Below are positions 1 through 64,000 of a stretch of DNA of 64,000 nucleotides, piece by piece. The position numbers and the translations under genes were made by a program. Each line of letters starts with the position of its first letter. The first letter of the stretch is position 1. Location: contig CAZKBS010000001.1 in assembly GCA_964551435.1 (NCBI GenBank), positions 79,565 to 143,564 of the forward strand, written 5' to 3'. Below the pieces are notes generated by a model. That model did no database searches. It worked only from the letters and a program-made list of their open reading frames with translations, and was not told the origin of the DNA. This DNA is from an uncultured Micavibrio sp. (lineage in GTDB: Bacteria; Pseudomonadota; Alphaproteobacteria; Micavibrionales; UBA2020).

Positions 1-12
1 GAAAAAAGCAAC

Positions 13-2121
13 ATGGTTTGGGAAATCAGCCTGACCAGCCTGCCGCTGCAGGCGCCCGGACAGGAAATCGTGCATGTCGAATTTGACAATACCAGCGGCA
101 AAGCGAAGCTCCTTGCTACGCTTAAGGGCAACAGCAAGCCGCTGTCGATCGAAGACCCCGACGCGGGCGATACGCTGCAGATTATTCCCGTCGCACTCCC
201 TGAACAGCGCATCGACAAGGGCCGCCGCTTCAGCGATGTCGAGGTCATGCCCGCGCTGGCCGGCATGGTGGTGCGTACGCTGGCCGATGGCGTGAATGTC
301 ACGCGCATCAACGACTACGTCATTATCAGCGCCCCGCGCGGCGTGATGGCCACACCGGATGCCGGCCCCGTTCTGCTGACAGACGATCCCTCGCGCGCGA
401 TGGGAACGCATCCGCGTCTATTCGATTTCCCCAACTGGCGACAGGGGGGCATGCCTTATTTGTCGCGCAACCGCCGCGCGCTTGAACAGCGTGCCGCCAC
501 CGCCCCGAATGACGAGCTGCGCAACGAAGCGCTCATGAATATGGCGCTGCTGTTTTTTGCGAACAACTTCGGCCATGAAACGCTGGGCGTGCTGCGCCTT
601 TTGGAGTCACGCAATCCGGCGCTGGTGCGCAATCCGAATTTCATCGCGCTGCGCGGCGCGGCAGCCGCCATGGCGGGGCATTATCAGGACGCGCTGCAGG
701 ATTTGTCGAACCCCGCCATCCAGCAGCACCCCGAGGTGAACCTCTGGATCGGCTACGCCGCCGCCGCAACGGAACAATGGCGCATGGCCAACCGCGCCTT
801 TCCCGCCGATAACGCGCTTTTGCTTGAATATCCGCCCAATATCGCGACACCGTTTACGATTTACATGGCCGAAAGCGCGCTGCGTCTTGGCCGCACCGAT
901 ACGGCGGTCAAGCTGCTCAATACCCTCGATACATGGGCCAGCTCGACAGACAACCATCACCGCGCCGCCATCGCCTATCTGAAAGGCGAAGCCGCGCGGC
1001 AGGAAGGACGCAAATCCGAAGCGATACGCATCTGGCGTCCTGTGGCCAACGGCCTTGACAGGCTTTATCACACCAAGGCAAGTCTCGCACTCACCAACCT
1101 TGAACTGGCGGAGGGGAATATTCCGATCAAGGAAGCCATCGACCGTCTGGACAGTCTGCGCTTCGCCTGGCGCGGCGACGGGCTGGAGGTGCAGATCCTG
1201 CATAACCTCGGCCAGCTGAAAGTACAGAACGGGCAATATCTGGACGGCCTCAGCGATATGCGCAAGGCCATGACTCTGGCCGATACGCTGCTGGGCGACA
1301 CCGACGTTATCCGCGCGGATATGACTCGCGTGATTGCCGATATTTTCATCGGCGGACAGGCGAAGAATATCGCCCCGCTTGAAGCCATCGCCATTTTTTC
1401 GGCCTACGGCAATCTGCTGCCGACGGGGACGGAGGGTTCTGTCGCAACGCTCAATTTCGCGGATTTCCTGATCCGCGTTGACCTGCTTGAAAAAGCGGCG
1501 GAGCTGATCGACAGCCAGCTGCGCACGGGCGCTGCCGCACCGGAAAAAGTCCCCGCGCTCGGCGCGAAACTCGCGGCGGTCTATTTGCTCGACGGTCGCC
1601 CGTCAGAGGCGATTTCCGCCCTGCAGCGCAGCCAGCGCAGCGATACGCCCGCCGCGCTTGAACAGGAACGCCAGATGCTGCGCGCGCGGGCGCTGTCGCA
1701 GCTGAACCGCACCAGCGATGCTATCGCCGCGCTGGGTGCATTCAGCACACCGGAAACCAAACGTCTGCGCGCCGATATTTTGTGGCGCGCGCGCCAGTGG
1801 GTCCCCGCCGCACAGGCGATCGAAAGCCTGCTGCCTGCGGAAGTGCCCGCTGCACTGGATGCCGAAACCGCCGATATGGTGGTGAACGCAGCCGTTGCCT
1901 ATAAACTCGGCGGCAACAGCGACGGGATTGAAAACCTGCGCCGCCGTTTCGGCGCGGCCATCAGCCAGACGCCGAAGGCCAATGCCTTTGGCGTTGTCAC
2001 GCGCGGCGGCGGCAGCGCGGCGCTGGGCGATCGCGACACCATCCTGAAAATCGCGGGTGAAGTCGATATGTTCAAAGACTTCCTCAAAGGCTATCAATCG
2101 CCGCAGGGTTCAGGCGGCTAA
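13..2121 (+). CDS. Large helical-repeat (TPR-like) protein of unknown function; may be 5'-truncated by the window edge
   Basis: 702-aa ORF with no in-frame stop between nt 1 and the first ATG. The C-terminal two thirds read as Ala/Leu-rich helical hairpins. No catalytic motif recognised. Confidence 0.5.
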   Translation: MVWEISLTSLPLQAPGQEIVHVEFDNTSGKAKLLATLKGNSKPLSIEDPDAGDTLQIIPVALPEQRIDKGRRFSDVEVMPALAGMVVRTLADGVNVTRINDYVIISAPRGVMATPDAGPVLLTDDPSRAMGTHPRLFDFPNWRQGGMPYLSRNRRALEQRAATAPNDELRNEALMNMALLFFANNFGHETLGVLRLLESRNPALVRNPNFIALRGAAAAMAGHYQDALQDLSNPAIQQHPEVNLWIGYAAAATEQWRMANRAFPADNALLLEYPPNIATPFTIYMAESALRLGRTDTAVKLLNTLDTWASSTDNHHRAAIAYLKGEAARQEGRKSEAIRIWRPVANGLDRLYHTKASLALTNLELAEGNIPIKEAIDRLDSLRFAWRGDGLEVQILHNLGQLKVQNGQYLDGLSDMRKAMTLADTLLGDTDVIRADMTRVIADIFIGGQAKNIAPLEAIAIFSAYGNLLPTGTEGSVATLNFADFLIRVDLLEKAAELIDSQLRTGAAAPEKVPALGAKLAAVYLLDGRPSEAISALQRSQRSDTPAALEQERQMLRARALSQLNRTSDAIAALGAFSTPETKRLRADILWRARQWVPAAQAIESLLPAEVPAALDAETADMVVNAAVAYKLGGNSDGIENLRRRFGAAISQTPKANAFGVVTRGGGSAALGDRDTILKIAGEVDMFKDFLKGYQSPQGSGG

Positions 2122-2370
2122 GCCTTGCTGCAGGCCGGCATCTTTCGCAATAAAATCAAATCCTGACCCCGTTTTCTTGACATAATTTGAAAGCGGGCGT
2201 AGACTTTTCGGATATTTTACGAGTCTGACCCGCCCCGCCGTGCAGCGCCGCCTTTGACCAGCCGGCAGCGGCTTTTGCAAACGGGAAGACATCCAGATGC
2301 CGCCCGTGCCCAGCGCGCCTGCTGCATCCGTTTCACTGACAACCGAAAAAAGAATAAGAGGGTATACCAG

Positions 2371-3480
2371 ATGTCCAGCACCGATTCCGCTATCCAGCCG
2401 CCGTCCGACCAACTGCGTCAGGGTTTTGACACCGCCGCCGCACCGTCACTGGCGCAGGTGAAGGCCGCACTGGAATCAAACCCGCCCTTCAACGAACGCT
2501 GGCGTTTATACCGCACCGCTGCGCAGGTCGGCGGCAATGACGCGGCTGATTTGCTGGCCGCCGCCCTGCCCGCCGAAAAAGATGCCGGTATCCGCTACAT
2601 GACCGCAAGCCTGCTGCGTGATATCGCCAAGGCGACGCCTGACGCATCGGCCACCGCCGCGCAGGCCGTCGCAAAAGCCGCAACGCAGGAAACCGATACC
2701 TATGCCCGCCGCAGCATGGAGCTGTCACTGGCCGATATTGCCGCCACAGCGCCCGCCACCACCCCTATCGCCGCGCAGGCGCTGGCTGTGAACCTGTCAA
2801 AGCCGTCCGATGCACTGACGCGCAGCCTGCAGGCCGGACAGCTCAGCGATTTCGTCGCCGCAGCTCCGCAAACGGGTGCGCAGATTTTACCCGCTGTTAT
2901 CACTGCCTTCGCGCAGGAAAAAGACAAACTGGTCGCGCATCATCTGGCACGCACCCTCACAACCATCGCACATGCCGATGCTACCCAGCGCCCTGCTGTT
3001 ATCGCCGCGGTGATGACAGCGCTGACCACGCCGCCATCGCAAGCACACCCGCTTGAAAAAACCTTCGCCGCCGCCAGCGCGCTGAACAGCATCGGCAGTC
3101 ACGCCCCCGCGGACGTGACACAAGCCCTCGCGCAACATCTCACGCAAGGCGCTGCGGGTGACAATGCGCGCCGCCTGTGCATTCTTGGCCTCGGCGCATT
3201 TGCCGAAGCAGACAAGGATTGTGCGAAAACGGCCGCGAAAGCACTTTTGAAAGCGCTGACATCGGAAAGCGATGCACTGCACCGCCGTCACATCGTCGAT
3301 GGCGTCATGAAAGCGGTTTATAACGGATTCAGCAGCCAGTCGGCCGGCGGGGCATTTTATGCGCATCTGAATGCGCGTGAACGTGACCGTGAAACCCGCG
3401 AGAAAATCAGCCGCAGCCTGCGTCAGCTGGGCCACAAAACGCCCGCCACGCCGATGAGTATTCCGGCGCCCAAGGCCTGA
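2371..3480 (+). CDS. Ala-rich helical-repeat (HEAT/armadillo-like?) hypothetical protein
   Basis: Start moved to the ATG at 2371 (MSSTDS...), which is preceded by aagaggg. The sequence is repetitive and helical, with A/L/T-rich segments. No family recognised. Confidence 0.45.
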   Translation: MSSTDSAIQPPSDQLRQGFDTAAAPSLAQVKAALESNPPFNERWRLYRTAAQVGGNDAADLLAAALPAEKDAGIRYMTASLLRDIAKATPDASATAAQAVAKAATQETDTYARRSMELSLADIAATAPATTPIAAQALAVNLSKPSDALTRSLQAGQLSDFVAAAPQTGAQILPAVITAFAQEKDKLVAHHLARTLTTIAHADATQRPAVIAAVMTALTTPPSQAHPLEKTFAAASALNSIGSHAPADVTQALAQHLTQGAAGDNARRLCILGLGAFAEADKDCAKTAAKALLKALTSESDALHRRHIVDGVMKAVYNGFSSQSAGGAFYAHLNARERDRETREKISRSLRQLGHKTPATPMSIPAPKA

Positions 3481-3515
3481 TCGCGTTTATACAGGAAAAG
3501 AAGGCGGCAAAAGCC

Positions 3516-3899
3516 CTAGCCCTGCGCGGTAATTTGCGCGGCGGGCGGCAGAGCCGCTGAAGCGTCGGCATTTGCCGTGCGGGCCGCAGCAGCGGCGCTG
3601 TCTTTGCGCGCGGTTTCTTCGGCATGGAGTTTTTCCAGCTCTTTTTCAAGCCGTGCGGCTTTGCGGCTTTCCTGCCAATAACGGAAACGCGCTTTTTGGT
3701 GCAAGACCCAGACGAACAGCGCCCCCAGAAAAAACCCGCCGCCCAAAAGACCGAGCGCGAGCTGCCACAGCGGCAGCGTCGCGGAGAACACCTTGTCATC
3801 CGGCAGAAGATAAAACGTTACATCCGCGCCGTTCGACAAAACGACCAGCACGGCAAAAACCGTCAGCGGCAGGGTGATGAGAAGCGTGAGATATTGCAT
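3516..3899 (-). CDS. LapA/DUF1049-family inner-membrane protein
   Basis: Starts MQYLTLLITLPLTVFAVLVVL, has a second TM segment (LALGLLGGGFFLGALFVWVL) and then a basic coiled tail. It lies directly downstream of ihfB, as is usual. GGGGAG RBS upstream of the ATG at 3899. Confidence 0.65.
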   Translation of the reverse strand: MQYLTLLITLPLTVFAVLVVLSNGADVTFYLLPDDKVFSATLPLWQLALGLLGGGFFLGALFVWVLHQKARFRYWQESRKAARLEKELEKLHAEETARKDSAAAAARTANADASAALPPAAQITAQG

Positions 3900-3992
3900 G
3901 GAGAAAACTCCCCGCGCCGAAGCGCGCATCGGCAGGCCCGCGGCAAGAGCGCATCTGCGTCTGCGGCTTAAGCAGCCCGCGCCGCAGATGAA

Positions 3993-4307
3993 TTAGTTGA
4001 GATCGTCGTCGCCTGAGCCGTCGGATTCAATACCGTTCAGGCGTTCGTGCATTTTCTTGCCGATTTTGAAGAAGGGCACGCGCTTGTTGTCAACCTGTAC
4101 GGTTTCACCCGTGCGCGGGTTGCGGCCCACGCGGGCTTTGCGCTGCTTGACGGAGAAAGCACCGAAGCCGCGCAGTTCAACGCGCGCACCGGAGGCCAGC
4201 GCCTTGGTGATTTCTTCGAAAATCGTATCCACGATTTGCTCCGCATGGCTTTGGTACAGATGCGGATTCAATTCGGCGAGTTTGAGAATCAATTCTGACT
4301 TTGTCAT
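3993..4307 (-). CDS. ihfB: Integration host factor subunit beta
   Basis: MTKSELI...[49 protein letters not shown] is the canonical HU/IHF fold signature. Confidence 0.93.
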
Positions 4308-4649
4308 GGCGGCTTTAAATTCCCTACAGGCGGCCGGGCAAGGTTTTCCGGGTTGTTTTAGGTTTTTCAGTATTTCAATAGCTTACAGTTTCAGGTTGCC
4401 AAGTTTCCTCCGCAGCGTCAAGGAAAAAACCTTTGAAATCAAATGAATAAAAGGTTAACGCCCGCGCCGCGCCCGAAAGCACGTCAAAAAGCCTTTAAAA
4501 CCGCCATTTTTTGATTTTTGAACGCGTGATGAAAAGATGCTAAATCCCGAAAAAACAACCCCTTGCCACCCGTGAGCGCAACTATATTTATACATAAAAT
4601 AACGGCCTGTTCGAGAAAAGCGCGCGAATCTCCCCCGCACCGGTAAAAA

Positions 4650-5288
4650 TCAGAGACCAAAGCGGCGGTGATTCTTGGGGATAGCGCGCGCATCGGCGGC
4701 AGGTTCTGGGGAGGGCTGTTGATGCCGTGCCTGCATGGCTTTTTCGATGAAATGCAAACGAAGATCCGGATATTGGCGGAAAAGTTCGTGCCGCGCCGGC
4801 GCATCGGCCATCACGGCAGCATATTTTTCCGCAACCTCGCGGCATCTGTCGTTGAGACGTGTGCGCGCGATGTGAAGAGTCTCGATATCCATCGCGACGG
4901 ATTTCAGCGCCGCCTTATCACCAAGCCGCGCATCATCCAGCATGCGTTTAATCAGCACCGTTGGCGCATATCCCGTGAGCACAGAGGCCAGCAGCGCCGT
5001 TGTTCCGGTGAACGGCTCTAATAGCAAAAGCCCGGCAACCAGCGGGGTATTGATACCGAAGGCCGTCCAGAACCTTTTTTCATCCGCGCCGCGGCGTGCG
5101 ACGCCATAAATATCTGCCGCCAGCTGCGCGATGTCTTTATCCAGATCCTTGAGCGCAAGATAATCATCTGCCGCGGTTTTTGCAGACGGTACCGCCATCA
5201 GCGCATCATCGATACGCGCCAGCAGATCCTGCCGCCGCGCCGCGAATATCTGTTGTGGTGTCGGTTTTTTAGGTTTGCCGCCGGGCAT
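4650..5288 (-). CDS. Hypothetical membrane-hairpin protein
   Basis: 212-aa ORF with a central hydrophobic stretch of about 40 aa (FWTAFGINTPLVAGLLLLEPFTGTTALLASVLTGYAPTVLI) flanked by charged helical regions. No family recognised. Confidence 0.45.
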   Translation of the reverse strand: MPGGKPKKPTPQQIFAARRQDLLARIDDALMAVPSAKTAADDYLALKDLDKDIAQLAADIYGVARRGADEKRFWTAFGINTPLVAGLLLLEPFTGTTALLASVLTGYAPTVLIKRMLDDARLGDKAALKSVAMDIETLHIARTRLNDRCREVAEKYAAVMADAPARHELFRQYPDLRLHFIEKAMQARHQQPSPEPAADARAIPKNHRRFGL

Positions 5289-5474
5289 GCTGCGTTTCCG
5301 GTTGGAGAATAAACGAGGGTTTATACCTTGTAAGGAGGCATTTTTGTTATGTCAATGTTTCTGCGGAAATGCTGCAACGCGGGAAATATAAAAACACAAA
5401 GCGGATTGATAGAGATATTTTATTTCTATAGAGTGAATAAAATTCTTATTTTATGCACGCGAAGGGATTCAGCC

Positions 5475-6242
5475 ATGACTGTCCTCGCACTCGCCCGCCA
5501 AATATCAGATGTGCCGCAAGCTGCGGCGCAGGTGCCGAAGGCGGGCCCGCGTACAGCGGGGCCGCTGCGCGGTTACCTCATCAAACGTTTTGCCAAAGCC
5601 GCCACGCGGATTGTCGTCACCGCCCTCGCCGCCGCCGCGCTGGTCTATGGCGGGTATCTGGCCACGCATTACGCAGGCAAAGGCGTGCCGCTGACTGCGG
5701 GCGAGGCCGCGATGGTCGAAAGCGTGTTTGGCGAGGAAATCGACGCATCAAAAATGCGCAAGCACTTCCGCGAAACCTCTTTCGCTTACCGCCTTGCGCC
5801 CAAGACGGTTACGGGTATGGTTCTGCCGCCGCTCAGCCATATCGATTTTTATGGCGATGCAGGCCGCAGCGATGATTTTTCCAAAGACAATCCGCGCATG
5901 GCAAGCCTGTTCATGCACGAGGCCACGCACGTCTGGCAAAACCAGAACTGGCGATGGAGTTTGCATCACCTCGACAAGGTACGTCTCTATGACTACACGC
6001 TGGTTGAGGGGGCGCGTTTTGATTCCTTCGCGCTTGAACAGAAAGCCGAGATGGTCGGCGATTACATGCGCATCTGGCTGCACCCCAAAGGCAAAATACA
6101 AAGCGGGCATACGGCCAGCGCCGAAGATATCCTTCTGCGCGATGTGATCGAGGCGCGTTTTCCGCGCGCAAAAGAATCCCGCCTTGCCCTGCCGCCGCCC
6201 GCGAAGCTGGCGCCCGCAAAACCGAAAATGCCCAACAGCTGA
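5475..6242 (+). CDS. Membrane-anchored HExxH protein (putative Zn-metallopeptidase-like)
   Basis: Start at ATG 5475 with gaaggga RBS. N-terminal TM (IVVTALAAAALVYGGYLA). Contains the motif FMHEATHVWQNQ. Confidence 0.5.
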   Translation: MTVLALARQISDVPQAAAQVPKAGPRTAGPLRGYLIKRFAKAATRIVVTALAAAALVYGGYLATHYAGKGVPLTAGEAAMVESVFGEEIDASKMRKHFRETSFAYRLAPKTVTGMVLPPLSHIDFYGDAGRSDDFSKDNPRMASLFMHEATHVWQNQNWRWSLHHLDKVRLYDYTLVEGARFDSFALEQKAEMVGDYMRIWLHPKGKIQSGHTASAEDILLRDVIEARFPRAKESRLALPPPAKLAPAKPKMPNS

Positions 6243-6264
6243 CAGGTCTTCGTTTTACCTGCAC

Positions 6265-6305
6265 AAAAAAACCGCCGCCTGCATCGTGTCAGGCGGCGGT
6301 TTTGA
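6265..6305. terminator. Bidirectional rho-independent terminator between convergent genes
   Basis: aaaaaa-ACCGCCGCCTG-catcgtgt-CAGGCGGCGGT-tttgattt. Perfect 11-bp stem flanked by an A-run and a T-run. Confidence 0.8.
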
Positions 6306-6317
6306 TTTATAGGGCGA

Positions 6318-6941
6318 TTAGTAGTTCGGCTTGATTTTCTTGACGGGCAGATCGGCCGCGATGGGTTCATCGTCGATCATTTCGATCATGCCGTTTTCGG
6401 TCATGGAAAAACGCGCGGCGAAAAGCGCGTTGCCGTAGAGAACCATGGCGCTTGCTTCAAGCGCGCCTTCGGAGGTACGGCCTTCGAACGCGGCCGGGCG
6501 CACAGCGTCCTGAATGACTTTACGCATGCCCTCTTCAAGGCGGCTCTGGTCGATGGCGGGATGGTTGATATCCTCGACAATCAGGAAGGGGCCTTCGTCG
6601 CCATGCACGAAATAGCAGAAGAAGCGCAGGTAATCGAGCACGTTAGCTTCGGTGACCTTGATCGGATCGGCTTCGTTGGCGTCATGAATGGGCGCGGAAG
6701 AACCATCGAGCAGGAACATACGGCCCTGTTTCGCCAGAAACCAGAACGGCCCCGTACCCGGCGCCCAGGCGGTATCGTCGACGCGCACAAGACCGATGGT
6801 CGTATAAAACGGCAGCTGGCACCAGCCGACAGAAGCGGTCGCGACAGACGCGTTATGCGTGCCCTGAATAGGGTTTACAAGCTTGAGAAAGGGCTCAAGC
6901 GGCGCACCTTCGACTTTTTGCCAGTTGTACTCTTCGAACAT
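6318..6941 (-). CDS. Hypothetical protein
   Basis: ORF with start moved to ATG 6941 (MFEEYNWQ...). No family recognised. Confidence 0.45.
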   Translation of the reverse strand: MFEEYNWQKVEGAPLEPFLKLVNPIQGTHNASVATASVGWCQLPFYTTIGLVRVDDTAWAPGTGPFWFLAKQGRMFLLDGSSAPIHDANEADPIKVTEANVLDYLRFFCYFVHGDEGPFLIVEDINHPAIDQSRLEEGMRKVIQDAVRPAAFEGRTSEGALEASAMVLYGNALFAARFSMTENGMIEMIDDEPIAADLPVKKIKPNY

Positions 6942-7070
6942 GTTCTTCCGCCTTTCCAGAAACAATCCTTCAGAATCCGACCCGATGTTGTCACGTCTCG
7001 GCGCGGAATGCAAGTATCTAAGATTCCAAGGCTTTGATAACAAAGCCGGATATAGAGGGCGGCGATAGCG

Positions 7071-8252
7071 TCAAGCCGCCGCCTTGAGCCCGCCGAACAG
7101 ACGGTCGAGGAAGTGTTCGCATTTCAGCAGCTGTTCCTGCGCGATAAACTCGTTCGGCTTGTGCGCCTGTGCGATAGAACCCGGCCCGCAGACCACGGTC
7201 GGCACGCCCTTGTGCTGGAAAATGCCCGCTTCGGTCGCGAAGCTGACCTTGGCCGCCTCGTTCGCGCCGGTCAGCTGCAGCACCAGATCGACCATCGGGT
7301 GGTCGTTGGCGATATCGAATGCCTGCACCTTGGCGGCGGCGCGGAATTCAAAACCGGTTTTGGGGTCGATGTCCTTCATGCGCGGCTCCAGCGTCTTGAA
7401 GGCGTACTGGCGGATTTCTTCGGCCAGCGCTTCGGGGTCGACCTCGGGAATATTGCGGATCTCGAAAGAAAAATCACAGCGGTTCGGCACGATGTTCAGC
7501 GCCGTGCCGCCGTGCATGATGCCGGTATGCAACGTCGTGAACGGCGGGTCGAAAGCTTTGTTAAACGGCCCCTCGCTTTGCATGCGGCGGGCGATGGATT
7601 TGACATGCGCAATCAGCTCGGCCGCAGCCTCGACGGCGTTGACGGCATAGGGCGCCAGCGATGAATGCGCTTCTTTGCCATGTACGGTGCAATCGTAGTC
7701 GCAGATGCCTTTGTGGCCTGTAATCGGCTTCATCAGCGTGGGTTCACCGACAATGCACAGCTGCGGCTTGACCGGCAGCGCGGCAATCGTATCGGCAAGA
7801 CTATGTGCCCCGAGGCAGCCAAGTTCTTCATCATACGAAAACGCGAAATGCACGGGTGCGGAAAGCTTGCCCGCTTTGTGCCGCGCAACGATATCCGGCA
7901 GTTTGGCCAGCGCGACGGCAATGAAGCCTTTCATGTCGCAAGTGCCGCGCGCATACAAAAGTCCGTCATGTTCGCGCAGCGCAAAGGGGTCGCTGTCCCA
8001 TGCCTGCCCTTCAACGGGGACAACGTCGGTATGCCCCGACAGCACCACGCCCGGTTTGTCTTCTGGCCCGATGACGGCATGCAGATTGGCTTTGTTTTTG
8101 GTGTCGTCGTGAATAAGCGTGGAGGCGATGCCGTAGCTGTCCAGATAATCGCACACCCAGTGGATCAGCTCGAGATTGGATTTGCTGCTGATGGTGTCAA
8201 AACCGACCAGCCGTGCGAGCATTTGCTGGCTGGTGAAGGTGGTTTTCGTCAT
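7071..8252 (-). CDS. argE: Acetylornithine deacetylase (M20 peptidase family)
   Basis: Contains LSGHTDVVPVEGQAWDSDPF...LYARGTCDMKGFIA and C-terminal CGPGSIAQAHKPNEF, both typical of ArgE. Confidence 0.85.
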   Translation of the reverse strand: MTKTTFTSQQMLARLVGFDTISSKSNLELIHWVCDYLDSYGIASTLIHDDTKNKANLHAVIGPEDKPGVVLSGHTDVVPVEGQAWDSDPFALREHDGLLYARGTCDMKGFIAVALAKLPDIVARHKAGKLSAPVHFAFSYDEELGCLGAHSLADTIAALPVKPQLCIVGEPTLMKPITGHKGICDYDCTVHGKEAHSSLAPYAVNAVEAAAELIAHVKSIARRMQSEGPFNKAFDPPFTTLHTGIMHGGTALNIVPNRCDFSFEIRNIPEVDPEALAEEIRQYAFKTLEPRMKDIDPKTGFEFRAAAKVQAFDIANDHPMVDLVLQLTGANEAAKVSFATEAGIFQHKGVPTVVCGPGSIAQAHKPNEFIAQEQLLKCEHFLDRLFGGLKAAA

Positions 8253-8462
8253 GACGGCGGCCCCTTTCGGATAAACGGTGAGAGGACTCTAGCACAGTTA
8301 AGGCATTAACACATTGTTTTTATACGCGTTTTGCTTCCGGCCGATTGGATATGAGTTCACATAACGCGATTGACATAGAGCAGCAGGGATGCTACAAAGA
8401 ATTCCAATAAAAACTTTTAAAAACAAAGTATAAGATTCCCCGCGACGAGGAGCTGTGACACC

Positions 8463-9761
8463 ATGACCGAATTCCGCGATTCCGGCCTGCCGAACAACCC
8501 CGAAATGTTCAAGGCCTATCTGACCTATCGCCAGAATATCGAAAACCTGCCCGAAGAAATCCGGCAGGAAGAAGCGCCGCTGAAAGTCGCGCGCGTGCTC
8601 AGCGAACATACCAACGACAACAAGCCCGTGATCCTCGCGCTGCTCGGCCTGATGCCGGAAAGCACATGGGGCCTGATGGGCAAACGATTTGGCACCGATA
8701 TCGCCGAAAGCCTGCAGGAAAGCCGCCTGCATGTCGCAACCGGCTATGCCTATCTGCGTGACGCCAGCCCGCTGGTCAAGCAGATCACCCTTGCCGGCGC
8801 GATCAAGGCGTTTGAAAAAGTCGAGCAGGGCGCCCAAGAAATGGCCGAAAACCTGAGCGTCATCCGCATGTCCGGACAGGCGCCGATGAATTTCAAAACC
8901 CCGACGGTACTGCTCACCGATACCTATGCGAAAATCCGTAACGCCTGCGACGGTACGTCCGGCCTGCCCGCGCTCGAGGCGACCTACGCCGAAAAATTCG
9001 AACGCATGAAATACGCGCAGAGCGAGATGATCGCGCAAATGGCCGAGGTTGGCATTTTCATCGCCGGCATGCCGCCGGGCGCCGCGCCTGCGGAAATCCG
9101 CTATCCGACGTTTGAAGAAACCGGTTTGATGGATACACCGAAAGTACGCGCCGCCTATGACCTTTTGACCACGCATACGCGTGTGCGTCCCGAAGATTTC
9201 GAAGGCGCGATTTACGCAGCGCAGCTGCTCAGCACCGTCTCGACGACCAAAAACCCGACGGCTATCGCAGCCGCGCTGGTCGATATCGGCATCCGCGACA
9301 TCAATCCCTATGACGGTATGTTCCTGCAAAAGAAATTGGACTGGGACGTGCTGGAGGTTCTGAACACCGCGACGGTTTACCAAATCAGCCATCCGCAGCA
9401 GGTGCTGGGCGCCCCCATTGAATTCCGTCAGGTAGCCATCGCTAATGCCATCGCGGTGATGGACGATGCGCGCGAAGGCGGCAAGGAATTCATGCGCGTG
9501 GTCGCGGAAAATCCGGAATATCCCAAAAATTCCGTGCTGCAAAACATGCTGGCGCTGAAGCGCGTCAGCGTCATGTCGCAGCAATGCTTCGCCCCCGCCC
9601 TCGGCCGTACCGACATGCCGGAGCTGGACCGCCTGTTCGTCGACAAGCTGAAAGCGCTGAACGAATTTATTTCGCAGAACATGCCCGAGCAAAAAGCCCC
9701 CGCACCAAAGCCGAGCGAGCGCAAGCCGAAGCCCGAAAATGACGGTCCCGCCGGCCCCTGA
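8463..9761 (+). CDS. Hypothetical protein with a basic Pro-rich C-terminal tail
   Basis: 432-aa ORF with gaggag RBS. No family recognised. Ends in KAPAPKPSERKPKPENDGPAGP. Confidence 0.5.
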   Translation: MTEFRDSGLPNNPEMFKAYLTYRQNIENLPEEIRQEEAPLKVARVLSEHTNDNKPVILALLGLMPESTWGLMGKRFGTDIAESLQESRLHVATGYAYLRDASPLVKQITLAGAIKAFEKVEQGAQEMAENLSVIRMSGQAPMNFKTPTVLLTDTYAKIRNACDGTSGLPALEATYAEKFERMKYAQSEMIAQMAEVGIFIAGMPPGAAPAEIRYPTFEETGLMDTPKVRAAYDLLTTHTRVRPEDFEGAIYAAQLLSTVSTTKNPTAIAAALVDIGIRDINPYDGMFLQKKLDWDVLEVLNTATVYQISHPQQVLGAPIEFRQVAIANAIAVMDDAREGGKEFMRVVAENPEYPKNSVLQNMLALKRVSVMSQQCFAPALGRTDMPELDRLFVDKLKALNEFISQNMPEQKAPAPKPSERKPKPENDGPAGP

Positions 9762-9803
9762 GGCCGCGGCGTCATGCACGTGTATGCGGCAAATTAGATA
9801 TAC

Positions 9804-10358
9804 CTAAATTTTCGGCATTTTTGCGCGGTCAAATGCGCAACTGATGGTCGCACCGCGCACCGCATCGGGAATGTCAAAGGTACGCTTCACGCCAGCCTGC
9901 AAATCATCTTCGAGCATATAAAGGCTGGCGCAGACAATACGCTGGGTCGGCGGGCCGCTGCGGATGGGACAAAACAGCATTTTTTGTCCCGCCGTATCGA
10001 AAACAGCCTGAAACGCCATGCTGTCCTGCGCGCCGCGGCGGCGCAGCGTCACATTCACGCGCTGGCTATCGCGCAGCGGGAAATAGGCTTCGTCAAAATC
10101 ATACCAGCCGCGCGCGAAACGCGCGGCGCCCTTGCCCACGATGCAGTTGACCGCACCGGCAGCGGCTTGCGCTGCGGGCGCTGCCTGCGCGGCAACAGGC
10201 TCGTCAACCATGTGATAATCCGGCGCGCGCGATGCCCCGCCCCATGACGGCAAGGACAAACCCGTTGTATTGCAGCCCGTGAGCAGCAGGCATACAAGAA
10301 AAGGCGCCGCCCAAAGCCGCGACAAACCAAGGCCGAAATCGAAAACGGAAGGTTTCAT
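9804..10358 (-). CDS. Putative lipoprotein
   Basis: Signal peptide with a lipobox (FLVCLLLTGC|NTTG). No family recognised. Confidence 0.55.
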   Translation of the reverse strand: MKPSVFDFGLGLSRLWAAPFLVCLLLTGCNTTGLSLPSWGGASRAPDYHMVDEPVAAQAAPAAQAAAGAVNCIVGKGAARFARGWYDFDEAYFPLRDSQRVNVTLRRRGAQDSMAFQAVFDTAGQKMLFCPIRSGPPTQRIVCASLYMLEDDLQAGVKRTFDIPDAVRGATISCAFDRAKMPKI

Positions 10359-10521
10359 ATTGTCATTTTCCCCCGGCCTGTATTTTAATAGTATAGAAGT
10401 TGCGATGCCAAGACCTTATGCGGCGCCTGCGGTCAAATCCGGCCTTTCGTAAAAAGGGGCGTTGTTTGCCGTGCGGCAACGTAGGGCGGAAAAACAAAAA
10501 TAAAACAAAGAAAGACAGCGC

Positions 10522-11685
10522 GTGTTTTTTAAACGGGCCACACTTTTCACCTGCTTCGGCTTCAAGGTCCGGGCGGATCTCAGCTGGGTATTTTTGTCCA
10601 TCCTGATTTACTGGATGCTGGCGACCAATACTTTTCCGCGCCTGATGCCGGGACATCATGCCGATGTATACCAGTTGATGTCGCTGTCGGCGCTGGGGCT
10701 TTTGATGGTGTCGATTATCGCGCATGAAGTCGCGCACGCGATTATCGCGGAGCACTACCAGATGCCGATTGAAAGCATCACGCTTTTCATCTTCGGCGGC
10801 GTTGCTGAAATGAAGGGCGAACCCAGCCACCCCAAAGGCGAATTCCTGATGGCGCTGGCAGGCCCCGCAATGAGCGCGCTGCTCGGCGGTATTTTCTATG
10901 GCGCCTATCAAACCTATCTGATTTACATGACCTACGATCCCGCCGCCGAAGTGCTGCGGTTTCTGGGCATCCTCAATCTTTTGATTGCAGGTTTCAACGT
11001 TATCCCCGCCTTTCCGCTCGATGGGGGGCGTGCGCTACGGGCTGTTATCTGGCAGGTGAAGGGCAATCTTGTTCTGGCGACGCGTATTGCCTCCAGCCTC
11101 GGCGCGGCTTTTGCCTATGCGCTTCTGGGCTATGCCGTCTGGCTGATTCTGAAATACAGCGACGTCATGTCGGGCATGTGGACAGGTATCATGGGGCTGT
11201 TTCTGCATGCGGCTGGCGGATACAACGTGCGCCAGACCGAGAACCGCACCCTGCTGGCGGCGGAAAAAGTCGCGCGGTTCATGCACAACAGTATCGTCAC
11301 CGTCACGCCTGACCTGACCATCAACGAAATGGTCGACCAGTATGTTTACAAACACTATCAAAAAGCCTTTCCGGTGCTGGAAAAAGGCAAGCTGGTCGGC
11401 GTTGTCACGCTGCAGGCGCTGCTGTCGCTTGACCGTCACAAATGGCACTGGCTGCATGTCGGCAGCGTGATGGAAAGACCGTCCGCCGATAACACGATCG
11501 CCATGGACGCCGGCGCTTATGACGCACTGGACCTGATGCAATCGCACGGGCGGGAATTGTTGATGGTCACGGGGGAAAACAACCAGTTTATGGGCGTTAT
11601 CAGCTTCCGCGATCTGGCTACATTTTTGTCGATCACCATGAAAATCGACCACGACAAACCTGTCGCGGAAAGCCGCAAGGCCTAA
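10522..11685 (+). CDS. Site-2 protease (M50) family metalloprotease with a C-terminal CBS pair
   Basis: Polytopic membrane protein with IIAHEVAHAIIAEH (HExxH). Two CBS-like units at the C-terminus (FMHNSIVTV...LVGVVTLQALL and LMVTGENNQFMGVISFRDL). GTG start. Confidence 0.8.
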   Translation: MFFKRATLFTCFGFKVRADLSWVFLSILIYWMLATNTFPRLMPGHHADVYQLMSLSALGLLMVSIIAHEVAHAIIAEHYQMPIESITLFIFGGVAEMKGEPSHPKGEFLMALAGPAMSALLGGIFYGAYQTYLIYMTYDPAAEVLRFLGILNLLIAGFNVIPAFPLDGGRALRAVIWQVKGNLVLATRIASSLGAAFAYALLGYAVWLILKYSDVMSGMWTGIMGLFLHAAGGYNVRQTENRTLLAAEKVARFMHNSIVTVTPDLTINEMVDQYVYKHYQKAFPVLEKGKLVGVVTLQALLSLDRHKWHWLHVGSVMERPSADNTIAMDAGAYDALDLMQSHGRELLMVTGENNQFMGVISFRDLATFLSITMKIDHDKPVAESRKA

Positions 11686-11702
11686 TAGCGCGATAACCGC
11701 AC

Positions 11703-11990
11703 CTAACTTTTTTTGGAACTACGCATCGCGCCGGGACGCTTCAGTCCCGGCTTGGGCGCCGTGTCATTCGGATACATTTCGGCACGCATCTGCTGCACTT
11801 CCCGCGCCATGCGGTTGAAGGCATCCAAAAGCTGGCGGTTGACTTGCAACAGCTGGCGCTGTTCATCGCGCAAGGATTTCACCTCATCGCGCAGCGCCTT
11901 GATGTCGCGCTGGTTGTCAGCCACCCCTTTGGCAGAGGTTTTGGCGTTATCGATGATCTCGCGCTTGTCGTAGTAGCTCCACTCGCTCAT
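11703..11990 (-). CDS. Small coiled-coil protein, paralog of the upstream gene
   Basis: 95 aa. Heptad-like core (ALRDEVKSLRDEQRQLLQVNRQLLDAFNRMAREVQQMRAEM) and a basic tail (KPGLKRPGAMRSSKKS). Confidence 0.5.
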   Translation of the reverse strand: MSEWSYYDKREIIDNAKTSAKGVADNQRDIKALRDEVKSLRDEQRQLLQVNRQLLDAFNRMAREVQQMRAEMYPNDTAPKPGLKRPGAMRSSKKS

Positions 11991-12268
11991 GGCAGGCTCC
12001 TGCGACGCGGCGGCTTTTGCGGGCGCAGGCTGGCCGGTTTTTGCATGGACGGCTTCAGGTCTTCGCGCAGCCCGCGAATTTCGCGCGTCATCCCCTCGAG
12101 AGCATCCGCGACGCGGTTGAAAGCACGCGCCATCTCGGCATCGTTTTTTATACCCTGATCGGATTGTTCCTTGAGCAGGCGGAGAAGTTTATGCGTGACC
12201 TCGTCGCCACTGCGCACCGCCGCGAGAATCTCGCGCACAACCTTCAGGTCTGTACTATCCATCGGCAT
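11987..12268 (-). CDS. Small coiled-coil protein, paralog of the downstream gene
   Basis: 93 aa. Shares the AFNR[VM]A...R..L/M core and a basic tail (SLRPQKPPRRRSLP). ATGA overlap with the next gene. Confidence 0.5.
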   Translation of the reverse strand: MPMDSTDLKVVREILAAVRSGDEVTHKLLRLLKEQSDQGIKNDAEMARAFNRVADALEGMTREIRGLREDLKPSMQKPASLRPQKPPRRRSLP

Positions 12269-12392
12269 GACGAATCTGCTTTCGGCGGTGAAAATGAAAC
12301 GGTCTATTTACCTAACAAGTCGCCATTAATATGTCAATAAACGATGGCGCTGCAAATCTGTCTGATTTTAAAGGGAAAGCACCCGAAAACCT

Positions 12393-12773
12393 TCACGTAC
12401 GGCTGTCGCGCCGCCATGCCGCGCCTGCCGCACATAGCCAGCCGAGCATCAAACTGACGCCGCCGTAGGGGACAGCTGCGCGCAGGCCCTCCGTCACGCC
12501 CAGCGTGCGCATATATATAAATCCCGAAAACACGAGAATACCGAGCGTGAAAAAAATGCCGGAGAGCATCAGAAACATATTGCGTCCCGCAGCACGCGCC
12601 CAGATGCCCAGCGCCAGCAAGGCGAGGGCATGCAGCATCTGGTATTGCACGGCCATTTGCATGCTGGCGCGCGCGGCATCATCGGCAAAGACCTGACCAT
12701 GGCTGGCATAGGCGCCGAGCGCGACACCCGATGCCCCCAAAACGCCCGCCAGTGTGATGAAGATCTTGTCCAT
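12393..12773 (-). CDS. DUF423 (YgdD-like) membrane protein
   Basis: MDKIFITLAGVLGASGVALGAYASHG... with four TM segments, the typical DUF423 layout. Start moved to 12773, downstream of the pyrE stop. Confidence 0.7.
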   Translation of the reverse strand: MDKIFITLAGVLGASGVALGAYASHGQVFADDAARASMQMAVQYQMLHALALLALGIWARAAGRNMFLMLSGIFFTLGILVFSGFIYMRTLGVTEGLRAAVPYGGVSLMLGWLCAAGAAWRRDSRT

Positions 12774-12790
12774 GCAAACCGTAGCAGACG

Positions 12791-13489
12791 TCAGGCCGAG
12801 GCGCTGCGCGTCGATGCGCCGCCGTGCGCCGCAGACCAACCCGCGGGATCGCCCAGAAACTTTTCAACCTCTGCCAGCACATCGGGGGCGAAGCTGCCGC
12901 GGCGGCGCGCTTCGGCCAATACGTCACGCCAGGTGCAGAGCGCATGCAGCGCGAGGCCGGCATCGCCGAGGATTTTCGCACTCTCCGGATAGATGCCGTA
13001 GAAAAAGACCGAGAAAACATCGCTAACCACCGCGCCCGCTTCGCGCAGGGCATCGGCGAAAGATACCTTGCTGGCGCCATCGGTGGCGAGGTCTTCGACC
13101 AAGAGAACCCGCGCCCCTTCGGGAAACTGCCCCTCGATACGCGCATTGCGGCCAAAGCCCTTGGGCTTTTTGCGCACATACAGCATCGGCTTGCCCAGCG
13201 TTTCGGACAGCCACGCGGCGTAGGAAATGCCCGCCGTCTCGCCGCCCGCAATATAGTCAACCTGCGCCATATCCAGCGCCGACGCGAGCTGCTCAGCGCC
13301 GAGGGAAATAATCTCCCGCCGCGCCTCCAGAAAGGAAATCACTTTGCGGCAATCGATATACACAGGGCTGGCCCACCCGGAGGTGAAGATATATGGCGTC
13401 GCCGCATTGAAATGCACCGCACCGATATCCAGCAAAAGAGAAGCGACCCGTGCGGCGGCGGCATCACGGTTGAACGAAGAGGATGTCAT
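12791..13489 (-). CDS. pyrE: Orotate phosphoribosyltransferase
   Basis: PRPP-binding motif VLLVEDLATDGASK. Also FTSGWASPVYIDCR and IAGGETAGI. Confidence 0.9.
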   Translation of the reverse strand: MTSSSFNRDAAAARVASLLLDIGAVHFNAATPYIFTSGWASPVYIDCRKVISFLEARREIISLGAEQLASALDMAQVDYIAGGETAGISYAAWLSETLGKPMLYVRKKPKGFGRNARIEGQFPEGARVLLVEDLATDGASKVSFADALREAGAVVSDVFSVFFYGIYPESAKILGDAGLALHALCTWRDVLAEARRRGSFAPDVLAEVEKFLGDPAGWSAAHGGASTRSASA

Positions 13490-13504
13490 GGAAAGCTCCC
13501 TGTA

Positions 13505-13864
13505 TCAGTCGAAGAACCCGCGGCCGCGGCGGCTGGGCGGGGCGAAAATCCAGAAATTCCGGAGAAGAAGGCCGATGCTGAAAAAAATGATTTCTGCGCC
13601 AAGGCAACCGCCGAGCGCGAACAGCAGAAAATATTCACGGCGATTTTCGGGGGACATGTCGCTGTAGATATAGGCGCAGAGCCCGACGCAGAACATCGCG
13701 AACATGCCGACGACCGTCCAGTTGAAGGCCTTGAGCAGACGTTCGTTCACATAGCGCGGCTGAAACGAGAAAAAGGCCCACAAAACCCCAAGGGCGATAA
13801 TACCGAGCAGAAAAATGAAAGTACCGATCATGCCGGCGGCTCCTGTACACATCAGGCGCGGCAA
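13505..13864 (-). CDS. Small polytopic membrane protein, unknown function
   Basis: Three hydrophobic segments. The exact start is uncertain. Confidence 0.45.
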   Translation of the reverse strand: MPRLMCTGAAGMIGTFIFLLGIIALGVLWAFFSFQPRYVNERLLKAFNWTVVGMFAMFCVGLCAYIYSDMSPENRREYFLLFALGGCLGAEIIFFSIGLLLRNFWIFAPPSRRGRGFFD

Positions 13865-13943
13865 GCATGTCCGCGCCTGATTGTTTTAACCTTTTTAGCT
13901 CTATGTGGCAACCGCCTGCGGCAAAGGCAGGCGCGTACCTGTG

Positions 13944-14345
13944 TCAGGCAACCTGGGATTCGACAAACTGCATGGCATGGATGCCATCCAATACTTTCCG
14001 GAAACGGCGCTGCATATCCGGCGTGGTTTGCACGAATTCGGTCGCAATGCGCTTTTTCATGGCGCGGACGACCCGGCCCGTCTGGCGGATGGTGATGGTT
14101 TCATGCGGCAGGCGGAAACGGATATTCATATCAATATCCTGACCGGGGGCCGGGTTGCCGTCCGCTTCAAAGCAAAGGCCGCCCATGCTCCAGTCCCGCA
14201 GGTTGTAGGTACGGCCGTTCACTTCCACTTCCGCTTCTACACCTGATTGACGGATATCGTGCCGGACGTGCCGGCGGCGCCATTCGGAGGCTCCGTTCAG
14301 GGAGCCATCGCCGAGGCCGAGTATGTTAAGGAGACGATCGATCAT
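13944..14345 (-). CDS. Single-domain PilZ protein (putative c-di-GMP receptor)
   Basis: RRRHVRHD (RxxxR) followed by NLRDWSMGGLCF (D/NxSxxG). Confidence 0.75.
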   Translation of the reverse strand: MIDRLLNILGLGDGSLNGASEWRRRHVRHDIRQSGVEAEVEVNGRTYNLRDWSMGGLCFEADGNPAPGQDIDMNIRFRLPHETITIRQTGRVVRAMKKRIATEFVQTTPDMQRRFRKVLDGIHAMQFVESQVA

Positions 14346-14449
14346 CGGGCTCCTCCTTTCTCTCTTGTTTCATTTTCTAGGCCGCAACGGCAGAAAGTCA
14401 AGCTTTTCAATGTCATAATCTTGAACAATCGTTAAAAACTTAGAATGTT

Positions 14450-14469
14450 TTATAATTATGTAATTATAA
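14450..14469. promoter_or_regulatory. Perfect palindrome (operator-like) in the divergent PilZ / rpmI intergenic region
   Basis: TTATAATTA-tg-TAATTATAA, with 9-bp arms, inside an AT-rich island. Confidence 0.4.
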
Positions 14470-14523
14470 ATTGTCAAGCCCTGCCTTGTTGCCATATTTT
14501 TGATGACGGAATATGGCTTTTCC

Positions 14524-14553
14524 TTGACTCAAGACAAGGCTTTCCCCTATAAA
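14524..14553 (+). promoter_or_regulatory. Candidate sigma-70-type promoter for rpmI-rplT
   Basis: TTGACT, 18 nt, TATAAA, about 100 nt upstream of the rpmI ATG. Confidence 0.4.
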
Positions 14554-14652
14554 AACCCACCAAAAGCAGCCTTTACGGAGGTTGCGGCGGTACGCTGGCT
14601 CGTATTTGGCTGCCTCGCGTGCCGCTGAACGTTTAATTGAAAGGAAAAGAAA

Positions 14653-14937
14653 ATGCCAAAGATGAAGACCCACTCGGGCGCTAAAAAGCGTTTTAGTGTG
14701 ACCCGCCGCGGTAAAGTACAAGCCCGCGCTGCACACAAACGCCACCGCCTGGTCAGCAAATCCAAGAAAATGAAACGTGACAGCCGTGCGACGCTGATTA
14801 TGGCGGACATGGATGCGAAGATCATTCTCGACAACTTCCTGCCCTACGAGCGCAGCAAAAAGCGCAAAACGCGCCAGCAGCTGAAAAAGCAAATGCAGCT
14901 CAATGCAAAAAATAAAGCGAAGAAGGAGGCTGCATAA
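14653..14937 (+). CDS. rpmI: 50S ribosomal protein L35 with a Lys-rich C-terminal extension
   Basis: [14 protein letters not shown]...LPYE matches full-length L35. The ORF then continues 28 aa ([28 protein letters not shown]) to a TAATG junction with rplT. Confidence 0.9.
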
Positions 14938-15305
14938 TGGCCCGCGTTAAAGGTGGTACCGCCTCGATCAATCGTCACAAAAAAGTCCTGCGTCTGGCAA
15001 AAGGCTATCGTGGCCGCAGCAGCAAATGCTTCCGCATTGCGCTCGAGCGTCTCGAAAAAGCCCTGCGCTATGCATACCGCGACCGCCGCGCCAAGAAAGC
15101 GGAATTCCGCGGTCTGTGGATCCAGCGTATCAACGCCGGCGCACGCCTGAACGGCCTGACCTACTCCAAACTGATGGGCGGCCTGAAACTAGCCGGCATC
15201 ACGCTGGACCGCAAAGTCCTGTCGGACATCGCCCTGCGCGATCCCGCCGGCTTTGCCAGCATCGCCGAACAGGCGAAAGCTGCTCTGGCTAAAAAAGCCG
15301 CTTAA
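14937..15305 (+). CDS. rplT: 50S ribosomal protein L20
   Basis: [27 protein letters not shown]...[24 protein letters not shown]. Confidence 0.95.
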
Positions 15306-15329
15306 CCGCGCTTTGAGGCAAAGAACAAA

Positions 15330-15366
15330 AACCGCGAATGGCCCCGCCATTCGCGGTTTTCTTTTG
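15330..15366 (+). terminator. Rho-independent terminator after rplT
   Basis: AACCGCGAATGG-cccg-CCATTCGCGGTT followed by ttcttttg. Confidence 0.85.
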
Positions 15367-15435
15367 CGGCCGGAAAATGCTAAACAGGGAACAGCTAAAA
15401 CAACCGGTTTTGCTGCACCCATAATGGAATAGCCC

Positions 15436-16797
15436 ATGGCCAAAGCCCAACGCCTATACGTCTGCCAGACCTGCGGCGCGACCCATAACAAATGGGCCGG
15501 CAAGTGCGAGGCCTGCGGCGAGTGGAACAGCATCGTCGAGGAAATTTCCGAATCCCGTCCGCCGCAAGGCCTCAGCCGCGGCCGCGGCAAGGTGATTGAA
15601 TTCGCCGCGCTGTCCGGCGCGTCCGAAGCATCGCCGCGCCGCAAAAGCGGCATCGAGGAATTCGATCGCGTCACGGGCGGCGGGCTTGTGCCCGGCTCCG
15701 CGGTGCTGATCGGCGGCGATCCCGGTATCGGCAAATCGACCCTGCTGCTGCAGGTCATGGCGAAACTTTCCGCGCAGGGCCGCTGCGCCTATGTCTCGGG
15801 CGAGGAAGCGATTGACCAGGTGCGCATGCGCGCGCGCCGCCTTGACTGCGACAAAACGCCCGTCGCGCTCGCCGCGGCGACCAACGTGCGCGACATCATC
15901 GAAACGCTGGAGCGTGAAAAAATCGACGTTATCGTCATCGATTCCATCCAGACCATGTATCTCGACAATCTGGATTCCGCCCCCGGCACCGTGGCGCAGG
16001 TCCGCGCAAGCGCGCAGGAACTGATCCGCACCGCCAAAAAGCACGGCACTTCGGTTCTTCTGGTCGGCCATGTCACCAAGGAAGGCCAGATCGCCGGCCC
16101 GCGCGTACTGGAACACATGGTCGATACCGTTCTTTATTTCGAAGGCGACCGTGGTCACACTTTCCGCATTCTGCGCGCGGTCAAAAACCGTTTTGGCGCG
16201 ACGGATGAAATCGGCGTCTTCGAAATGGCCGAACAGGGATTGGCGGAAGTTGAAAATCCTTCCGCCCTGTTCCTTGCACAAAGGCAGGAGCAGATTTCCG
16301 GCAGCGCCGTTTTCGCCGGCATGGAAGGCACGCGCCCCGTGCTGGTCGAGGCGCAGGCGCTGGTCGCCCCCTCGCCGCTCGGCACGCCGCGCCGCGCCGT
16401 CATCGGCTGGGACAGCAGCCGCCTGTCGATGGTGCTGGCGGTGCTGGAGGCACGCTGCGGCGTGCAAATCGGCCCGAATGACGTATACCTGAACATCGCG
16501 GGCGGCCTGCGCGTGACGGAGCCTGCCGCCGACCTTGCGGTTGCGGTCGCGCTTGTCAGCTCGATGTCCGGCGTGCCCGTGCCCGCCGATATGGTGATTT
16601 TCGGCGAGATCGGCCTGTCGGGTGAAGTGCGTAACGTCGGCCAGGCCGACCACAGATTGAAAGAAGCGGCGAAGCTCGGCTTTCGCCACGCCCTCATTCC
16701 CGCCACAGGCGGCAAGCCGCCGCTGAAGCCCGAGGGCATGAAACTGACACAAATCCGGCACCTGAAAGACATGCTGCCGCTGTTTACGGAGGAGTAA
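15436..16797 (+). CDS. radA: DNA repair protein RadA
   Basis: N-terminal Zn ribbon (CQTCGATHNKWAGKCEACGEWN), Walker A (GGDPGIGKSTLLLQ), KNRFG motif and a Lon-like C-terminus. Confidence 0.95.
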   Translation: MAKAQRLYVCQTCGATHNKWAGKCEACGEWNSIVEEISESRPPQGLSRGRGKVIEFAALSGASEASPRRKSGIEEFDRVTGGGLVPGSAVLIGGDPGIGKSTLLLQVMAKLSAQGRCAYVSGEEAIDQVRMRARRLDCDKTPVALAAATNVRDIIETLEREKIDVIVIDSIQTMYLDNLDSAPGTVAQVRASAQELIRTAKKHGTSVLLVGHVTKEGQIAGPRVLEHMVDTVLYFEGDRGHTFRILRAVKNRFGATDEIGVFEMAEQGLAEVENPSALFLAQRQEQISGSAVFAGMEGTRPVLVEAQALVAPSPLGTPRRAVIGWDSSRLSMVLAVLEARCGVQIGPNDVYLNIAGGLRVTEPAADLAVAVALVSSMSGVPVPADMVIFGEIGLSGEVRNVGQADHRLKEAAKLGFRHALIPATGGKPPLKPEGMKLTQIRHLKDMLPLFTEE

Positions 16798-16803
16798 GAC
16801 CCC

Positions 16804-17541
16804 ATGACCCCCATCATTCTCGATACCGCGGTCATTATCGTCATTCTGCTTTCGGTCATTGTCGCGTTTTTCCGCGGCTTTGTGAAAGAAGTGCTGACCA
16901 TCGTCAACCTCATCGGTGCGGCAGCCGCATCGTGGTATCTGGGCGGACAGTTCAGCCCTGCCTTCCAGAAATGGATGGGCGCCGGGCAGCCGCTGGCCGC
17001 AGGGGAAAAACCGCATAAAGTCCTCGGCCTTGTACCGCCGGAAGTTGCAGGCACGTTCCTGTCTTACTTTGCCGTGTTTTTCGTGACGCTGATTATCCTC
17101 GCCCTTGCCGGGATGGCGATTTCGGGCAGCGTGAAGGCGATGGGTCTTGGCCCGCTCGATAAATTCCTCGGCATGGTGTTTGGCGCGCTGCGCGGATTTT
17201 TGCTGGTGCTACTGGTGTACGCACCCTTCGCGCATTTCATGCCGCCGGATAAAGAAAAATATCCGCAGTGGGCGGAAGAATCGCTCAGCTTCGGCATTCT
17301 CGATTCCAGCTACCGCTGGGTAAAAGATACCTTCGGCGATAAAGAACCCGCCGCAGGCGAACCGCAGGAAGAAGAAGGCCCGCTTGGCCGCCGTCTCAAG
17401 AAAATGGGTGATGACATTCTGCGCGAGCAGGAAAAGAAATCCACCGCCCCGCAGGAAGGCGCGATCGAGACCTATCATGACGTCACCGAAGATATCCGCG
17501 GCGAGATTCTGTCCGACGAAGAAAGCCACGCCCGTCCATGA
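16804..17541 (+). CDS. cvpA: CvpA-family membrane protein
   Basis: ILDTAVIIVILLSVIVAFFRGFVKEVLTI plus further TM segments. Conserved radA-cvpA adjacency. Confidence 0.75.
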   Translation: MTPIILDTAVIIVILLSVIVAFFRGFVKEVLTIVNLIGAAAASWYLGGQFSPAFQKWMGAGQPLAAGEKPHKVLGLVPPEVAGTFLSYFAVFFVTLIILALAGMAISGSVKAMGLGPLDKFLGMVFGALRGFLLVLLVYAPFAHFMPPDKEKYPQWAEESLSFGILDSSYRWVKDTFGDKEPAAGEPQEEEGPLGRRLKKMGDDILREQEKKSTAPQEGAIETYHDVTEDIRGEILSDEESHARP

Positions 17542-17900
17542 GCCAGAAAAAGAACAAAAAGCACGCCAAATCGTCCGGTGGCGGCCTGCGCCGCTTCGCA
17601 CTTTGCGTTTTGCTGGTTTGCGCCGCACTGGTCGCGGCGCTGAGCTTCAGCGAGCGCAAGCACTGGCCGGAAAAACTGCGCAACGAAGACGCCGTGATTG
17701 CCCTTTATAAAACGCGTGACGAGATTATCGAGCGTATCTGGTCGCGCGGCGATGTCACCATCGACGTGCTGCCCGCGCAAAGCAAAGCGAAAGAGCCCAT
17801 CAACATCCGTCCGGCCAAGGCCAAGCCAGAACACGGCTATGCCCCCAAAGACCGCGCCAAGCTGGACGCGCTGATCGAGAAAGAAGGAGAGCTGAAATGA
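17538..17900 (+). CDS. Hypothetical single-pass membrane protein
   Basis: Basic N-terminus plus one TM (FALCVLLVCAALVAALSF). ATGA-type overlaps with both neighbours. Confidence 0.5.
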   Translation: MSQKKNKKHAKSSGGGLRRFALCVLLVCAALVAALSFSERKHWPEKLRNEDAVIALYKTRDEIIERIWSRGDVTIDVLPAQSKAKEPINIRPAKAKPEHGYAPKDRAKLDALIEKEGELK

Positions 17901-18631
17901 CGACCGCAGCCGCACAGGGAAACACCGGCGGGCGCCTCGAAGGCCGCCTTGCCCTCGTCACCGGCGCATCGCGCGGACTGGGCGCGGCTGTCGCCGAAGC
18001 CTATGCCCGCGAAGGCGCGCATGTCATCCTGCTCGCCCGCACGCAAGGTGCGCTTGAAGAAGTGGACGACCGTATTCAGGCCGCGGGCGGCACGGCGACG
18101 CTGCTGCCGTTTGACCTGATGGAGCATAAAAAAATCCCCGCCCTCGGCGCCGCGATTGCGGAGCGTTTTGGCAAGCTGGATATTCTGGCCGCCTGCGCCG
18201 CCACGTTGGGCGCGCTGTCGCCCGTGGCCCTGTCCGACGCCAAAGTTTATGACGAGGTTATGCGCGTCAATTTCATGGCCAATGTGCATTTGCTGCGGAG
18301 CCTCGACGGGCTTTTGCGCGGCAGCATCGCGGGCCGCGCGATTTTCGTGACCGATCACACGCTGGGCGAGACAAGCCCATTCTGGAGCGCCTACCGCGCG
18401 AGCAAGGCAGCGCTTGAGGTCATGGCCGCAACCTATGCGCAGGAAGTATCGTTCAGCCCGCTGCGCGTCAATGTGGTCAATCCGGGCCGCCTGCGCACCG
18501 AACTGCGCGCCGCGGCTTTCCCCGGCGAAAACGCCGCCCTGCTGACGCCACCTGAAAAGGTGACAGATATTTTCGTGCGCCTTGCCGCGGAAGAATGCAG
18601 CGATACAGGCCGTATCGTCGCCGCCGCATGA
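17897..18631 (+). CDS. SDR-family oxidoreductase
   Basis: VTGASRGLG cofactor motif and the YRASKAAL catalytic YxxxK. Confidence 0.8.
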   Translation: MTTAAAQGNTGGRLEGRLALVTGASRGLGAAVAEAYAREGAHVILLARTQGALEEVDDRIQAAGGTATLLPFDLMEHKKIPALGAAIAERFGKLDILAACAATLGALSPVALSDAKVYDEVMRVNFMANVHLLRSLDGLLRGSIAGRAIFVTDHTLGETSPFWSAYRASKAALEVMAATYAQEVSFSPLRVNVVNPGRLRTELRAAAFPGENAALLTPPEKVTDIFVRLAAEECSDTGRIVAAA

Positions 18632-19590
18632 ATACGCCGAACCCCCATCTGCACGGGTCGAACCCGAAGCTGCAGCTGGAACTGAAGCTGAAGCGCATGG
18701 CGACCACCGCCAGCATCACGGTCGCCACGATTTTGATCATCACCAAGGTCACCGCCTTTCTGATGACCAATTCGGTGAGCCTGCTGTCGTCGCTGATGGA
18801 TTCGTTTTTCGATTTGCTGGCATCGCTCGTGACCATGCTCGGCGTCATGCATGCGGCGACGCCCGCCGACGAAGACCACCGCTTCGGTCACGGCAAGCTG
18901 GAGGCGCTGGCGGCGCTGGCGCAGTCGATTTTCGTTTTCGGCTCGTCGATGTTCCTGATGGTCGAATCGGCACGCCGCATCCTGAACCCCGAACCTTTGA
19001 AAGACGCCGATATCGGCATTCTGGTCATGCTGCTGTCGATTATTCTGACGGCGAGCCTGATCAGCTTCCAGCGCTATGTGGTCAAGAAAACCAAATCCGT
19101 CGCGATATCGGCCGACCGCCTGCACTATACGGGCGATTTGATGATGAACACGACGGTCATCGCCGCGCTGCTGCTGGCCAAATACACCGAATGGCCGTAT
19201 TTCGATCCGCTGTTCGCGGTCATCATCGCCGTTTTGCTGCTGCGCGGCGCCTGGGGCATCCTGATATCGTCGGCGGATATTCTGATGGACAAGGAACTGC
19301 CCGACGAAGATCGGCGCAAAATCGAAGACATCGCAACGTCCCACCCGCATGTCGTGTCCATCCACGACTTGCGCACCCGCAGCACGGGCAACCACGTATT
19401 CATCGAGTTCCATGTGGAGATGGACGGCGAGATGTCGCTGAACCGCGCGCATGACATCACGGAGGAGCTGGAGAAAAAACTCTACGCCGCCTTCCCCAAA
19501 GCGGAAATCCTGATGCATCAGGAACCGGCGGGCATTGACGACCACCGCCTCGACCACCGCATTCAATCGGCGCCCGCAGGCGGCAAATAG
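18628..19590 (+). CDS. Cation diffusion facilitator family transporter (FieF-like)
   Basis: Six TM segments, with LMDSFFDLLAS and HYTGDLMMN motifs and a C-terminal cytoplasmic domain. Start set at the ATGA overlap with the SDR stop. Confidence 0.8.
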   Translation: MNTPNPHLHGSNPKLQLELKLKRMATTASITVATILIITKVTAFLMTNSVSLLSSLMDSFFDLLASLVTMLGVMHAATPADEDHRFGHGKLEALAALAQSIFVFGSSMFLMVESARRILNPEPLKDADIGILVMLLSIILTASLISFQRYVVKKTKSVAISADRLHYTGDLMMNTTVIAALLLAKYTEWPYFDPLFAVIIAVLLLRGAWGILISSADILMDKELPDEDRRKIEDIATSHPHVVSIHDLRTRSTGNHVFIEFHVEMDGEMSLNRAHDITEELEKKLYAAFPKAEILMHQEPAGIDDHRLDHRIQSAPAGGK

Positions 19591-19605
19591 GCCGCAAACA
19601 AGAAA

Positions 19606-21045
19606 TCAATCGGCGTAGGGGTTGCGGCTGGTCTTGATAATTAGACGCACCGGTGTTGCGGGCATATTGAAATCGCGGCGCAGGCCGTTGATGAGATAAC
19701 GCTGGTGCGTCTCCGGATAATCGTCGGGGCGCGATACCCATATCGCGAATGTCGGCGGGCGGGCCTTGATCTGCGTCATGTAGCGCAGCCGGTTCTGGCG
19801 GCCATTGACCAGCGGTGCGGGGTTTTGCGATTCCATCATGCGCAGCCAACGGTTGAGCTTGCCGGTGCCGATGCGGTGGTTCCACAGGTTATAAACATCC
19901 AGTACGGCCTGCATGACCTTTTCGACGCGCTGGCCCTTGATGGCCGACACGGTCACGATGGGAATATCCCGCACTTGCGCCAGCTGGGTCGACAGCTGGT
20001 GTTTCAGCTCTTCCAGTGTCGCTTCTTTTTCCTTGACCAGATCCCACTTGTTGACGACGACGACCATAGCGCGTCCCTCGTCCACGATGTGGCCGGCAAT
20101 GGTCAAATCCTGTTTTTCAAACAGGGTTTCACCGTCAATCACCATCACCACAACCTGCGCCAGACGAATGGCGCGCAGCGTGTCTTCGACCGCCATGCGC
20201 TCGATGTAGTTCACAACCTTCGCCTTGCGGCGCAGACCTGCCGTATCGACAAGGCGCAGCTGACGTCCGCCAAATTCCCAATCCACATGGATGGCGTCGC
20301 GGGTGATGCCCGCTTCGGGGCCGGTCATGGCGCGCTCTTCGCCCAAAATGGCGTTGAGCAGCGTCGATTTGCCGACGTTGGGGCGCCCTGCAATCGCGAT
20401 TTTAATCGGCTTGCTGAGATCCTCGGCCGGAACCTCTTCGTCACCAAAACCGGTTTCGTCGCCTTCGTGATATTTCTGGAACAGAACCTCGATGTCTTCT
20501 TCGGGCTCTTCGGCGTTCAGTGCGGCAAAGCGCGCGGCTTTGGCTTCGGCTTCTTCGACTTTGGGCTTCAAAATCTCGTAAAGCTCTTCCATGCCAAGGC
20601 CGTGTTCGGCGGAAATGGCAATCGGCTCGCCAAGGCCGAGTTCGTAGGCCTCATACAAACCCTCCGCGCCGCTGCGGCTTTCGCATTTATTGACGACAAG
20701 GGCGCTCGGAATATTCTGACGGCGCAGCCAGTCGGCAAAGTGCCTGTCCATCGGCGTGATGCCGGTACGTGCATCGACCACCAGCAGCGCCATGTCAGCC
20801 CGCGCAAGCGCGCGTTCGGTCTGTTGGCGCATGCGCCCCTGGATGGAGCTGTCAAAACTTTCTTCGAGACCCGCCGTATCGATGACGCGGAAACTGAGAC
20901 CCATCAGATGGGCATCCGCTTCGCGCCAGTCACGTGTCAGGCCGGGGGTGTCGTGCACCAGCGCCAGCTTTTTACCCGCCAGCCGGTTGAACAGCGTCGA
21001 TTTGCCGACGTTGGGGCGGCCGATGATGGCGAGGGAAAAAGTCAT
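19606..21045 (-). CDS. der: Ribosome-associated GTPase Der (EngA)
   Basis: Two GTPase domains (IIGRPNVGKSTLFN and IAGRPNVGKSTLLN) and a KH-like C-terminus. Confidence 0.95.
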   Translation of the reverse strand: MTFSLAIIGRPNVGKSTLFNRLAGKKLALVHDTPGLTRDWREADAHLMGLSFRVIDTAGLEESFDSSIQGRMRQQTERALARADMALLVVDARTGITPMDRHFADWLRRQNIPSALVVNKCESRSGAEGLYEAYELGLGEPIAISAEHGLGMEELYEILKPKVEEAEAKAARFAALNAEEPEEDIEVLFQKYHEGDETGFGDEEVPAEDLSKPIKIAIAGRPNVGKSTLLNAILGEERAMTGPEAGITRDAIHVDWEFGGRQLRLVDTAGLRRKAKVVNYIERMAVEDTLRAIRLAQVVVMVIDGETLFEKQDLTIAGHIVDEGRAMVVVVNKWDLVKEKEATLEELKHQLSTQLAQVRDIPIVTVSAIKGQRVEKVMQAVLDVYNLWNHRIGTGKLNRWLRMMESQNPAPLVNGRQNRLRYMTQIKARPPTFAIWVSRPDDYPETHQRYLINGLRRDFNMPATPVRLIIKTSRNPYAD

Positions 21046-21096
21046 GGTGCAGGTATATCCGTTTCTATTGTTATCAGCGCGGCGCGCTTTTTATTG

Positions 21097-22443
21097 TCAG
21101 CGCCACGCGCTGAGGGTGCCGTTTTGCGACAACACGATCATCGTGCCACCCGCCACCACCGGCGCCATCAGCGTTTCGCCGGGCAAACGGTGGGTTGCCA
21201 GCACGCTGCCGTCCAGCGGGCTCAGCACCAGCATGTCGCGGTTGCTGCCTGTCACAATCAGATGATCGCTCGCAAGGATCGGGCCGGCCCAGACCACGGG
21301 CTCGCTGTGTTTTTTGTCGGCCCAGCGCGGCAAATCGGCAACCCAGCGCACTTCGCCGGTCGCACGTTTGAGCGCGACGACCTGCTGTTCGGTACTGATG
21401 CTGAAAACCGTATCGCCCGCCACCCACGGCATTTCGGAGCTGCCCAGTTCACGCTGCCAGCGGCGCTGGCCCGTGACCTGATCCAGCGCCACCATGCGGC
21501 CGCTGTAGCTGACGGCGAAAACCATACCGCGGTCGATGACCGGCAGGCCGCGCACATCGGCAATCGCCGACAGCGCGCCGCCACGGCGCACCGCAGACAG
21601 GTTATCCTGCCACACGACCTGTCCGTTTTCAGGACGCAGGCCAAATAATTCACCCGAAGAAAGCGGCAGCACGACCAGCGTTTCATCCGCCGCGACAGAC
21701 GCGGAACCGAGCAGGTTCGTCGCCTCGCTGACGCCGGCGTATTGCCAAATCAGCTTGCCATCGGCGGCGCCATAAACCATCAGACGGTTATCGAGGGTCA
21801 CCAGATACACGCGGCCATCCATGACCGTCGGGGCGCTGCGCGCAGGCGCGGGCAGAACCGCGCGCCAGATATCGCCGCCCGTTGCGGGGTCAACCGCCAT
21901 CAGGTGTTTGTATCCCGCCGTCACATAAAGCTTGCCTTCATGCCACGCAAGACCGCCGCCGACAGCGCCGCTTTTCCCCTCGCCGCGCGGCACCACGGAC
22001 TGGCGCCACTGGCGTTTGCCGTTTTCAAGCGCGAAGGCGCTGAGGTTGCCTTCGGTATCCAGCGTATAAACGCGGTCTTCCGCGACGACCGGAATGGCCG
22101 TCAGGGGCGTGCGTTTATCGCCGCCGGCACCGATTGACTCGCTCCAGACTTTTTTGAAGGTCGGCGAAAGCGCGACATGTGTCATCGCATGGTTGGGATA
22201 TCCGCCCACCTGCGGCCAGAATTTATTTTCCCAGATTTCGGGCAGGGCGATATCTTCCGCCTCCAGCGCCGGATTGGGCACAAGGTCTTTTTGCAGTTGC
22301 AAAATCGACAGGCGTTCGCCGGGCAGCGGCGGGTCTTTGTCGCTGCCGAAGATTTTTTCCGCGTTTTCGCAGCCGCTCAGCAGCAGCGCGCAGGCGAGCA
22401 CACAGGCCAGCCCCGCAGGGGAAGAAGCGCCGCGCCGTTTCAT
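21097..22443 (-). CDS. bamB: Outer-membrane assembly lipoprotein BamB (PQQ-like beta-propeller)
   Basis: Lipobox LLLSGC. Repeated propeller blades. Conserved yfgM-bamB-der order. Confidence 0.75.
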   Translation of the reverse strand: MKRRGASSPAGLACVLACALLLSGCENAEKIFGSDKDPPLPGERLSILQLQKDLVPNPALEAEDIALPEIWENKFWPQVGGYPNHAMTHVALSPTFKKVWSESIGAGGDKRTPLTAIPVVAEDRVYTLDTEGNLSAFALENGKRQWRQSVVPRGEGKSGAVGGGLAWHEGKLYVTAGYKHLMAVDPATGGDIWRAVLPAPARSAPTVMDGRVYLVTLDNRLMVYGAADGKLIWQYAGVSEATNLLGSASVAADETLVVLPLSSGELFGLRPENGQVVWQDNLSAVRRGGALSAIADVRGLPVIDRGMVFAVSYSGRMVALDQVTGQRRWQRELGSSEMPWVAGDTVFSISTEQQVVALKRATGEVRWVADLPRWADKKHSEPVVWAGPILASDHLIVTGSNRDMLVLSPLDGSVLATHRLPGETLMAPVVAGGTMIVLSQNGTLSAWR

Positions 22444-23090
22444 CCGCGCCCCGCTTCACCGGTGGATTGCATGTAAAGGCCGCGCAGCGTGGTCGCGCGC
22501 GCGCGCACTTCGTCGGGCGCATCGGTGCTGCCGGTAATAACGCCGAGGGTATCGACGGCTTCTTTCATTTTGTTTTCACGCGCAAACAGCAGCGCCTCCA
22601 TTTCCAGCGCAGAATAACGCCAAACGCTTTTGGGGCCCGTCAGCGGTTTCAGCGCCGCATGCAGTTTTAGCGCATCGCCCGTGTCAAGACGGTGGCTGAC
22701 CGCCAGCAGCGCCGCCAGATCACGGTAAACGCCATCAAGGCCGCGCGTCGCGGCGATGCCGTCGTAAACCGCAGCGGCCTGTTCGCCTTCGCCTTTTTGC
22801 GCGTGAATGGCCGCCGTCACAAAACCTGCGAGGGCGCTATGCGTGCCGCGGCCTTCGCCCGCCAGTTTTTTGAGCGCCGCTTCGTCCGCTGCATCCATGG
22901 CGTTGAACAGTTCGTACGTCGCCTGCGCATCGCGGTTAAGCGTATGCTGGCGCCAGTAGCTGAGCGCGGCGGTCATCACAATCGCCAGAATGATGCCGCC
23001 GACGATCCAGGCGCGGTTTTCAATCCATAACGCCTTGAGACGTTCTTCGCGCATATCATCCTGAATTTGCCTCATTACATCGTCGGACAT
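22440..23090 (-). CDS. YfgM-like membrane-anchored TPR protein
   Basis: N-terminal TM (AWIVGGIILAIVMTAALSYW) followed by a helical-repeat domain. Sits upstream of bamB. Start moved to ATG 23090 with aggaag RBS. Confidence 0.6.
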   Translation of the reverse strand: MSDDVMRQIQDDMREERLKALWIENRAWIVGGIILAIVMTAALSYWRQHTLNRDAQATYELFNAMDAADEAALKKLAGEGRGTHSALAGFVTAAIHAQKGEGEQAAAVYDGIAATRGLDGVYRDLAALLAVSHRLDTGDALKLHAALKPLTGPKSVWRYSALEMEALLFARENKMKEAVDTLGVITGSTDAPDEVRARATTLRGLYMQSTGEAGRG

Positions 23091-23329
23091 CGGGGCTTCC
23101 TGTCTGTTTGTTCTCATATCTTTGAAATGCCGCCCTAAAATTGGCCCAAAGACCCCGCCGGGTCAAGGAAAACCCCGCCCCGGCCGCGCTTAAAACCACC
23201 TTTAAAATTGACATAACGCGGGGTTGACGCCCCCAAAGACGGATGATATGACGGAAAGCATTCTTTCAACAGCTTTGAACACCCCACGCGGCGCCCGAAG
23301 GCGGCGCGTCCCGTACAGGAGCGATATTC

Positions 23330-23920
23330 ATGCCCTCTTTCCGCGACATTTTCCGCCGCGCCAGCGAATCCGAAAAAGCGCAAAAGCGTATGGAAGCCGC
23401 CAATAAAACAAACCTGCGCGGCACCAACGAGCTTTTCCGCGCGATTGAACGCGGCGCGCACAGCGACGTGGTTAAACTGATCGAGGACGGCGCCGATATC
23501 CACGCACGCAGCAAATCGCAAAGCATCTTGTCCAACATGATGTTCCGCGTGCCCTATGCCGCGGGCTCGACGCCGCTGCATGCGGCGGCGCTGCTGGGGC
23601 ATTTCAATATTGCCGATACGCTGTTGCGCCACGGCGCCGACCCGAATGTCCGCAACAACGAAGGCCACACCGCGCTTGATTACGCGCTGATGAGCCACGC
23701 GTGGTTCGAGGATAACCTTGCCAAAAAGCAACAATCCAGCATCACGCTGGCGCGCTTTGTCAGCGCGGCCGCCGATAAGGTCAATATCTATCAGCGGACC
23801 ATCACCCTGCTGCTCGCGCGCAACGGCAAACCCGGCCTGCTGGAGCTGCCGGAGCGGTTCAAAGAAATGATCCCCGCCAAACGCCGCAAAGCCCCACAGG
23901 AAGACGGCCCCGGGCTTTAA
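23330..23920 (+). CDS. Ankyrin-repeat protein
   Basis: GSTPLHAAALLGHFNIADTLLRHGADPNVRNNEGHTALDYAL. aggag RBS. Tail AKRRKAPQEDGPGL. Confidence 0.85.
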   Translation: MPSFRDIFRRASESEKAQKRMEAANKTNLRGTNELFRAIERGAHSDVVKLIEDGADIHARSKSQSILSNMMFRVPYAAGSTPLHAAALLGHFNIADTLLRHGADPNVRNNEGHTALDYALMSHAWFEDNLAKKQQSSITLARFVSAAADKVNIYQRTITLLLARNGKPGLLELPERFKEMIPAKRRKAPQEDGPGL

Positions 23921-23936
23921 GCCTTTTCAAAAAATA

Positions 23937-24434
23937 TCAGGAACAGCCCGGCCCGCGTGGCGGACGGGGACGCAGGCGAAATGCATCTGCACCGCCAGCG
24001 GCATCTATGTGCGCCTCGAGCGCCGCGCGCGCAACTGCATCAAAAGCGGACTGCGCGGTGGTTGTTTCCTCGCCGGTCTCTTCTGCGGCGGTGCCGGATA
24101 TCGGGGCTTCGGGCGTCAGGTCGTCTTCATCATGGCGACGCGCGCCGCAGCTGCGCAAGTATTCGGCAATTTGCGGATGGTCTTCGGCAATCGCGGTATC
24201 CAGCGGAAAATCACCCACGCGGTCGGCGACGTTGAGCTTCGCCCCGCCGCCCACCAGCACCTTGACCATCAAAAGATCGCCCTGAATGACCGCTTCGTGC
24301 AGCGGGGTGATATCGGGGCGGTCTGCCGCGACGTTCGGGCTTTCACCCGCTGACAACCGCGCCCGCACGGCGCTGACGCTGCCCGATTGCACGGACTTGA
24401 GAAAGGCCTGTTCCTGTGCGCTGAGTCGTGACAT
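23937..24434 (-). CDS. Ankyrin-repeat protein
   Basis: ITPLHEAVIQGDLLMVKVLVGGGAKLNVADRVGDFPLDTAI. Tail FRLRPRPPRGPGCS. Confidence 0.85.
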   Translation of the reverse strand: MSRLSAQEQAFLKSVQSGSVSAVRARLSAGESPNVAADRPDITPLHEAVIQGDLLMVKVLVGGGAKLNVADRVGDFPLDTAIAEDHPQIAEYLRSCGARRHDEDDLTPEAPISGTAAEETGEETTTAQSAFDAVARAALEAHIDAAGGADAFRLRPRPPRGPGCS

Positions 24435-24439
24435 GGCGG

Positions 24440-25213
24440 TTACGGCTGCGGCGGTTTTTTGCCGCCGGTTTTGGGCGGACGTGTGCCAAGACGGAAATCC
24501 GGCTGCACATAGGATTCAAGCTGCGCGCGATGCGCGGCGGCCATGAAGGCATCCACATCATGCGCGGCGGCATAATCTTTGGGCAGGGCATCCCACAGTT
24601 TGCGGAACTCATCGGGTGCGTCTTTCCAGACATCGACATCCATCAAAAGCGGCAGCTGGCCCTGCTGGCAAATCTTCAAAATCGTGCTGTCACCATCGGC
24701 ACCGCGCGCAGTCAGATCGCCTGCGGTAAGTTTATCGGGCGTGCCGGCCGCCGCGCGTGCCAGCGTCATGACAGCGGCAAGCCCGCCGCGACTGACCGCA
24801 TGGTGAAACTGGTCACTGAGGTTTTCAAAACTGGCCCGGCGCATATCGGCAAGAGAGCCAAACGGCAGCGCGGTTTCCGCACGCACCGCAGAGACCGCCA
24901 GCGCGGCAAGGCGATAGGCGGCGGCATCATGGCCCATCGCGCGGGCCAGCTGTTCGGGCGTACGGCCATCGGCGTCATAGGATACGGCAGGCACGCCGCG
25001 CGCCACAAAGGCGGTAATCGTTTCCGTCTCGCCCCACAGCGCCGCAAAATGCGTCAGGCTGCGGCCCGCTTCATCCGTCCAGCGCGGGTCAAGACCGGCA
25101 TCCAGCGCCGCCAGCAAATCTGCGCCGCGGCGCGCATCGATCATATCGGCGATATTTTCGTCGCTAAAACGCGGCGCGGGTGGCGTTGTTTTCGGGGGCT
25201 GTTTGCGGGCCAT
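24440..25213 (-). CDS. Ankyrin-repeat protein
   Basis: GRSLTHFAALWGETETITAFVARGVPAVSYDADGRTPEQLA. Tail FRLGTRPPKTGGKKPPQP. Confidence 0.75.
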   Translation of the reverse strand: MARKQPPKTTPPAPRFSDENIADMIDARRGADLLAALDAGLDPRWTDEAGRSLTHFAALWGETETITAFVARGVPAVSYDADGRTPEQLARAMGHDAAAYRLAALAVSAVRAETALPFGSLADMRRASFENLSDQFHHAVSRGGLAAVMTLARAAAGTPDKLTAGDLTARGADGDSTILKICQQGQLPLLMDVDVWKDAPDEFRKLWDALPKDYAAAHDVDAFMAAAHRAQLESYVQPDFRLGTRPPKTGGKKPPQP

Positions 25214-25261
25214 GTTATTTCATCCTGCTGCGCGCGCGTTTTACAGCGCACCGGTTGTTTT

Positions 25262-26497
25262 TTAAGTCGTGCCCGGACCGCGCGGTTTGCGCGGGCGGGG
25301 CTTGAGGCGGATATCGTCCGCCTGTTCGTCGGCACGGCGGTTCAGCTCTTCGCGCTGGTATTTATAAATATCGCGCACGGCCGCGTCGAAATCGACCTGC
25401 ACCTTGGCGCGCGGGTCCGCATCGATATAGGGGCGCAGCGCCAACATTTCATCCAGCCGGTCGCGCCAGACCACTGCGGTAAACAGCGACGACAGCCGGC
25501 GGCTGGCGATGAAGGCTTCAAGCAGCGTTTCACCGCCATAATAATCGCTGCGTTTCAGCAAATCCGCGCGGGTCAAACCGCCCTTGCTGCGCGCTATCGC
25601 ATCCATCACGAAATCTATCTTGCCCATGCGCACAAGGAAATGCAGCGCCGTCGTTTTGCCATCGAGGCCGATGGGCACATAGGCGCGCAGATCGGTAATC
25701 GTGAGCTCTTCGGGGCGGCGGCTGAACAGCGTGCGCGCGCCCTTGGCATCCAGCGTTTTATAAATCTCGTGCCAGGCGGTGCCGAGCAAATCCTTGGCCC
25801 CTACCCACCACAGCATATCAAGCGACGTTTCGCCGCGTCCGCTTACGGCATGCACATCCGCGCCCGCCGCCAGAAGCGCGTTGACCTTGCCGGTATCGCA
25901 GCGTGCAATCGCCAGATGCAAGGCGGAGTAGCGCGCGCGCCCTTCGGTATTTTCAATCGCATTGGCATCCGCGCCAAGGCGCAGGGCGCGCTCCACCTCT
26001 TCGGTCGTGCCTTTATGGATGGCGCGCATCAGGACCTTGTCGATGCGCGTCTGGTAATTGCTGACCAGCACTTCGTCGGGCAGGTAGCGCGGGTCGTTGC
26101 CGATCAGCTGGAAATTCGCTCCCGCATCGGACAGCAGCCGGATACCCAGCGTGAAATGGTTGCGATAAGCAGCATCGAGCGCGCTGGCGCCGTCGTTGTC
26201 GGTATCCGACAGTTCGGCGTCATATTCGATCAGCAGCTTCAAAAGCGCGGCATCGCCCCGCTCCACCGCTGCATGCACGGGCGGCAAACCGCCCGGCAGG
26301 ACGCGGTCAGGGCAGGCGCCCGCTTTCAGCGCCGCTTCAATTTCCGCATGGTCGATGACGCCGCGTTTCATCGCGGCAAGAAAACGGTTATCCGCCGCTT
26401 CCTGCGCCGCCGTTTTCACAGCATCAGCCACCGTACTGCAAAGAAGCTTTTGCAGCGGCTGGTCGTCGTCGATGTCACGCGGCTGGCGGGGGGACAC
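25262..26497 (-). CDS. Ankyrin-repeat protein (multi-repeat, 411 aa)
   Basis: LPPVHAAVERGDAALLKLLIEYDAELSDTDNDGASALD and YSALHLAIARCDTGKVNALLAAGADVHAVSGRGETSLD. Tail IRLKPRPRKPRGPGTT. Confidence 0.85.
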   Translation of the reverse strand: MSPRQPRDIDDDQPLQKLLCSTVADAVKTAAQEAADNRFLAAMKRGVIDHAEIEAALKAGACPDRVLPGGLPPVHAAVERGDAALLKLLIEYDAELSDTDNDGASALDAAYRNHFTLGIRLLSDAGANFQLIGNDPRYLPDEVLVSNYQTRIDKVLMRAIHKGTTEEVERALRLGADANAIENTEGRARYSALHLAIARCDTGKVNALLAAGADVHAVSGRGETSLDMLWWVGAKDLLGTAWHEIYKTLDAKGARTLFSRRPEELTITDLRAYVPIGLDGKTTALHFLVRMGKIDFVMDAIARSKGGLTRADLLKRSDYYGGETLLEAFIASRRLSSLFTAVVWRDRLDEMLALRPYIDADPRAKVQVDFDAAVRDIYKYQREELNRRADEQADDIRLKPRPRKPRGPGTT

Positions 26498-26720
26498 GCG
26501 GCCTATCCTTTCGCGGAATTATGTATTCATGGAAGGTAGTTTTTTACCATAGGCGCAGGGGGCGGGTAAACCCGAAATCACCCGAAAAACAGCATTGAAA
26601 CCCCCGCAGCGCAGCATCAGCAGCTTCGCTTTGCGATGGCGGTTTTGCTTGACGAATCTTGAATTTCCGTATTATTTTCATTTATACTCAAAAAGAGCAC
26701 AAATGAAAAGGAGGCGCCCC

Positions 26721-26969
26721 ATGTCCAAACCCGCCCGCGATTTCAGCAAAACCGCCTGCGTTCGGGAAACCCGCGCGCTTTGCAAAGTCATGGAGGCGCT
26801 CGCGGCCCTCGATGCCGACGGCCGCGCTTTCGTCCTTGGGACGGCAGCGGCGCGGCTAGGCGTACGGATCACCGCACCCGGCCCCGAAAAGCCTGCGAAA
26901 AAAGCCGTTGATAAAACCCACTGGTTCAGCGACACGCAGCCCTTCGGCCCGCGCAACGTTGATTGCTGA
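26721..26969 (+). CDS. Small hypothetical protein
   Basis: ATG at 26721 preceded by aaaaggagg. 82 aa. No family recognised. Confidence 0.4.
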   Translation: MSKPARDFSKTACVRETRALCKVMEALAALDADGRAFVLGTAAARLGVRITAPGPEKPAKKAVDKTHWFSDTQPFGPRNVDC

Positions 26970-27063
26970 AGCTGCGCGGGAATAAGGCCGCAATTTGCTT
27001 TATTTCCGCGCCGCCGCGCCCTAAAATGCCCCCGAGTTCAAAGAGACGCGCCAAATACGGGGG

Positions 27064-27396
27064 ATGCTCCGCGCCGATATGCTGCTTTACTTCAGGAACA
27101 AATTCGCGGGCAAGCCGACATTCAGCCAAGGGGAGCTTAGTCTCATCCTCGGCGTCTACGGCGAGCGCGTGAAGCGGGGCGAGTGGCGCGATTACGCCAT
27201 TGACTGCCTGCCGAATATGGCGGTGTTTTCGATTTTCCGGTCGTCGCGCGAAAACCCTATTTACTCCATCGCCAAAATTCCACCGCGCAGTTTTCTGAAA
27301 CAGGCGGAATATGTGGTCTATGAAGGGGGCAAGACCCTTCGTCAAAGCGCATCTCTGCGCGAAGTTCTGGAAGTGTTCGAGGATAAAAAGGCATGA
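27064..27396 (+). CDS. DUF2794-family protein
   Basis: FSQGELSLILGVYGERVKRGEWRDYAID, as recalled for alphaproteobacterial DUF2794. The true start may differ. Confidence 0.6.
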   Translation: MLRADMLLYFRNKFAGKPTFSQGELSLILGVYGERVKRGEWRDYAIDCLPNMAVFSIFRSSRENPIYSIAKIPPRSFLKQAEYVVYEGGKTLRQSASLREVLEVFEDKKA

Positions 27397-28190
27397 CGTT
27401 TTTTTCTTTGCGCCGCACATACCCGTTTCTGGCCGTATCGGTACTGGCGCTAGGTTTAACCCTCCCCGCCGCCGCGCAGGCTGCGGAGCAGATCAAATAC
27501 CTGTCCGACCCCGTCTACGAAAAAATGGCGCCGGAAGATCCGCACCCTATGGAAGATCTGGTGCTGATGGGCGAGGAAGGCGATGCGCGCGCGCAGTTCA
27601 TCCTTGGCGATTTGTATGGCAAGGGCAAGGGCGGGCTGCCGCGTAATATCAAAAAATCCCGCGAATGGTTTGAAAAAAGCGCGCGCCGAGGGTATGCGCA
27701 AAGCTTCATTCGTCTGGCGGCTCTCGAAAAGCGGGTCAAAAAGCCGGAAGATGCGTATAAATGGTACACGCTGGCCATCGATGCCTTGCCATCGGGCGAG
27801 CGTAAATGGGCGCAAACCGCGCGCGATGCGCTGGTCAAGGAACACAGCCTGACAGCTGCGCAAATCAAATCGGCGAAAGCCGCCGCGAGCGCATGGAAAA
27901 AGGCCGCCGCCGATGCCGCGGAAGCCGCCAAGAAAAAAGCCGCCGAAGAAAAAAAGCAGGACAAGAAAACCGACGCAAACATCATGACCGACGCGCTGCT
28001 GGTTGAACCCGCCGCCGGCGAAAGCAGCGAAGCGCCAGCCCCTGCCGCCATGCGCGCCGATGCAACACCCGCGGCAGAAACACTCCCCGCAGCCGATATT
28101 GCAGCCGCCCCCGATGCCGCCAGCACGCCGGCAGCCGAAGCCGCGCCCGCCGCAGCGCCCGCCACTGCTGCGGAAACGCCGGCCCCCTGA
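27393..28190 (+). CDS. Secreted Sel1-repeat protein with an Ala/Pro-rich tail
   Basis: Signal peptide (LALGLTLPAAAQA). Sel1 unit DARAQFILGDLYGKGKGGLPRNIKKSREWFEKSARRGYAQSF. Low-complexity C-terminal third. Confidence 0.7.
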   Translation: MTFFSLRRTYPFLAVSVLALGLTLPAAAQAAEQIKYLSDPVYEKMAPEDPHPMEDLVLMGEEGDARAQFILGDLYGKGKGGLPRNIKKSREWFEKSARRGYAQSFIRLAALEKRVKKPEDAYKWYTLAIDALPSGERKWAQTARDALVKEHSLTAAQIKSAKAAASAWKKAAADAAEAAKKKAAEEKKQDKKTDANIMTDALLVEPAAGESSEAPAPAAMRADATPAAETLPAADIAAAPDAASTPAAEAAPAAAPATAAETPAP

Positions 28191-28244
28191 TTTTACCGCT
28201 TCAATTCCACCAAGACACCATCTGCAAACCCAAGGAGAGATGAC

Positions 28245-29474
28245 ATGAGCAAGATTAAAGTCAAAACCCCCGTCGTCGAGATGAACGGCGATGAAATGAC
28301 CCGCATCATCTGGGACATGATTATCGACCGTATGATTAAGCCGTATCTCGATATCGATCTCAAATCCTATGACCTGTCGATTCAATCGCGTGACGCCACC
28401 AACGACCAGATCACGGTTGACGCCGCCAACGCCATCAAACAATACGGCGTCGGCATCAAATGCGCGACCATCACCCCCGACGAAGCGCGCGTCGAGGAAT
28501 TCAAGCTCAAGAAAATGTGGAAATCGCCGAACGGCACCATCCGCAATATCCTGAACGGCACCGTGTTCCGCGAGCCGATCATTTGCAAAAACATTCCGCG
28601 TCTGGTCACCACATGGACGAAGCCGATTGTTGTGGGCCGTCATGCGTTCGGCGACCAGTACAAGGCGACCGACGTCAAAATTCTCGGCCGCGGCAAGCTG
28701 ACCATGACCTTCACGCCCGATAACGACGGCACGCCCGAAACATGGGAAGTGTATGATTTCGCCAAAGGCGGCGGTGTCGCCATGGGCATGTATAACACCG
28801 ATGAATCCATCGCGGGTTTCGCGCGCAGCTGCTTCAACTACGGCCTTGCCCGCGGCTATCCGGTGTACCTGTCGACCAAGAACACCATCCTCAAAGCCTA
28901 TGACGGCCGCTTCAAGGATATTTTCCAGGAAATTTTCGATGCGGAATTCAAGGCGAAATTCGATGCCGCAGGACTTGTCTACGAACATCGCCTGATCGAC
29001 GACATGGTCGCCTCCGCCCTGAAATGGGAAGGCGGTTTCCTCTGGGCTTGCAAAAACTACGACGGCGACGTGCAGTCCGACAGCGTCGCGCAGGGTTTCG
29101 GCTCGCTCGGCCTTATGACGTCGGTGCTGCTGACGCCCGACGGCAAAACGGTTGAAACCGAAGCCGCGCACGGCACCGTCACGCGCCACTACCGCCTGCA
29201 CCAGCAGGGCAAGCCGACATCGACCAACCCCATCGCGTCTATTTTCGCATGGACGCAGGGCCTGAAATACCGCGGCCAGTTTGACGGCACGCCGGATGTC
29301 ATCGCCTTCGCCGAAACGCTGGAGCGTGTGTGCATCGACACCGTCGAAAGCGGCGACATGACCAAGGACCTCGCGCTGCTGGTCGGGCCGGAGCAAAAAC
29401 ACCTGACGACGGAGCAATTCCTCGACAAGCTCATCGCCAACCTTGATCGCGCCATGCAGAAAAAAGCGGCATAA
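28245..29474 (+). CDS. icd: NADP-dependent isocitrate dehydrogenase (about 405-aa eukaryote-like type)
   Basis: [23 protein letters not shown]...[41 protein letters not shown]. Confidence 0.93.
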
Positions 29475-29530
29475 AAAAACGCATAAAGCCAAAAGCCGCA
29501 CAGGTTGATTGCTTTATTGCCTGTATAAAA

Positions 29531-29561
29531 ACCCGATGCTACGCTGGCATCGGGTTTTTTA
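29531..29561 (+). terminator. Rho-independent terminator after icd
   Basis: ACCCGATGC-tacgctg-GCATCGGGT followed by ttttttat. Confidence 0.8.
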
Positions 29562-29585
29562 TTGGATTTGAATGGGGGTTACGTC

Positions 29586-30608
29586 ATGCGTCTGCCGGTT
29601 CTTTTTATGTGCTTTGCGTTTCTGCTGCCCACTGTACCCGCCGTTTTTGCAGGCGAGGCGCCGGCAAAAGCAGCTGTCGACATGACCGCGTTTTACAAAC
29701 CGGGCATGGGGCCCTATAAAGACATTTCCAAGTTCGACGGCCAGCTGAGCATGCCCGGACGCCGCACGGCGCTGCAATACCGCGCAACCTTCAGCCGCAG
29801 TGCGCAGAACATGCCCGTGATTGTCTGGTCCCACGGCGCGTTTGGCAGCCATACCGCCTATGTGCCGCTGGCGGAATATTGGGCCAGCCATGGCTATCTG
29901 GTCTTGCAGCCAACCCACAGCGATTCCATGCGCGAAGGCACAAAGCCGAATGTCAAAAACCCGCTGGTGTTCAAGGATTGGGACGACCGCCCGCGCGAAG
30001 TGTCTTATTTGATTGACCAGCTGCAAAACCTGCAAACGCTGATCCCCGCCATCAAGGGACGCGTGGATGCCGGTAAAATCGGTATCGGCGGCCATTCATT
30101 CGGCGCGCATACAACCCAGCTGCTGGCGGGCATGCAAGTCAAACGCTTCATGGGCGGCGGGGAGCGCTATGATTTCCTTGAAAAACGCGCACAGGCTTTT
30201 GTCATCGTTTCGCCGCAAGGCACCAGCAACCAAATTGATGCCGCCGCACTGTCCAAAATGGACGCGCCGTTTTTGATGATTACCGGCACCAACGACAACG
30301 CCGCCAATAACGGCAAGGATTATATATGGCGTCTGGAAGCGTGGAACCACGCACCCGCAGGGCCGAACCGCTATCTGCTGCTGATGCAGGGGGCGCATCA
30401 TGGCTTTGGCGGCATTTCGGGCGCGGTACGTTTTTCGGGCGCAGGCCCCGCCGACGCGGCGGAGGTGGAGGCTGTCCGCAGCAGCGCCCTTGCGCTGTTC
30501 GATGCGAAAGTGCGCGGCGATGCGGCCGCTGAAATGTGGCTGCTGGATGGCGAGATCAGCCGCGCCACAAAAGACGGCACGCGATTTACATGGCTAAGCA
30601 AGCAATAG
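29586..30608 (+). CDS. Secreted alpha/beta hydrolase (PAF-acetylhydrolase / dienelactone-hydrolase-like)
   Basis: Signal peptide MRLPVLFMCFAFLLPTVPAVFA. Nucleophile elbow GIGGHSFGAHT. Start moved past the icd terminator. Confidence 0.6.
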   Translation: MRLPVLFMCFAFLLPTVPAVFAGEAPAKAAVDMTAFYKPGMGPYKDISKFDGQLSMPGRRTALQYRATFSRSAQNMPVIVWSHGAFGSHTAYVPLAEYWASHGYLVLQPTHSDSMREGTKPNVKNPLVFKDWDDRPREVSYLIDQLQNLQTLIPAIKGRVDAGKIGIGGHSFGAHTTQLLAGMQVKRFMGGGERYDFLEKRAQAFVIVSPQGTSNQIDAAALSKMDAPFLMITGTNDNAANNGKDYIWRLEAWNHAPAGPNRYLLLMQGAHHGFGGISGAVRFSGAGPADAAEVEAVRSSALALFDAKVRGDAAAEMWLLDGEISRATKDGTRFTWLSKQ

Positions 30609-31570
30609 CCGTCCGCAAAGATATTCTAAAGTGGCTGCATCCTTTTATATATCTGGGCGCGGCAGCGGCGCTGCTGGGCAGTTTAATGCCGCATGCGCCG
30701 TTTTCTGTTTTGATCACTGATCTGCCCAGTCATTTTGTTGTTTATTACCTGCTGGGCAGCCTTGTGCTGGCGGTCTGCGCGGCGGCATTCCGGATGCACA
30801 GGCTTGTCTGGTTGCCGCTGGTCGCCGTGATGGCCCTGAATATCGCTGCCCTGATGCCCTATCTGCCTGCAGGAAAAATCCCCGCCGCCGCTGCGGAGAT
30901 TAAAATCCTGCAGGCGAATCTACTGTATCTGAATGGAAAGGCCGCATTGCTGCATCAGCTCATCGCGGCAGAAAATCCCGACATCATCGCACTGTCCGAA
31001 GTTAACGCGGATATGGCGCAAAGCCTTGAGAAAATCAAAAACGCTTATCCCTATCATTTGATAGAGCCGATGCAAAACGATGCACGCGGACTGGCGCTGC
31101 TATCGCGCATCCGGGCGGCATCGATGACGCGCGTCACTTTCGGGGATAGTACCGTGCCCGCACATCTTGCGCGGCTGGAAACGGCGCAAGGGCCGCTGAC
31201 GATTGTTTCCATCCATCCGCGCACACCGCTGCACGGACTGGCGCTGCGCGATGCCGATTTTGCGGCGCTGGCTGAAAAATTCCGTGACCGCGCCGATATG
31301 CCGCTGGTTATCACGGGCGATTTCAACGCAACGCCATGGTGCCCCGCGCTCAAGGGTCTGAAACGCAGTCTCGCCCTGCGCGATACGCGCGAGGGCCATG
31401 GCCTCAACGGCACATGGCCGGTCTGGCTGCCCGCACCGCTGCGCTTGCCGATCGACCATACGCTGGTGAGCGGCCACGTACAGGCGACCAGCCACCGTCT
31501 GGGTCCCGGCATAGGTTCTGACCACCTTCCCAGCCTGATAAGCATTACCTTGCGCCCAGCAAACCGTTGA
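30590..31570 (+). CDS. Membrane-anchored endonuclease/exonuclease/phosphatase (EEP) family protein
   Basis: Three N-terminal TM segments, then ILQANLLYLN...IIALSEVN...VITGDFNATPW...SDHLP. Confidence 0.7.
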   Translation: MAKQAIAVRKDILKWLHPFIYLGAAAALLGSLMPHAPFSVLITDLPSHFVVYYLLGSLVLAVCAAAFRMHRLVWLPLVAVMALNIAALMPYLPAGKIPAAAAEIKILQANLLYLNGKAALLHQLIAAENPDIIALSEVNADMAQSLEKIKNAYPYHLIEPMQNDARGLALLSRIRAASMTRVTFGDSTVPAHLARLETAQGPLTIVSIHPRTPLHGLALRDADFAALAEKFRDRADMPLVITGDFNATPWCPALKGLKRSLALRDTREGHGLNGTWPVWLPAPLRLPIDHTLVSGHVQATSHRLGPGIGSDHLPSLISITLRPANR

Positions 31571-31675
31571 TTTTGAAATGAATTCACGCTTTTTCTTTTG
31601 CGCGTGACTTTATGGCAAAAATGGATATGGTAATCGGATATTCAAAATTCCGATTCAGCTTGCAAGGAAGTCACC

Positions 31676-32566
31676 ATGGCCAGCAGCTACCCTTACGGTA
31701 AGAAACCCGAAAAAAAGCCCAGCAAATTCAGAAGCGCTTTTCTGAAAGTCACGCTGGCGGGGGTTTTGCTGAACGGCAGCTATCAATACTACGTGCCCGA
31801 ATCCGCCAAGGAAACACTGAGCGGCGCTGTCAACAGCGTCCTGCATGTGGATCAGGCGAAGGCCGCGATGGGCGGCGCGCCCGAAGCGGGCAAAATGAAT
31901 TTCGTATTCGAAAACCAGAACCAGCCCGCCATTCTGGGCGAGGCGACGAAGGGGGTTTTCTTTTCCCACACCAACATCATGGATGAATGGTACGCCGCGC
32001 AGGGCCGCCATAACCAGCTTTTGCAAAACAGCGATAACCGCGCATCGCTGCAGCTGTGGCTGATGCAGCTTGACAGCCTGAAAGGAAAATCGCTGGAAGA
32101 AAAGGCGCGCGGTGTCGATGCGCTGATCGACAGGCAAATCAAATACAGCCTCGATCCGCAAACCTACGGCAAGGAAGAATACTGGGCATCGCCGATGGAA
32201 ACGCTGCAGGCGGGCCGCGGCGATTGCGAAGATTTCGCCATTTTGAAATACCATGCCCTACGTTATCTGGGCGTGCCAGCTGATAAAATGTTCGTCGTCG
32301 CCGTCAGCAACAAGGGCGCAGGCCAGCTGGACCACGCGACGCTGATGGTCGATGTGCGCGAACCCGGCATTCTGACCCAAGCCTGGGAAGCCGCGAAAAG
32401 CAAAGTCACCGGAAAGCCGGCCGCCGCGCAATTCGTCATTCTGGACAACGACGGCAGCGAAGCGGGCAAGCTTGTGGAATCGCGCAGCAGCGATTACAAA
32501 CCCTATTACGCCATGAATGAAAAAGGCATCTGGGCGGTGCCCAGCAACAGCGGCCTGCACTGGTAA
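31676..32566 (+). CDS. Transglutaminase-like cysteine peptidase (BTLCP / LapG-type fold)
   Basis: GRGDCEDFAILKYHALRYLGVPADKMFVVAV...LDHATLMV (Cys-His-Asp arrangement). Confidence 0.7.
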   Translation: MASSYPYGKKPEKKPSKFRSAFLKVTLAGVLLNGSYQYYVPESAKETLSGAVNSVLHVDQAKAAMGGAPEAGKMNFVFENQNQPAILGEATKGVFFSHTNIMDEWYAAQGRHNQLLQNSDNRASLQLWLMQLDSLKGKSLEEKARGVDALIDRQIKYSLDPQTYGKEEYWASPMETLQAGRGDCEDFAILKYHALRYLGVPADKMFVVAVSNKGAGQLDHATLMVDVREPGILTQAWEAAKSKVTGKPAAAQFVILDNDGSEAGKLVESRSSDYKPYYAMNEKGIWAVPSNSGLHW

Positions 32567-32569
32567 AAC

Positions 32570-32800
32570 CTAGGGCGCGGACGGCGCGTCGGGCTTTTTT
32601 TCCATCGACGGCCAGCGCACATAGGCAAAAGCCCATATCATAACCGGCGCCAGAAACGGCACGATGACAAACAGCGCCCAATAAGGGTTGCGGCCCGCGC
32701 GCGCGGCAATCACTGCTGCGCTGGCCATCATCACAAAAATCGTCAGCCCGCCGACGAGATACGACAGCCATTCGGGAATAGCGGGGAACAGCGCGCTCAT
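32570..32800 (-). CDS. Small membrane protein
   Basis: 76 aa with two TM segments. Start set at the ATGA overlap with the upstream gene. Confidence 0.45.
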   Translation of the reverse strand: MSALFPAIPEWLSYLVGGLTIFVMMASAAVIAARAGRNPYWALFVIVPFLAPVMIWAFAYVRWPSMEKKPDAPSAP

Positions 32801-33051
32801 GCCGCACCGCCCGTTTCGTGCCGCGCGCGCTTGACGCGCGCCGGCTGCGGCGGCAGATGCGGCCATTTACGCAGCGCCATCAGCAGCATCATAAACGCAA
32901 ACCCCATCAACGGCACGAACAGCAGCAGCGCACACAGCGCAGGCAGCCCCATGCGTTTCAGTACCCGCAGCACCGGCCAGACGCACAAAACAGCGGCTAG
33001 GTAGTATTGCGCCAGCGCCGATTGCTGCAAAAGCGCGATGAATTCTGTCAT
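32797..33051 (-). CDS. Small membrane protein
   Basis: 84 aa with two to three TM segments. ATGA overlap with the ctaA stop. Confidence 0.45.
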   Translation of the reverse strand: MTEFIALLQQSALAQYYLAAVLCVWPVLRVLKRMGLPALCALLLFVPLMGFAFMMLLMALRKWPHLPPQPARVKRARHETGGAA

Positions 33052-34103
33052 GAACGGCTCCGGATATCGGGGATTTCAAACAACAGCCAGATCAGCACGC
33101 TGAGCACCACCAGCGCCCCGCCCTGATGAATAGCGCCCAGCGCGACAGGCACCGCATGCAAAAGCGTGGCGATGCCCAGCCCCGCCTGTGCCAGCAGCAC
33201 CCACGGCAAAGCCTTGAACAGCGTACCCGCGCGGCCCTGCACGTTGAAACCGCGCGCGCGTTTGTAAAGCCAAAGGCCCGAAAGCACCGTCAGCACCGCC
33301 AGTACGCGGTGCGTGAACTGCACGGTTGCAGGCTCTTCGATAAAGGCTTTCCAAAGCGGCTTATGCGCCCATAGCTCGGGCGGCAGCCAATGCGCATCCA
33401 TCATCGGAAAGGTGTTATAAAGAAGCCCCGCGCGCAGACCCGCGACAAACGCGCCCCAGATCATGGTCAGCACCGCAAGTCCCAGCACGATTTTGATGCC
33501 GCCGCGCAAGGCCGTCGCGCGTCCCGCATCGGGATCGGGCCGGCAGCTGAACGCCAGCGCCATGCGCAGCATGCAGGCGTAAATCAGAAAAGCCAGCATC
33601 AAATGCGCCGCCAGACGGTAATGGCTGACTGCGGGCTGGTCGACCAGACCGCTTTTGACCATCAGCCAGCCCATCAGCCCTTGCGCAAAACCCAGCGCGA
33701 GAATACCCAGCAGCGCCGGTTTCGCCTCCGCCGGAATGCGTCCGCGCAGCCAGAAAAACGCCAGCGGCACGGCGTAGATAAGACCGATCATACGGCCCCA
33801 CAGACGGTGCAGCCATTCCCAGAAATAAATGTCCTTAAATTCCGAAAGGCTCATGCCGCGATTGACCTTCAGGTACTGCGGCGTTTGTTTATAAAGATCA
33901 AACTCGCGCTGCCAGTCGGCGGCATTCAGCGGCGGCAGCGCCCCTTTGATCGGCGCCCACTCCACAATCGACAGGCCGGATTCGGTCAGGCGCGTCACGG
34001 CCCCGATCAGCGCCATCAAAAATACCGATGCCGCACAGATAAAAAGCCATGTGGCAATCGCACGGCTGGAATCTTTCTGGAGAGAGGAAGCGGCGGCTGT
34101 CAT
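33048..34103 (-). CDS. ctaA: Heme A synthase (COX15/CtaA)
   Basis: GAVTRLTESGLSIVEWAPIKGALPPLNAADWQREFDLYKQTPQY...FWEWLHRLWGR. Confidence 0.9.
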   Translation of the reverse strand: MTAAASSLQKDSSRAIATWLFICAASVFLMALIGAVTRLTESGLSIVEWAPIKGALPPLNAADWQREFDLYKQTPQYLKVNRGMSLSEFKDIYFWEWLHRLWGRMIGLIYAVPLAFFWLRGRIPAEAKPALLGILALGFAQGLMGWLMVKSGLVDQPAVSHYRLAAHLMLAFLIYACMLRMALAFSCRPDPDAGRATALRGGIKIVLGLAVLTMIWGAFVAGLRAGLLYNTFPMMDAHWLPPELWAHKPLWKAFIEEPATVQFTHRVLAVLTVLSGLWLYKRARGFNVQGRAGTLFKALPWVLLAQAGLGIATLLHAVPVALGAIHQGGALVVLSVLIWLLFEIPDIRSRS

Positions 34104-34104
34104 A

Positions 34105-34929
34105 TCAAAGGCTCATAAACATACGGACGGAAACAATCACCAATACCACCGCAAACACGCGGCGCAGCATCGCGCGCGGCATGTTGTGCGACAGGCGGAC
34201 ACCCACCGGCGCCAGCAACATGGAAGATGGGATGATCATGCCCACGGTCAAGAGGTTGACATAGCCAATCGACCACGGCGGCAGGGTATCGCTGACCAGC
34301 ATGCCCGATACCATATAGCTGATAACTCCCGGCACGGCCACAGCCACGCCCAGCGCCGCCCCCGTCCCCACCGCGCGCGGCATGGGAAGGCCGATGCAGG
34401 TCATCAGCGGCACCGTCAAAATCGCCCCACCGACGCCCAGCATGGCCGAAATCACGCCAATCACCGCCGCCACGCCCTTTTGCACCTTTTCGGTCAAAAA
34501 ACGCAGCGGCTTGGGCTCCGCCTTGTCCTTGGAAAACGCCATATAGGCGGCAATCAGCAAGGTCATGCAGGCGAAGATTTCTTTCAGAACGATGCTTTTG
34601 ACGCTGGAGGCGAGCATCGCGCCCAGAATAACCCCGACCACAATCGCCGGACCCCAGCCGCGCACGATGGCGATATCCACCCCGCCGCGTTTGTAGTGGC
34701 TGAATGCGGACATGCTGCCCGTGGCCATAACCACCGCAAGCGAGGAGCCGATGGCAATATGCATCGCATGGTCTTCGCTAAAACCAAGGGAGGAGAGGGA
34801 GAAAAACAGGGCAGGCACAAAAATAATGCCCCCGCCCACGCCCAAAAGCCCCGACAAAAAACCGCCCACGCAACCGATTGCCAAGAGCAGCATAATCAGT
34901 TCAGCGGGGATCATCGAAGTGTCGGCCAT
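34105..34929 (-). CDS. TauE/SafE (DUF81) family anion exporter
   Basis: GLLGVGGGIIFVPAL and a second MLGVGGAILTVPLM repeat. Polytopic. Confidence 0.75.
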   Translation of the reverse strand: MADTSMIPAELIMLLLAIGCVGGFLSGLLGVGGGIIFVPALFFSLSSLGFSEDHAMHIAIGSSLAVVMATGSMSAFSHYKRGGVDIAIVRGWGPAIVVGVILGAMLASSVKSIVLKEIFACMTLLIAAYMAFSKDKAEPKPLRFLTEKVQKGVAAVIGVISAMLGVGGAILTVPLMTCIGLPMPRAVGTGAALGVAVAVPGVISYMVSGMLVSDTLPPWSIGYVNLLTVGMIIPSSMLLAPVGVRLSHNMPRAMLRRVFAVVLVIVSVRMFMSL

Positions 34930-35049
34930 GATGCTTTCTGCAGCGGGAAGGTTAGTTTTCGTAACTCGGATATGAGTCGTTTAAACTATACGCTTTCCGC
35001 GCCGGCGAAACAACACGCGAAGCCTGTTTATTTTTGCCGTTCAGGTCAA

Positions 35050-35910
35050 TTATGCCGCCGCTTTGTAATCCAGCCCGACATCGAAATTGGGGGCGCTGTG
35101 GGTGATCGCGCCGGAGGAAATCAAATCCACGCCCGTCGCGGCAATTTCGGGGATGCGGGCAAGAGTAACGCCGCCCGATGCCTCCACAACCGCGCGGCCG
35201 CCGACCATGGCCACGGCCTGTTTCATCTGCTCGCTTGTCATGTTGTCGAGCATGACGATATCCACGCCTTCGTCCAGCACTTCGGCCAGCTGGTCGAGCG
35301 TATCGACTTCAACCTCGATTTTGACGGTATGGCCGATATGCGCCTTGGCGTTGCGGATGGCATTGCGCACACCGCCCGACATGGCGATGTGGTTGTCCTT
35401 GATCAGCACGGCATCATCAAGGCCGTAGCGGTGCGGGATACCGCCGCCAATCATCACGGCATATTTCTGCACGGCGCGCAGCCCCGGCAGGGTTTTGCGC
35501 GTCGCGGCGATTTTTGCCTTGTGATTGCCGACGGCACGTACCATTTTCAGCGTGAGTGTCGCGATGCCCGACATGTGGCCCATGAAATTGAGCGCCACAC
35601 GCTCCGCCGTCAGAATAGACCGCGCGCGGCCTTCGACTTTCATCACCTCGTCGCCTTTCTTGACGTCCGCGCCTTCGCGGATCAGACGGGTGATTCTAAG
35701 GTTGTCATCGACCATGCGAAACGCTGCCTCGGCGATATCAAGGCCGGCGATGCGGCCCTCTTCACGCGCCGCAATCACCACGCAGGCACGCGCCGATTCA
35801 GGCACCGTGCTGTCGGATGTGATATCGCCCGCGCGGCCCAGATCTTCGGCCAGCGCCATGCGCACAAGGGGGTCGATGATGAAGGGGGACAGGGGGGCGA
35901 CGCCGGTCAT
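35050..35910 (-). CDS. nadC: Nicotinate-nucleotide pyrophosphorylase (quinolinate PRTase)
   Basis: ALAEDLGRAGDITS...RKTLPGLR...DNHI...MLDNM. Start at the ATGA overlap with the nadB stop. Confidence 0.9.
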   Translation of the reverse strand: MTGVAPLSPFIIDPLVRMALAEDLGRAGDITSDSTVPESARACVVIAAREEGRIAGLDIAEAAFRMVDDNLRITRLIREGADVKKGDEVMKVEGRARSILTAERVALNFMGHMSGIATLTLKMVRAVGNHKAKIAATRKTLPGLRAVQKYAVMIGGGIPHRYGLDDAVLIKDNHIAMSGGVRNAIRNAKAHIGHTVKIEVEVDTLDQLAEVLDEGVDIVMLDNMTSEQMKQAVAMVGGRAVVEASGGVTLARIPEIAATGVDLISSGAITHSAPNFDVGLDYKAAA

Positions 35911-37559
35911 GCGACTTTCTCCGTTTGGGTGTTTTGCAGCGCGGCAGGCACAGCGACAAGGCTGGCGGCAACCGCTTCGGTTTCCTTGAGCGTGACAAAG
36001 CTGCGTTTTTGCAGGGCGCGCACGGCTTGCGGATAATCGCTGCGGCAATGGCCGCCGCGGCTTTCGCGGCGCATCAGCGCCGATACCGCAATCATACGGC
36101 AGAGAAGCGCCATATCGGCCGTGCGGGCATCGCGTGTTTCGGCAGCAGCGCCAAGGCGCATGAAATCACGGATAGCCGCCGTCAGGCCCGCTTCGCTGCG
36201 GATGACGCCGACCAGCTCGCTCATGATATGGCGCAGGATATCACGCTCGACCACCGGTTCTTTGGCGACAGGCAGCAGACGCACGTCGGTCAAATCGGCT
36301 TTGGGCGCAGCGGTTTTGCCTGCAATCGCCACAGCGATATCTTCGGCGGCACGCGCGCCCATCACAACGGCTTCCATCAGCGAGTTGCTGGCAAGGCGGT
36401 TCGCGCCGTGCAGTCCGGTGGCCGCGCATTCACCCGCCGCCCACAGGCCCGTAAGACTGCTGCGGCCGTTCAGATCAGTGGCGATACCGCCCATGTGGTA
36501 ATGCACCGCCGGCATGACGGGGATAAGGTCGCGCTGCGGGTTCAGACCTGCACGGCCCGCAGCGGAAATCAGCGCGGGGAAATGTGCGGTATCGATGTGG
36601 CGGCAATCCAGATACACTTTCTGGCCTTTTTGCATTTGCGCGAAAATACCGCGGCTGACCACGTCGCGCGGCGCCAGCTCGCCCGCCTCGTGGTAATCCA
36701 GCATGAAACGCTCGCCGCGGCTATTCAGCAAATAAGCGCCTTCGCCGCGCAGCGCTTCGGTCGCGAGCGGCGCGGGGTCTTCGCCGATATCCAGCGCCGT
36801 CGGGTGGAATTGCACGAATTCAAGGTCAGACAGCACAGCACCCGCGCGCGCCGCCATGGCGACACCACGGCCAATCGCATGCAGCGGGTTGGTGGTCGCG
36901 GCAAACAAACCGCCGACCCCGCCCGTGGCCAGCAAAACAGCCTTGCTCAGAAAAACAACCGGTGCGTTATCGTCCAGACGGCGGGTCAGCACACCGCTGA
37001 CGGCGCCCGTGCGCTCGCCGCCTTCGCGCAGCAAACGCTCTGCCGATACGCCGGCAACGAATTCGATATCCGGCGTCTGGCGCACGGCTTCGCTGAGCGC
37101 GCGCATCAATTCTGCCCCGAAGCCATCGGCCGCAGCGGCTTTGAGCACGCGGCGGCAGGCATGGCAGGCTTCGCGGTTGAGGCGGTAGGCGCCTTCTTCA
37201 TCACGCTCGAAGCGCACGCCGTATCTGGCCAAGATTTCGATATATTGCGGCGCGGCCTCGACCAGCGTTTTAACCGCCATGATATCCGCCGTGCCCGCCG
37301 CCGCTTTCAGCGTATCGGCAATGTGGTTGTCGGTGGTATCTTCGGGTGCCACAACCGCGGCGATGCCGCCCTGCGCCCAGGCGCTGGCGCATACGCCGCC
37401 CAGCTGTTTTTCACTAAGAACGATGATGCGCGTTTTCTTGCCGTCCGCCTGTTTATCCGCGGCTAGGGTCAGCGCCGCGAAAAGCCCCGCCGCGCCGGAG
37501 CCAACGATGACAACATCGGCCGTTCTGGTTTCAATACTTGCGGTTTTCTGGGTGGTCAT
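35907..37559 (-). CDS. nadB: L-aspartate oxidase
   Basis: FAD motif VVIVGSGAAGLFAAL. Also HYHMGGI and GLWAAGECAATGLHGANRLASNSL. Confidence 0.92.
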   Translation of the reverse strand: MTTQKTASIETRTADVVIVGSGAAGLFAALTLAADKQADGKKTRIIVLSEKQLGGVCASAWAQGGIAAVVAPEDTTDNHIADTLKAAAGTADIMAVKTLVEAAPQYIEILARYGVRFERDEEGAYRLNREACHACRRVLKAAAADGFGAELMRALSEAVRQTPDIEFVAGVSAERLLREGGERTGAVSGVLTRRLDDNAPVVFLSKAVLLATGGVGGLFAATTNPLHAIGRGVAMAARAGAVLSDLEFVQFHPTALDIGEDPAPLATEALRGEGAYLLNSRGERFMLDYHEAGELAPRDVVSRGIFAQMQKGQKVYLDCRHIDTAHFPALISAAGRAGLNPQRDLIPVMPAVHYHMGGIATDLNGRSSLTGLWAAGECAATGLHGANRLASNSLMEAVVMGARAAEDIAVAIAGKTAAPKADLTDVRLLPVAKEPVVERDILRHIMSELVGVIRSEAGLTAAIRDFMRLGAAAETRDARTADMALLCRMIAVSALMRRESRGGHCRSDYPQAVRALQKRSFVTLKETEAVAASLVAVPAALQNTQTEKVA

Positions 37560-37596
37560 GGTTCACATCCTCCGGCCTTTACCGGTTTTTCAGTGG

Positions 37597-38619
37597 TTAG
37601 ATTTTCACGGCCAGCATGCGTTCAACTGCTGCGCGGGCGCGATCGGCGACGGCAGCATCAACGTGCACTTCGGTGGTGCGCGTTTGCAGGCTTTTCAAAA
37701 TTGCCGGCAGGGTGATGCGCTGCATGTGCGGGCAGAGATTGCAGGGTCGCACGAATTTCACATCGGGGTTCGCGGCCTGCAGGTTGTCGGACATGGAGCA
37801 TTCGGTAATCAGCACCACGCGGCTCGGACGTTTATCGGTAACGTAATCGGCCATGGCTTTGGTCGAACCTGCAAAATCGCATTCGGCGACAACTTCGGGC
37901 GGGCATTCGGGGTGACCCAGAACCACTGCATCCGGCCATGCCTTGCGCATTTTTTTGATGTCGGCGGAGGTGAATTTTTCATGCACCTCGCAGGCGCCTT
38001 CCCAGGTCAGGATTTTCTTTTTGGTTTGTTTGGCGATGTTGCGCGCCAGATATTTGTCGGGGATCATCAAAACCTGATCTTGCGGCAGGCTTTCGACGAT
38101 TTTCAGCGCATTGGACGACGTGCAGCAGATATCCGACTCTGCCTTCACATCGGCCGACGTATTGACGTAGGTCACAATCGGCGTATTCGGATATTTTTCA
38201 CGCAGCAGGCGTACATCCGCCCCCGTGATGGAGGAGGCGAGCGAGCAGCCCGCGCGCATATCGGGGATAAGCACGGTTTTTTGCGGGCTCAGGATTTTCG
38301 AGGTTTCGGCCATGAAGTGAACACCCGCCTGTACAATCAGGTCGGCTTCGGTCTTGGCCGCTTGCTGCGCCAGTTGCAAGCTGTCGCCTGCGAAGTCCGA
38401 CACGCAATGGAAAATTTCCGGCGTCATATAGTTATGCGCCAGAATGACCGCGCCCATGTCACGCTTCAGGCGGTTGATTTCGAGGATGTAGGGGGCGTGC
38501 ACGCTCCAGTCCAGTTCGTTCACCACGTTCTTCACGCGTTCGTACAGCGGCGCGGTTTCGCGCGCGACGGCGGGCGTGAATTTCAAATCGGCTTCGGGAC
38601 GGATGACGGTATCGAACAT
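37597..38619 (-). CDS. nadA: Quinolinate synthase
   Basis: [11 protein letters not shown]...GDSLQLA...[11 protein letters not shown]...CPHM. Start could be 38619 or 38637. Confidence 0.9.
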
Positions 38620-38665
38620 TCTTTTTCTCCTTGGCACCGCGGTGTGTTGTTTGACGGCGTTTTGC

Positions 38666-38768
38666 TCTCTATGAGCATTTTATATACTCTATTAGAGCAT
38701 AAGTAAAGGTATTTATCAATAAAATGAGTATAAGTATTTTATTGTTATATTACAGATAGATAAATCAT
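38666..38768 (-). promoter_or_regulatory. AT-rich promoter/operator region upstream of nadA, with repeated half-sites
   Basis: About 100-nt AT-rich island in a GC-rich genome. Contains TATGAGCAT ... TTAGAGCAT and the palindrome CTCTAtTAGAG. Candidate NadQ operator. Confidence 0.4.
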
Positions 38769-38889
38769 GGCCGCGCCTGCAAAACCAGCGCCAAAACATG
38801 TCCCCTGCCCCCAACAGGTGCGAATCATAGAGAAAGCGCGCGGGCGCCCCGCCTTTGACCTATGAAAAACGCTTTGCTAGAGTGCGCGC

Positions 38890-39771
38890 ATGCGTTTCAC
38901 TGACCATTTCAAAAAAGCCGTCGGCCTGTGGCCGCCGAAGGGCCCTTATACCGCGCTGAGACAGATGCTGTCCGGCGGCGGTGATGTCACGCATATGCCC
39001 GCGCTGCTGCGTGAATACCCCGATGCCGCGCGCTGGGAGAAAAAAGGCGACATGCAGCCGCTGCATTACGCGCTGTGGCAACGCAACTATGCCGCCGCCG
39101 AAATTTTGCTGGAACATGACCATAGCCTCCTCCGCGATGCGGGCGACGATGGCGTGACGATTGTGCACCGCTATGCCGCGCACGGCGAAACCCATGCGCT
39201 GCAATTTCTGGTTCATCAGGGCGCCGATTTGAATTTGCAAGACCGCAACGGCCGCACCGCGCTGCATCACGCGGCGATGAACCGTTACAACGGGGGGAAT
39301 ATCGGGCTGCTGCTGCGCTATGGCGCGCAAGCGGACATACGCGATTCAGACCGCCGCACCCCCCTGATGATAGCGCTGATGACGGGTAACAAGGCGGGCG
39401 CGGAGGCGCTGATTAAAAAACCGTTCGATGCGCGGCAAACCGATGCCTTTCGCCGCACGCTGCTGATGGCGGCGGCGGAAACCGGCATGGATCATTTAAT
39501 GCCGCAGCTGCTGCGTGCGGGCGCGGATATCCATGCGGTCAATCCGCTGGGCGAAACCGCGCTTGGTCTGGCCATCAAGAAAAAACACGCGCGCGCCGCG
39601 CTTTTGCTGGTCGAGGCCGGCATGCCCGCGACCTTTGACTATAAATGGCGCAAGAAACTCGGCAATCTCATCCGCCCGCTGGAGGGCAGCGAGCCTGCGC
39701 TGCGCCGCCTTGGCCTGCGCCCGTCGCCAAAGAAAAAGGCGAGCTTTGCGCAAGGACCCAAACCTTATTAA
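38890..39771 (+). CDS. Ankyrin-repeat protein (about 6 repeats)
   Basis: MQPLHYALWQRNYAAAEILLEH, GRTALHHAAMN, RRTPLMIALMTGNKAGAEALI, GETALGLAIKKKHARAALLLVEAG. Tail RRLGLRPSPKKKASFAQGPKPY. Confidence 0.85.
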   Translation: MRFTDHFKKAVGLWPPKGPYTALRQMLSGGGDVTHMPALLREYPDAARWEKKGDMQPLHYALWQRNYAAAEILLEHDHSLLRDAGDDGVTIVHRYAAHGETHALQFLVHQGADLNLQDRNGRTALHHAAMNRYNGGNIGLLLRYGAQADIRDSDRRTPLMIALMTGNKAGAEALIKKPFDARQTDAFRRTLLMAAAETGMDHLMPQLLRAGADIHAVNPLGETALGLAIKKKHARAALLLVEAGMPATFDYKWRKKLGNLIRPLEGSEPALRRLGLRPSPKKKASFAQGPKPY

Positions 39772-39792
39772 CCCTGATAGCGCAGGCGGCGT

Positions 39793-40542
39793 TTAGCGCT
39801 GCGGCCCCTTGCTGTCTTTTTTCGGCGCGGCGGCGGGCGGCGTATAGGCCGTGCGCTGTTCATGAATGGTCTGACCGGGGATGCCGTATTTATCACGGAA
39901 CGAGCGCGACAGACCGCCCGCCGGATCCCAGCCGCCATGCGTGAGCGCGCTATCCAGTTCACGCGTCAACTGCGCGAAGGCTTCGGGTATTTTATGGCGG
40001 TGATCGGCCAGCTGGTTCATGCTCGCCTGCACGCTGATGCTGCAGCGGTAACCGGCCAGACCCGCCTGATTGAACATCGACGACAGCTGCTGCTGGCTGA
40101 GGACCAGTGCGGTGATATCGGTTTTTTGTTCGTTCATGAACTTCATATAGTCCATGAACTTGAAATAATGCTGATGTCCTTCCAGCACGAATTCACGCGC
40201 GATATCGACCTTGAGCGCATCGACCTTGCCGTCGGCGCCGAAACTGCAGGCGGGTACGTATTGCTTGCCGTTGAATTCGATCAGCAAAGCTTCACCGCGG
40301 TCGGCCATGGCGATGAACTCTTGCGCGCTCACGCCTTGTTTTTTCGCGGCTTCCTCCACGCTCAGGGTCGGCTGGGTTTGCAAAAATGCTTCGGCATCGG
40401 CATAGAGCCTGCGGTAGGTATCCGGCCCTGCCATGACGCGCGCTTCGATGCCTGTATATTTCGGCAAGGCAGCGATCAGGTCATCAAGCGGGCGGGCGGT
40501 TTTAAAAATGCGCGTACCGTCGTAGGGGTTTTTGTCGGTCAT
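39793..40542 (-). CDS. Hypothetical protein with a basic C-terminal tail
   Basis: 249-aa ORF. No family recognised. Ends in PPAAAPKKDSKGPQR. Confidence 0.45.
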   Translation of the reverse strand: MTDKNPYDGTRIFKTARPLDDLIAALPKYTGIEARVMAGPDTYRRLYADAEAFLQTQPTLSVEEAAKKQGVSAQEFIAMADRGEALLIEFNGKQYVPACSFGADGKVDALKVDIAREFVLEGHQHYFKFMDYMKFMNEQKTDITALVLSQQQLSSMFNQAGLAGYRCSISVQASMNQLADHRHKIPEAFAQLTRELDSALTHGGWDPAGGLSRSFRDKYGIPGQTIHEQRTAYTPPAAAPKKDSKGPQR

Positions 40543-40664
40543 GGTGCGGCTCCTGCTGCAGGCTGTCCGCGTTTTGCACGCGGGACTTTTTGTAAATCAC
40601 GATGTATTATGACATGCCTGTTATGGCATGTTTTCAAAAGACCTTCAATACCTTGGAAAATATA

Positions 40665-41693
40665 TCAACCGCCGAGGCTGGCCGACAGCTTCACGCCGGG
40701 GGCCGGACGCTCCAAAAGCACCTCGCGGCGGAAACGGAACAGCGCGGCCGGGCGGCCGCCCGCTTCGGCGGATTTTTTACCCGCGACTTCCTCGACCATG
40801 CCGGAGCCTTCGACAAGGCGGCGGAAATTTTGTTTGTGCAGGCGATGGCCGACAATCGCTTCGACCGTTTTTTGCAAATTCAACAGCGTGAATTCGGCGG
40901 GCATCAGTTCGAACACAACGGGGCGGTATTTGAGCTTACCGCGCAGGCGGCCCATTGCCGTCGCCAGAATCCGGCGGTGGTCATAGAGCATGGAGCGACC
41001 GGGCACCAGCACGTAATCGACTTTCATGCCTTTGTCGCGGATGGCTTCGTACACAAGGTTCGCGCCATAAAGAAGCTCGTAGCGCTCCAGGACTTTTTCT
41101 TCATCCCACGCGGCAGCGCCTTTGGTATCGGAAAGGCCGAAGCAGACCTGCGCGCGCACGCGGCGGTGTTCTTTTTCTTCGGCGGTATCGGCGGCGGAAA
41201 TCCAGCGCTTGAGACCCGGTTCAATCGCATCCTGTAAAATACGCGGTTTGCCGTCGCGCCAGTCTTCCCACGGGAAATAGTCGTACCAGCTGCCGAAGAA
41301 AACACGCTCGGACTTTTCCGCGCTCTCTCTTTCATGCGTCAGCGCCAGATATCCCACCGACACCACGCGCTTTGTTTCATCACGCTGCCCCGCGTAACGT
41401 CCGCGGTTGCCGAAGGTGTAAAGCTGTTCGAAATAACCGGGGCTGAGCGGCGTCTGGTCGCGCACCCAGGTGCGCAGACCTTCTTCAAGCGTTTTATGCT
41501 GCAGCGGATCGAAAGGGCCGAATGGCAGCGCATCACCGTCTTCGTTAGGCGATGTCACGCCTGCCGCCAGCGCATGTTCGGCGCCACGCACGATGAAGAC
41601 TTTGGGCTCATGCCCCTGCACCGCCACCACCACGGCAGACAGGCCAATCACAACGGCTGGCATCTGTTTCTGGAGATCGGCTTCGGCTGTCAT
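40665..41693 (-). CDS. Nudix-related transcriptional regulator of the NrtR/NadQ type
   Basis: N-terminal Nudix-like fold, plus a C-terminal wHTH resembling NrtR/NadQ (MPAEFTLLNLQKTVEAIVGHRLHKQNFRRLV...GGRPAALFRF). The 342-aa size and proximity to nadCBA fit NadQ. Confidence 0.6.
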   Translation of the reverse strand: MTAEADLQKQMPAVVIGLSAVVVAVQGHEPKVFIVRGAEHALAAGVTSPNEDGDALPFGPFDPLQHKTLEEGLRTWVRDQTPLSPGYFEQLYTFGNRGRYAGQRDETKRVVSVGYLALTHERESAEKSERVFFGSWYDYFPWEDWRDGKPRILQDAIEPGLKRWISAADTAEEKEHRRVRAQVCFGLSDTKGAAAWDEEKVLERYELLYGANLVYEAIRDKGMKVDYVLVPGRSMLYDHRRILATAMGRLRGKLKYRPVVFELMPAEFTLLNLQKTVEAIVGHRLHKQNFRRLVEGSGMVEEVAGKKSAEAGGRPAALFRFRREVLLERPAPGVKLSASLGG

Positions 41694-41742
41694 CGGATAG
41701 AACTCGCTTGATCGCGCAGGCGCAGGCGAAAGACGCTGCGGC

Positions 41743-43086
41743 TTATTCGTATTTGAAAGCCGGCGCAGGCGGTTTATTCATGCCCGGTACGTTGGTGCCG
41801 CGCATGCTTTGACGCGCCAGCCAGGTTTCGATTTCACGCTCCGCTTTCGCGCGCTCGTCGTTGGTCATGCTCTTGGCCAGCTCCGTCAGGCTGCGCACGG
41901 CGGTGGCGCGCAGTTCGTTTTCGCTGTCGGCCAGCTTTTCAACGGCGATCTTGTACCATTTATAGGCACTCACGATATCCTTGTCGCCACCGACGCCATA
42001 GCGGTTGGCGCGGGCAAATTCAAGGAAACCCAAACCGTAATCGGCTGCCATCGCTTTTTGATACCATTCGCGCGCCGCGACGGGATCTTTGCGAACACCA
42101 ACGCCGCCTTCGTACATCTGGCCCAGCGCGACCATCGACGGCGGAAATCCGCCTTCTTCTGCCGCCTTGCGGTACCAGCTGGCTGCTGATGCCGCATCCG
42201 CGGGCAGGCCGCGGCCCGTTTCATACATCAGACCCAGACGGTGCTGCGCCTGCGTGTTGCCGGTTTTCGCGGCGTGCATGTACCAGATCGCGGCATCTTC
42301 GATGCCTTTTTCGCCGCCAGCTTCACCGGTTTCATACATATGCGCGATAATCAGCTGCGAGGGCATGTGACCCTGCTCTGCGGCGCGGCGGTACCAGTCG
42401 ATGGCCACCTGAATATTTTTATCAACGCCGACGCCGTTGCGATACATATAACCCAGCGCGTTTTGGGAATAGACATCTCCCTGATTGGCAGCAAAGGTGT
42501 ACCAGCGCAGCGCTTCGGCGTAATTCGTTTTCACGCCTTCGCCAAGGCGGTACATGGTGGCAAGATTATATTGCGCGCGCATGTTGCCCTGCGTGGCGGA
42601 TTGCAAAAACCATTGCGCCGCCAGCGGCAGGTTCTTTTTGTAAGGACGGCCCATGCGCAGCATGGTCGCAAGGTTGTTTTGCGCGACCGCATCACCCAGT
42701 TGCGCCGCGCGGGCGTACCATTTGAAAGCCTGTTCGTCGTCGCGGCGAAGGCCATGACCGGTCGAATAGATATAGCCCATGTAGGAAACCGCGGGCAGGT
42801 AATCCTGCTCCGCCGATTTGCGGTACCAGTTGGCCGCCTGCGCGATGTCCTTGTTCATACCAAGGCCGGTATCCAGCATATAGGCCAGATAATATTGCGC
42901 GACCGGATCGTTGGCATTCGCCAGACGCCAGAAATGGCGCTGCGCCAGTTCGTTGTCGCCGTAGTTGAATGCGGAAAGGCCTTCCTCCAGCGAGGGCTGG
43001 AATGCCTGCGCCATGGCGCGTTCGGCCGGCAAGCCGCTCAGCATCATGGCGATCACAAATGCCGGAACATAACGGGGCAGGGTCAT
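41743..43086 (-). CDS. Secreted multi-Sel1-repeat protein (about 10 repeats)
   Basis: Repeated A.[YN]LA.MY..G.GV.K[DN]...A..WY.KAA.QG units. Signal peptide ...PAERAMA|Q. Start could be ATG 43086 or TTG 43128. Confidence 0.8.
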   Translation of the reverse strand: MTLPRYVPAFVIAMMLSGLPAERAMAQAFQPSLEEGLSAFNYGDNELAQRHFWRLANANDPVAQYYLAYMLDTGLGMNKDIAQAANWYRKSAEQDYLPAVSYMGYIYSTGHGLRRDDEQAFKWYARAAQLGDAVAQNNLATMLRMGRPYKKNLPLAAQWFLQSATQGNMRAQYNLATMYRLGEGVKTNYAEALRWYTFAANQGDVYSQNALGYMYRNGVGVDKNIQVAIDWYRRAAEQGHMPSQLIIAHMYETGEAGGEKGIEDAAIWYMHAAKTGNTQAQHRLGLMYETGRGLPADAASAASWYRKAAEEGGFPPSMVALGQMYEGGVGVRKDPVAAREWYQKAMAADYGLGFLEFARANRYGVGGDKDIVSAYKWYKIAVEKLADSENELRATAVRSLTELAKSMTNDERAKAEREIETWLARQSMRGTNVPGMNKPPAPAFKYE

Positions 43087-43158
43087 CGGAAGGAATATCC
43101 TGAACGAGGCATGGGAACTTTTTTGCAAGCTCCAAGATAATACGTCCGCGCAAAAGTT

Positions 43159-43189
43159 AAAAGCCTTTGCGTATCAGGCAAAGGCTTTT
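43159..43189 (-). terminator. Hairpin terminator downstream of gapR
   Basis: AAAAGCCTTTGC-7 nt-GCAAAGGCTTTT. On the minus strand it is followed by aacttttg. Confidence 0.6.
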
Positions 43190-43256
43190 AAGGGCTGTTT
43201 TTTGTGTTATTTCAATATCCTGCCGCGTTTCGTAAATGCCGCGGGGCGCGAAAGGC

Positions 43257-43538
43257 CTATTCGGCCATGCCGATGGCGGCCATATAAAGCTCGAGCAGTT
43301 CCTGCTCTTCGCGGCGTTTTTCCAGATTCGCTTTGCGCAGGGAAACGATTTTGCGCATGATTTTGGGCTCGAAGCCTGTCGCCTTCGCTTCGCTGTAAAC
43401 GTCGCGGATATCTTCGGCGAGGGCTTTTTTCTCCTCCTCCAGACGCTCCACGCGCTCGATGAAGGATTTCAGGCGGGCGCCGGAAACTTCGCCGCTGTTA
43501 TCGGGGGTTTCTTTGGTTTTGAGATTTGCACTTGTCAT
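43257..43538 (-). CDS. gapR: GapR (DUF2312) nucleoid-associated protein
   Basis: LKSFIERVERLEEEKKALAEDIRDVYSEAKATGFEPKIMRKIVSLRK...LLELYMAAIG closely matches Caulobacter GapR as I recall it. Confidence 0.88.
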   Translation of the reverse strand: MTSANLKTKETPDNSGEVSGARLKSFIERVERLEEEKKALAEDIRDVYSEAKATGFEPKIMRKIVSLRKANLEKRREEQELLELYMAAIGMAE

Positions 43539-43671
43539 AAAAATTCTCCCGATAAGCCGTGCCTGCGCTAAAATAGCCCAAACACGATAAAGTGATTCAT
43601 GGTGACCAGAGGGGCGCATGATACCCCCTTCCCGCCCAAGGTCAATATGGAGAATCAGCGCCAAAGCCGCA

Positions 43672-44202
43672 TCAGGCGGGCGGCGGCAGGATGGTGATAT
43701 GGCTGTCGGGTGTGAGATGTTTCAGCACCGCCAGCAGATCGTCATGCTTGAGCCCGACACAGCCCGCCGTCGGCGTCCATTCCTCGCGCGCAAGATGCAT
43801 GAAAATCGCACTGCCCTTGCCGGGCGTCACGGGGTCGTCGTTATAACCGATCACCACCGTCATGTCATAGAGATGGTCATCGCGCGTCATGCGGTCGCAG
43901 ACGGCCGGATGCGGCAGCACGACTTTTTTGTTATAATCCGCATGCGACGCATCTTCGCACCAGCCGGTATCCGGCGTCAGGATTTCAACCGGCAGCGCGG
44001 TTTCGGGCTGCGCCATGCGGTCGGCGCGGTAAATCAGCTGACGCAGCGGATAAGTGCCCACCGGCGTTTTGCCGTCGCCTTCGGTTTTATCCAGCGTCAC
44101 ACCCGTGCGGCCCAGCGTGCAGTCATAGCGCGCGCCGCCGATAAACAGCACGCCCGTCGTCGCATCCCAGGATGATGTCTGTACGATAATATTCATGGCC
44201 AA
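43672..44202 (-). CDS. L,D-transpeptidase (YkuD) family protein
   Basis: Catalytic motif GSAIFMHLAREEWTPTAGCVGL (His ... Gly-Cys). Confidence 0.7.
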   Translation of the reverse strand: MAMNIIVQTSSWDATTGVLFIGGARYDCTLGRTGVTLDKTEGDGKTPVGTYPLRQLIYRADRMAQPETALPVEILTPDTGWCEDASHADYNKKVVLPHPAVCDRMTRDDHLYDMTVVIGYNDDPVTPGKGSAIFMHLAREEWTPTAGCVGLKHDDLLAVLKHLTPDSHITILPPPA

Positions 44203-44265
44203 ATGATGACAGATTGCGCATGGGCGTCAAGCGTGATGACGCCAGCGATGTATTCTGAAGGCGCG

Positions 44266-45438
44266 TTAATGCAGCGTGGGTGTCAGGCGGTCCGTGGCAG
44301 CCGCTGCATTCTGCGATTTTTTCAGCGCTGCGTATTTATCGAGCGCCGCCATCATCTGCTGCGGCACGGCGGCGCGGCCCGCCATGGGGGATACCAGTCC
44401 CGCGCTGTCGCCCTGCGCCTCAAGCGCGGCGGACATGAAAGAAGATGCAATTTGCTCCGGCGAGGATGCCCTTCTGGCCGCCTCGGCCGGAGCATTTTGC
44501 GATTGAAGAACAGGGGTGGCCTTCGCCTGATGCGTGGCAGGATTTCTATCGCCCACATCTGGTGCCGTTGATCGCCCGGCACCCGACGTCTGGCCGGTGT
44601 GCGTCCGGTCAGCCGTTTGCGTGGGCGCGAGCATCCCTCTCTTCGCTTGGATAGCCGGCGACACGGAGGGTAGGGAGCCTCCGTCCGGCCCGATATTCCC
44701 GCCCGTCTGCGTGCGTAGGGTTGTAGGAGTGACAGACGGTGGGAAGCTTTTGGAATCAAGCGCGGCCAGTTGCGCGGCGCGCGATTCACGAATTTGTTTT
44801 TCAATTTCGCCGCCGGATTTATGCGCGGCGGGGGTCATGGCAGTATTGGCCTGCGCCAGCTGCGTCGATACGGTGGCGTTCTGCGCCGGGGCATTTTGCG
44901 CGGGGGTGTCGTTCCAAATAATATCGGCGGCGGCCAGCATGGTGGCAGGCGCTTCCTTGGCGGGTTTATGCGGCGAGGTCTTGTCATCGCCCGTGACCAT
45001 CGCCAGCATCGTCTCGCCGATATCTTTGCCTGTCGCATCTTCGACGGCGGCATTGGCAACGCCCGCGGCCAGACCGATAGGCCCGCCATAAAGCGCGCCG
45101 CCCGCAATACGTGCCACGGGGCTGATCTCGTCGCCCGTCATATGACGGTATATGGTGCTGATCACCGGAATATGCTGCAGCGGGTTGATGATATCGATGA
45201 CCGTTTTGATAAAACCGATAAAGCCGCCGCCGTCGTTATCTCCGCTGGAGGCAACATCGGATGCGGCGGAAGATTGGCGCACCATCTGGCTGAAGCTCTC
45301 GCTTTTGGCCGCTGCGCCGGATATATTCGTTTTGGCCGCTGCGCCGGCCGTGCGCCCGTCACCGCGCAGCTCCGCACGAAAAGCGTTTTGATAGACGCCT
45401 TGCGTTTGTGCTGTTGTGCTGGTCTGCGGCGTGGCCAT
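44266..45438 (-). CDS. Hypothetical Ala/Thr/Pro-rich protein, divergent from flgK
   Basis: Start moved to ATG 45438 with gagggagaggg RBS. One conserved-looking hydrophobic core (FIGFIKTVIDIINPLQHIPVISTIYRHMTGDEISPVARIAGGALYGGPIG). The rest is low complexity. Confidence 0.45.
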   Translation of the reverse strand: MATPQTSTTAQTQGVYQNAFRAELRGDGRTAGAAAKTNISGAAAKSESFSQMVRQSSAASDVASSGDNDGGGFIGFIKTVIDIINPLQHIPVISTIYRHMTGDEISPVARIAGGALYGGPIGLAAGVANAAVEDATGKDIGETMLAMVTGDDKTSPHKPAKEAPATMLAAADIIWNDTPAQNAPAQNATVSTQLAQANTAMTPAAHKSGGEIEKQIRESRAAQLAALDSKSFPPSVTPTTLRTQTGGNIGPDGGSLPSVSPAIQAKRGMLAPTQTADRTHTGQTSGAGRSTAPDVGDRNPATHQAKATPVLQSQNAPAEAARRASSPEQIASSFMSAALEAQGDSAGLVSPMAGRAAVPQQMMAALDKYAALKKSQNAAAATDRLTPTLH

Positions 45439-45587
45439 ACGAATCCCTCTCCCTCTCGGAAAATCAGCCTTGCAAGCGTCATGCCATTTTTGATCGGCCG
45501 CATCACATCGCTCTGCGCACATATATGAAGTGCGCATGAAATGCACCGCCCCCGTCACCAGCGCTTATTATGGTGAATAATTGGGTT

Positions 45588-45603
45588 TGGCACGGGGCTT
45601 GCT
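45588..45603 (+). promoter_or_regulatory. Sigma-54 (RpoN) -24/-12 promoter for flgK-flgL
   Basis: tTGGCACGgggcTTGCt matches YTGGCACGrNNNTTGCW at every specified position. It lies about 85 nt upstream of the flgK ATG. Confidence 0.75.
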
Positions 45604-45687
45604 TATATATCAGCGGGAAGTCTTGTCCGCCTTGGGTGGGCAGGATCTAGGGAAAAAGACAAGATATTGTAAAACAAGGCAAAAACG

Positions 45688-47775
45688 ATGACGACTGTAT
45701 CCTTAAATTCGGCCCTGAGTGGCCTGAAGGCAGCGCAGCAGGCGCTGAATACCGTCTCGACCAACATCGCCAACGCCAGTACCCCGGGCTACACCCGGAA
45801 AATTTTGCCGCAGCAGACCCTGATTGTCGGCGGCACGGGCGCAGGCGTGACCACGGGCGCGCTGGTGCGCAACGTCGACAAGACCTTGATGAAAAGCCTG
45901 TTCGGGCAAGTCAGCGCGACACAATCGGCGCTGGTCAAAAGCACCTATCTTGGCCGTGTGCAGGATTTCCACGGCGCAACCGAAGCGGAAGCCGCCCTGT
46001 CGAACCGCATCGGCAAGCTGTCGGATGCCTTCTCCGCGCTTTCAAGCGCGCCGGAAAATACCATTTACCTAAACCAGACCGTACAGGCGGCACAAACTCT
46101 GGCGAAATCGTTCAATGATTATACGACGCTGATTACCGACCTACGCCGCCAGACGGAATCGGAAATTTCCGCCTATGTGGGCGAAGTCAACAACAGCCTG
46201 AAGCAGATTGCCGAACTGAACGTGCAAATCGCGCAGCTGACCGCGGGCGGTCAAGCAAGCGCCGATCTGGAAGACCAGCGCGATACCGCCATCCGCAACG
46301 TATCGCAATATATCCAGATTTCGACCTTCACCGACCAGAACAACGTCGTCGTCGTATCGACCAAACAAGGTCAGGCGCTGGCGGATACCAAGGCACAGAA
46401 ACTGGTTTTCAATGCATCGGAAACACTGTCGACGACGTCCTATTACCCGGGCGGCGGGCTGGGCGGGCTTTATATCAACTCGACGGGCGGCATCGAAGTT
46501 GCGCAAAGCTCCATCGGCGGTGCGATTGGCGGTTTGTTCGAACTGCGCGATCAGGTACTGCCGCAATATCAGGCGCAGGTTGACGAACTGGCGCAAAAAA
46601 TGGCGGAGCGTTTCGATAAGCTGGGCCTGCGCCTTTTTACCGATGCCAGCGGCAACGTACCCGCCAGCGTCGCGCCCCCCGCGCCTGTCACCTATAGCGG
46701 CTTTGCCGGTGAAATCCGCGTCAATACCAATATCGTGAACGACCCGACGCTGCTGCGCAAAGGCACCAACGGCGGCGCGGTGCAGGCTGGATCCAACAGT
46801 GTTATAAACCGCATCACCGCCTTCGCCTTCGGCAACGTCGCCGCGCAGAACGCGAACGGTACGGTTGATATCACGGGCAATATTTTCACCGCTGCCAGCC
46901 TGACGCAGACGAACAAACTCTCGGGTAACGTCAACCTCAACAACTACAATCCCGACCTGTCGGATGCAACCAACCTGACGCTGCCTGCCGCGTTCGACCT
47001 GACCATCGGCAGCACGACGCAAACCATCAACATCGGCGCAACCGATACGCCGATTGACCTTGTGAATACCATCAACGCGGCCTTCGGCCCCGGCACAGCG
47101 GCGCTGAACGGCCTTGGCCAGCTGTCGTTCACCACGACCGAGGATATCACCCTGGCCGATAACACTATCGGCGCTGCGGGTATGGCCGATCTGGGCTTCA
47201 CTTTCGGCACGTATCCCGCCAGCAATCCGGCCTTTACCGTCAGCGTGAACGGCCAGCCTGCCGTGACCATCACCATTTTGCCGACGGATACCGAAACGGA
47301 TCTTTTGAACAAGCTCAACGCCGTCCCCGGCCTGACCGCGACACAGGGCACGGGCGGCGTGTTGCAGCTTGTTCCCGACGAAGGCGGCAGCCTGAACCTG
47401 CAAAACACCAGCGGCAATCCGCTGGGCGGACTGGGACTGTCGATTACCAATGTCAACCATACCTCGTTCCGCCAGAACAACCTTGGCCCCGCGGGCAATC
47501 TGTCGACGGGCCTTGCGGCGAACAGCAGCATCGGCGATTACGCCAAGAACCTCGTCAGCCAGCAATCGGCCACCTATAACGCGGCGGAAAGCACCTATAA
47601 CAGTGAACAAAGCTATCTGGAGACCCTCGACAGCCGCAACAGCAGCATCAGCGGCGTTGACCTCGATCAGGAAATTGCGGAGCTGATCCGCGTACAGACC
47701 GCCTATACCGCCGCCGCGCGCATGATTACCGCGACCGAAGAGTTGTTCGACACGCTTTTCGCGGCGATACGCTAA
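45688..47775 (+). CDS. flgK: Flagellar hook-associated protein 1
   Basis: N-terminus LNSALSGLKAAQQALNTVSTNIANASTPGYTRK and C-terminus DQEIAELIRVQTAYTAAARMITATEELFDTL. Confidence 0.92.
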   Translation: MTTVSLNSALSGLKAAQQALNTVSTNIANASTPGYTRKILPQQTLIVGGTGAGVTTGALVRNVDKTLMKSLFGQVSATQSALVKSTYLGRVQDFHGATEAEAALSNRIGKLSDAFSALSSAPENTIYLNQTVQAAQTLAKSFNDYTTLITDLRRQTESEISAYVGEVNNSLKQIAELNVQIAQLTAGGQASADLEDQRDTAIRNVSQYIQISTFTDQNNVVVVSTKQGQALADTKAQKLVFNASETLSTTSYYPGGGLGGLYINSTGGIEVAQSSIGGAIGGLFELRDQVLPQYQAQVDELAQKMAERFDKLGLRLFTDASGNVPASVAPPAPVTYSGFAGEIRVNTNIVNDPTLLRKGTNGGAVQAGSNSVINRITAFAFGNVAAQNANGTVDITGNIFTAASLTQTNKLSGNVNLNNYNPDLSDATNLTLPAAFDLTIGSTTQTINIGATDTPIDLVNTINAAFGPGTAALNGLGQLSFTTTEDITLADNTIGAAGMADLGFTFGTYPASNPAFTVSVNGQPAVTITILPTDTETDLLNKLNAVPGLTATQGTGGVLQLVPDEGGSLNLQNTSGNPLGGLGLSITNVNHTSFRQNNLGPAGNLSTGLAANSSIGDYAKNLVSQQSATYNAAESTYNSEQSYLETLDSRNSSISGVDLDQEIAELIRVQTAYTAAARMITATEELFDTLFAAIR

Positions 47776-47795
47776 TTGAATAAGGAGACCACGTC

Positions 47796-48821
47796 ATGGT
47801 TTACACACCCGGCATTTCCTTCCTCGGCACGACGAATACGCAGATTTCGCGCCTGAAGCAGCTCAATACCACGCTGACCGATTTGCAGCGCCAGCTGACC
47901 ACGCAAAAAAAATACGACAACGTCAGCGGTTTTGGCGCGCAGGCCTACAGCGTGCAGAAGCTGCGCACCGACAAGGCGCAGCTGGATACCTTTCTGACCA
48001 ATATCTCGACGGTCGAAACGCGACTGCAGGTCATGTCAAGCGCTCTGCAGCAGGCATCGGACGCAGGGCGGATGATGACCGACGCTGTGAGCAATTTTTA
48101 CAAATACGGCGCCACCGATATCGAAACCGTCAGCCTTGTCGCCCGCCAGCAGCTGGATTTGATGCGCGACGTCGCCAATCTTGAAATCGACGGGCGGTAT
48201 ATGTTCGCCGGAAGCGCAACGGATGCGGAGCCGTTTTCGAACTACGGCCAGCTTGACCTCAACATGCAAAACCTTGTCACCGACTGGCAAGCGGGCACCA
48301 TCACCACAGCGCAGCTGATTACCGCGGTCAACAACCTGTCGGATACCGATGTCGGATTCAACCCCGCCCTGTCATCGACGGGCAAGGTTACCACGCAAAT
48401 CGATAAAAACCTGAACATTGATTACACCTCCGTCGCCACGGATAACGGCATGAAAGAGCTGATGCGCATGATGGCGCTGGCGGCAAACCTGCGGCCGCTC
48501 GACCTGTCGGCATCCCCGCCGGGCCCGACGCAGGCGGATATGGACCAGCTGGTCAAACATATCGTCGACAGCATCAATACCGCGACCCAGAAAACCGACC
48601 AAGGCAACGGCCAGATCGGCGTGCATCTGGCAACCATCGAATCCGTGCAGAACCAGCACCTGACCGACAGTTCGGTTTTCGACAGGATTTTGATCGAAAA
48701 AGAAAACGCCGATACGACAGAGGTTGTGGCGAAAATACAGTCGCTGCAAACGCAAATCACGTCGTCTTATGAAATCACCAGCCTTGTCAGCCAGCTGTCA
48801 CTGGTGAACTATCTGCGCTAA
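47796..48821 (+). CDS. flgL: Flagellar hook-associated protein 3 (flagellin-like)
   Basis: Follows flgK. Flagellin-type N- and C-terminal helices (C-terminus VAKIQSLQTQITSSYEITSLVSQLSLVNYL). Confidence 0.75.
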   Translation: MVYTPGISFLGTTNTQISRLKQLNTTLTDLQRQLTTQKKYDNVSGFGAQAYSVQKLRTDKAQLDTFLTNISTVETRLQVMSSALQQASDAGRMMTDAVSNFYKYGATDIETVSLVARQQLDLMRDVANLEIDGRYMFAGSATDAEPFSNYGQLDLNMQNLVTDWQAGTITTAQLITAVNNLSDTDVGFNPALSSTGKVTTQIDKNLNIDYTSVATDNGMKELMRMMALAANLRPLDLSASPPGPTQADMDQLVKHIVDSINTATQKTDQGNGQIGVHLATIESVQNQHLTDSSVFDRILIEKENADTTEVVAKIQSLQTQITSSYEITSLVSQLSLVNYLR

Positions 48822-48850
48822 ACCGCGCGGGCGCGATTTCGCCGCGAAGA

Positions 48851-50488
48851 CTATTTCGGATTGATGTTGAAGATTTTGGGGCGGCGGCGGTTGATGTTGG
48901 CAGCATCCTGCGTTTGTTCGGGCGGTTTGGGCTGCGGCGCGGTTTTCATCAAATAATGACGGTCAGACCATGTCGCGCCTTGCAGGGTTTTGAAGCCGAC
49001 CAGTTTCGGCGCGCCCTTGGTTTCAGGGTCGACCGAGCGGCAACCGTCGCGCGTGACGCGAATGGCATCGCCGTTGTCGGCCTTAATCACGCGCTGGCCC
49101 ATTTTTTCCATCGCCTCGGCGCAGGATTCGCGCAGCTTGCTGTCGCCGTGGATGGGCATGACGGTTTTGGGCTTGGCCATTTTCGCCATTTCAATCAGCT
49201 CTGGCAGGCGGGCATGCGCCTGCGCATACAGCGGCGCATCGGCGCGGGTCAAAACCTTGATACCCTTGTTTTTCAGCGTCGCCATCAGGCGCGCATGCTG
49301 GCCTTCCTGACCCGGAATCACGGGTGCGCAAAACAAAACGATATCGCGCTGCGGGTCCAGCGTCAGACCCGGATGATGCCCGTCTGCCGCGCGCGTCAGC
49401 GCCGCGCCGGGCGAACCTTGTGCGCCAGTCACGATGACCACGCTGTCGCGCGGGCGGCTTTCTTCAAAATCGCGGATGGAGCGCGGGGTCGAAAGCACGC
49501 GCACATCGACTTTTTCGCCAATCGAATCCGAGAGCGTCAAACCCGTTTGCTGAAGCGCGGAGAGCGATTGTTCATGCGACCAGCCCGATACCCAGACCGT
49601 GCGCCCCTTTTCCGCCGCAACCTTGGCGACAGAGGCGACGTTTTCCTCAAACCCGCTCATGACCGCAATCACGAAACGCTTGCCCGGATATTTTTCCATG
49701 AGATCGCGCAGCGCATCGCGCACGTCTTCTTCGGTTGTCGGCACCACGTCGCGGTCGGCGCCGGTGGAATCGAGCAAAAGAAGGTCCACCGGTTTATTGA
49801 CGATACGCTGGAATTGCTGTTCATCAAACGCAGGACCCCAAACCACCGACTGGTCGAGCTTGAAGTCGCCGGGGTTGAGCATGTTGCCTTCGGGTGTTTC
49901 GATGAAAAATCCGACCGATTGCGGCGTCGAGTGGCTGACCCAGAAAGCGGACACTTTCACGGGGCCTTCCTGCACAGGCTTGCCGGGGGCGATGGTGATA
50001 ATTTGCGGCCATTCCGACGGATCAAGGCCGGCGTTGGACAGTTCCTGTTCCAGCCGCTTCGCCGTGTAGGGCGTGGCGTAGATTTTCGGCAGCTCATACC
50101 CCATCAACAGCAGCATCGGCAGCGCATTCATGTGGTCGGAGTGGTTATGCGTCAAAAAAATCGCATCCACCGGCTGCCCCGGCTGGTGGCTGGCATCGTC
50201 GCGGCGACGGAAATGGTTGGCGTAATCGGGGATGACCGTATCGCAATCGGTGAGCGCTGGGTCTTCGAGCTGGCGCGCGTCCGACGACATCACCCCCGCG
50301 TCGAACAGAATATTCCATGTGCGTTTATCGCCATTGGCATCGGTTTCGCTATAGCTACAAAGCCCGCTGTTCATGCCGATGCGGTGTTTGTTATTCCCGC
50401 CCAGAATATGCCAGTGCAGCGACCTGCCCGAATGTCCGTCGCGATCGCCGTTATCGCCAGATGGGGGCACGGGGGGCAGAGACGTCAT
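48851..50488 (-). CDS. MBL-fold / beta-CASP RNA-metabolising hydrolase (RNase J-like)
   Basis: FLTHNHSDH (HxHxDH) and a late PIHGD motif. The 545-aa size fits RNase J. The N-terminus is divergent. Confidence 0.6.
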   Translation of the reverse strand: MTSLPPVPPSGDNGDRDGHSGRSLHWHILGGNNKHRIGMNSGLCSYSETDANGDKRTWNILFDAGVMSSDARQLEDPALTDCDTVIPDYANHFRRRDDASHQPGQPVDAIFLTHNHSDHMNALPMLLLMGYELPKIYATPYTAKRLEQELSNAGLDPSEWPQIITIAPGKPVQEGPVKVSAFWVSHSTPQSVGFFIETPEGNMLNPGDFKLDQSVVWGPAFDEQQFQRIVNKPVDLLLLDSTGADRDVVPTTEEDVRDALRDLMEKYPGKRFVIAVMSGFEENVASVAKVAAEKGRTVWVSGWSHEQSLSALQQTGLTLSDSIGEKVDVRVLSTPRSIRDFEESRPRDSVVIVTGAQGSPGAALTRAADGHHPGLTLDPQRDIVLFCAPVIPGQEGQHARLMATLKNKGIKVLTRADAPLYAQAHARLPELIEMAKMAKPKTVMPIHGDSKLRESCAEAMEKMGQRVIKADNGDAIRVTRDGCRSVDPETKGAPKLVGFKTLQGATWSDRHYLMKTAPQPKPPEQTQDAANINRRRPKIFNINPK

Positions 50489-50493
50489 GGCGC

Positions 50494-50832
50494 TTAACTC
50501 CCGCTATCCGATTTTTTACCGCCACTGCCGCGCAGCGCGGCCCCGTCCGCATAACAAACAGGAGAAGACATCTCGACCGCTTCGGCCGCGGCATCCGCAA
50601 ACGCGGCGCTGCGCGGCGTCATGCCGCAGCGCGCATCGGCAACACGCATCCAGGTCCAGAGAATTTTATCGAGAATGCGTGCATCCGGCGGAATCGCCGC
50701 ATCACAAAAGCCGGGGAGCGCCACAATCAGGCGGCGCAGGGATTCGCCATCGAGCGCGAGCCTGTCCTGTTCGGGATAGGCCGCCCAGAGGGCTTCTGCA
50801 AGACGATCCTGTTCTGACCAGGACAGTTGCAT
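50494..50832 (-). CDS. IscX (YfhJ)-like small acidic protein with a C-terminal extension
   Basis: LSWSEQDRLAEALWAAYPEQDRLALDGESLRRLIVALPGFCD...ILDKILWTWM parallels E. coli IscX ([21 protein letters not shown]...ILEAILLVWL). Confidence 0.5.
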   Translation of the reverse strand: MQLSWSEQDRLAEALWAAYPEQDRLALDGESLRRLIVALPGFCDAAIPPDARILDKILWTWMRVADARCGMTPRSAAFADAAAEAVEMSSPVCYADGAALRGSGGKKSDSGS

Positions 50833-50977
50833 CCGAAAGACTCCGGTGTTTTTTGAAACTAGGCGATGATACCAAAGCCCTGCCCCCTTGTCGATACAAC
50901 ATCGAACAAATGTTCAAGTAACTGATATCGGAAAGAAAATCTGGATGCTGCGCTACAACAAGACCGTGCGGTGTCAT

Positions 50978-51011
50978 AAAAAACCCCGCACACAAAGGAG
51001 CGGGGGTTTTT
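50978..51011 (-). terminator. Rho-independent terminator ending the four-paralog operon
   Basis: Minus strand reads aaaaaCCCCCGC-tcctttgtgt-GCGGGGtttttt, about 20 nt after the stop at 51031. Confidence 0.8.
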
Positions 51012-51030
51012 GTGAGCCGGAAAGCCGTCC

Positions 51031-52359
51031 TTACGGGGCGCGGTTGGTCGGCAGGTCTTTGCTGTCGAATTTCGGAATATTGATGTCCATATCGGAAGCA
51101 AAAGCCGCCGTTTCCATGAACACCATTTCTTCCATACGTTTGTAGAGTTCGTTCATCTGCTGCAGGCGCACGGCGTTGACCGTCCCCTGTTCACGGATGA
51201 CCTGTTCGGGGCTTTCGATCAGGCGCACGATATATTGCGGGTTATGGAAGCGGTCTTTGCTGACCGCATGCACGATTTCCGCATAGCTGGCGTCGGTCGA
51301 GGCATCCGCCGCAGGCAAACCCGAAGCCGTACGCATTTCCTGCGTATTGACCTTGCTGCCCCCGACACGCTGGCCAATCATCAGCGCCACGGCGTTATAG
51401 ATGGTGTTCTGACGTGCCGTCAGAGCGCGGCGGCGCAGCAGCGTTTGCTGACCCGCAGGCGACTGCACCACAGATTCCGGCACCGGCGGCAGGGATTTGG
51501 GCGCCAGCATGTATTTCATGACAGCATCGACGACCAACCGGTTATCGGGCGATGTCGCATCAATCGTCTGACGGTCACCCCACAGCAAGGCAGGCAAGTC
51601 GACATGACGACCGGCCAAATCACCCGGCGCGCCATCACAACCCTGACCGCCTTTGTCGGGGTCGCAGAAGCGGGTGATATATTCCTGCCAGCGTTCGTTC
51701 TGGTCGGCAGCCGTGCTGCGGCCTGCTGCAGTACCTTCCGCGTTCATCCGGCGGGGCTGGGATTGTTTTGCCAGGGCGCGGGCTGTCGCGCGCGCCATGC
51801 GCGCGGCCTTGCCAACGCCCGAACCGCCGGGGGGCGGACTGCTCGGATTGGCGTTACCCGTGGCGATCGCGTCGAACTGGCAGGCGATTTCGCTCGGCTG
51901 GTAACGGCGGAGCGCTTCAACCTGACGTCTTTGGATATCCTGCATATATTCGTTCTGGTTTTGCGCATCCATCATGGAGCCGTAAACACGGCTCTGGTCG
52001 ATTTGCGAGGCGTGCAACTGGCTGGTCATTTGCTTCAACGCCGGTTCGAAATGTTCACGCCACCACACCGACAGACCTTCGCGGATATTCTGGTCGAACT
52101 CCTCGAGGCGGGTGATGACTTCGTTTTTCGCGGTATTGGTGATTTTATCTTCGATAAAATTTTCTTCCTGTTCGATGAAATCGTTCAGGTCGTCTGCAAT
52201 ATCCTGCGCCATCTGGTTGAACGTCGAGGTCGCGGTGAAAGAGTTTTCGCACTGCGCGCGCGCAATGCCCGGCGCAAACAGCACCGGCAGGGCCAGCGCC
52301 AACGCCAACGCGGGAATAACCCCGACAGCCTTGCGTTTACTGGTTCGTCGGCAATTCAT
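51031..52359 (-). CDS. Secreted Cys-containing protein, paralog 4 of 4 (unassigned family; IcmX-like?)
   Basis: Signal peptide ...PGIARA|QCE. Shares blocks with the three upstream genes: VWWREHFEPALKQMTSQL, RFCDPDKGGQGC, STDASYAEIVHAV. Overlaps the upstream gene by 23 nt. Confidence 0.7.
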   Translation of the reverse strand: MNCRRTSKRKAVGVIPALALALALPVLFAPGIARAQCENSFTATSTFNQMAQDIADDLNDFIEQEENFIEDKITNTAKNEVITRLEEFDQNIREGLSVWWREHFEPALKQMTSQLHASQIDQSRVYGSMMDAQNQNEYMQDIQRRQVEALRRYQPSEIACQFDAIATGNANPSSPPPGGSGVGKAARMARATARALAKQSQPRRMNAEGTAAGRSTAADQNERWQEYITRFCDPDKGGQGCDGAPGDLAGRHVDLPALLWGDRQTIDATSPDNRLVVDAVMKYMLAPKSLPPVPESVVQSPAGQQTLLRRRALTARQNTIYNAVALMIGQRVGGSKVNTQEMRTASGLPAADASTDASYAEIVHAVSKDRFHNPQYIVRLIESPEQVIREQGTVNAVRLQQMNELYKRMEEMVFMETAAFASDMDINIPKFDSKDLPTNRAP

Positions 52360-53641
52360 TGCGACCCCCTCCTCTCAGAGACGTGGCTTTTCTATCCAGA
52401 ATATTACCCGCTTCGATAGCCTGTGCGGTGGCGATCTTTTCGGCCTTTTCAAACATGCGGTACAGCAGCATCAGGTTATAGGCCTGAAGGAATACTTCTT
52501 TTTGCGAAACACTGGTCGCACCATCGGTCAGGCCGACGTAGTATCCCGGATCCCAAAGCTGTTCCATGATCGCCTGGCGGATTTCACGCTCCGACGGATT
52601 GGCGGAGGCGTCGTTGATACCGACACGCTGGCGAATTTCGCGGACCTGATCCGATCCATCGGCATTCGTCGGCGCGCGTTCGGCAACGATAGAGAAACCG
52701 AGCGCGTTCACCGCGTCCATCTGCGCGAGATAGCTGCGGTTATGCTGGCGCTGCTCTTTACCGGCGGCACCGTTGAGAACGTTGTTTTCGATGGTCTCCG
52801 GCGGTTCGAAACCCGTGATGTTGTAAATCAGTTCATTGACGGCAATCGCGATATCGGGGTTGGTCATGTCGAGCGTTTCGCGGCCAAACAGCGTCACGCT
52901 GGGCATCAGGTGTGCGTTCGGGGTTGTCGCCGAGCTGCCGCCGCAGGCCGTGTTGCCGCCGTTGGCCAGATGGTCGCAGAAACGGTTGCGGTATTCTTCG
53001 AAACGGGCACGCACCACACCGCCGGGACCGTTCGCCGCGGGCGTACCGGCATTGTTGTTGGCAAGCTGGCTGGTCGTTTTCGACAGCATGTTCGTGGCCG
53101 CGCGCGTCGTGCCGCTGGCTTTGGTCAGCGGAACGGCAACCGTATCGAAACGGCAGCCTTCATCCGTCGGGCGGAAGTTTTGGCGGGCTTCAAATTCGCG
53201 GCGTTGGAAACCGCGCGCGGTTTCGGTCAGGTTACTGCTGTCAAACAGGCTGGACATCTGGCGGGCCTGATCGGTGACGCCGGCGTTCAGCTGGGTGGTC
53301 ATGGCCTTCAGCGCCTCTTCCCAGTCGCGCCAGAACTGGCGCATGCGCTGGTTGAGGGCGGTTTCCATCGCTTCAAGCGAGGCAATCAGCGCCGCGCTCG
53401 ACGCTGTGGTGGTGGCGGTGTAAAGCGCGCTCAGGGTTGTTTGCATCGCGGTAATCGCCGCCGCCTGCGCCGGAATAACCGTACCTGTCGCAATGCCCAT
53501 GGTAGAACCCGGGGCTTCGCACTGCGCGAAGGCGTCTGTGGGTTGCGCAACCGCGATTGTCGCCGCTATCGCCGCCAAAGCCCATACCGGCAGGGCTTTC
53601 CTGCGCTGTGCCTCTTGGTGGTGCTGGGGTTTCGATTTCAT
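52337..53641 (-). CDS. Secreted Cys-containing protein, paralog 3 of 4
   Basis: Signal peptide ...TDAFA|QCE. Blocks QFWRDWEEALKAMTTQL, RFCDHLANGGNTAC, SANPSEREIRQAI. gaaaggg RBS. Confidence 0.7.
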   Translation of the reverse strand: MKSKPQHHQEAQRRKALPVWALAAIAATIAVAQPTDAFAQCEAPGSTMGIATGTVIPAQAAAITAMQTTLSALYTATTTASSAALIASLEAMETALNQRMRQFWRDWEEALKAMTTQLNAGVTDQARQMSSLFDSSNLTETARGFQRREFEARQNFRPTDEGCRFDTVAVPLTKASGTTRAATNMLSKTTSQLANNNAGTPAANGPGGVVRARFEEYRNRFCDHLANGGNTACGGSSATTPNAHLMPSVTLFGRETLDMTNPDIAIAVNELIYNITGFEPPETIENNVLNGAAGKEQRQHNRSYLAQMDAVNALGFSIVAERAPTNADGSDQVREIRQRVGINDASANPSEREIRQAIMEQLWDPGYYVGLTDGATSVSQKEVFLQAYNLMLLYRMFEKAEKIATAQAIEAGNILDRKATSLRGGGRNELPTNQ

Positions 53642-53655
53642 GAAAACACCCTTTC

Positions 53656-55113
53656 CTATTGGTTCGTATTGCGCGTCAGGGCAAGACTGGGCAGCTGTAC
53701 GTCATCTGCCATCATGCCGACCTGAACCGCCAGCGCCAGCGCCTGACGTTCCAGCAGATCGTGATAGTCGCGCAGCAGCATCAGATAGAAGGTGCTGATC
53801 GCGAGTTTTTCCATTTCCACACCGGCACGTTCCATTTGCAGGCCGTTGGCGAATTTACCGCTGTTGAAACGGTCAACCGTCAGCGCGTTCAGCACTTCGC
53901 GGTAGCTGGGGTTTTCAGAAATGTCAGAGATGGGAATACCCGCTTCCTGACGCAATTCCCGAATCCACTGGCCAAGCTGCGAGCCGGGCATACGCTGGCT
54001 GAAAACATATTGCGGTACGGCGCGGATGGCGTTGTACTTCGCCAGATAGTCGCGGCGTTTGATGATGGTTTCGATACCTGCCGGCCCGCCCATGGCTGCC
54101 TCCGGTATCGGATCGACCGCAGGGCTGCCCACAAGGTTTTCCATGTTTTCACGAATGGCGCGTTCGTAAACCTGACCCGTCGTCATGGGGTTGCCATCGG
54201 GACCGATAACGGTGGTTGCGGTTGCGTCATCGACGTTGATGGTCAGCTTGTTGTAGACGAATTTGGTGATTTCGGTATCGGCGTTATAAAACTCCGGCGG
54301 GGCCGGGGTGGTACCGCAGACGTTGCCGCCACCATTCGCATTCGGGTCGCAGAAGGCCGTTTCATAGGCGCTGGTGCGATATCGCAGATAGGCGCCCTGA
54401 CCGTCCGCACCCTCTTCACCCATGACGTTGGCGCCGGTGTTGCTGGCTTTGCGCTGCCATGCACCACGCGTCGCGCGAGCGAAAGTTTTGGCGCGGCCCG
54501 CACCGCCCGTCAGACCGGCAGGCGGGCACACGTTGTCACGCACGACCCGCGCCGTTTGGGTTTCTGAGCGCATAACGGCGCTGTTGGTCTGGGTTTCATG
54601 CTCCGAGTCCATCGACGCCTGATAGCTTTTGTTCAGGTCGCTGTTGGCCGTGTTCATCTGCACGGTCATGGAGCGCAGGCCCGGGCTCAGGTTGTAGTAC
54701 CACATAGTGGACCACCAATCGATCATCTTCTTCTCGATGTCGTTTACCTTTTCGAGCAGGTTCTGCACCATACCGTCAACGTGCTGTGCCAGCCAGTTTT
54801 CAAGGAATACGGAGGTTGCGACCAGCTGGGTGTAGAAAGCATTGTAGATCGCGTTACGGACAAGGCTGGCAGTACCGGAGACTTCGCAAGGCGTAACGCA
54901 GCCTTTGCAGCAGGGACAAAGACCGCCCGCCACCGTTACCGTAGAGGCCGTTACCTGCGCCTGACAGGCGTTGTTGTAAGAGGTCATCGAGTTATAGCCG
55001 GAGGCAAAGCCAAGCGCTACCACCACAACCATCGCCAGCGACGCGGCATATGCCTTTTTCGGCAAGATCCGTTTTGCAAGGCTGCTCAGTCGTTCCTTGA
55101 TCAATGTCATCAT
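53656..55113 (-). CDS. Membrane-anchored or secreted Cys-rich protein, paralog 2 of 4
   Basis: N-terminal TM, then a Cys cluster (GLCPCCKGCVTPC). Blocks DWWSTMWYYNLSPGLRSMTVQM, AFCDPNANGGGNVC, SENPSYREVLNAL. ATGA overlap with the upstream gene. Confidence 0.7.
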   Translation of the reverse strand: MMTLIKERLSSLAKRILPKKAYAASLAMVVVVALGFASGYNSMTSYNNACQAQVTASTVTVAGGLCPCCKGCVTPCEVSGTASLVRNAIYNAFYTQLVATSVFLENWLAQHVDGMVQNLLEKVNDIEKKMIDWWSTMWYYNLSPGLRSMTVQMNTANSDLNKSYQASMDSEHETQTNSAVMRSETQTARVVRDNVCPPAGLTGGAGRAKTFARATRGAWQRKASNTGANVMGEEGADGQGAYLRYRTSAYETAFCDPNANGGGNVCGTTPAPPEFYNADTEITKFVYNKLTINVDDATATTVIGPDGNPMTTGQVYERAIRENMENLVGSPAVDPIPEAAMGGPAGIETIIKRRDYLAKYNAIRAVPQYVFSQRMPGSQLGQWIRELRQEAGIPISDISENPSYREVLNALTVDRFNSGKFANGLQMERAGVEMEKLAISTFYLMLLRDYHDLLERQALALAVQVGMMADDVQLPSLALTRNTNQ

Positions 55114-56420
55114 TGGTTCACCGGCTTGTCGTTAAGCTTGTCTTCGAATTTGGAATGTTCGCGTACGTTTTTACCGACGCGCGCCGCGAGCAGCAGCGCA
55201 TAGCGGTCAAGAAGGTCAATCTGGTCGGACATCTGCATCGCCTGCAGCGCCTGTTGCATCACGAGCTCGCGGCTGTTGTTTTCCGGCTCGTCCACCTGGT
55301 TGACGGTGTTCTGGCCGCTGCGGTAACGCTCGACCATCAGCGCGTCGAGCACTTCGTTATGGCTGGGGTTATCGCTGGAATTGGTGAGACCGGCGGCGTT
55401 ACGGATCGGCTCGATGAATTCGGCCATATCGCTACCGGGCACCCGGCGCGCGACGATATAATAAACCGCATCGAACAGCACCTGACGGCGCGCCTTGTAC
55501 GATTCGCCCTTGAGGAACATTTCCTGCCCCTCGGCACCGGTCAGCATTTCTTTCGGCACCGGCGCCATCGTGACCGGCTCGACGATGTTGGTCAGCAGAT
55601 CGTCGACAGCTTTGCGTGTCTGCGGGTTGCGCACGTCGATGGTATCTTTTTCAAAAATCTCGCCCGTCACATCAAGGTCGCGGCCAACCATCGGGCCTGC
55701 CGCCGTGCAACCTGCCGCGCCGCCGTTAACAGCGGGATCGCAATAATTGGCGACGTAGTCTTGCCATCTTTCGCCCTGATCGGCGCCCGGGCCCTTAGCG
55801 GCAGCCGTACCCTCACGCGCGCCGGAGCGGTTGAGACGCTCACGCGGCGCCGCGGTGCCATAGGCACGGCGCACGTTGGCCGCACGCGCCATACCGCCTG
55901 CGGTGGTTGCGCCAACGCAAACGGTTTCACTCGGCCGCATCGCGCGGTGTGTTTCGATTTCAGTCCCCATCAGCGCCATGTTGGTGCGGTTGGCGTCCAT
56001 GCTGTCGGTGAATTGACCAATCAGGTTCGACTGATCCGCATCGGCGGTGTTGAGCTGTACGGTCATCGCCTGCATCGCGGGGCGCAGGTTATACAGCCAG
56101 AAAGTATCGAACCAGTCGTTGAGGTTTTTGCCGACTTCGAGAATTTTTGCCGCAACCGCCATATCAAACGCGATCATCGCCTCGGTAAATTTGGCGGTGA
56201 TCATTGTGGTTGCAATGGCGATGCCGGGAATAGTCGTTGTCGTGTTGACAAGGTTGATCGCAACGCCCATACCGCCCGCAGCATACGTGCAAAGACTGCA
56301 CGCGCACTGCGCTTGCGATTTGCAGGATGTCGCCACGTTAAGAGAAAGATAGCCCGCCGCCATAAAGGCGCAGATGCCAACAACGGCGAGGATTTTCTTG
56401 ATCGAGCCGAAAAGAGACAT
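55110..56420 (-). CDS. Membrane-anchored or secreted Cys-rich protein, paralog 1 of 4
   Basis: N-terminal TM, then SCKSQAQCACSLC. Blocks DWFDTFWLYNLRPAMQAMTVQL, NYCDPAVNGGAAGC, SDNPSHNEVLDAL. Start could be ATG 56420 or GTG 56459. Confidence 0.7.
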   Translation of the reverse strand: MSLFGSIKKILAVVGICAFMAAGYLSLNVATSCKSQAQCACSLCTYAAGGMGVAINLVNTTTTIPGIAIATTMITAKFTEAMIAFDMAVAAKILEVGKNLNDWFDTFWLYNLRPAMQAMTVQLNTADADQSNLIGQFTDSMDANRTNMALMGTEIETHRAMRPSETVCVGATTAGGMARAANVRRAYGTAAPRERLNRSGAREGTAAAKGPGADQGERWQDYVANYCDPAVNGGAAGCTAAGPMVGRDLDVTGEIFEKDTIDVRNPQTRKAVDDLLTNIVEPVTMAPVPKEMLTGAEGQEMFLKGESYKARRQVLFDAVYYIVARRVPGSDMAEFIEPIRNAAGLTNSSDNPSHNEVLDALMVERYRSGQNTVNQVDEPENNSRELVMQQALQAMQMSDQIDLLDRYALLLAARVGKNVREHSKFEDKLNDKPVNQ

Positions 56421-56479
56421 ATCCAGAAATACCCCCGTCAGACGCGCCCCGATCGTCACCGGAATCGCTGGTTGACACT

Positions 56480-56540
56480 AAACTTATTCTTTCATTCTAT
56501 CACATTTATCTAAAATGTGATATATTTCAAAAATAAGTTT
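56480..56540. promoter_or_regulatory. Nested inverted repeat in the AT-rich region upstream of the four-paralog operon
   Basis: Outer arms AAACTTATT / AATAAGTTT (56480-88 / 56532-40). Inner arms ATCACATTT-atcta-AAATGTGAT (56499-56521). Confidence 0.5.
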
Positions 56541-56564
56541 GTATTTCAGATATTTACGAAACGA

Positions 56565-57890
56565 TTACGGCGTCAGGTCGTAGGATTTGACCACCAGAAC
56601 GCTCGGGCCGTCCTTGCCTTTGTGCAGTTGACCATAGGGCTGGGGGCGGACTTCGGCGAACTGGTCGAGCAGTTTGCCCACGGCTTCATCGTAGGAGCCG
56701 GTGAAGCTGACATCTTTTTTCAGCTTGTAGTCATAATCAATCGACCAGAACAGCTCGACACTTGCAGCATCCGACCAGTTTTTAAGCGTATCGCGCAGGG
56801 TGGCGCCTTTGGCACCGGCCCAGGGCTGCCCCGCCTTTTGCGGAGCAGCGGCCGATTTTTCAGCCGGTGCGGCCAGCGCGGTCGGTGCGGCAACCGTAGC
56901 GGCAGGCGCTGCGGCGGCGGCTTCGGGCGCGGGACTCATTTGTTCCATCGGCGGGGGCACGGCCAGATCAGCCGGTGCCTCGCTCACAGGTGCAGCTTTG
57001 TTGGCCGCCGACGGCGGCAGCGACGTCACTGCAACCGGGCGCGAACCTGCGGTTTCCGGCGGATAAGACATCACAGGCTCTTTTGCTTTCGGTGCGGCCA
57101 TCACGGCAACAGAGTCGCTTTGCGTCCCTGCGGTGCGGCTTTCCGATGCCGGACGGGTGCGGCGAATGGTCACCGGTTCTGCCGTAGCGGCAACGACCGG
57201 AGTTTCGCTAACCGCTGCGGGTGCAGCGGCAGCCGTTTCTGCGGGCGCGCTGGTCAGCGGCGTCGGTGCGGTATCGGCGCTGTCGGACGGCATGACGGAC
57301 ATGCCTTCAGGTGCCGCAGGCATCGGCGCATCAGACGCAGCGAAGCCCACAACAACAACGTTGCCTTGTAGTTGATAGCTGAGGCCCTGCGGCGCGAGCA
57401 TGTCGGTAATCACTTGCTGCCAGGGTTTGCCGCCTTCCCACGAAACCATCACGCCGGGGTTCACGCCGGAGGCGAAAGAAAACTGATGACCCGCAGGAGC
57501 GACTTGCTGAAGCGCAATCACCAGCGGCAGATCGCGGCCGAAGCCAGCGACAACATCCGTCGGTGCCGCAGCGGCAGCAGGCGCGGGCGTTGCTGGCGCG
57601 AAAGGCGCCAGCGCGGGACTGACGGGTTCTGTTTCAACCGGCATGGTCGGTGCAGCGGCGGCAACAGGCGCGGACGCCGGCGCAGCAGCTTTGCCATCCC
57701 AGCCGACAACAGGCTCTAGACCCGACATGTCGCCTTCAACGGGCGCGGGTGCTGCCTGACGCACAGGCGGTTCGATCGGACCGCGCCATTCGAAGCCGGC
57801 ATGTGCCGGAGAACTGAAGCAAAGAAGAGCAACACCCGAAACCATGAGGGCGCGGCCAAAGAACTGCTTGAACGAAGGCGTGTGTGTCAT
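56565..57890 (-). CDS. Secreted protein with an STN-like domain, long Pro/Ala linkers and a C-terminal TcpQ-like domain
   Basis: Signal peptide ...SSPAHA|G. LPLVIALQQVAPAGHQFSFASGVNPGVMVSWEGGKPWQQVITDMLAPQGLSYQLQGNVVVV resembles a secretin/TonB short N-terminal (STN) domain. The C-terminus (LRDTLKNWSDAASVELFWSIDYDYKLKKDVSFTGSYDEAVGKLLDQF) resembles TcpQ/PilL-type domains. Confidence 0.6.
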   Translation of the reverse strand: MTHTPSFKQFFGRALMVSGVALLCFSSPAHAGFEWRGPIEPPVRQAAPAPVEGDMSGLEPVVGWDGKAAAPASAPVAAAAPTMPVETEPVSPALAPFAPATPAPAAAAAPTDVVAGFGRDLPLVIALQQVAPAGHQFSFASGVNPGVMVSWEGGKPWQQVITDMLAPQGLSYQLQGNVVVVGFAASDAPMPAAPEGMSVMPSDSADTAPTPLTSAPAETAAAAPAAVSETPVVAATAEPVTIRRTRPASESRTAGTQSDSVAVMAAPKAKEPVMSYPPETAGSRPVAVTSLPPSAANKAAPVSEAPADLAVPPPMEQMSPAPEAAAAAPAATVAAPTALAAPAEKSAAAPQKAGQPWAGAKGATLRDTLKNWSDAASVELFWSIDYDYKLKKDVSFTGSYDEAVGKLLDQFAEVRPQPYGQLHKGKDGPSVLVVKSYDLTP

Positions 57891-58016
57891 CGTGATGTCC
57901 CGCTGTATGTGCCTGTGGCGTGAAAATCGAATGTATCGTTTATAGTCCTAAAATCAGTCAAAAACAACTGCCTGTCGGACGTTATCGCAGGGTTGCGATA
58001 AAACCCGTCCGGAAGA

Positions 58017-58316
58017 TCAGGAGCCGGTATCCTGAAGCTTGCGGCGGCGCGTCCAGATCCAGCCCGGACGCTTGGTGCCGACCAGCCAGACGCGCAGCGA
58101 ACGCAGCGCGGCCGGAAAGGACAAACCCTTGCGCTCGAGCAGATAAAAAATAAACAGCATGCCGACAAGAAGGCAGATCGTCCAGATACGGAAATGCAGC
58201 AGCACCAGCGCGACAAAAAGACCCGCACGCGCATCGAAACTGAAGAACCGTACGGTCTTCATCGTATTACGCCAGTGCCACGAGCGGCCTTCGTCTTCGT
58301 CTTTATCTGCTGCCAT
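58017..58316 (-). CDS. icmT: Type IVB secretion protein IcmT (TraK-like)
   Basis: 99 aa. WHWRNTMKTVRFFSFDARAGLFVALVLLHFRIWTI...LERKGLSF fits the IcmT/TraK pattern (WRDS..(F)F..DA...hydrophobic..H.R.WT). Starts 5 nt after dotB. Confidence 0.75.
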   Translation of the reverse strand: MAADKDEDEGRSWHWRNTMKTVRFFSFDARAGLFVALVLLHFRIWTICLLVGMLFIFYLLERKGLSFPAALRSLRVWLVGTKRPGWIWTRRRKLQDTGS

Positions 58317-58321
58317 TTATA

Positions 58322-59515
58322 TTAATTTCCCCCTGCCGTTTCTTCTTCGCCTGCTTCCTGTTTGGTGCCTTGTTGGTAGATCAGGTAGTGGCGCCTTTCG
58401 ATGAGACCGGCTTCGAAAGCGTCTCTGGCCGCTTTTTCCATGGTTTTTCCGTATTTCGGAACCATCTGCATCAGCTCCAGCGGCCATTGGTCGAAGGTCA
58501 GGCTGAGCAAACGCTCGCGGATTTCTTCGGTAAAGGGCATGTATTCGCGCAGCGCCACGCGGCCGCCGCCGATTTTCGGCACCAGCGTTTGCGTGACCAC
58601 CATGCGGATGGTTTCCATCAGGGCGAAAGCACGTTCGGTACGCTCCGACGGCTCGAAGGTCGAGACCATGCGTCGGATTGTCGCCGCCACACCCGTCGTG
58701 TGCACCGTAGCGTAAACGGTGTGACCCGTCTGCCCCGCTTCGATGGCGGCAGAAATGGTTTCGCGGTCGCGGGCCTCACCCACCAGAATGATTTCGGGCT
58801 TGCGGCGCAGTGCGTTACGCACGCCCGCGGCGAAGGACGGCAGGTGGCGCGGAATTTCCGACTGCGCAACCAGCGAGCGTTTCGCCTGAATGGTATCGTA
58901 GGTAAACTCGATCGGCGCCTCGTAGGTCAGCATCTTGCCGCAGCCGTGCAGACTTTCGATGAGCATGCGGTTACCCGCCGCCAGCAGGGTGGATTTGCCC
59001 GAACCCGTCGGCCCCGTGACCAGCACAAGACCCTGACGCGGCTTCCAGTTGGCGATGATTTCCGGCTCGATGTTCAGCTGTTTCATTGTCGGCGGCGCGG
59101 AGGGCAACGTACGCATCGTGACCTGTACGCCGTCGCGGCCATCGGCCAGAATAGCCGTCATGTTCACACGGAAACGCGTGCGCGTGAAACGGTCGGTCAT
59201 GACCTCGTAGGACAAGTCGATGTCGGCGCCGCCCGCGAGAATAGCGAGGGCTTCTGTACCGTAGAGTTTGACGAGAACCGCCGCCATGTCCGCCGCGTCA
59301 AGCGCGCGGTAGGTGGACGGGTAAAGCGTGCCGTAAATCTCGCTGTAAACGGGACGGTTGGACTGGAAGGTGATATCCGACGCGCCCTTCTTCACGCACC
59401 ACAGCAGAAAGGGGTCGATGTGATGCTCCAGAAAACGGTCGGGTTCAGCCGGCCATGTCTCCTTGAGGTCGTCGACGCCTTTCTTGAGGAGACTTACCGG
59501 TCTGCCGGCTTCCAT
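58322..59515 (-). CDS. dotB: Type IVB secretion ATPase DotB (TraJ-like; PilT-superfamily hexameric ATPase)
   Basis: Walker A LVLVTGPTGSGKSTLL. Asp box and His box (GHTVYATVHT). About 397 aa. Sits between dotC and icmT. Confidence 0.85.
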   Translation of the reverse strand: MEAGRPVSLLKKGVDDLKETWPAEPDRFLEHHIDPFLLWCVKKGASDITFQSNRPVYSEIYGTLYPSTYRALDAADMAAVLVKLYGTEALAILAGGADIDLSYEVMTDRFTRTRFRVNMTAILADGRDGVQVTMRTLPSAPPTMKQLNIEPEIIANWKPRQGLVLVTGPTGSGKSTLLAAGNRMLIESLHGCGKMLTYEAPIEFTYDTIQAKRSLVAQSEIPRHLPSFAAGVRNALRRKPEIILVGEARDRETISAAIEAGQTGHTVYATVHTTGVAATIRRMVSTFEPSERTERAFALMETIRMVVTQTLVPKIGGGRVALREYMPFTEEIRERLLSLTFDQWPLELMQMVPKYGKTMEKAARDAFEAGLIERRHYLIYQQGTKQEAGEEETAGGN

Positions 59516-60672
59516 AGATCTGCACCTGTCAGGAATTGCGAGGGGCCGGTGATGCGCAGGGCACGGTCGCCGACACGCATCTCGTTGCCGCCGCCCGTCA
59601 CGCCGCGATCTTCATGCAGCGCATAGGGTTGGGAAATTTTACCTTCGGCCAGCAACAGGCGATAACGCACCATGCCATTATAATCGGCGGTCAGCTGGTT
59701 GAGACCGGTTTCAAAAGCCTCTTCGGCCTGCTGGAAACCTGCATCCCAACCGTCCTTCACCCAGCCGCTCCATTCGCCCTGCTCTTTGGCGTTTTTCGGC
59801 CAGAGGATGCGCGGCGGCGGCGTAATTTCGGATTCATAGTTCATGACCAGATACTGGCGCCAGTTACGCGCCGTCGGCACGATTTTCGCCTGCTGGTTGA
59901 TTTTGAGAACCTGATCGGCAACGGCAGCTTCAACGCCGCCCTCGGTAATCACCATCGCGCCAAGGGACTCTTTCACGATCGGCGGCTCGATCAGCAGACC
60001 CGAAGGCGCTTTCACGAGCAGCGGACGGAAATCGAATACCTTGTCGAGTACACGCTCGTAACCGCCCAGACGCTCGAGGATCTGGTAGTTGCGCTTGGCG
60101 AGACCGCCGCGCGCGCCGTAAGACAGGGCCGCTTCGCGCTGCGCGTCGCGGCGCATGTCGAGGGCGATTTCTTTCGAAATCAGATCATCGACGATTTCGG
60201 GCGTCGTGCCGTGGGTTTTGTGAACCTGCTGGAGGCTGATCAGCTCCGGCGGCGGTTTGACGTTGTCGAGCGGATTGATTTCAGGCTTCTGCGGCTGGAT
60301 GCCGAAGAGATCGATGCTCGATTTCGCTTTATCGGCCAGCTTGCCGGCTTTATAGGCCGGGCTATCGGGATCGAGAATATCGCCCGTGTAGTTGCCGCCA
60401 CCAAAACCTGCATCCGCCTGAATGCCGGGAACGCCCTGCATGGGCGCCTGACCGTAGGGCGTGCTCGGCACTTGCTGCATCGGGAAGGGCGATGCGCCTG
60501 CTTTTGCAGCGGCGGCTTGCTGGTCAGCCAGCGCCTGCGCGAGTGCATCGGGCGTCAGTTGCTGTTGCTGCGCCTGCGCGCCTGCCGAAAAAGCCGTCAG
60601 CAGCGCTGCGGCGCAAAGACCGAGAAACAGGCGGGACAAGGCCAGACGATTAACCACCGGAAACGGGCGCAT
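59494..60672 (-). CDS. dotC: Type IVB secretion outer-membrane-complex protein DotC (TraI-like)
   Basis: Signal peptide. Core AALSYGARGGLAKRNYQILERL...LDKVFDFRPLLV...LIEPPIVKE...ARNWRQYL matches my recollection of the DotC/TraI family. N-terminal Gln/Ala/Pro-rich extension. Confidence 0.75.
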   Translation of the reverse strand: MRPFPVVNRLALSRLFLGLCAAALLTAFSAGAQAQQQQLTPDALAQALADQQAAAAKAGASPFPMQQVPSTPYGQAPMQGVPGIQADAGFGGGNYTGDILDPDSPAYKAGKLADKAKSSIDLFGIQPQKPEINPLDNVKPPPELISLQQVHKTHGTTPEIVDDLISKEIALDMRRDAQREAALSYGARGGLAKRNYQILERLGGYERVLDKVFDFRPLLVKAPSGLLIEPPIVKESLGAMVITEGGVEAAVADQVLKINQQAKIVPTARNWRQYLVMNYESEITPPPRILWPKNAKEQGEWSGWVKDGWDAGFQQAEEAFETGLNQLTADYNGMVRYRLLLAEGKISQPYALHEDRGVTGGGNEMRVGDRALRITGPSQFLTGADLWKPADR

Positions 60673-61138
60673 AGTTCAACTCCACAACACGTTGATCGGG
60701 ATCGACGACGATATTAGCACGCAGTCCGGCCTGCAGGCCAAGATCGCGCAGAACCTCGACAACCGATTTCTGCTTGGCCTGTACGTTGACGACAAGCGGT
60801 GCAGACGGCTGATCGCCGTTGACCTGGAATTCATAACCCGCACGGTCGGCGAGACGTTTGGCGATGGGCTCGATCGGGCCGGCCCAGTCAACCGAAACGG
60901 TACGGCGCAGTTCCTGCGGTGCATACGGCGCGGCTTGCACCGATACGCCGGGATTGCGCGCCTGCTCGACCGATGCGAGGGTTTGCAGTGCGGAGGAAGC
61001 TTTGTCGACAGCCGCGGCAAGACGCAGGCTGACCGGGTCGGGAGTAGCGACCATCTGATGATCGATCTTCGCCGCCGGTGCGCAGGCCGAAAGAGCGAGC
61101 AGAGCCGCGGCACCGATAAAAGAAATTTTTTTGTTCAT
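60650..61138 (-). CDS. dotD: Type IVB secretion lipoprotein DotD (TraH-like)
   Basis: MNKKISFIGAAALLALSAC lipobox. 162 aa. C-terminal N0-like domain (VSVDWAGPIEPIAKRLADRAGYEFQVNGDQPSAPLVVNV...VVELNY). Confidence 0.8.
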   Translation of the reverse strand: MNKKISFIGAAALLALSACAPAAKIDHQMVATPDPVSLRLAAAVDKASSALQTLASVEQARNPGVSVQAAPYAPQELRRTVSVDWAGPIEPIAKRLADRAGYEFQVNGDQPSAPLVVNVQAKQKSVVEVLRDLGLQAGLRANIVVDPDQRVVELNYAPVSGG

Positions 61139-61204
61139 GAGAGTTGTTCCATCACTGCCCGAAAAAAGGGAAACACATTTGCGTGGACTGATTTTAACCA
61201 TTTT

Positions 61205-61232
61205 CAGTCGCAATGCAAACGGCATGCGACTG
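61205..61232. other. Stable hairpin in the transglycosylase-dotD intergenic region
   Basis: CAGTCGCAATGC-aaacg-GCATGCGACTG (one bulged base). Flanked by T/A runs. Confidence 0.4.
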
Positions 61233-61290
61233 TTTTCAACATTTTCTCGTCGCTATCTGGAAAAGAGGCGCGAAAGACCGCGCGGCGCGG

Positions 61291-61755
61291 TCATCCGGGC
61301 TTGCGGCGGGCCTGCTGGCGCTGCGCGGCGGCGACCAGATCGTCAGGGCTACGCACCAGGCGGTAACGCTGCATGGCGTCCATGACCTTGCTGCGGTATT
61401 TGCTGCCCAGATGCGGGGTCGCGGAATGATAATAGGCGATGCCCTGATAGAGGCTGCCCGTCTGGTTAATCTTTTTGCGTAAAATCCAGGTGCCGACGCC
61501 GATATTGACGCAGGCGTCATCGCGCACAAGACGGTGTGCGGTTTCGCGCGGCACGTTCCAATGGCGCGACAATTCGGGAATCCAGATCGTATTGATCTGC
61601 ATCGGGCCGAGGTCATACGTATTGTTAGTGTTTTTGGACGCCATGCCGATGCGCCCGCCCTCGACATGCAAAATGCCGAGAATCAGCGCTGGCGGCACGG
61701 AATAGGTCTGTGCCGCGGTAAAAATACAAACTGCCAGCGCCTGCGCCGTCATCAT
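61291..61755 (-). CDS. Lytic transglycosylase (SLT domain; VirB1/specialised T4SS-type)
   Basis: ILGILHVEGGRIG...YDLGPMQINTIW...NIGVGTWIL...YYHS. Catalytic Glu in HVEGG. Confidence 0.75.
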   Translation of the reverse strand: MMTAQALAVCIFTAAQTYSVPPALILGILHVEGGRIGMASKNTNNTYDLGPMQINTIWIPELSRHWNVPRETAHRLVRDDACVNIGVGTWILRKKINQTGSLYQGIAYYHSATPHLGSKYRSKVMDAMQRYRLVRSPDDLVAAAQRQQARRKPG

Positions 61756-61821
61756 GGCTGTGGTGCGTCCTTTAATACCGTATGTCTTGTCGTTTCGCTG
61801 CCGCGCGAAGCAGGGCCGCCA

Positions 61822-62706
61822 TCAATTACGGGCCAGTTCCGATTCGAGCAGCATCATATTCGACGGTTTGCCTGCAATCACCGTCAGCTTGCCGTCATCC
61901 GGACGGCGATAAATCGTAAAGGGCGTTTTGGCCAGACCAAAAGTCTTCACCATTCGCGTATTGGCGTCAATCGCAGCCAGCGAGCCATCGACAGCTTTTT
62001 CCTTTGCCAGTGCATTTTGCTTGCCCGCAATATAATCGGACCATGCCGCCCCCGGATCTGCGCTCGACAGCAGCGCCGCCCCGCCTTCGCGGTTGGCCTG
62101 CGCCTGACCGAAGGGCACAAGGCGCACTTGCAAACGGCCCGCTTTCACCGCCGGCTCCAGCGCTTTCCAGTATTCCTTGCAGTGGTCGCAGTTCACGTTC
62201 ATGAACATATAAAGATAAGGCGCATCCTGTTTGCCGGCCTGCACCCAGGCGGCTTTTTTCTCGACCGTGGCATAGAAGCGTTCGGATTTGGAAACATTGC
62301 TGGACGGCTCTTCCGCGCCCGGAATGGCCTCTTGCGAGCCTTCCATTTTGGCCTTGAGCGCGTGCAGCTGGCTCATGGTTTCGACTTCGCCTTGCGGATT
62401 GACGAGATTGCCCAGCACAAGGCCGCCCTGCGGCGTCGTGTAGGCGGTGCGCGGCGGGATGTCCTTGCGCGTCAGAAGCCAGCCATCGAGGCCATAGGCA
62501 TGACCGATGAATTCGACATCGCCGCCTTCGCTTTTGAATTTTTCCAGCTCCGGATGGCGCAGTTCATTGCCCGGTGCGGCCGTGGCGGGTACAGGCTGCT
62601 GCGCGGTCGGTGCCTTTTGCGCGGCAGCCGTCAGCGGCAACGCAAGTGCGGCGCATACAACAGCGGCGGCAACCGTTTTTTTGAAACCGTGAGCGTTCTT
62701 CATCAT
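61822..62706 (-). CDS. Periplasmic thiol:disulfide interchange protein (DsbC/DsbG-like; TrbB-like)
   Basis: Start at ATGATG 62706 with aaggaga RBS. Signal peptide ...LPLTAAA|Q. Has an N-terminal dimerisation-like domain and a thioredoxin fold with NCDHCKEYW (CxxC) and a late TPF cis-Pro-like motif. Confidence 0.75.
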   Translation of the reverse strand: MMKNAHGFKKTVAAAVVCAALALPLTAAAQKAPTAQQPVPATAAPGNELRHPELEKFKSEGGDVEFIGHAYGLDGWLLTRKDIPPRTAYTTPQGGLVLGNLVNPQGEVETMSQLHALKAKMEGSQEAIPGAEEPSSNVSKSERFYATVEKKAAWVQAGKQDAPYLYMFMNVNCDHCKEYWKALEPAVKAGRLQVRLVPFGQAQANREGGAALLSSADPGAAWSDYIAGKQNALAKEKAVDGSLAAIDANTRMVKTFGLAKTPFTIYRRPDDGKLTVIAGKPSNMMLLESELARN

Positions 62707-62973
62707 CCCGTCTTCTCCTTTGCGGAGCCCCTGTTTTTGACGTGGGCAGAGCCGGACGTCCAGCCTGCGCGTCCACAAGAGACTAGAGCATTCACTGCGG
62801 CGCGACAATATTTTCCGCGTTTTGCACGCAGACGGCACAGCCGCGCCCACAAACGGCAGACTGCGCCCTGTCCGAAGCCAAGGCCCATCCTTCATATTAT
62901 AAATGATGATTGGATATTTTCTATAACAGAAAAAGAGTGTCCTAAAGCCAAGATATAGCCCCTGAACCCCTGC

Positions 62974-63420
62974 TTAGAGCCTAAATCCGCCCGGCCCCTT
63001 GCCCTTTCTGACGGGGGCGGCGGGAACGTCGAGCGCATTGCCCGTTTCGGCCACAGGTACGCTCGCGGCGGGATCGGCACTGCGGTCAGGCATGGCGCTC
63101 AGCAGCATGCGGGTGATATCGGCGCGCGCGGTAGCATTTCGGGTATCTTTGTTCAAATCGAAAACCGTGCGGTTACGATGATCCTTGATGAACAGGTCGG
63201 GGCCGTAGCGCAGCAAGAAACGCACGCGGGCGGTCGACTCTTTCCAGACCGCACGCATCAGAACCGTCTGCCCGTCGGCGTTACGCGCATTGATATCGGC
63301 GCCTTTTTTAAAGCATAGCGTCAAACGCTCATCGAAATTCGATTCATCGAGCGCGGTGAACATTTCTTCGTTCACGATGCGCTGTTGTTCGCGGCTCAGG
63401 GCTGTGTTTTTGTCGGTCAT
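62974..63420 (-). CDS. Ankyrin-repeat protein
   Basis: KKGADINARNADGQTVLMRAVWKESTARVRFLLRYGPDLFIKDHRNRTVFD. Tail PVRKGKGPGGFRL. ATGA overlap with the upstream gene. Confidence 0.8.
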   Translation of the reverse strand: MTDKNTALSREQQRIVNEEMFTALDESNFDERLTLCFKKGADINARNADGQTVLMRAVWKESTARVRFLLRYGPDLFIKDHRNRTVFDLNKDTRNATARADITRMLLSAMPDRSADPAASVPVAETGNALDVPAAPVRKGKGPGGFRL

Positions 63421-64000
63421 AGCGTGAAGCCCCCGCCGCCGCGCGGTTTTTGCGGACGGCGCGCGATGACCGCAGCGGGCTTCATCACCTCGATATCCGC
63501 CTGCGCGGATGCTGCGGGCGCGGCGGACGCTTTGCCGGTTGCGGTGTTTTGTGGCTGCTGGTCGGGCATTTTCGCCATCACGGCGTTGATGATGTTTTGG
63601 CGCACATTGCTGTCACGGTCGATGCGGCTGGCCACCGTAATCGCGATATCGCCTTTTTTATCGGCGACCATGGTATCGGCGCCGCGCGACAGCCAGTAAT
63701 TCACCATGCGTTCGGAATAGGTTTTGATGCCGATCATCAGCACCGTATCGCCCGCATCGTTTTTCGCGTCGATACGCGCACCAGCGCTGAGCAGAAAATC
63801 GGTCATGTCGGCGGAAAAGCCACCGCTGTTCTGGCCGACCGTCGCCGCCAGATGCAAAACCGGCCCGAAAACGTTTTGGGATGTGCTGCTGGCCATGCTC
63901 TGGCGCACGGAATAAAAAATGCCGTGGGTCATGCAATTCGGATCCGCCCCCTTTTGCACATACAGCTTCGCCTGCACAACGTTGCGGTTGCGCACGGCTT
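63417..64000 (-). CDS. Ankyrin-repeat protein, 5'-partial (runs off the window end)
   Basis: The frame stays open to nt 64000; the 'M' in the ORF track is an internal GTG. GPVLHLAATVG...LLSAGARIDAKNDAGDTVLMIGI. Tail ARRPQKPRGGGGFTL. Confidence 0.8.
   Translation of the reverse strand, partial: AVRNRNVVQAKLYVQKGADPNCMTHGIFYSVRQSMASSTSQNVFGPVLHLAATVGQNSGGFSADMTDFLLSAGARIDAKNDAGDTVLMIGIKTYSERMVNYWLSRGADTMVADKKGDIAITVASRIDRDSNVRQNIINAVMAKMPDQQPQNTATGKASAAPAASAQADIEVMKPAAVIARRPQKPRGGGGFTL

Follow-up and report, generated by a model that had tools for sequence, protein, structure and literature searches.

A PilL-family protein with two predicted N0-type domains encoded directly downstream of icmT in the type IVB secretion locus of Micavibrio-like bacteria

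In the type IVb thin pili of the IncI/R64 type, the PilN secretin works with PilL, a partner of the TcpQ/BfpG type. The IncI1 PilL (R64, ColIb-P9) is a lipoprotein with the lipobox LLSGC, in which an STN-like domain (D1, residues 123-187) and a C-terminal TcpQ domain (D2, residues 260-338) are separated by a Ser/Thr/Pro-rich linker of approximately 70 aa. BfpG of the EPEC bundle-forming pilus and TcpQ of the Vibrio cholerae TCP are single-domain periplasmic secretin partners of approximately 115-150 aa, the genes of which adjoin that of the secretin. In the case of BfpG (PDB 9u5s), which is not a lipoprotein, strands β3 and β5 pair with the secretin BfpB (PMC12531336). On MPF_I plasmids, the pilL gene stands between secretion and pilus genes in the order dotD-dotC-dotB-icmT-pilL-pilN-pilO-pilP-pilQ-pilR-pilS.

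[quoted passage not shown] Annotations of public contigs include this gene as well, and a homologue search collected its relatives in 121 clusters, with E values down to 1e-273. Like IncI1 PilL, the product consists of a signal sequence, a linker, an STN-like D1, a second linker and a C-terminal TcpQ domain, in that order; in the target, a GFEW motif is placed between the signal peptide and the first linker. In an AlphaFold2 model based on a 38-sequence alignment, two domains (residues 113-185 and 355-437) are confident, and the remainder has a pLDDT below 50. An earlier note on this DNA had described an exported 441-aa protein that combines STN-like and TcpQ-like domains of secretin-partner origin with large low-complexity Pro/Ala spacers. 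The description proved sound: the two confident domains are predicted to be of the N0 type, TcpQ is matched above the Pfam threshold, and the linkers, at residues 32-112 and 186-354, together amount to 250 residues, i.e., 57% of the protein, with a Pro+Ala content of 48% over residues 32-112 and 46% in linker 2. The pair of domains is not, however, an unprecedented combination, since the same layout occurs in IncI1 PilL and the PilL family.

Table 1. Features of the target gene, its product and the neighbouring genes in the window
Feature	Position	Strand	Remarks and basis
Target PilL-family CDS	56565..57890	-	441 aa + stop codon; ORF list, homologue clusters
Signal peptide, residues 1-31	57798..57890	-	ends AHA/G, signal peptidase I type, without lipobox; sequence reading
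Mature N-terminal motif GFEWRGP, residues 32-38	57777..57797	-	(near-)invariant; family alignment
Linker 1, residues 39-112	57555..57776	-	Pro/Ala-rich, predicted disordered; composition, pLDDT <50
D1, residues 113-185, STN/N0-like	57336..57554	-	AlphaFold2, Pfam STN sub-threshold, PilQ N0 match
Linker 2, residues 186-354	56829..57335	-	Pro/Ala-rich, predicted disordered; composition, pLDDT <50
Basic motif PVTIRRTRP in linker 2, residues 239-247	57150..57176	-	conserved alignment block, regex
D2, residues 355-441, TcpQ/BfpG-like N0 domain	56568..56828	-	Pfam TcpQ; BfpG by profile and Foldseek
icmT/traK, directly upstream of target	58017..58316	-	NCBIfam IcmT_TraK, 85.8 bits
dotB, dotC, dotD	58322..61225	-	Pfam and NCBIfam matches
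Four IcmX/TraW-family paralogues, directly downstream of target	51031..56459	-	profile chaining and fold
Palindrome TATCACATTT-N5-AAATGTGATA	56498..56522	.	gap between target and first paralogue; conserved

The C-terminal domain matches Pfam TcpQ (PF10671) with 46.6 bits over residues 357-433, against a gathering threshold of 27, and its confident fold (residues 355-437) has a pLDDT of about 90. The best match of the target model in the PDB is BfpG (9u5s_R; Foldseek E 2e-5, TM 0.77, rmsd 1.6 over 79 columns), to which D2 is also related by profile (E 2e-11, 30% identity). The D2 motifs WSIDYDY and RPQPYGQLH align with BfpG strands β3 and β5, and the most conserved motifs of the domain are thus the equivalents of the secretin-binding strands. 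Their conservation suggests that D2 has a binding partner, the identity of which is not given by the strands themselves.

The proposed STN assignment of D1 did not fare as well as that of TcpQ, in that the Pfam STN profile (PF07660) reaches only 22 bits, below its gathering threshold of 28.4, and the match (residues 153-182) spans just profile positions 21-50 of 52. A precomputed PF07660 match is present in approximately 10 among the 120 target homologues listed, and the N0 domain of PilQ aligns with target profile positions 152-185 at an E value of 0.18. By sequence alone the STN call therefore remains below threshold; the predicted secondary-structure order (β-α-β-β-α-β-β, pLDDT about 95 in the AlphaFold2 model) fits the N0/STN fold. 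Following BfpG, the Foldseek matches in the PDB comprise secretin N0 domains (LspD, PilQ), the N0 domain of Xanthomonas VirB7 and the signalling (STN) domain of FpvA, those to secretin N0 and FpvA STN being matches of the two-domain model as a whole, by either domain. Stand-alone homologues of D1 occur in plasmid T4BSS clusters, with E values of 1e-19 to 2e-22. Internal duplication was considered as the source of the two domains and rejected: hhalign comparison of D1 with D2 gave a probability of 0.3%, i.e., no relation, and the two domains are thus not a recent duplication.

The relationship to the plasmid pilus proteins can be followed stepwise. The target matches PilL of a Xanthomonas MPF_I plasmid (tblastn E 1e-9 for D1 and 3e-7 for D2; jackhmmer E 2e-43), and the latter matches IncI1 PilL across both domains (E 1e-13). 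The D1 and D2 profiles of the target also match IncI1 PilL, with E values of 2e-7 and 2e-13, respectively, and in identical order. On these sequence matches, the target is homologous to IncI1/R64 PilL via the Xanthomonas plasmid PilL. The two proteins nevertheless differ in several respects. In place of the lipobox of IncI1 PilL, the target has a Sec-type signal end, SSPAHA/GFEW, and pilN-linked relatives from the same order are likewise non-lipidated. As a member of the PilL family, the target is exported by Sec to the periplasm and is non-lipidated; the lack of a lipid anchor is shared with the homologous BfpG. Its second linker is Pro/Ala-rich and longer (approximately 170 aa) than the Ser/Thr/Pro-rich linker of IncI1 PilL, and the GFEW N-terminal and PVTIRRxKP motifs further set the target apart. 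Whereas the gene heads a pilN-pilO-pilP-pilQ-pilR-pilS operon in basal relatives of the target, as in IncI1, the window contains neither pilM, pilN nor other pil genes, and the target is followed instead by four IcmX/TraW paralogues. Compared to BfpG and TcpQ, the target is enlarged by a second N0-like domain and by long linkers, and no secretin gene adjoins it.

Across the target family, residues A31, G32 and F33 never vary, E34, W35 and G37 hardly do, and the A-x-A/GFEW junction is kept throughout. The GFEW motif is common to the pilN-linked, IcmX-linked and D1-only forms, and is carried by the plasmid D1-only proteins as D-F-x-h-x-P. A regular expression for PVTIRRTRP matches just the clade of the window (16 loci), with no match in pilN-linked or other forms. 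In the AlphaFold2 monomer model of the target, the conserved linear motifs were not seen docked. Mean pairwise identity within the window's clade is 58% for D1, 63% for D2 and 57% for DotC, compared to 32% for linker 2; as judged from these values, D1 and D2 are still under purifying selection.

The association with the T4BSS, which the earlier note had put forward for a co-occurrence check, is not one of chance. The family member lies directly downstream of icmT in 68 of the 78 genome loci; 50 of these 68 continue with IcmX-like genes and lack a pilN within 10 kb. In related clades, DotI, DotH and DotG are encoded in the same cluster as the PilL-family gene. Homologues in pilus operons unrelated to the T4BSS had also been envisaged: homologues indeed stand first in pilus operons, but T4BSS genes adjoin the majority of these operons. 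The basal relatives share the gene order of the MPF_I plasmids, and the Xanthomonas plasmid shows traH-I-J-K, three other genes, and then pilL-pilN-pilO-pilP-pilQ-pilR-pilS-pilT-pilV-pilM. On a DotB tree, the pilN-type loci are paraphyletic. The target owes its position after icmT to descent from MPF_I systems; at the locus of the window's clade, no pilus genes are left, and the four IcmX/TraW paralogues stand in their stead. That the adjacency to icmT is ancestral and stems from an MPF_I traH-I-J-K block followed by a thin-pilus operon is an observation absent from the earlier note.

Other members of the family depart from this arrangement. In a sister clade, the T4BSS cluster is kept and D2 is lost; D2 is therefore not generally required by this T4BSS. 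Proteins with D1 only head an operon with a TraW-like gene and dotA on pilus-less T4BSS plasmids (Roseomonas, Gluconobacter and Methylosinus). In four loci, a D1+D2 gene is surrounded by housekeeping genes, and genes of a T4BSS or a pilus are absent nearby.

The four paralogues downstream of the target are 24-31% identical among themselves. Their profile matches plasmid proteins adjoining DotA/TraY (E 3e-22 to 3e-24), and the Xanthomonas plasmid match leads in turn to NCBIfam conj_TraW (E 5e-10). The sole meaningful PDB match of an AlphaFold2 paralogue model is the DotA-IcmX protochannel 9ngy; a sequence search of the PDB with paralogue 1 found nothing. Three paralogues of approximately 550 aa are encoded upstream of the pilN-type loci, and their hhalign match to IcmX (77% probability) covers 40 columns only. 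Of the 20 loci of the window's clade, 14 carry the palindrome TATCACATTT-N5-AAATGTGATA in the gap that separates the target from the first paralogue. On the other side of the target, the dotC product of the window has an N-terminal extension of approximately 100 aa; DotC measures 381-436 aa in the window's clade and 268-311 aa elsewhere, with one exception of 358 aa. This extension was considered as a docking site for D2 and discarded, because D1+D2 forms beside convergent IcmX-like genes have a short DotC, and the extension thus follows the clade and not the presence of D2.

The target has lost its pilus neighbours, yet the gene is conserved in a chromosomal T4BSS cluster, and so it may have been re-used by the T4BSS. 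We regard it as an even call whether the target is an N0-domain scaffold that has exchanged the secretin for the envelope complex of the T4BSS. In the manner of BfpG on BfpB, each N0-type domain would then use edge-strand pairing to bind exposed β-strands of an envelope partner, and the flexible linkers would let D1 and D2 reach different heights of the periplasm, where the pair might act jointly as a hoop or tether at the periphery. In place of the PilN secretin, the target would engage DotC/DotD/DotH or the DotA-IcmX channel in the envelope complex of the T4BSS. A more far-reaching version, which we offer only tentatively, is that, in the whole Micavibrio-like order, PilL was taken over to serve as a structural part of a chromosomal T4BSS passed on by vertical descent. 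The N0 domains, possibly together with the GFEW and PVTIRR peptides, would in this case add a further ring or tether in the periplasm, seated either on DotC/DotD/DotH or on a DotA-IcmX channel that has branched out into four IcmX paralogues. The minimal form of an unrecognised T4BSS accessory family would then be seen in the D1-only proteins that pilus-less T4BSS plasmids encode.

The target could otherwise be an ordinary thin-pilus PilL which serves, in trans, a pilN-pilO-pilP-pilQ-pilR-pilS operon elsewhere in the genome, its place beside icmT being leftover gene order; we consider this unlikely. The strong conservation of D2, which extends to the counterparts of the secretin-binding BfpG strands, agrees with such a role, and the sister clade that retains its T4BSS without D2 would fit a need for D2 in the pilus only. 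Moreover, the R64 pil genes are needed for transfer in liquid and not on solid media (PMC4288162), and one complete chromosome carries pilL-pilN-pilO away from any dot gene. Against this stands the tight coupling of the two genes: pilN has a PilL-like gene immediately before it at each of the 11 pilN loci in a first set and at 9 of 10 further loci with upstream sequence (20 of 21 overall), and a distant pilN without a pilL of its own would therefore be unusual. None of pilN, pilO, pilQ and pilR is found within the 64-kb window, which covers part of a 544-kb contig, and no PilN match was obtained on long contigs of the window's clade, in searches that were insensitive. Comparison of the PilL and PilN match lists for shared contigs gave one known pilN-linked contig in common, other known positives being also absent among the best 120 listed. 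Patterns from a narrower PilN alignment, specific to one PilN subfamily and hence weak (the first alignment was too divergent for patterns), matched 11 loci on metagenome contigs and none on contigs of the window's clade. Should a pilN operon exist elsewhere in these genomes, the target would be an ordinary PilL and the finding routine.

STN domains link partners in TonB-dependent transducers, and the target might accordingly belong to neither machine and act as a general periplasmic N0/STN tether or signalling adaptor, e.g., between an outer-membrane component and an inner-membrane or cell-wall partner. The four orphan D1+D2 genes, the long Pro/Ala linkers, which resemble periplasm-spanning tethers, and the modelled likeness to the signalling domain of FpvA and to domains of FecR-type anti-sigma factors, counted here for D1, would all suit this role. 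It is nonetheless improbable given the prevalence of icmT directly upstream, and the annotated neighbours include no recognisable gene for a sigma factor, an anti-sigma factor or a TonB-dependent receptor. The loss of the pilus genes from the locus, and of D2 in one clade, might alternatively mark the target as a functionless, decaying relic of the pilus operon, but full-length ORFs are intact in more than 30 species-level genomes, D1 and D2 match DotC in conservation whereas the linkers drift, and the N-terminal motif and signal cleavage site are invariant, so that we consider decay very improbable indeed.

The order of Micavibrio-like bacteria includes epibiotic predators, and their conserved chromosomal T4BSS may act in cell-to-cell contact or predation. 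Our literature search found no paper tying TcpQ to type IVB secretion; for Micavibrio together with T4BSS, just Legionella and Coxiella papers were ranked, and the Micavibrio papers searched mention type IV secretion in passing only. The target thus provides one handle on this T4BSS. The D1-only proteins encoded with a TraW/IcmX-like gene and dotA are, in addition, candidates for a new accessory family in alphaproteobacterial T4BSSs.

In comparison with known secretion components, the target is not a canonical part of the Dot/Icm system, as the earlier note had surmised: an NCBIfam scan of the target returned no family at E values up to 0.1, and DotD is just a weak fold match. The NCBIfam models presumably include the ICE PilL model TIGR03748. 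Among the T4SS components quoted for the GI-type conjugation clusters of ICEHin1056 and ICEHpa1 (PMC9437646), Tfc1/PilL is listed and PilN is not. Tfc1, the function of which is putative, would thus offer a precedent for PilL-like proteins that belong to a T4SS, although it is of the MPF_G type and the target of the MPF_I/T4BSS type, the two being likened by gene description. DotD of the T4BSS and the Xanthomonas VirB7 XAC2622 of the T4ASS both place an N0-type fold, as in the target domains, in the outer-membrane core of a T4SS. The fold matches of the target to VirB7 (2l4w, 3ov5, 6gyb) and DotD (7mud) are weak (E 0.02 to 1, with DotD at about 0.8-1), and the window has a DotD gene of its own three genes upstream of the target. 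Unlike DotD and VirB7, which are lipoproteins with one N0 domain, the target is non-lipidated and has two such domains as predicted; the likeness is one of mechanism by analogy, not of family membership. If PilL has indeed switched from a secretin to the T4BSS envelope, the target would be a concrete example of the exchange of N0-domain modules between outer-membrane machines, already hinted at by DotD and Xanthomonas VirB7.

The earlier note had described the protein encoded directly after icmT as a secreted combination of an STN-like and a TcpQ-like domain separated by large Pro/Ala-rich spacers, and this architecture was borne out. The Pfam TcpQ family (PF10671) matches residues 357-433 with 46.6 bits against a gathering score of 27, and an AlphaFold2 model, built on a 38-sequence alignment, displays two confident domains, D1 (residues 113-185, pLDDT about 95) and D2 (residues 355-437, pLDDT about 90), with pLDDT below 50 elsewhere. 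The two linkers together comprise 250 residues (57% of the protein), with a Pro+Ala content of 46-48%. An STN character of D1 is suggested by its fold and by a PF07660 score under the threshold (residues 153-182, 22 bits, threshold 28.4), but not by any curated match; NCBIfam models gave no match to the protein. The top Foldseek match in the PDB is BfpG (9u5s_R; E 2e-5, TM 0.77, rmsd 1.6), also recovered on D2 by a profile search of PDB sequences (E 2e-11), followed by the N0 domains of secretins (LspD, PilQ) and of Xanthomonas VirB7 and the FpvA signalling domain; DotD is a weak fold match.

The same-strand gene order, from upstream to downstream, is DsbG-like, SLT lytic transglycosylase, DotD, DotC, DotB, IcmT, the D1+D2 protein and four tandem paralogues. 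The latter (434-485 aa) share 24-31% identity and lack a Pfam match. Their profile matches a 376-aa Roseomonas protein (E 3e-24) and a 378-aa Xanthomonas plasmid protein (E 3e-22), the genes of which both adjoin DotA/TraY, and the Xanthomonas protein in turn matches NCBIfam conj_TraW (E 5e-10). When the AlphaFold2 model of paralogue 1 was compared with the PDB, the Legionella DotA-IcmX protochannel (9ngy; E 5e-3, probability 1.00) was the sole meaningful match. [quoted passage not shown] The four-fold expansion is conserved throughout the window's clade (clade B). Within the 64-kb window, neither further T4BSS core genes beyond this block nor type IV pilus genes were found. The cluster is flanked by housekeeping and flagellar genes, and the block is therefore chromosomal.

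A perfect inverted repeat (TATCACATTT-TAGAT-AAATGTGATA), overlapped by promoter-like hexamers, occupies the AT-rich gap between the D1+D2 gene and the first IcmX paralogue. Its core, TCACATTT-N5-AAATGTGA, is kept in 14 of 20 clade loci, whose proteins share as little as about 43% identity, and it probably serves the IcmX operon as an operator or promoter. DotC carries a Gln/Ala/Pro-rich N-terminal extension of about 100 aa in the window's clade only, where its length is 381-436 aa versus 268-311 aa elsewhere (with one exception, 358 aa). Ankyrin-repeat proteins adjoin the DsbG-SLT-dotD block on its upstream side, in the same position in most clade-B loci, and may be T4BSS substrates.

Coordinates of the features in the window and in loci from other genomes (L handles, own coordinates)
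Feature	Sequence	Coordinates	Strand
D1+D2 gene, 441 aa (ORF list)	window	56565-57890	-
IcmX-like paralogue 1 (ORF list)	window	55110-56459	-
IcmX-like paralogue 2 (ORF list)	window	53656-55113	-
IcmX-like paralogue 3 (ORF list)	window	52337-53641	-
IcmX-like paralogue 4 (ORF list)	window	51031-52359	-
Inverted repeat	window	56498-56522	
dotC	window	59494-60672	
dotC N-terminal extension	window	roughly 60340-60672	
Ankyrin-repeat proteins	window	62974-63995 and upstream	-
flgK, flgL	window	45688-48821	
flgK, flgL	L039	11006-14634	
flgK, flgL	L053	10251-13916	
Class C family gene	L053	9353-10219	
Stand-alone D1 gene	L084 (Roseomonas plasmid)	11800-12207	
Stand-alone D1 gene	L089 (Gluconobacter plasmid)	9001-9219	
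Stand-alone D1 gene	L090 (Methylosinus plasmid)	8773-9210	
pilL-pilN-pilO cluster	L087 (CP064970.1)	8958-15465	
Tandem paralogues upstream of pilN-type locus	L003	1-3715	
Tandem paralogues upstream of pilN-type locus	L088	1-2211	
Orphan D1+D2 genes	L028, L042, L047, L049	each around 9900-11250	

A homologue search with the protein returned 121 clusters, nearly all unnamed, the few named ones being alphaproteobacterial MAGs. One distant homologue (30% identity) is found in the order dotD-dotC-dotB-icmT-[homologue]-pilN secretin-pilO-pilP-pilQ ATPase-pilR-pilins, and the genes that follow it are an R64-type thin-pilus operon. When one genome per species was scanned, 79 loci emerged, each in a MAG that carries the label Micavibrio (placed under Bdellovibrionales by NCBI), Alphaproteobacteria, Rhodospirillaceae or Bdellovibrionales; 78 hold a family member, with icmT directly upstream in 68. 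In class A loci, pilN, pilO, pilP, pilQ and pilR come after the family gene. Class B, the window's clade, has the D1+D2 protein and then four same-strand IcmX-like genes. The class C protein (Micavibrio proper) stops after D1, without the TcpQ domain, and class D encodes a D1+D2 protein; in both, the IcmX-like genes are convergent, flgL and flgK lie between them and the family gene, and DotI, DotH and DotG come next. A few loci contain neither pilus nor IcmX-like genes after the family gene. In the class C locus L053 and about 19 others, the loss of TcpQ leaves the signal, GFEW motif and D1 in place. Across the order, flgK and flgL keep their synteny with the T4BSS block, a sign that Micavibrio-like bacteria have long inherited a chromosomal T4BSS vertically. 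In the Micavibrio literature searched, type IV secretion is mentioned in passing only.

Each of the 11 pilN loci in the first set has the PilL-like gene directly before pilN, as do nine of ten further ones having upstream sequence; L087, described below, is one of these. A neighbour-joining tree of DotB, with the plasmid as root, has pilN-type loci at the base of several clades. This indicates that the pilus operon was present ancestrally and disappeared from the locus on at least three occasions, the pilL-like gene remaining next to icmT. Upstream of pilN-type loci (L003, L088) is a tandem set of two or three paralogues, each some 510-550 aa long and without a Pfam match; by hhalign they resemble the IcmX paralogues weakly and in part (probability 77% across 40 columns that surround a conserved Cys). 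On a complete 2.06-Mb alphaproteobacterial chromosome (L087), a pilL-pilN-pilO cluster distant from all dot genes, followed by two more genes and an IS1 transposase, may be a truncated pilus operon. In four loci, orphan D1+D2 genes have housekeeping genes as neighbours; neither T4BSS nor pilus genes occur within about 10 kb.

T4BSS clusters are also plasmid-borne, in Roseomonas, Gluconobacter and Methylosinus. The regions read contain no pilus genes, and each cluster encodes a small exported protein (72-145 aa) in which D1 (E 1e-19 to 2e-22 with the D1 profile) is joined by a Pro-rich linker to a D-F-x-h-x-P motif. The Gluconobacter gene is annotated at only 72 aa, and its start may be miscalled. 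The D1 gene leads an operon of two small genes, a TraW/IcmX-like gene and a large gene, followed by dotA/traY. The pairing of a D1 gene with an IcmX-like gene mirrors the window, and D1 is thus seen in a pilus-free T4BSS setting.

Mean pairwise identity among 20 clade-B genomes is 58% for D1, 63% for D2 and 32% for linker 2, compared with 57% for DotC, 70% for DotD, 71% for IcmT and 81% for DotB; constraint on D1 and D2 equals that on a T4BSS protein of the outer-membrane core. The BfpB-BfpG structure shows BfpG strands beta3 (Asn63 to Asn67) and beta5 (Ile97 to Asn101) paired with strands in the N-terminal region of the secretin, which yields a 17:17 hoop (PMC12531336). Their equivalents by profile alignment, WSIDYDYKLK and RPQPYGQLH, are the most conserved D2 motifs, and edge-strand pairing is therefore very probably still the way in which D2 binds some partner.

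The protein would best be read as a periplasmic N0-domain scaffold or tether, now acting on the T4BSS envelope complex, a proposal with about an even chance of being correct. The listing of Tfc1/PilL among components of GI-type T4SS clusters (PMC9437646) provides a precedent. Against a T4BSS role, class C has lost D2 yet keeps its T4BSS cluster, orphan D1+D2 copies exist, and R64 needs its pil genes to mate in liquid, though not on solid media (PMC4288162). The main rival places a pilN operon in another part of the genome, served in trans by the protein as an ordinary PilL. It has a smaller but appreciable probability, since both searches that found no PilN in clade-B genomes were of low sensitivity. 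A relic of the lost pilus operon is unlikely, because D1 and D2 are conserved. The interpretation in the earlier note is upheld in part, docking onto DotC/DotD/DotH being hypothetical. The protein belongs to the PilL family and is found here in a genomic setting that is new, and in a functional one that may be.

The family assignment rests on known conjugative systems. A Xanthomonas campestris MPF_I plasmid encodes traH-I-J-K, three other genes and a "TcpQ domain-containing protein", then pilN, pilO2, pilP, pilQ, pilR, pilS, pilT, pilV and pilM. That TcpQ-domain protein matches the window's protein in D1 and D2, as well as the IncI1 "type IV pilus biogenesis lipoprotein PilL" across both domains (E 1e-13). 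IncI1 PilL is built alike, with a signal, a linker, D1 (123-187), a second linker and D2 (260-338), and because of this shared layout and the Xanthomonas link the window's protein is assigned to the PilL family, of which low-complexity spacers are a trait. Unlike IncI1 PilL, it has no lipobox, its signal ending in AHA before a Gly, and its linker 2 is much longer; it is also set apart by the invariant GFEW motif at the mature N-terminus and by a PVTIRRxKP motif in linker 2, matched by regex in loci of the window's clade only.

Follow-up and report, generated by a model that had tools for sequence, protein, structure and literature searches.

The window (the whole 64-kb stretch of DNA that was analysed, 64,000 nucleotides) contains the four contiguous genes dotD, dotC, dotB and icmT, which sit within a co-directional cluster of about 11.7 kb (51031-62706) together with seven further functionally linked genes: those for a DsbG-like isomerase and an SLT lytic transglycosylase on one side, and for a PilL-like STN/TcpQ protein and four paralogous secreted proteins on the other. 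A preliminary description of this DNA had presented the block as a four-gene unit; the contiguity of the four held, but the seven co-directional neighbours had been missed. The features are given below in descending order of position.

62974-63420, and 63417 onward (cut by the window end at 64000), minus strand: two ankyrin-repeat proteins, upstream of the cluster (Pfam Ank families)
61822-62706, minus strand: DsbG/DsbC-like periplasmic thiol:disulfide isomerase, 294 aa, CxxC motif CDHC (NCBIfam DsbG NF008657, E 5e-28, below the curated cut-off)
61291-61755, minus strand: SLT-domain lytic transglycosylase, VirB1 / R64 PilT / TrbN-like (PF01464, E 2.7e-7)
60650-61138, minus strand: DotD/TraH lipoprotein, VirB7-equivalent, with an N0-like domain (PF16816, E 2.6e-37; lipobox LSAC; ATG at 61138)
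59494-60672, minus strand: DotC/TraI outer-membrane core protein (PF16932 T4SS_TraI, E 7.6e-70)
58322-59515, minus strand: DotB/TraJ PilT-superfamily hexameric ATPase, VirB11-equivalent (Walker A GPTGSGKS; TIGR02524)
58017-58316, minus strand: IcmT/TraK small inner-membrane protein, VirB3-equivalent (NF038220 IcmT_TraK, E 1.7e-24)
56565-57890, minus strand: PilL-like periplasmic protein (PF10671 TcpQ, E 3.6e-12; PF07660 STN, E 1.4e-4)
55110-56420, minus strand: TraW/IcmX-family (VirB5-equivalent) paralog 1 (Foldseek and hhalign; an alternative start at 56459 gives 449 aa)
53656-55113, minus strand: TraW/IcmX-family paralog 2, 485 aa (29% identical to paralog 1, with invariant Cys, Arg and Gly columns in common)
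52337-53641, minus strand: TraW/IcmX-family paralog 3, 434 aa, signal peptide ending AFA|QC (paralog alignment)
51031-52359, minus strand: TraW/IcmX-family paralog 4, 442 aa, signal peptide ending ARA|QC (paralog alignment)
50494-50832, strand not given: IscX
48851-50488, strand not given: RNase J
47796-48821, strand not given: putative flgL
45688-47775, strand not given: FlgK

Profile searches and PDB matches placed the four ORFs in the DotD, DotC, DotB and IcmT families, as had been proposed. DotD and DotC matched their L. pneumophila counterparts in the PDB (6x62/3ady, E 8e-24, and 6x62, E 2.7e-34, respectively); the PF16932 match covered DotC residues 173-389, and the protein has an N-terminal extension of about 170 aa compared with Legionella DotC. 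The best family for DotB was TIGR02524 DotB (382 bits, vs. 238 for TraJ and 218 for PilT), at a score below the equivalog cut-off of 463 bits, and its best PDB match was L. pneumophila DotB (6geb, 343 bits; Yersinia DotB gave 208 and PilT 158). Both DotB and DotD scored under the NCBI equivalog cut-offs, and these proteins are therefore divergent. IcmT exceeded its curated cut-off (85.8 bits for NF038220, cut-off 40 bits), the identical icmT gene in the related locus L001 was matched by PF28014 IcmT_2, and the equivalence of VirB3, TraK and IcmT is tabulated elsewhere (PMC12624023). DotD, DotC, DotB and IcmT are genuine parts of a Legionella-type (type IVB) protein-injection machine.

The overlaps of 23 nt between dotD and dotC (60650-60672) and 22 nt between dotC and dotB (59494-59515), and the 5-nt gap between dotB and icmT (58317-58321), follow from the coordinates, in agreement with the preliminary description. 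Its likening of the gene order to traH-traI-traJ-traK of R64 was also borne out, since in an IncI plasmid traH, traI and traJ came in this order and an ORF of 291 nt occupied the traK position; the order was also seen in a Bosea megaplasmid. In L. pneumophila the two parts lie at separate loci, as had been stated (in strain Paris icmT is Lpp0507 and dotD/C/B are Lpp2728-2730; PMC6761968), whereas here icmT is joined to the dotDCB operon. The suggestion that this arrangement is the ancestral one is plausible.

The four secreted proteins are mutually 25-29% identical, and plain HMMER searches with them against Pfam, NCBIfam and the PDB gave no matches. When an AF2 model of paralog 1 (pLDDT 87) was compared with the PDB using Foldseek, the sole match was 9ngy_AP1, from the DotA-IcmX complex (E 4.5e-3, probability 1.0, 260 columns), and hhalign of an 82-sequence paralog-family profile against a 9-sequence TraW profile gave a probability of 97.3% (E 2e-11, 288 columns). 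All four were assigned to the TraW/IcmX (VirB5-equivalent) family. A second, independent link of the paralogs to type IVB secretion system (T4BSS) genes was provided by locus L085, where four paralog homologues lie between dotI/dotH and icmB. Paralogs 2, 3 and 4 are kept as positional orthologues in relatives. Four tip-protein paralogs, compared with the single IcmX of Legionella, are the unusual feature of the system. In the Trw system of Bartonella, which is of type IVA (R388-like), the VirB5-equivalent trwJ is likewise amplified in tandem, a process believed to vary the part of the tip that is exposed at the surface and binds host cells; however, the trwJ copies are recent, similar duplicates, whereas the four genes seen here are ancient, with low mutual identity, and each is kept as a positional orthologue.

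The accessory genes showed likeness to conjugation and pilus genes of IncI plasmids. The SLT protein matched NCBIfam TrbN (E 7.8e-24) and, by phmmer, the transglycosylase of the IncI pil operon (E 3.5e-8). The DsbG-like protein (also 294 aa in the L001 gene call) plays the role of TrbB, the DsbC-like analogue in IncI plasmids; TrbB matched the ORF at this position in L067 weakly (E 7e-4). The PilL-like protein consists of a signal peptide, an STN domain, Pro/Ala-rich linkers and a C-terminal TcpQ domain, and its PDB match was 9u5s_R, annotated "Lipoprotein" (E 1.2e-6). The presence of a PilL-like TcpQ protein and a DsbG-like gene in the cluster sets it apart from the Legionella system.

The surroundings of the block are those of a chromosome. 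The window includes nadA/B/C, ctaA, der, bamB, an Iso_dh-family dehydrogenase, rpmI/rplT, RNase J and flgK, and for a near-identical strain there is an assembled contig of 2.09 Mb. The housekeeping neighbours named in the preliminary description (RNase J, an iscX-like gene and flgKL) were found by coordinates for RNase J, iscX and flgK; flgL gave no Pfam match and is named by its position. No integrase, relaxase or tRNA was detected in the window or in the 10 kb past its right end, as had been stated for relaxase and integrase within the window. The GC content of the block (0.59-0.61) lies inside the range for the window (0.54-0.63), so that there is no compositional break, again as described. 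Ank and Sel1 proteins are densely encoded in the window, a richness shared with Legionella genomes.

A scan of genome contigs gave 77 loci, which represent species-level MAGs of a Micavibrio-like alphaproteobacterial clade. All were in MAGs labelled Micavibrio, Rhodospirillaceae or Alphaproteobacteria (including chromosomes of 1.9-3.3 Mb), a labelling explained by NCBI filing Micavibrio under Bdellovibrionales. The order dotD-C-B-icmT was contiguous in 59 of the 77, and a further 12 loci were cut by contig ends. The SLT gene was syntenic in most loci, the DsbG-like gene lay directly upstream of it in most, and the PilL-like gene came after icmT in 54. RNase J or flgKL recurred as neighbours and the housekeeping surroundings were usually shared across MAGs, down to DotC identities of about 45-50% over dozens of species. 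This shared order with the same housekeeping neighbours argues for vertical inheritance and not for an ICE, and the depth of the synteny indicates that the inheritance has been long and under purifying selection. The pair of ankyrin genes was syntenic with the block in relatives down to about 53% DotC identity. Within the cluster, conservation was highest for DotB, whose identity between loci had a median of 67% and reached 96%, and lowest for the IcmX-like and PilL-like products; this mirrors Legionella, where DotB is conserved most and the IcmX-type protein least (PMC6761968). A 2022 survey by Needham et al. had reported pT4SSi, the MacSyFinder class comprising VirB4 plus more than 6 components without a relaxase, in seven marine Micavibrionales MAGs (PMC9418006). 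The arrangement is the norm for an alphaproteobacterial order already known to have a Dot/Icm-type system, and is therefore less surprising than the preliminary description assumed.

We looked for the remaining components, which had been said to lie outside the window. IcmB/DotO, DotL, DotG, DotH, DotI and DotA were indeed found neither in the window nor in the additional 10 kb, and DotA was likewise not found in the relatives' loci examined. The accompanying claim that the system is split across loci held at the level of the clade, as IcmB/DotO, DotM, a DotL-like protein, DotI, DotH and DotG are encoded elsewhere in related genomes. In L063 and L072 a DotO homologue lies on the same contig, a few kb from the dot block (E 1e-92 to 1e-101 vs. 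TraU), and in L063 it is adjoined by DotM (PF23127, E 7e-48). A DotL-like protein was found in L042 (E 5.5e-36), and DotI (PF11393), DotH (PF12293) and a DotG-like protein (E 1e-12) in relatives. IcmB was also present in L085 and L086, and in L086 DotI-DotH-DotG were followed by a few genes without assignment and then by IcmB; this is the relative order of the Legionella genes icmL-K-E-G-C-D-J-B. A search with IcmB gave 2036 homologues; among the best 120, the entries named by source were called "type IV secretion protein IcmB" or "intracellular multiplication protein IcmB". None of the IcmB homologues could be tied to the assembly that contains the window. The IcmB/DotO/TraU VirB4-type ATPase is a mandatory component of the type IVB class (MPF_I; Dot/Icm-type, pT4SSi), and the lack of a relaxase is the feature that separates the protein-secreting pT4SSi from conjugative MPF_I.

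We therefore consider, with a probability of roughly 0.78, that the block makes up one module of a Dot/Icm-type T4BSS (pT4SSi) that is complete, chromosomal, spread over several loci, vertically inherited and effector-translocating, in a Micavibrio-like alphaproteobacterium (GTDB Micavibrionales-type). In such a machine the SLT transglycosylase would open the cell wall, DotD and DotC would form the outer-membrane core lipoprotein pair, and DotB would act as the cytoplasmic ATPase; Legionella DotB docks on DotO. IcmT would be the VirB3-like membrane protein, and the PilL-like STN/TcpQ protein would be periplasmic. By analogy with the Legionella IcmX pentamer, the four secreted, cysteine-bearing TraW/IcmX proteins may form a periplasmic or extracellular tip of the central channel, with the dedicated DsbG-like isomerase forming or repairing their disulfides. 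IcmB/DotO, DotL, DotM, DotI, DotH, DotG and presumably DotA would lie at further loci on the chromosome, following the pattern seen in related genomes. Injection of protein into a contacted target cell, and not DNA transfer, is the most likely function of the complete machine. Candidate substrates that would fit it are the many Ank and Sel1 proteins, and the two ankyrin proteins upstream of the cluster may be among them and may belong to the system. [quoted passage not shown]

These pilus genes underlie an alternative that we regard as improbable, in which DotD, DotC, DotB and IcmT were co-opted into an IncI-type type IVb pilus (PilL/N/O/P/Q/R) as a reduced or hybrid apparatus, with DotB as a PilT-like retraction motor, in an organism without a complete T4BSS. 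DotB does belong to the PilT superfamily, and in the nine distant loci (L038, L040, L041, L042, L046, L049, L059, L066 and L074) the genes directly after the PilL-like gene that follows icmT encode a secretin, PilO, PilP, an ATPase of PilQ type and a platform protein of PilR type (E 1e-40, 8e-68 and 7e-36 vs. IncI PilN, PilQ and PilR); the genes immediately upstream of dotD in L070 and L073 encode a T2SSE ATPase and a T2SSF protein. However, of the IncI/R64-type type IVb (thin) pilus the window has the PilL-like TcpQ protein only: PilN/O/P/Q/R gave no tblastn matches in the window, and none were found within 10 kb in the closer relatives. The four TraW/IcmX-type genes are parts of a T4SS and not of a pilus; the clade has IcmB, DotM, DotL-like, DotG, DotH and DotI proteins, in two cases on the contig of the block; and IncI plasmids likewise place pil beside traE-K without the two machines being merged. 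That the locus is instead part of an IncI-like conjugative element inserted into the chromosome, either an ICE or a plasmid, and serves as a plain or decaying DNA-transfer system, is very improbable. The order is identical to IncI traH-I-J-K and to the Bosea megaplasmid, and conjugation loci typically include accessory genes of the SLT and DsbC-like kinds; but the relaxase, oriT, replication or integration module and borders of such an element are lacking in the window and the 10 kb past its right end, as are an integrase and a tRNA, the window shows no GC break, and the sharing of locus and housekeeping neighbours by dozens of diverged species stands against it. Compared with IncI1 (R64/ColIb-P9-type, MPF_I), in which TraW is the family member corresponding to the four paralogs, the locus is chromosomal and vertically inherited, has no nikAB relaxase, primase, exclusion or replication genes, and encodes proteins only 26-32% identical to those of IncI; DotB is nearer to Legionella DotB than to TraJ, and the best plasmid match to DotC was 35% identical.

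A further alternative keeps the machine and changes its target: toxins or feeding factors would be delivered by a Micavibrio-like epibiotic predator into bacterial prey, with the four IcmX-like tips allowing a wider prey range. We think this unlikely, yet less so than the pilus-linked apparatus. All relatives have Micavibrio-type labels, Micavibrio, an obligate epibiotic predator, feeds by way of stable contact between cells (PMC3189940; PMC12428579), and T4SSs that kill bacteria are known in Xanthomonadales, as cited in PMC12428579. On the other hand, Ank and Sel1 proteins, dense in the window, typically mark bacteria that manipulate eukaryotic cells, and the Ank genes are syntenic with the block; the cultured predator was reported without a T4SS, and MAG labels do not fix lifestyle.

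The Dot/Icm-type secretion system proposed here compares most closely with that of Legionella pneumophila and of Coxiella, Rickettsiella and other Dot/Icm-bearing Gammaproteobacteria: DotD, DotC, DotB and IcmT have orthologue-level matches there, DotB and DotC score best against the Legionella proteins, and the genes are chromosomal, spread over several loci and without a nearby relaxase, although the host here is alphaproteobacterial. It falls in the same relaxase-less Dot/Icm-type class as the pT4SSi of "Candidatus Comchoanobacter" (UBA7916) and the marine Micavibrionales, which are uncultured and probably host-associated; the latter occupy one line of that survey (PMC9418006), where locus structure, IcmX-type paralogs and the link to pilus genes are not given. 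Effector-injecting Dot/Icm systems have been studied almost only in Legionellales and their gammaproteobacterial relatives, and here an uncultured order of Alphaproteobacteria widely carries a well-conserved chromosomal copy, accompanied by ankyrin genes in synteny and by four copies, of ancient origin, of the Legionella channel-tip protein. The carrier organisms are probable manipulators of other cells. A more far-reaching proposal, which we offer tentatively and hold to be possible, is that this is an order-wide, vertically inherited Dot/Icm-type injector of presumed bacterial predators outside the Gammaproteobacteria, with a new tip architecture of four anciently diverged IcmX/VirB5-type paralogs (as heteromeric or interchangeable tips), a dedicated disulfide isomerase and a PilL-like protein, and that it would be used either for parasitism on eukaryotic cells or for feeding on bacteria as prey. 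The clade offers a natural experiment in how the IcmX/DotA channel can vary, and the IncI-like order dotD-C-B-icmT, along with neighbouring type IVb pilus genes in some lineages, has outlasted the move to the chromosome. The TraW/IcmX assignment also gives a family name to about 1,400 clusters of "hypothetical" proteins.

[quoted passage not shown] The ORF listing confirmed the four consecutive minus-strand genes of the preliminary description (58017-61138), with their 23-nt and 22-nt overlaps and the 5-nt gap, and profile searches assigned them as follows.

60650-61138, minus strand: DotD (PF16816, E 2.6e-37)
59494-60672, minus strand: DotC/TraI (PF16932, E 7.6e-70)
58322-59515, minus strand: DotB (TIGR02524, 382 bits, versus 238 for TraJ and 218 for PilT)
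58017-58316, minus strand: IcmT/TraK (NF038220, above the curated cut-off)

Among solved structures in the PDB, L. pneumophila proteins were the best matches for DotB (6geb, 343 bits, versus 208 for Yersinia DotB and 158 for PilT), DotC (6x62, E 2.7e-34) and DotD (E 8e-24). Residues 1-170 of DotC (59494-60672) form a Gln/Ala/Pro-rich N-terminal extension of about 170 aa, absent from L. pneumophila DotC (303 aa), and in many relatives' loci the tblastn match is confined to residues ~100-392 of the window's DotC.

The four genes belong to a larger same-strand cluster whose members are separated by short gaps or overlap. Upstream are a 294-aa protein with a CxxC motif (best match DsbG, E 5e-28) and an SLT lytic transglycosylase matching TrbN (E 8e-24) and the IncI pil-operon transglycosylase (E 3.5e-8). 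The next gene downstream encodes 441 aa, with a signal peptide followed by STN and TcpQ domains, and so shares its domain type with PilL, the pilus lipoprotein of IncI plasmids; the TcpQ domain of this PilL-like protein (56565-57890, residues 346-426) matches PDB 9u5s chain R (E 1.2e-6), a 114-aa "Lipoprotein" with 17 copies in the entry. A terminator-like hairpin just past the SLT gene and a promoter-like site just before dotD (61191-61283, minus strand) hint that dotD-C-B-icmT may have its own promoter, with sites no more frequent than chance in the promoter/terminator scan of the region.

The claim that the block follows the IncI traH-I-J-K order, unlike the split loci of L. pneumophila, was correct. 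An IncI plasmid carries traH-traI-traJ and then a traK-sized ORF, and a Bosea megaplasmid holds the same four genes in the same order; whereas, in L. pneumophila icmT (Lpp0507) lies far from dotD/C/B (Lpp2728-2730) (PMC6761968). Among plasmids, the nearest relative is pBSY19_1 of Bosea sp. RAC05 (locus L003, 14334-20296; identity 35% for DotC and 40% for DotB), a "non-mobilizable" megaplasmid of 709 kb. There ParM and a weak DotM-like gene come after DotD-DotC-DotB-IcmT; this locus is another alphaproteobacterial T4BSS.

Outside the cluster the window is ordinary chromosomal DNA (nadA/B/C, ctaA, tauE, an Iso_dh-family dehydrogenase, der, bamB, rpmI/rplT, RNase J, iscX, flgK), with no tRNA, integrase or relaxase in the window. 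GC was constant across the block, in agreement with the earlier report of no obvious compositional break, and a near-identical strain assembled as a 2.09-Mb contig. We scanned one genome per species for the block and found 77 loci, all in uncultured alphaproteobacterial MAGs, complete 1.9-3.3 Mb chromosomes among them. The MAGs were labelled Micavibrio, Rhodospirillaceae, Alphaproteobacteria or "Bdellovibrionales", the last because NCBI files Micavibrio under Bdellovibrionales. In 59 of the 77 loci the four genes adjoined one another in this order, and 12 more loci were cut by contig ends; the DsbG-like, SLT and PilL-like genes and the RNase J or flgKL neighbours also recurred. Conservation was highest for DotB (95% identity, against 79% for DotC) and lowest for the PilL-like and IcmX-like proteins; the Legionella Dot/Icm system shows the same pattern, with average identities of 94% for DotB and 51% for IcmX (PMC6761968). 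The locus has thus been under long vertical inheritance with purifying selection, and is not a mobile element. One contig labelled "Patescibacteria group bacterium" (L017, DASPMW010000138.1) carries the same alphaproteobacterial locus (DotC 65%, DotB 77% identical) and is probably mis-binned.

In the window the dot block and the PilL-like gene are followed by four paralogous proteins of 434-485 aa (51031-56420, minus strand), none of which had a Pfam or NCBIfam match. All four share four invariant cysteines, and in two of the four a conserved Gln-Cys directly follows the end of the signal peptide. A word-based search returned only "hypothetical" orthologues from the same clade, HMMER profiles against PDB sequences gave coiled-coil noise alone (e.g., ApoA-I), and tblastn of paralog 1 (55110-56420) against plasmids gave nothing useful. 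An exhaustive profile search expanded the family to 1,409 clusters at 50% identity. Aligned by hhalign to a single TraW sequence, the paralog profile was weak (probability 1% with 29 sequences, 57% with 82); against a TraW profile built from nine diverse MPF_I plasmids, the probability rose to 97.3% (E 2e-11, 288 aligned columns), so that the homology is clear only when profiles are used on both sides.

An AlphaFold2 model from 82 family members was confident (pLDDT 87) and all-helical: it starts with a very long helical hairpin, has a mixed domain in the middle and ends in a long helix. The sole PDB match of both paralog models was 9ngy chain AP1 of the Legionella DotA-IcmX "protochannel" (better model: E 4.5e-3, probability 1.0, 260 columns; all other matches E > 3). 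We take this chain to be IcmX, since its 417 residues compare with 466 for IcmX (DotA-IcmX structure paper) and DotA is far larger (3,108-nt gene; PMC6761968). In IcmX, helices from both termini surround an extended domain; the protein is VirB5-like and forms a pentamer (DotA-IcmX structure paper); a 2025 review table equates VirB5 with TraW (R64) and IcmX, and VirB3 with TraK and IcmT (PMC12624023). The genomic setting fits as well, in two places: the paralogs come after the dot block here, and in the relative L085 four homologues lie between dotI/dotH and icmB. Our conclusion is that these four window genes belong to the TraW/IcmX family.

Two other identities were considered for these paralogs. 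In another sub-clade (L039, L045, L054, L057, L060, L068) they sit upstream of flgK-flgL in the same orientation (beyond flgK, minus strand), as might suggest a flagellar role; the modules of the system have evidently changed places with one another over the history of the clade. A flagellar role was rejected, given their TraW homology and their place next to icmB/dotI/dotH in L085. A diverged PilO was likewise rejected, as they bear no resemblance to L040's PAP_PilO protein. Related species keep a separate positional orthologue of each paralog, and the duplication is therefore ancient; the presence of four such old IcmX/TraW paralogs alongside a DsbG-like partner of their own is a noteworthy feature of the system.

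Pilus genes of the PilN/O/P/Q/R type were absent from the window; in its sub-clade the four TraW/IcmX paralogs occupy the position that the pilus set has elsewhere. In nine distant clade members the PilL-like gene is followed directly by secretin, PilO, PilP, assembly ATPase and platform protein genes, and these resemble IncI proteins (PilN, E 1e-40; PilQ, E 8e-68; PilR, E 7e-36). This IncI-type type IVb set stands directly beside dotD-C-B-icmT-pilL, much as the pil region of IncI plasmids neighbours traE-K.

L038, L040, L041, L042, L046, L049, L059, L066, L074, ~13.6-20.6 kb in each locus: type IVb pilus set adjoining the block
L070, 6027-9285: further pilus-gene neighbours of the block
L073, 5-3010: further pilus-gene neighbours of the block

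The constant PilL-like gene, with its variable link to type IVb pilus genes, is of note.

IncI Tra proteins served to probe the relatives' loci for other components. L063 and L072 each have a DotO homologue within a few kb of the dot block, adjoined in L063 by DotM, and L042 has a DotL-like coupling protein. The IcmB search returned 2,036 homologues; among the best 120, all with a source name were called IcmB by NCBI or JGI. Two IcmB loci carry DotI, DotH, a DotG-like protein and then IcmB, flanked by housekeeping genes; this is the same relative order as in Legionella (icmL-K-E-G-C-D-J-B). These relatives suggest that the system in the window's genome is complete; an argument to the contrary is that the genome paper on M. 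aeruginosavorus ARL-13 reports no evidence of a T4SS (PMC3189940). The class is already known in Micavibrionales, though just as a line of survey output: pT4SSi (MacSyFinder; VirB4 and >6 parts, no relaxase) was recorded in seven marine Micavibrionales MAGs (Needham et al. 2022, PMC9418006).

The system most likely injects proteins into a contacted cell. At least six ankyrin-repeat (Ank) and two Sel1-repeat proteins are encoded in the 64-kb window.

23332-23922, plus strand: Ank repeat protein
23939-24436, minus strand: Ank repeat protein
25264-26499, minus strand: Ank repeat protein
38890-39771, plus strand: Ank repeat protein
62974-63420, minus strand: Ank, directly upstream of the cluster
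63417-64000, minus strand: Ank, directly upstream of the cluster
27396-28190, plus strand: Sel1 repeat protein
41743-43128, minus strand: Sel1 repeat protein

This density of eukaryote-type repeat proteins is very high, as is typical where bacteria manipulate eukaryotic cells, and we regard these proteins as candidate T4BSS substrates. The ankyrin genes syntenic with the block, themselves noteworthy, point to a target that is eukaryotic and not bacterial prey. One more Ank protein, of 347 aa, is encoded just past the right end of the window (4209-5252 of L001, a locus that reaches beyond it and has an identical icmT). Three putative hydrolase genes in a row at 29562-32566 (plus strand) encode a PAF-acetylhydrolase/lipase-like protein, an Exo_endo_phos family member and a BTLCP transglutaminase-like cysteine protease; these may represent effectors or predation enzymes.
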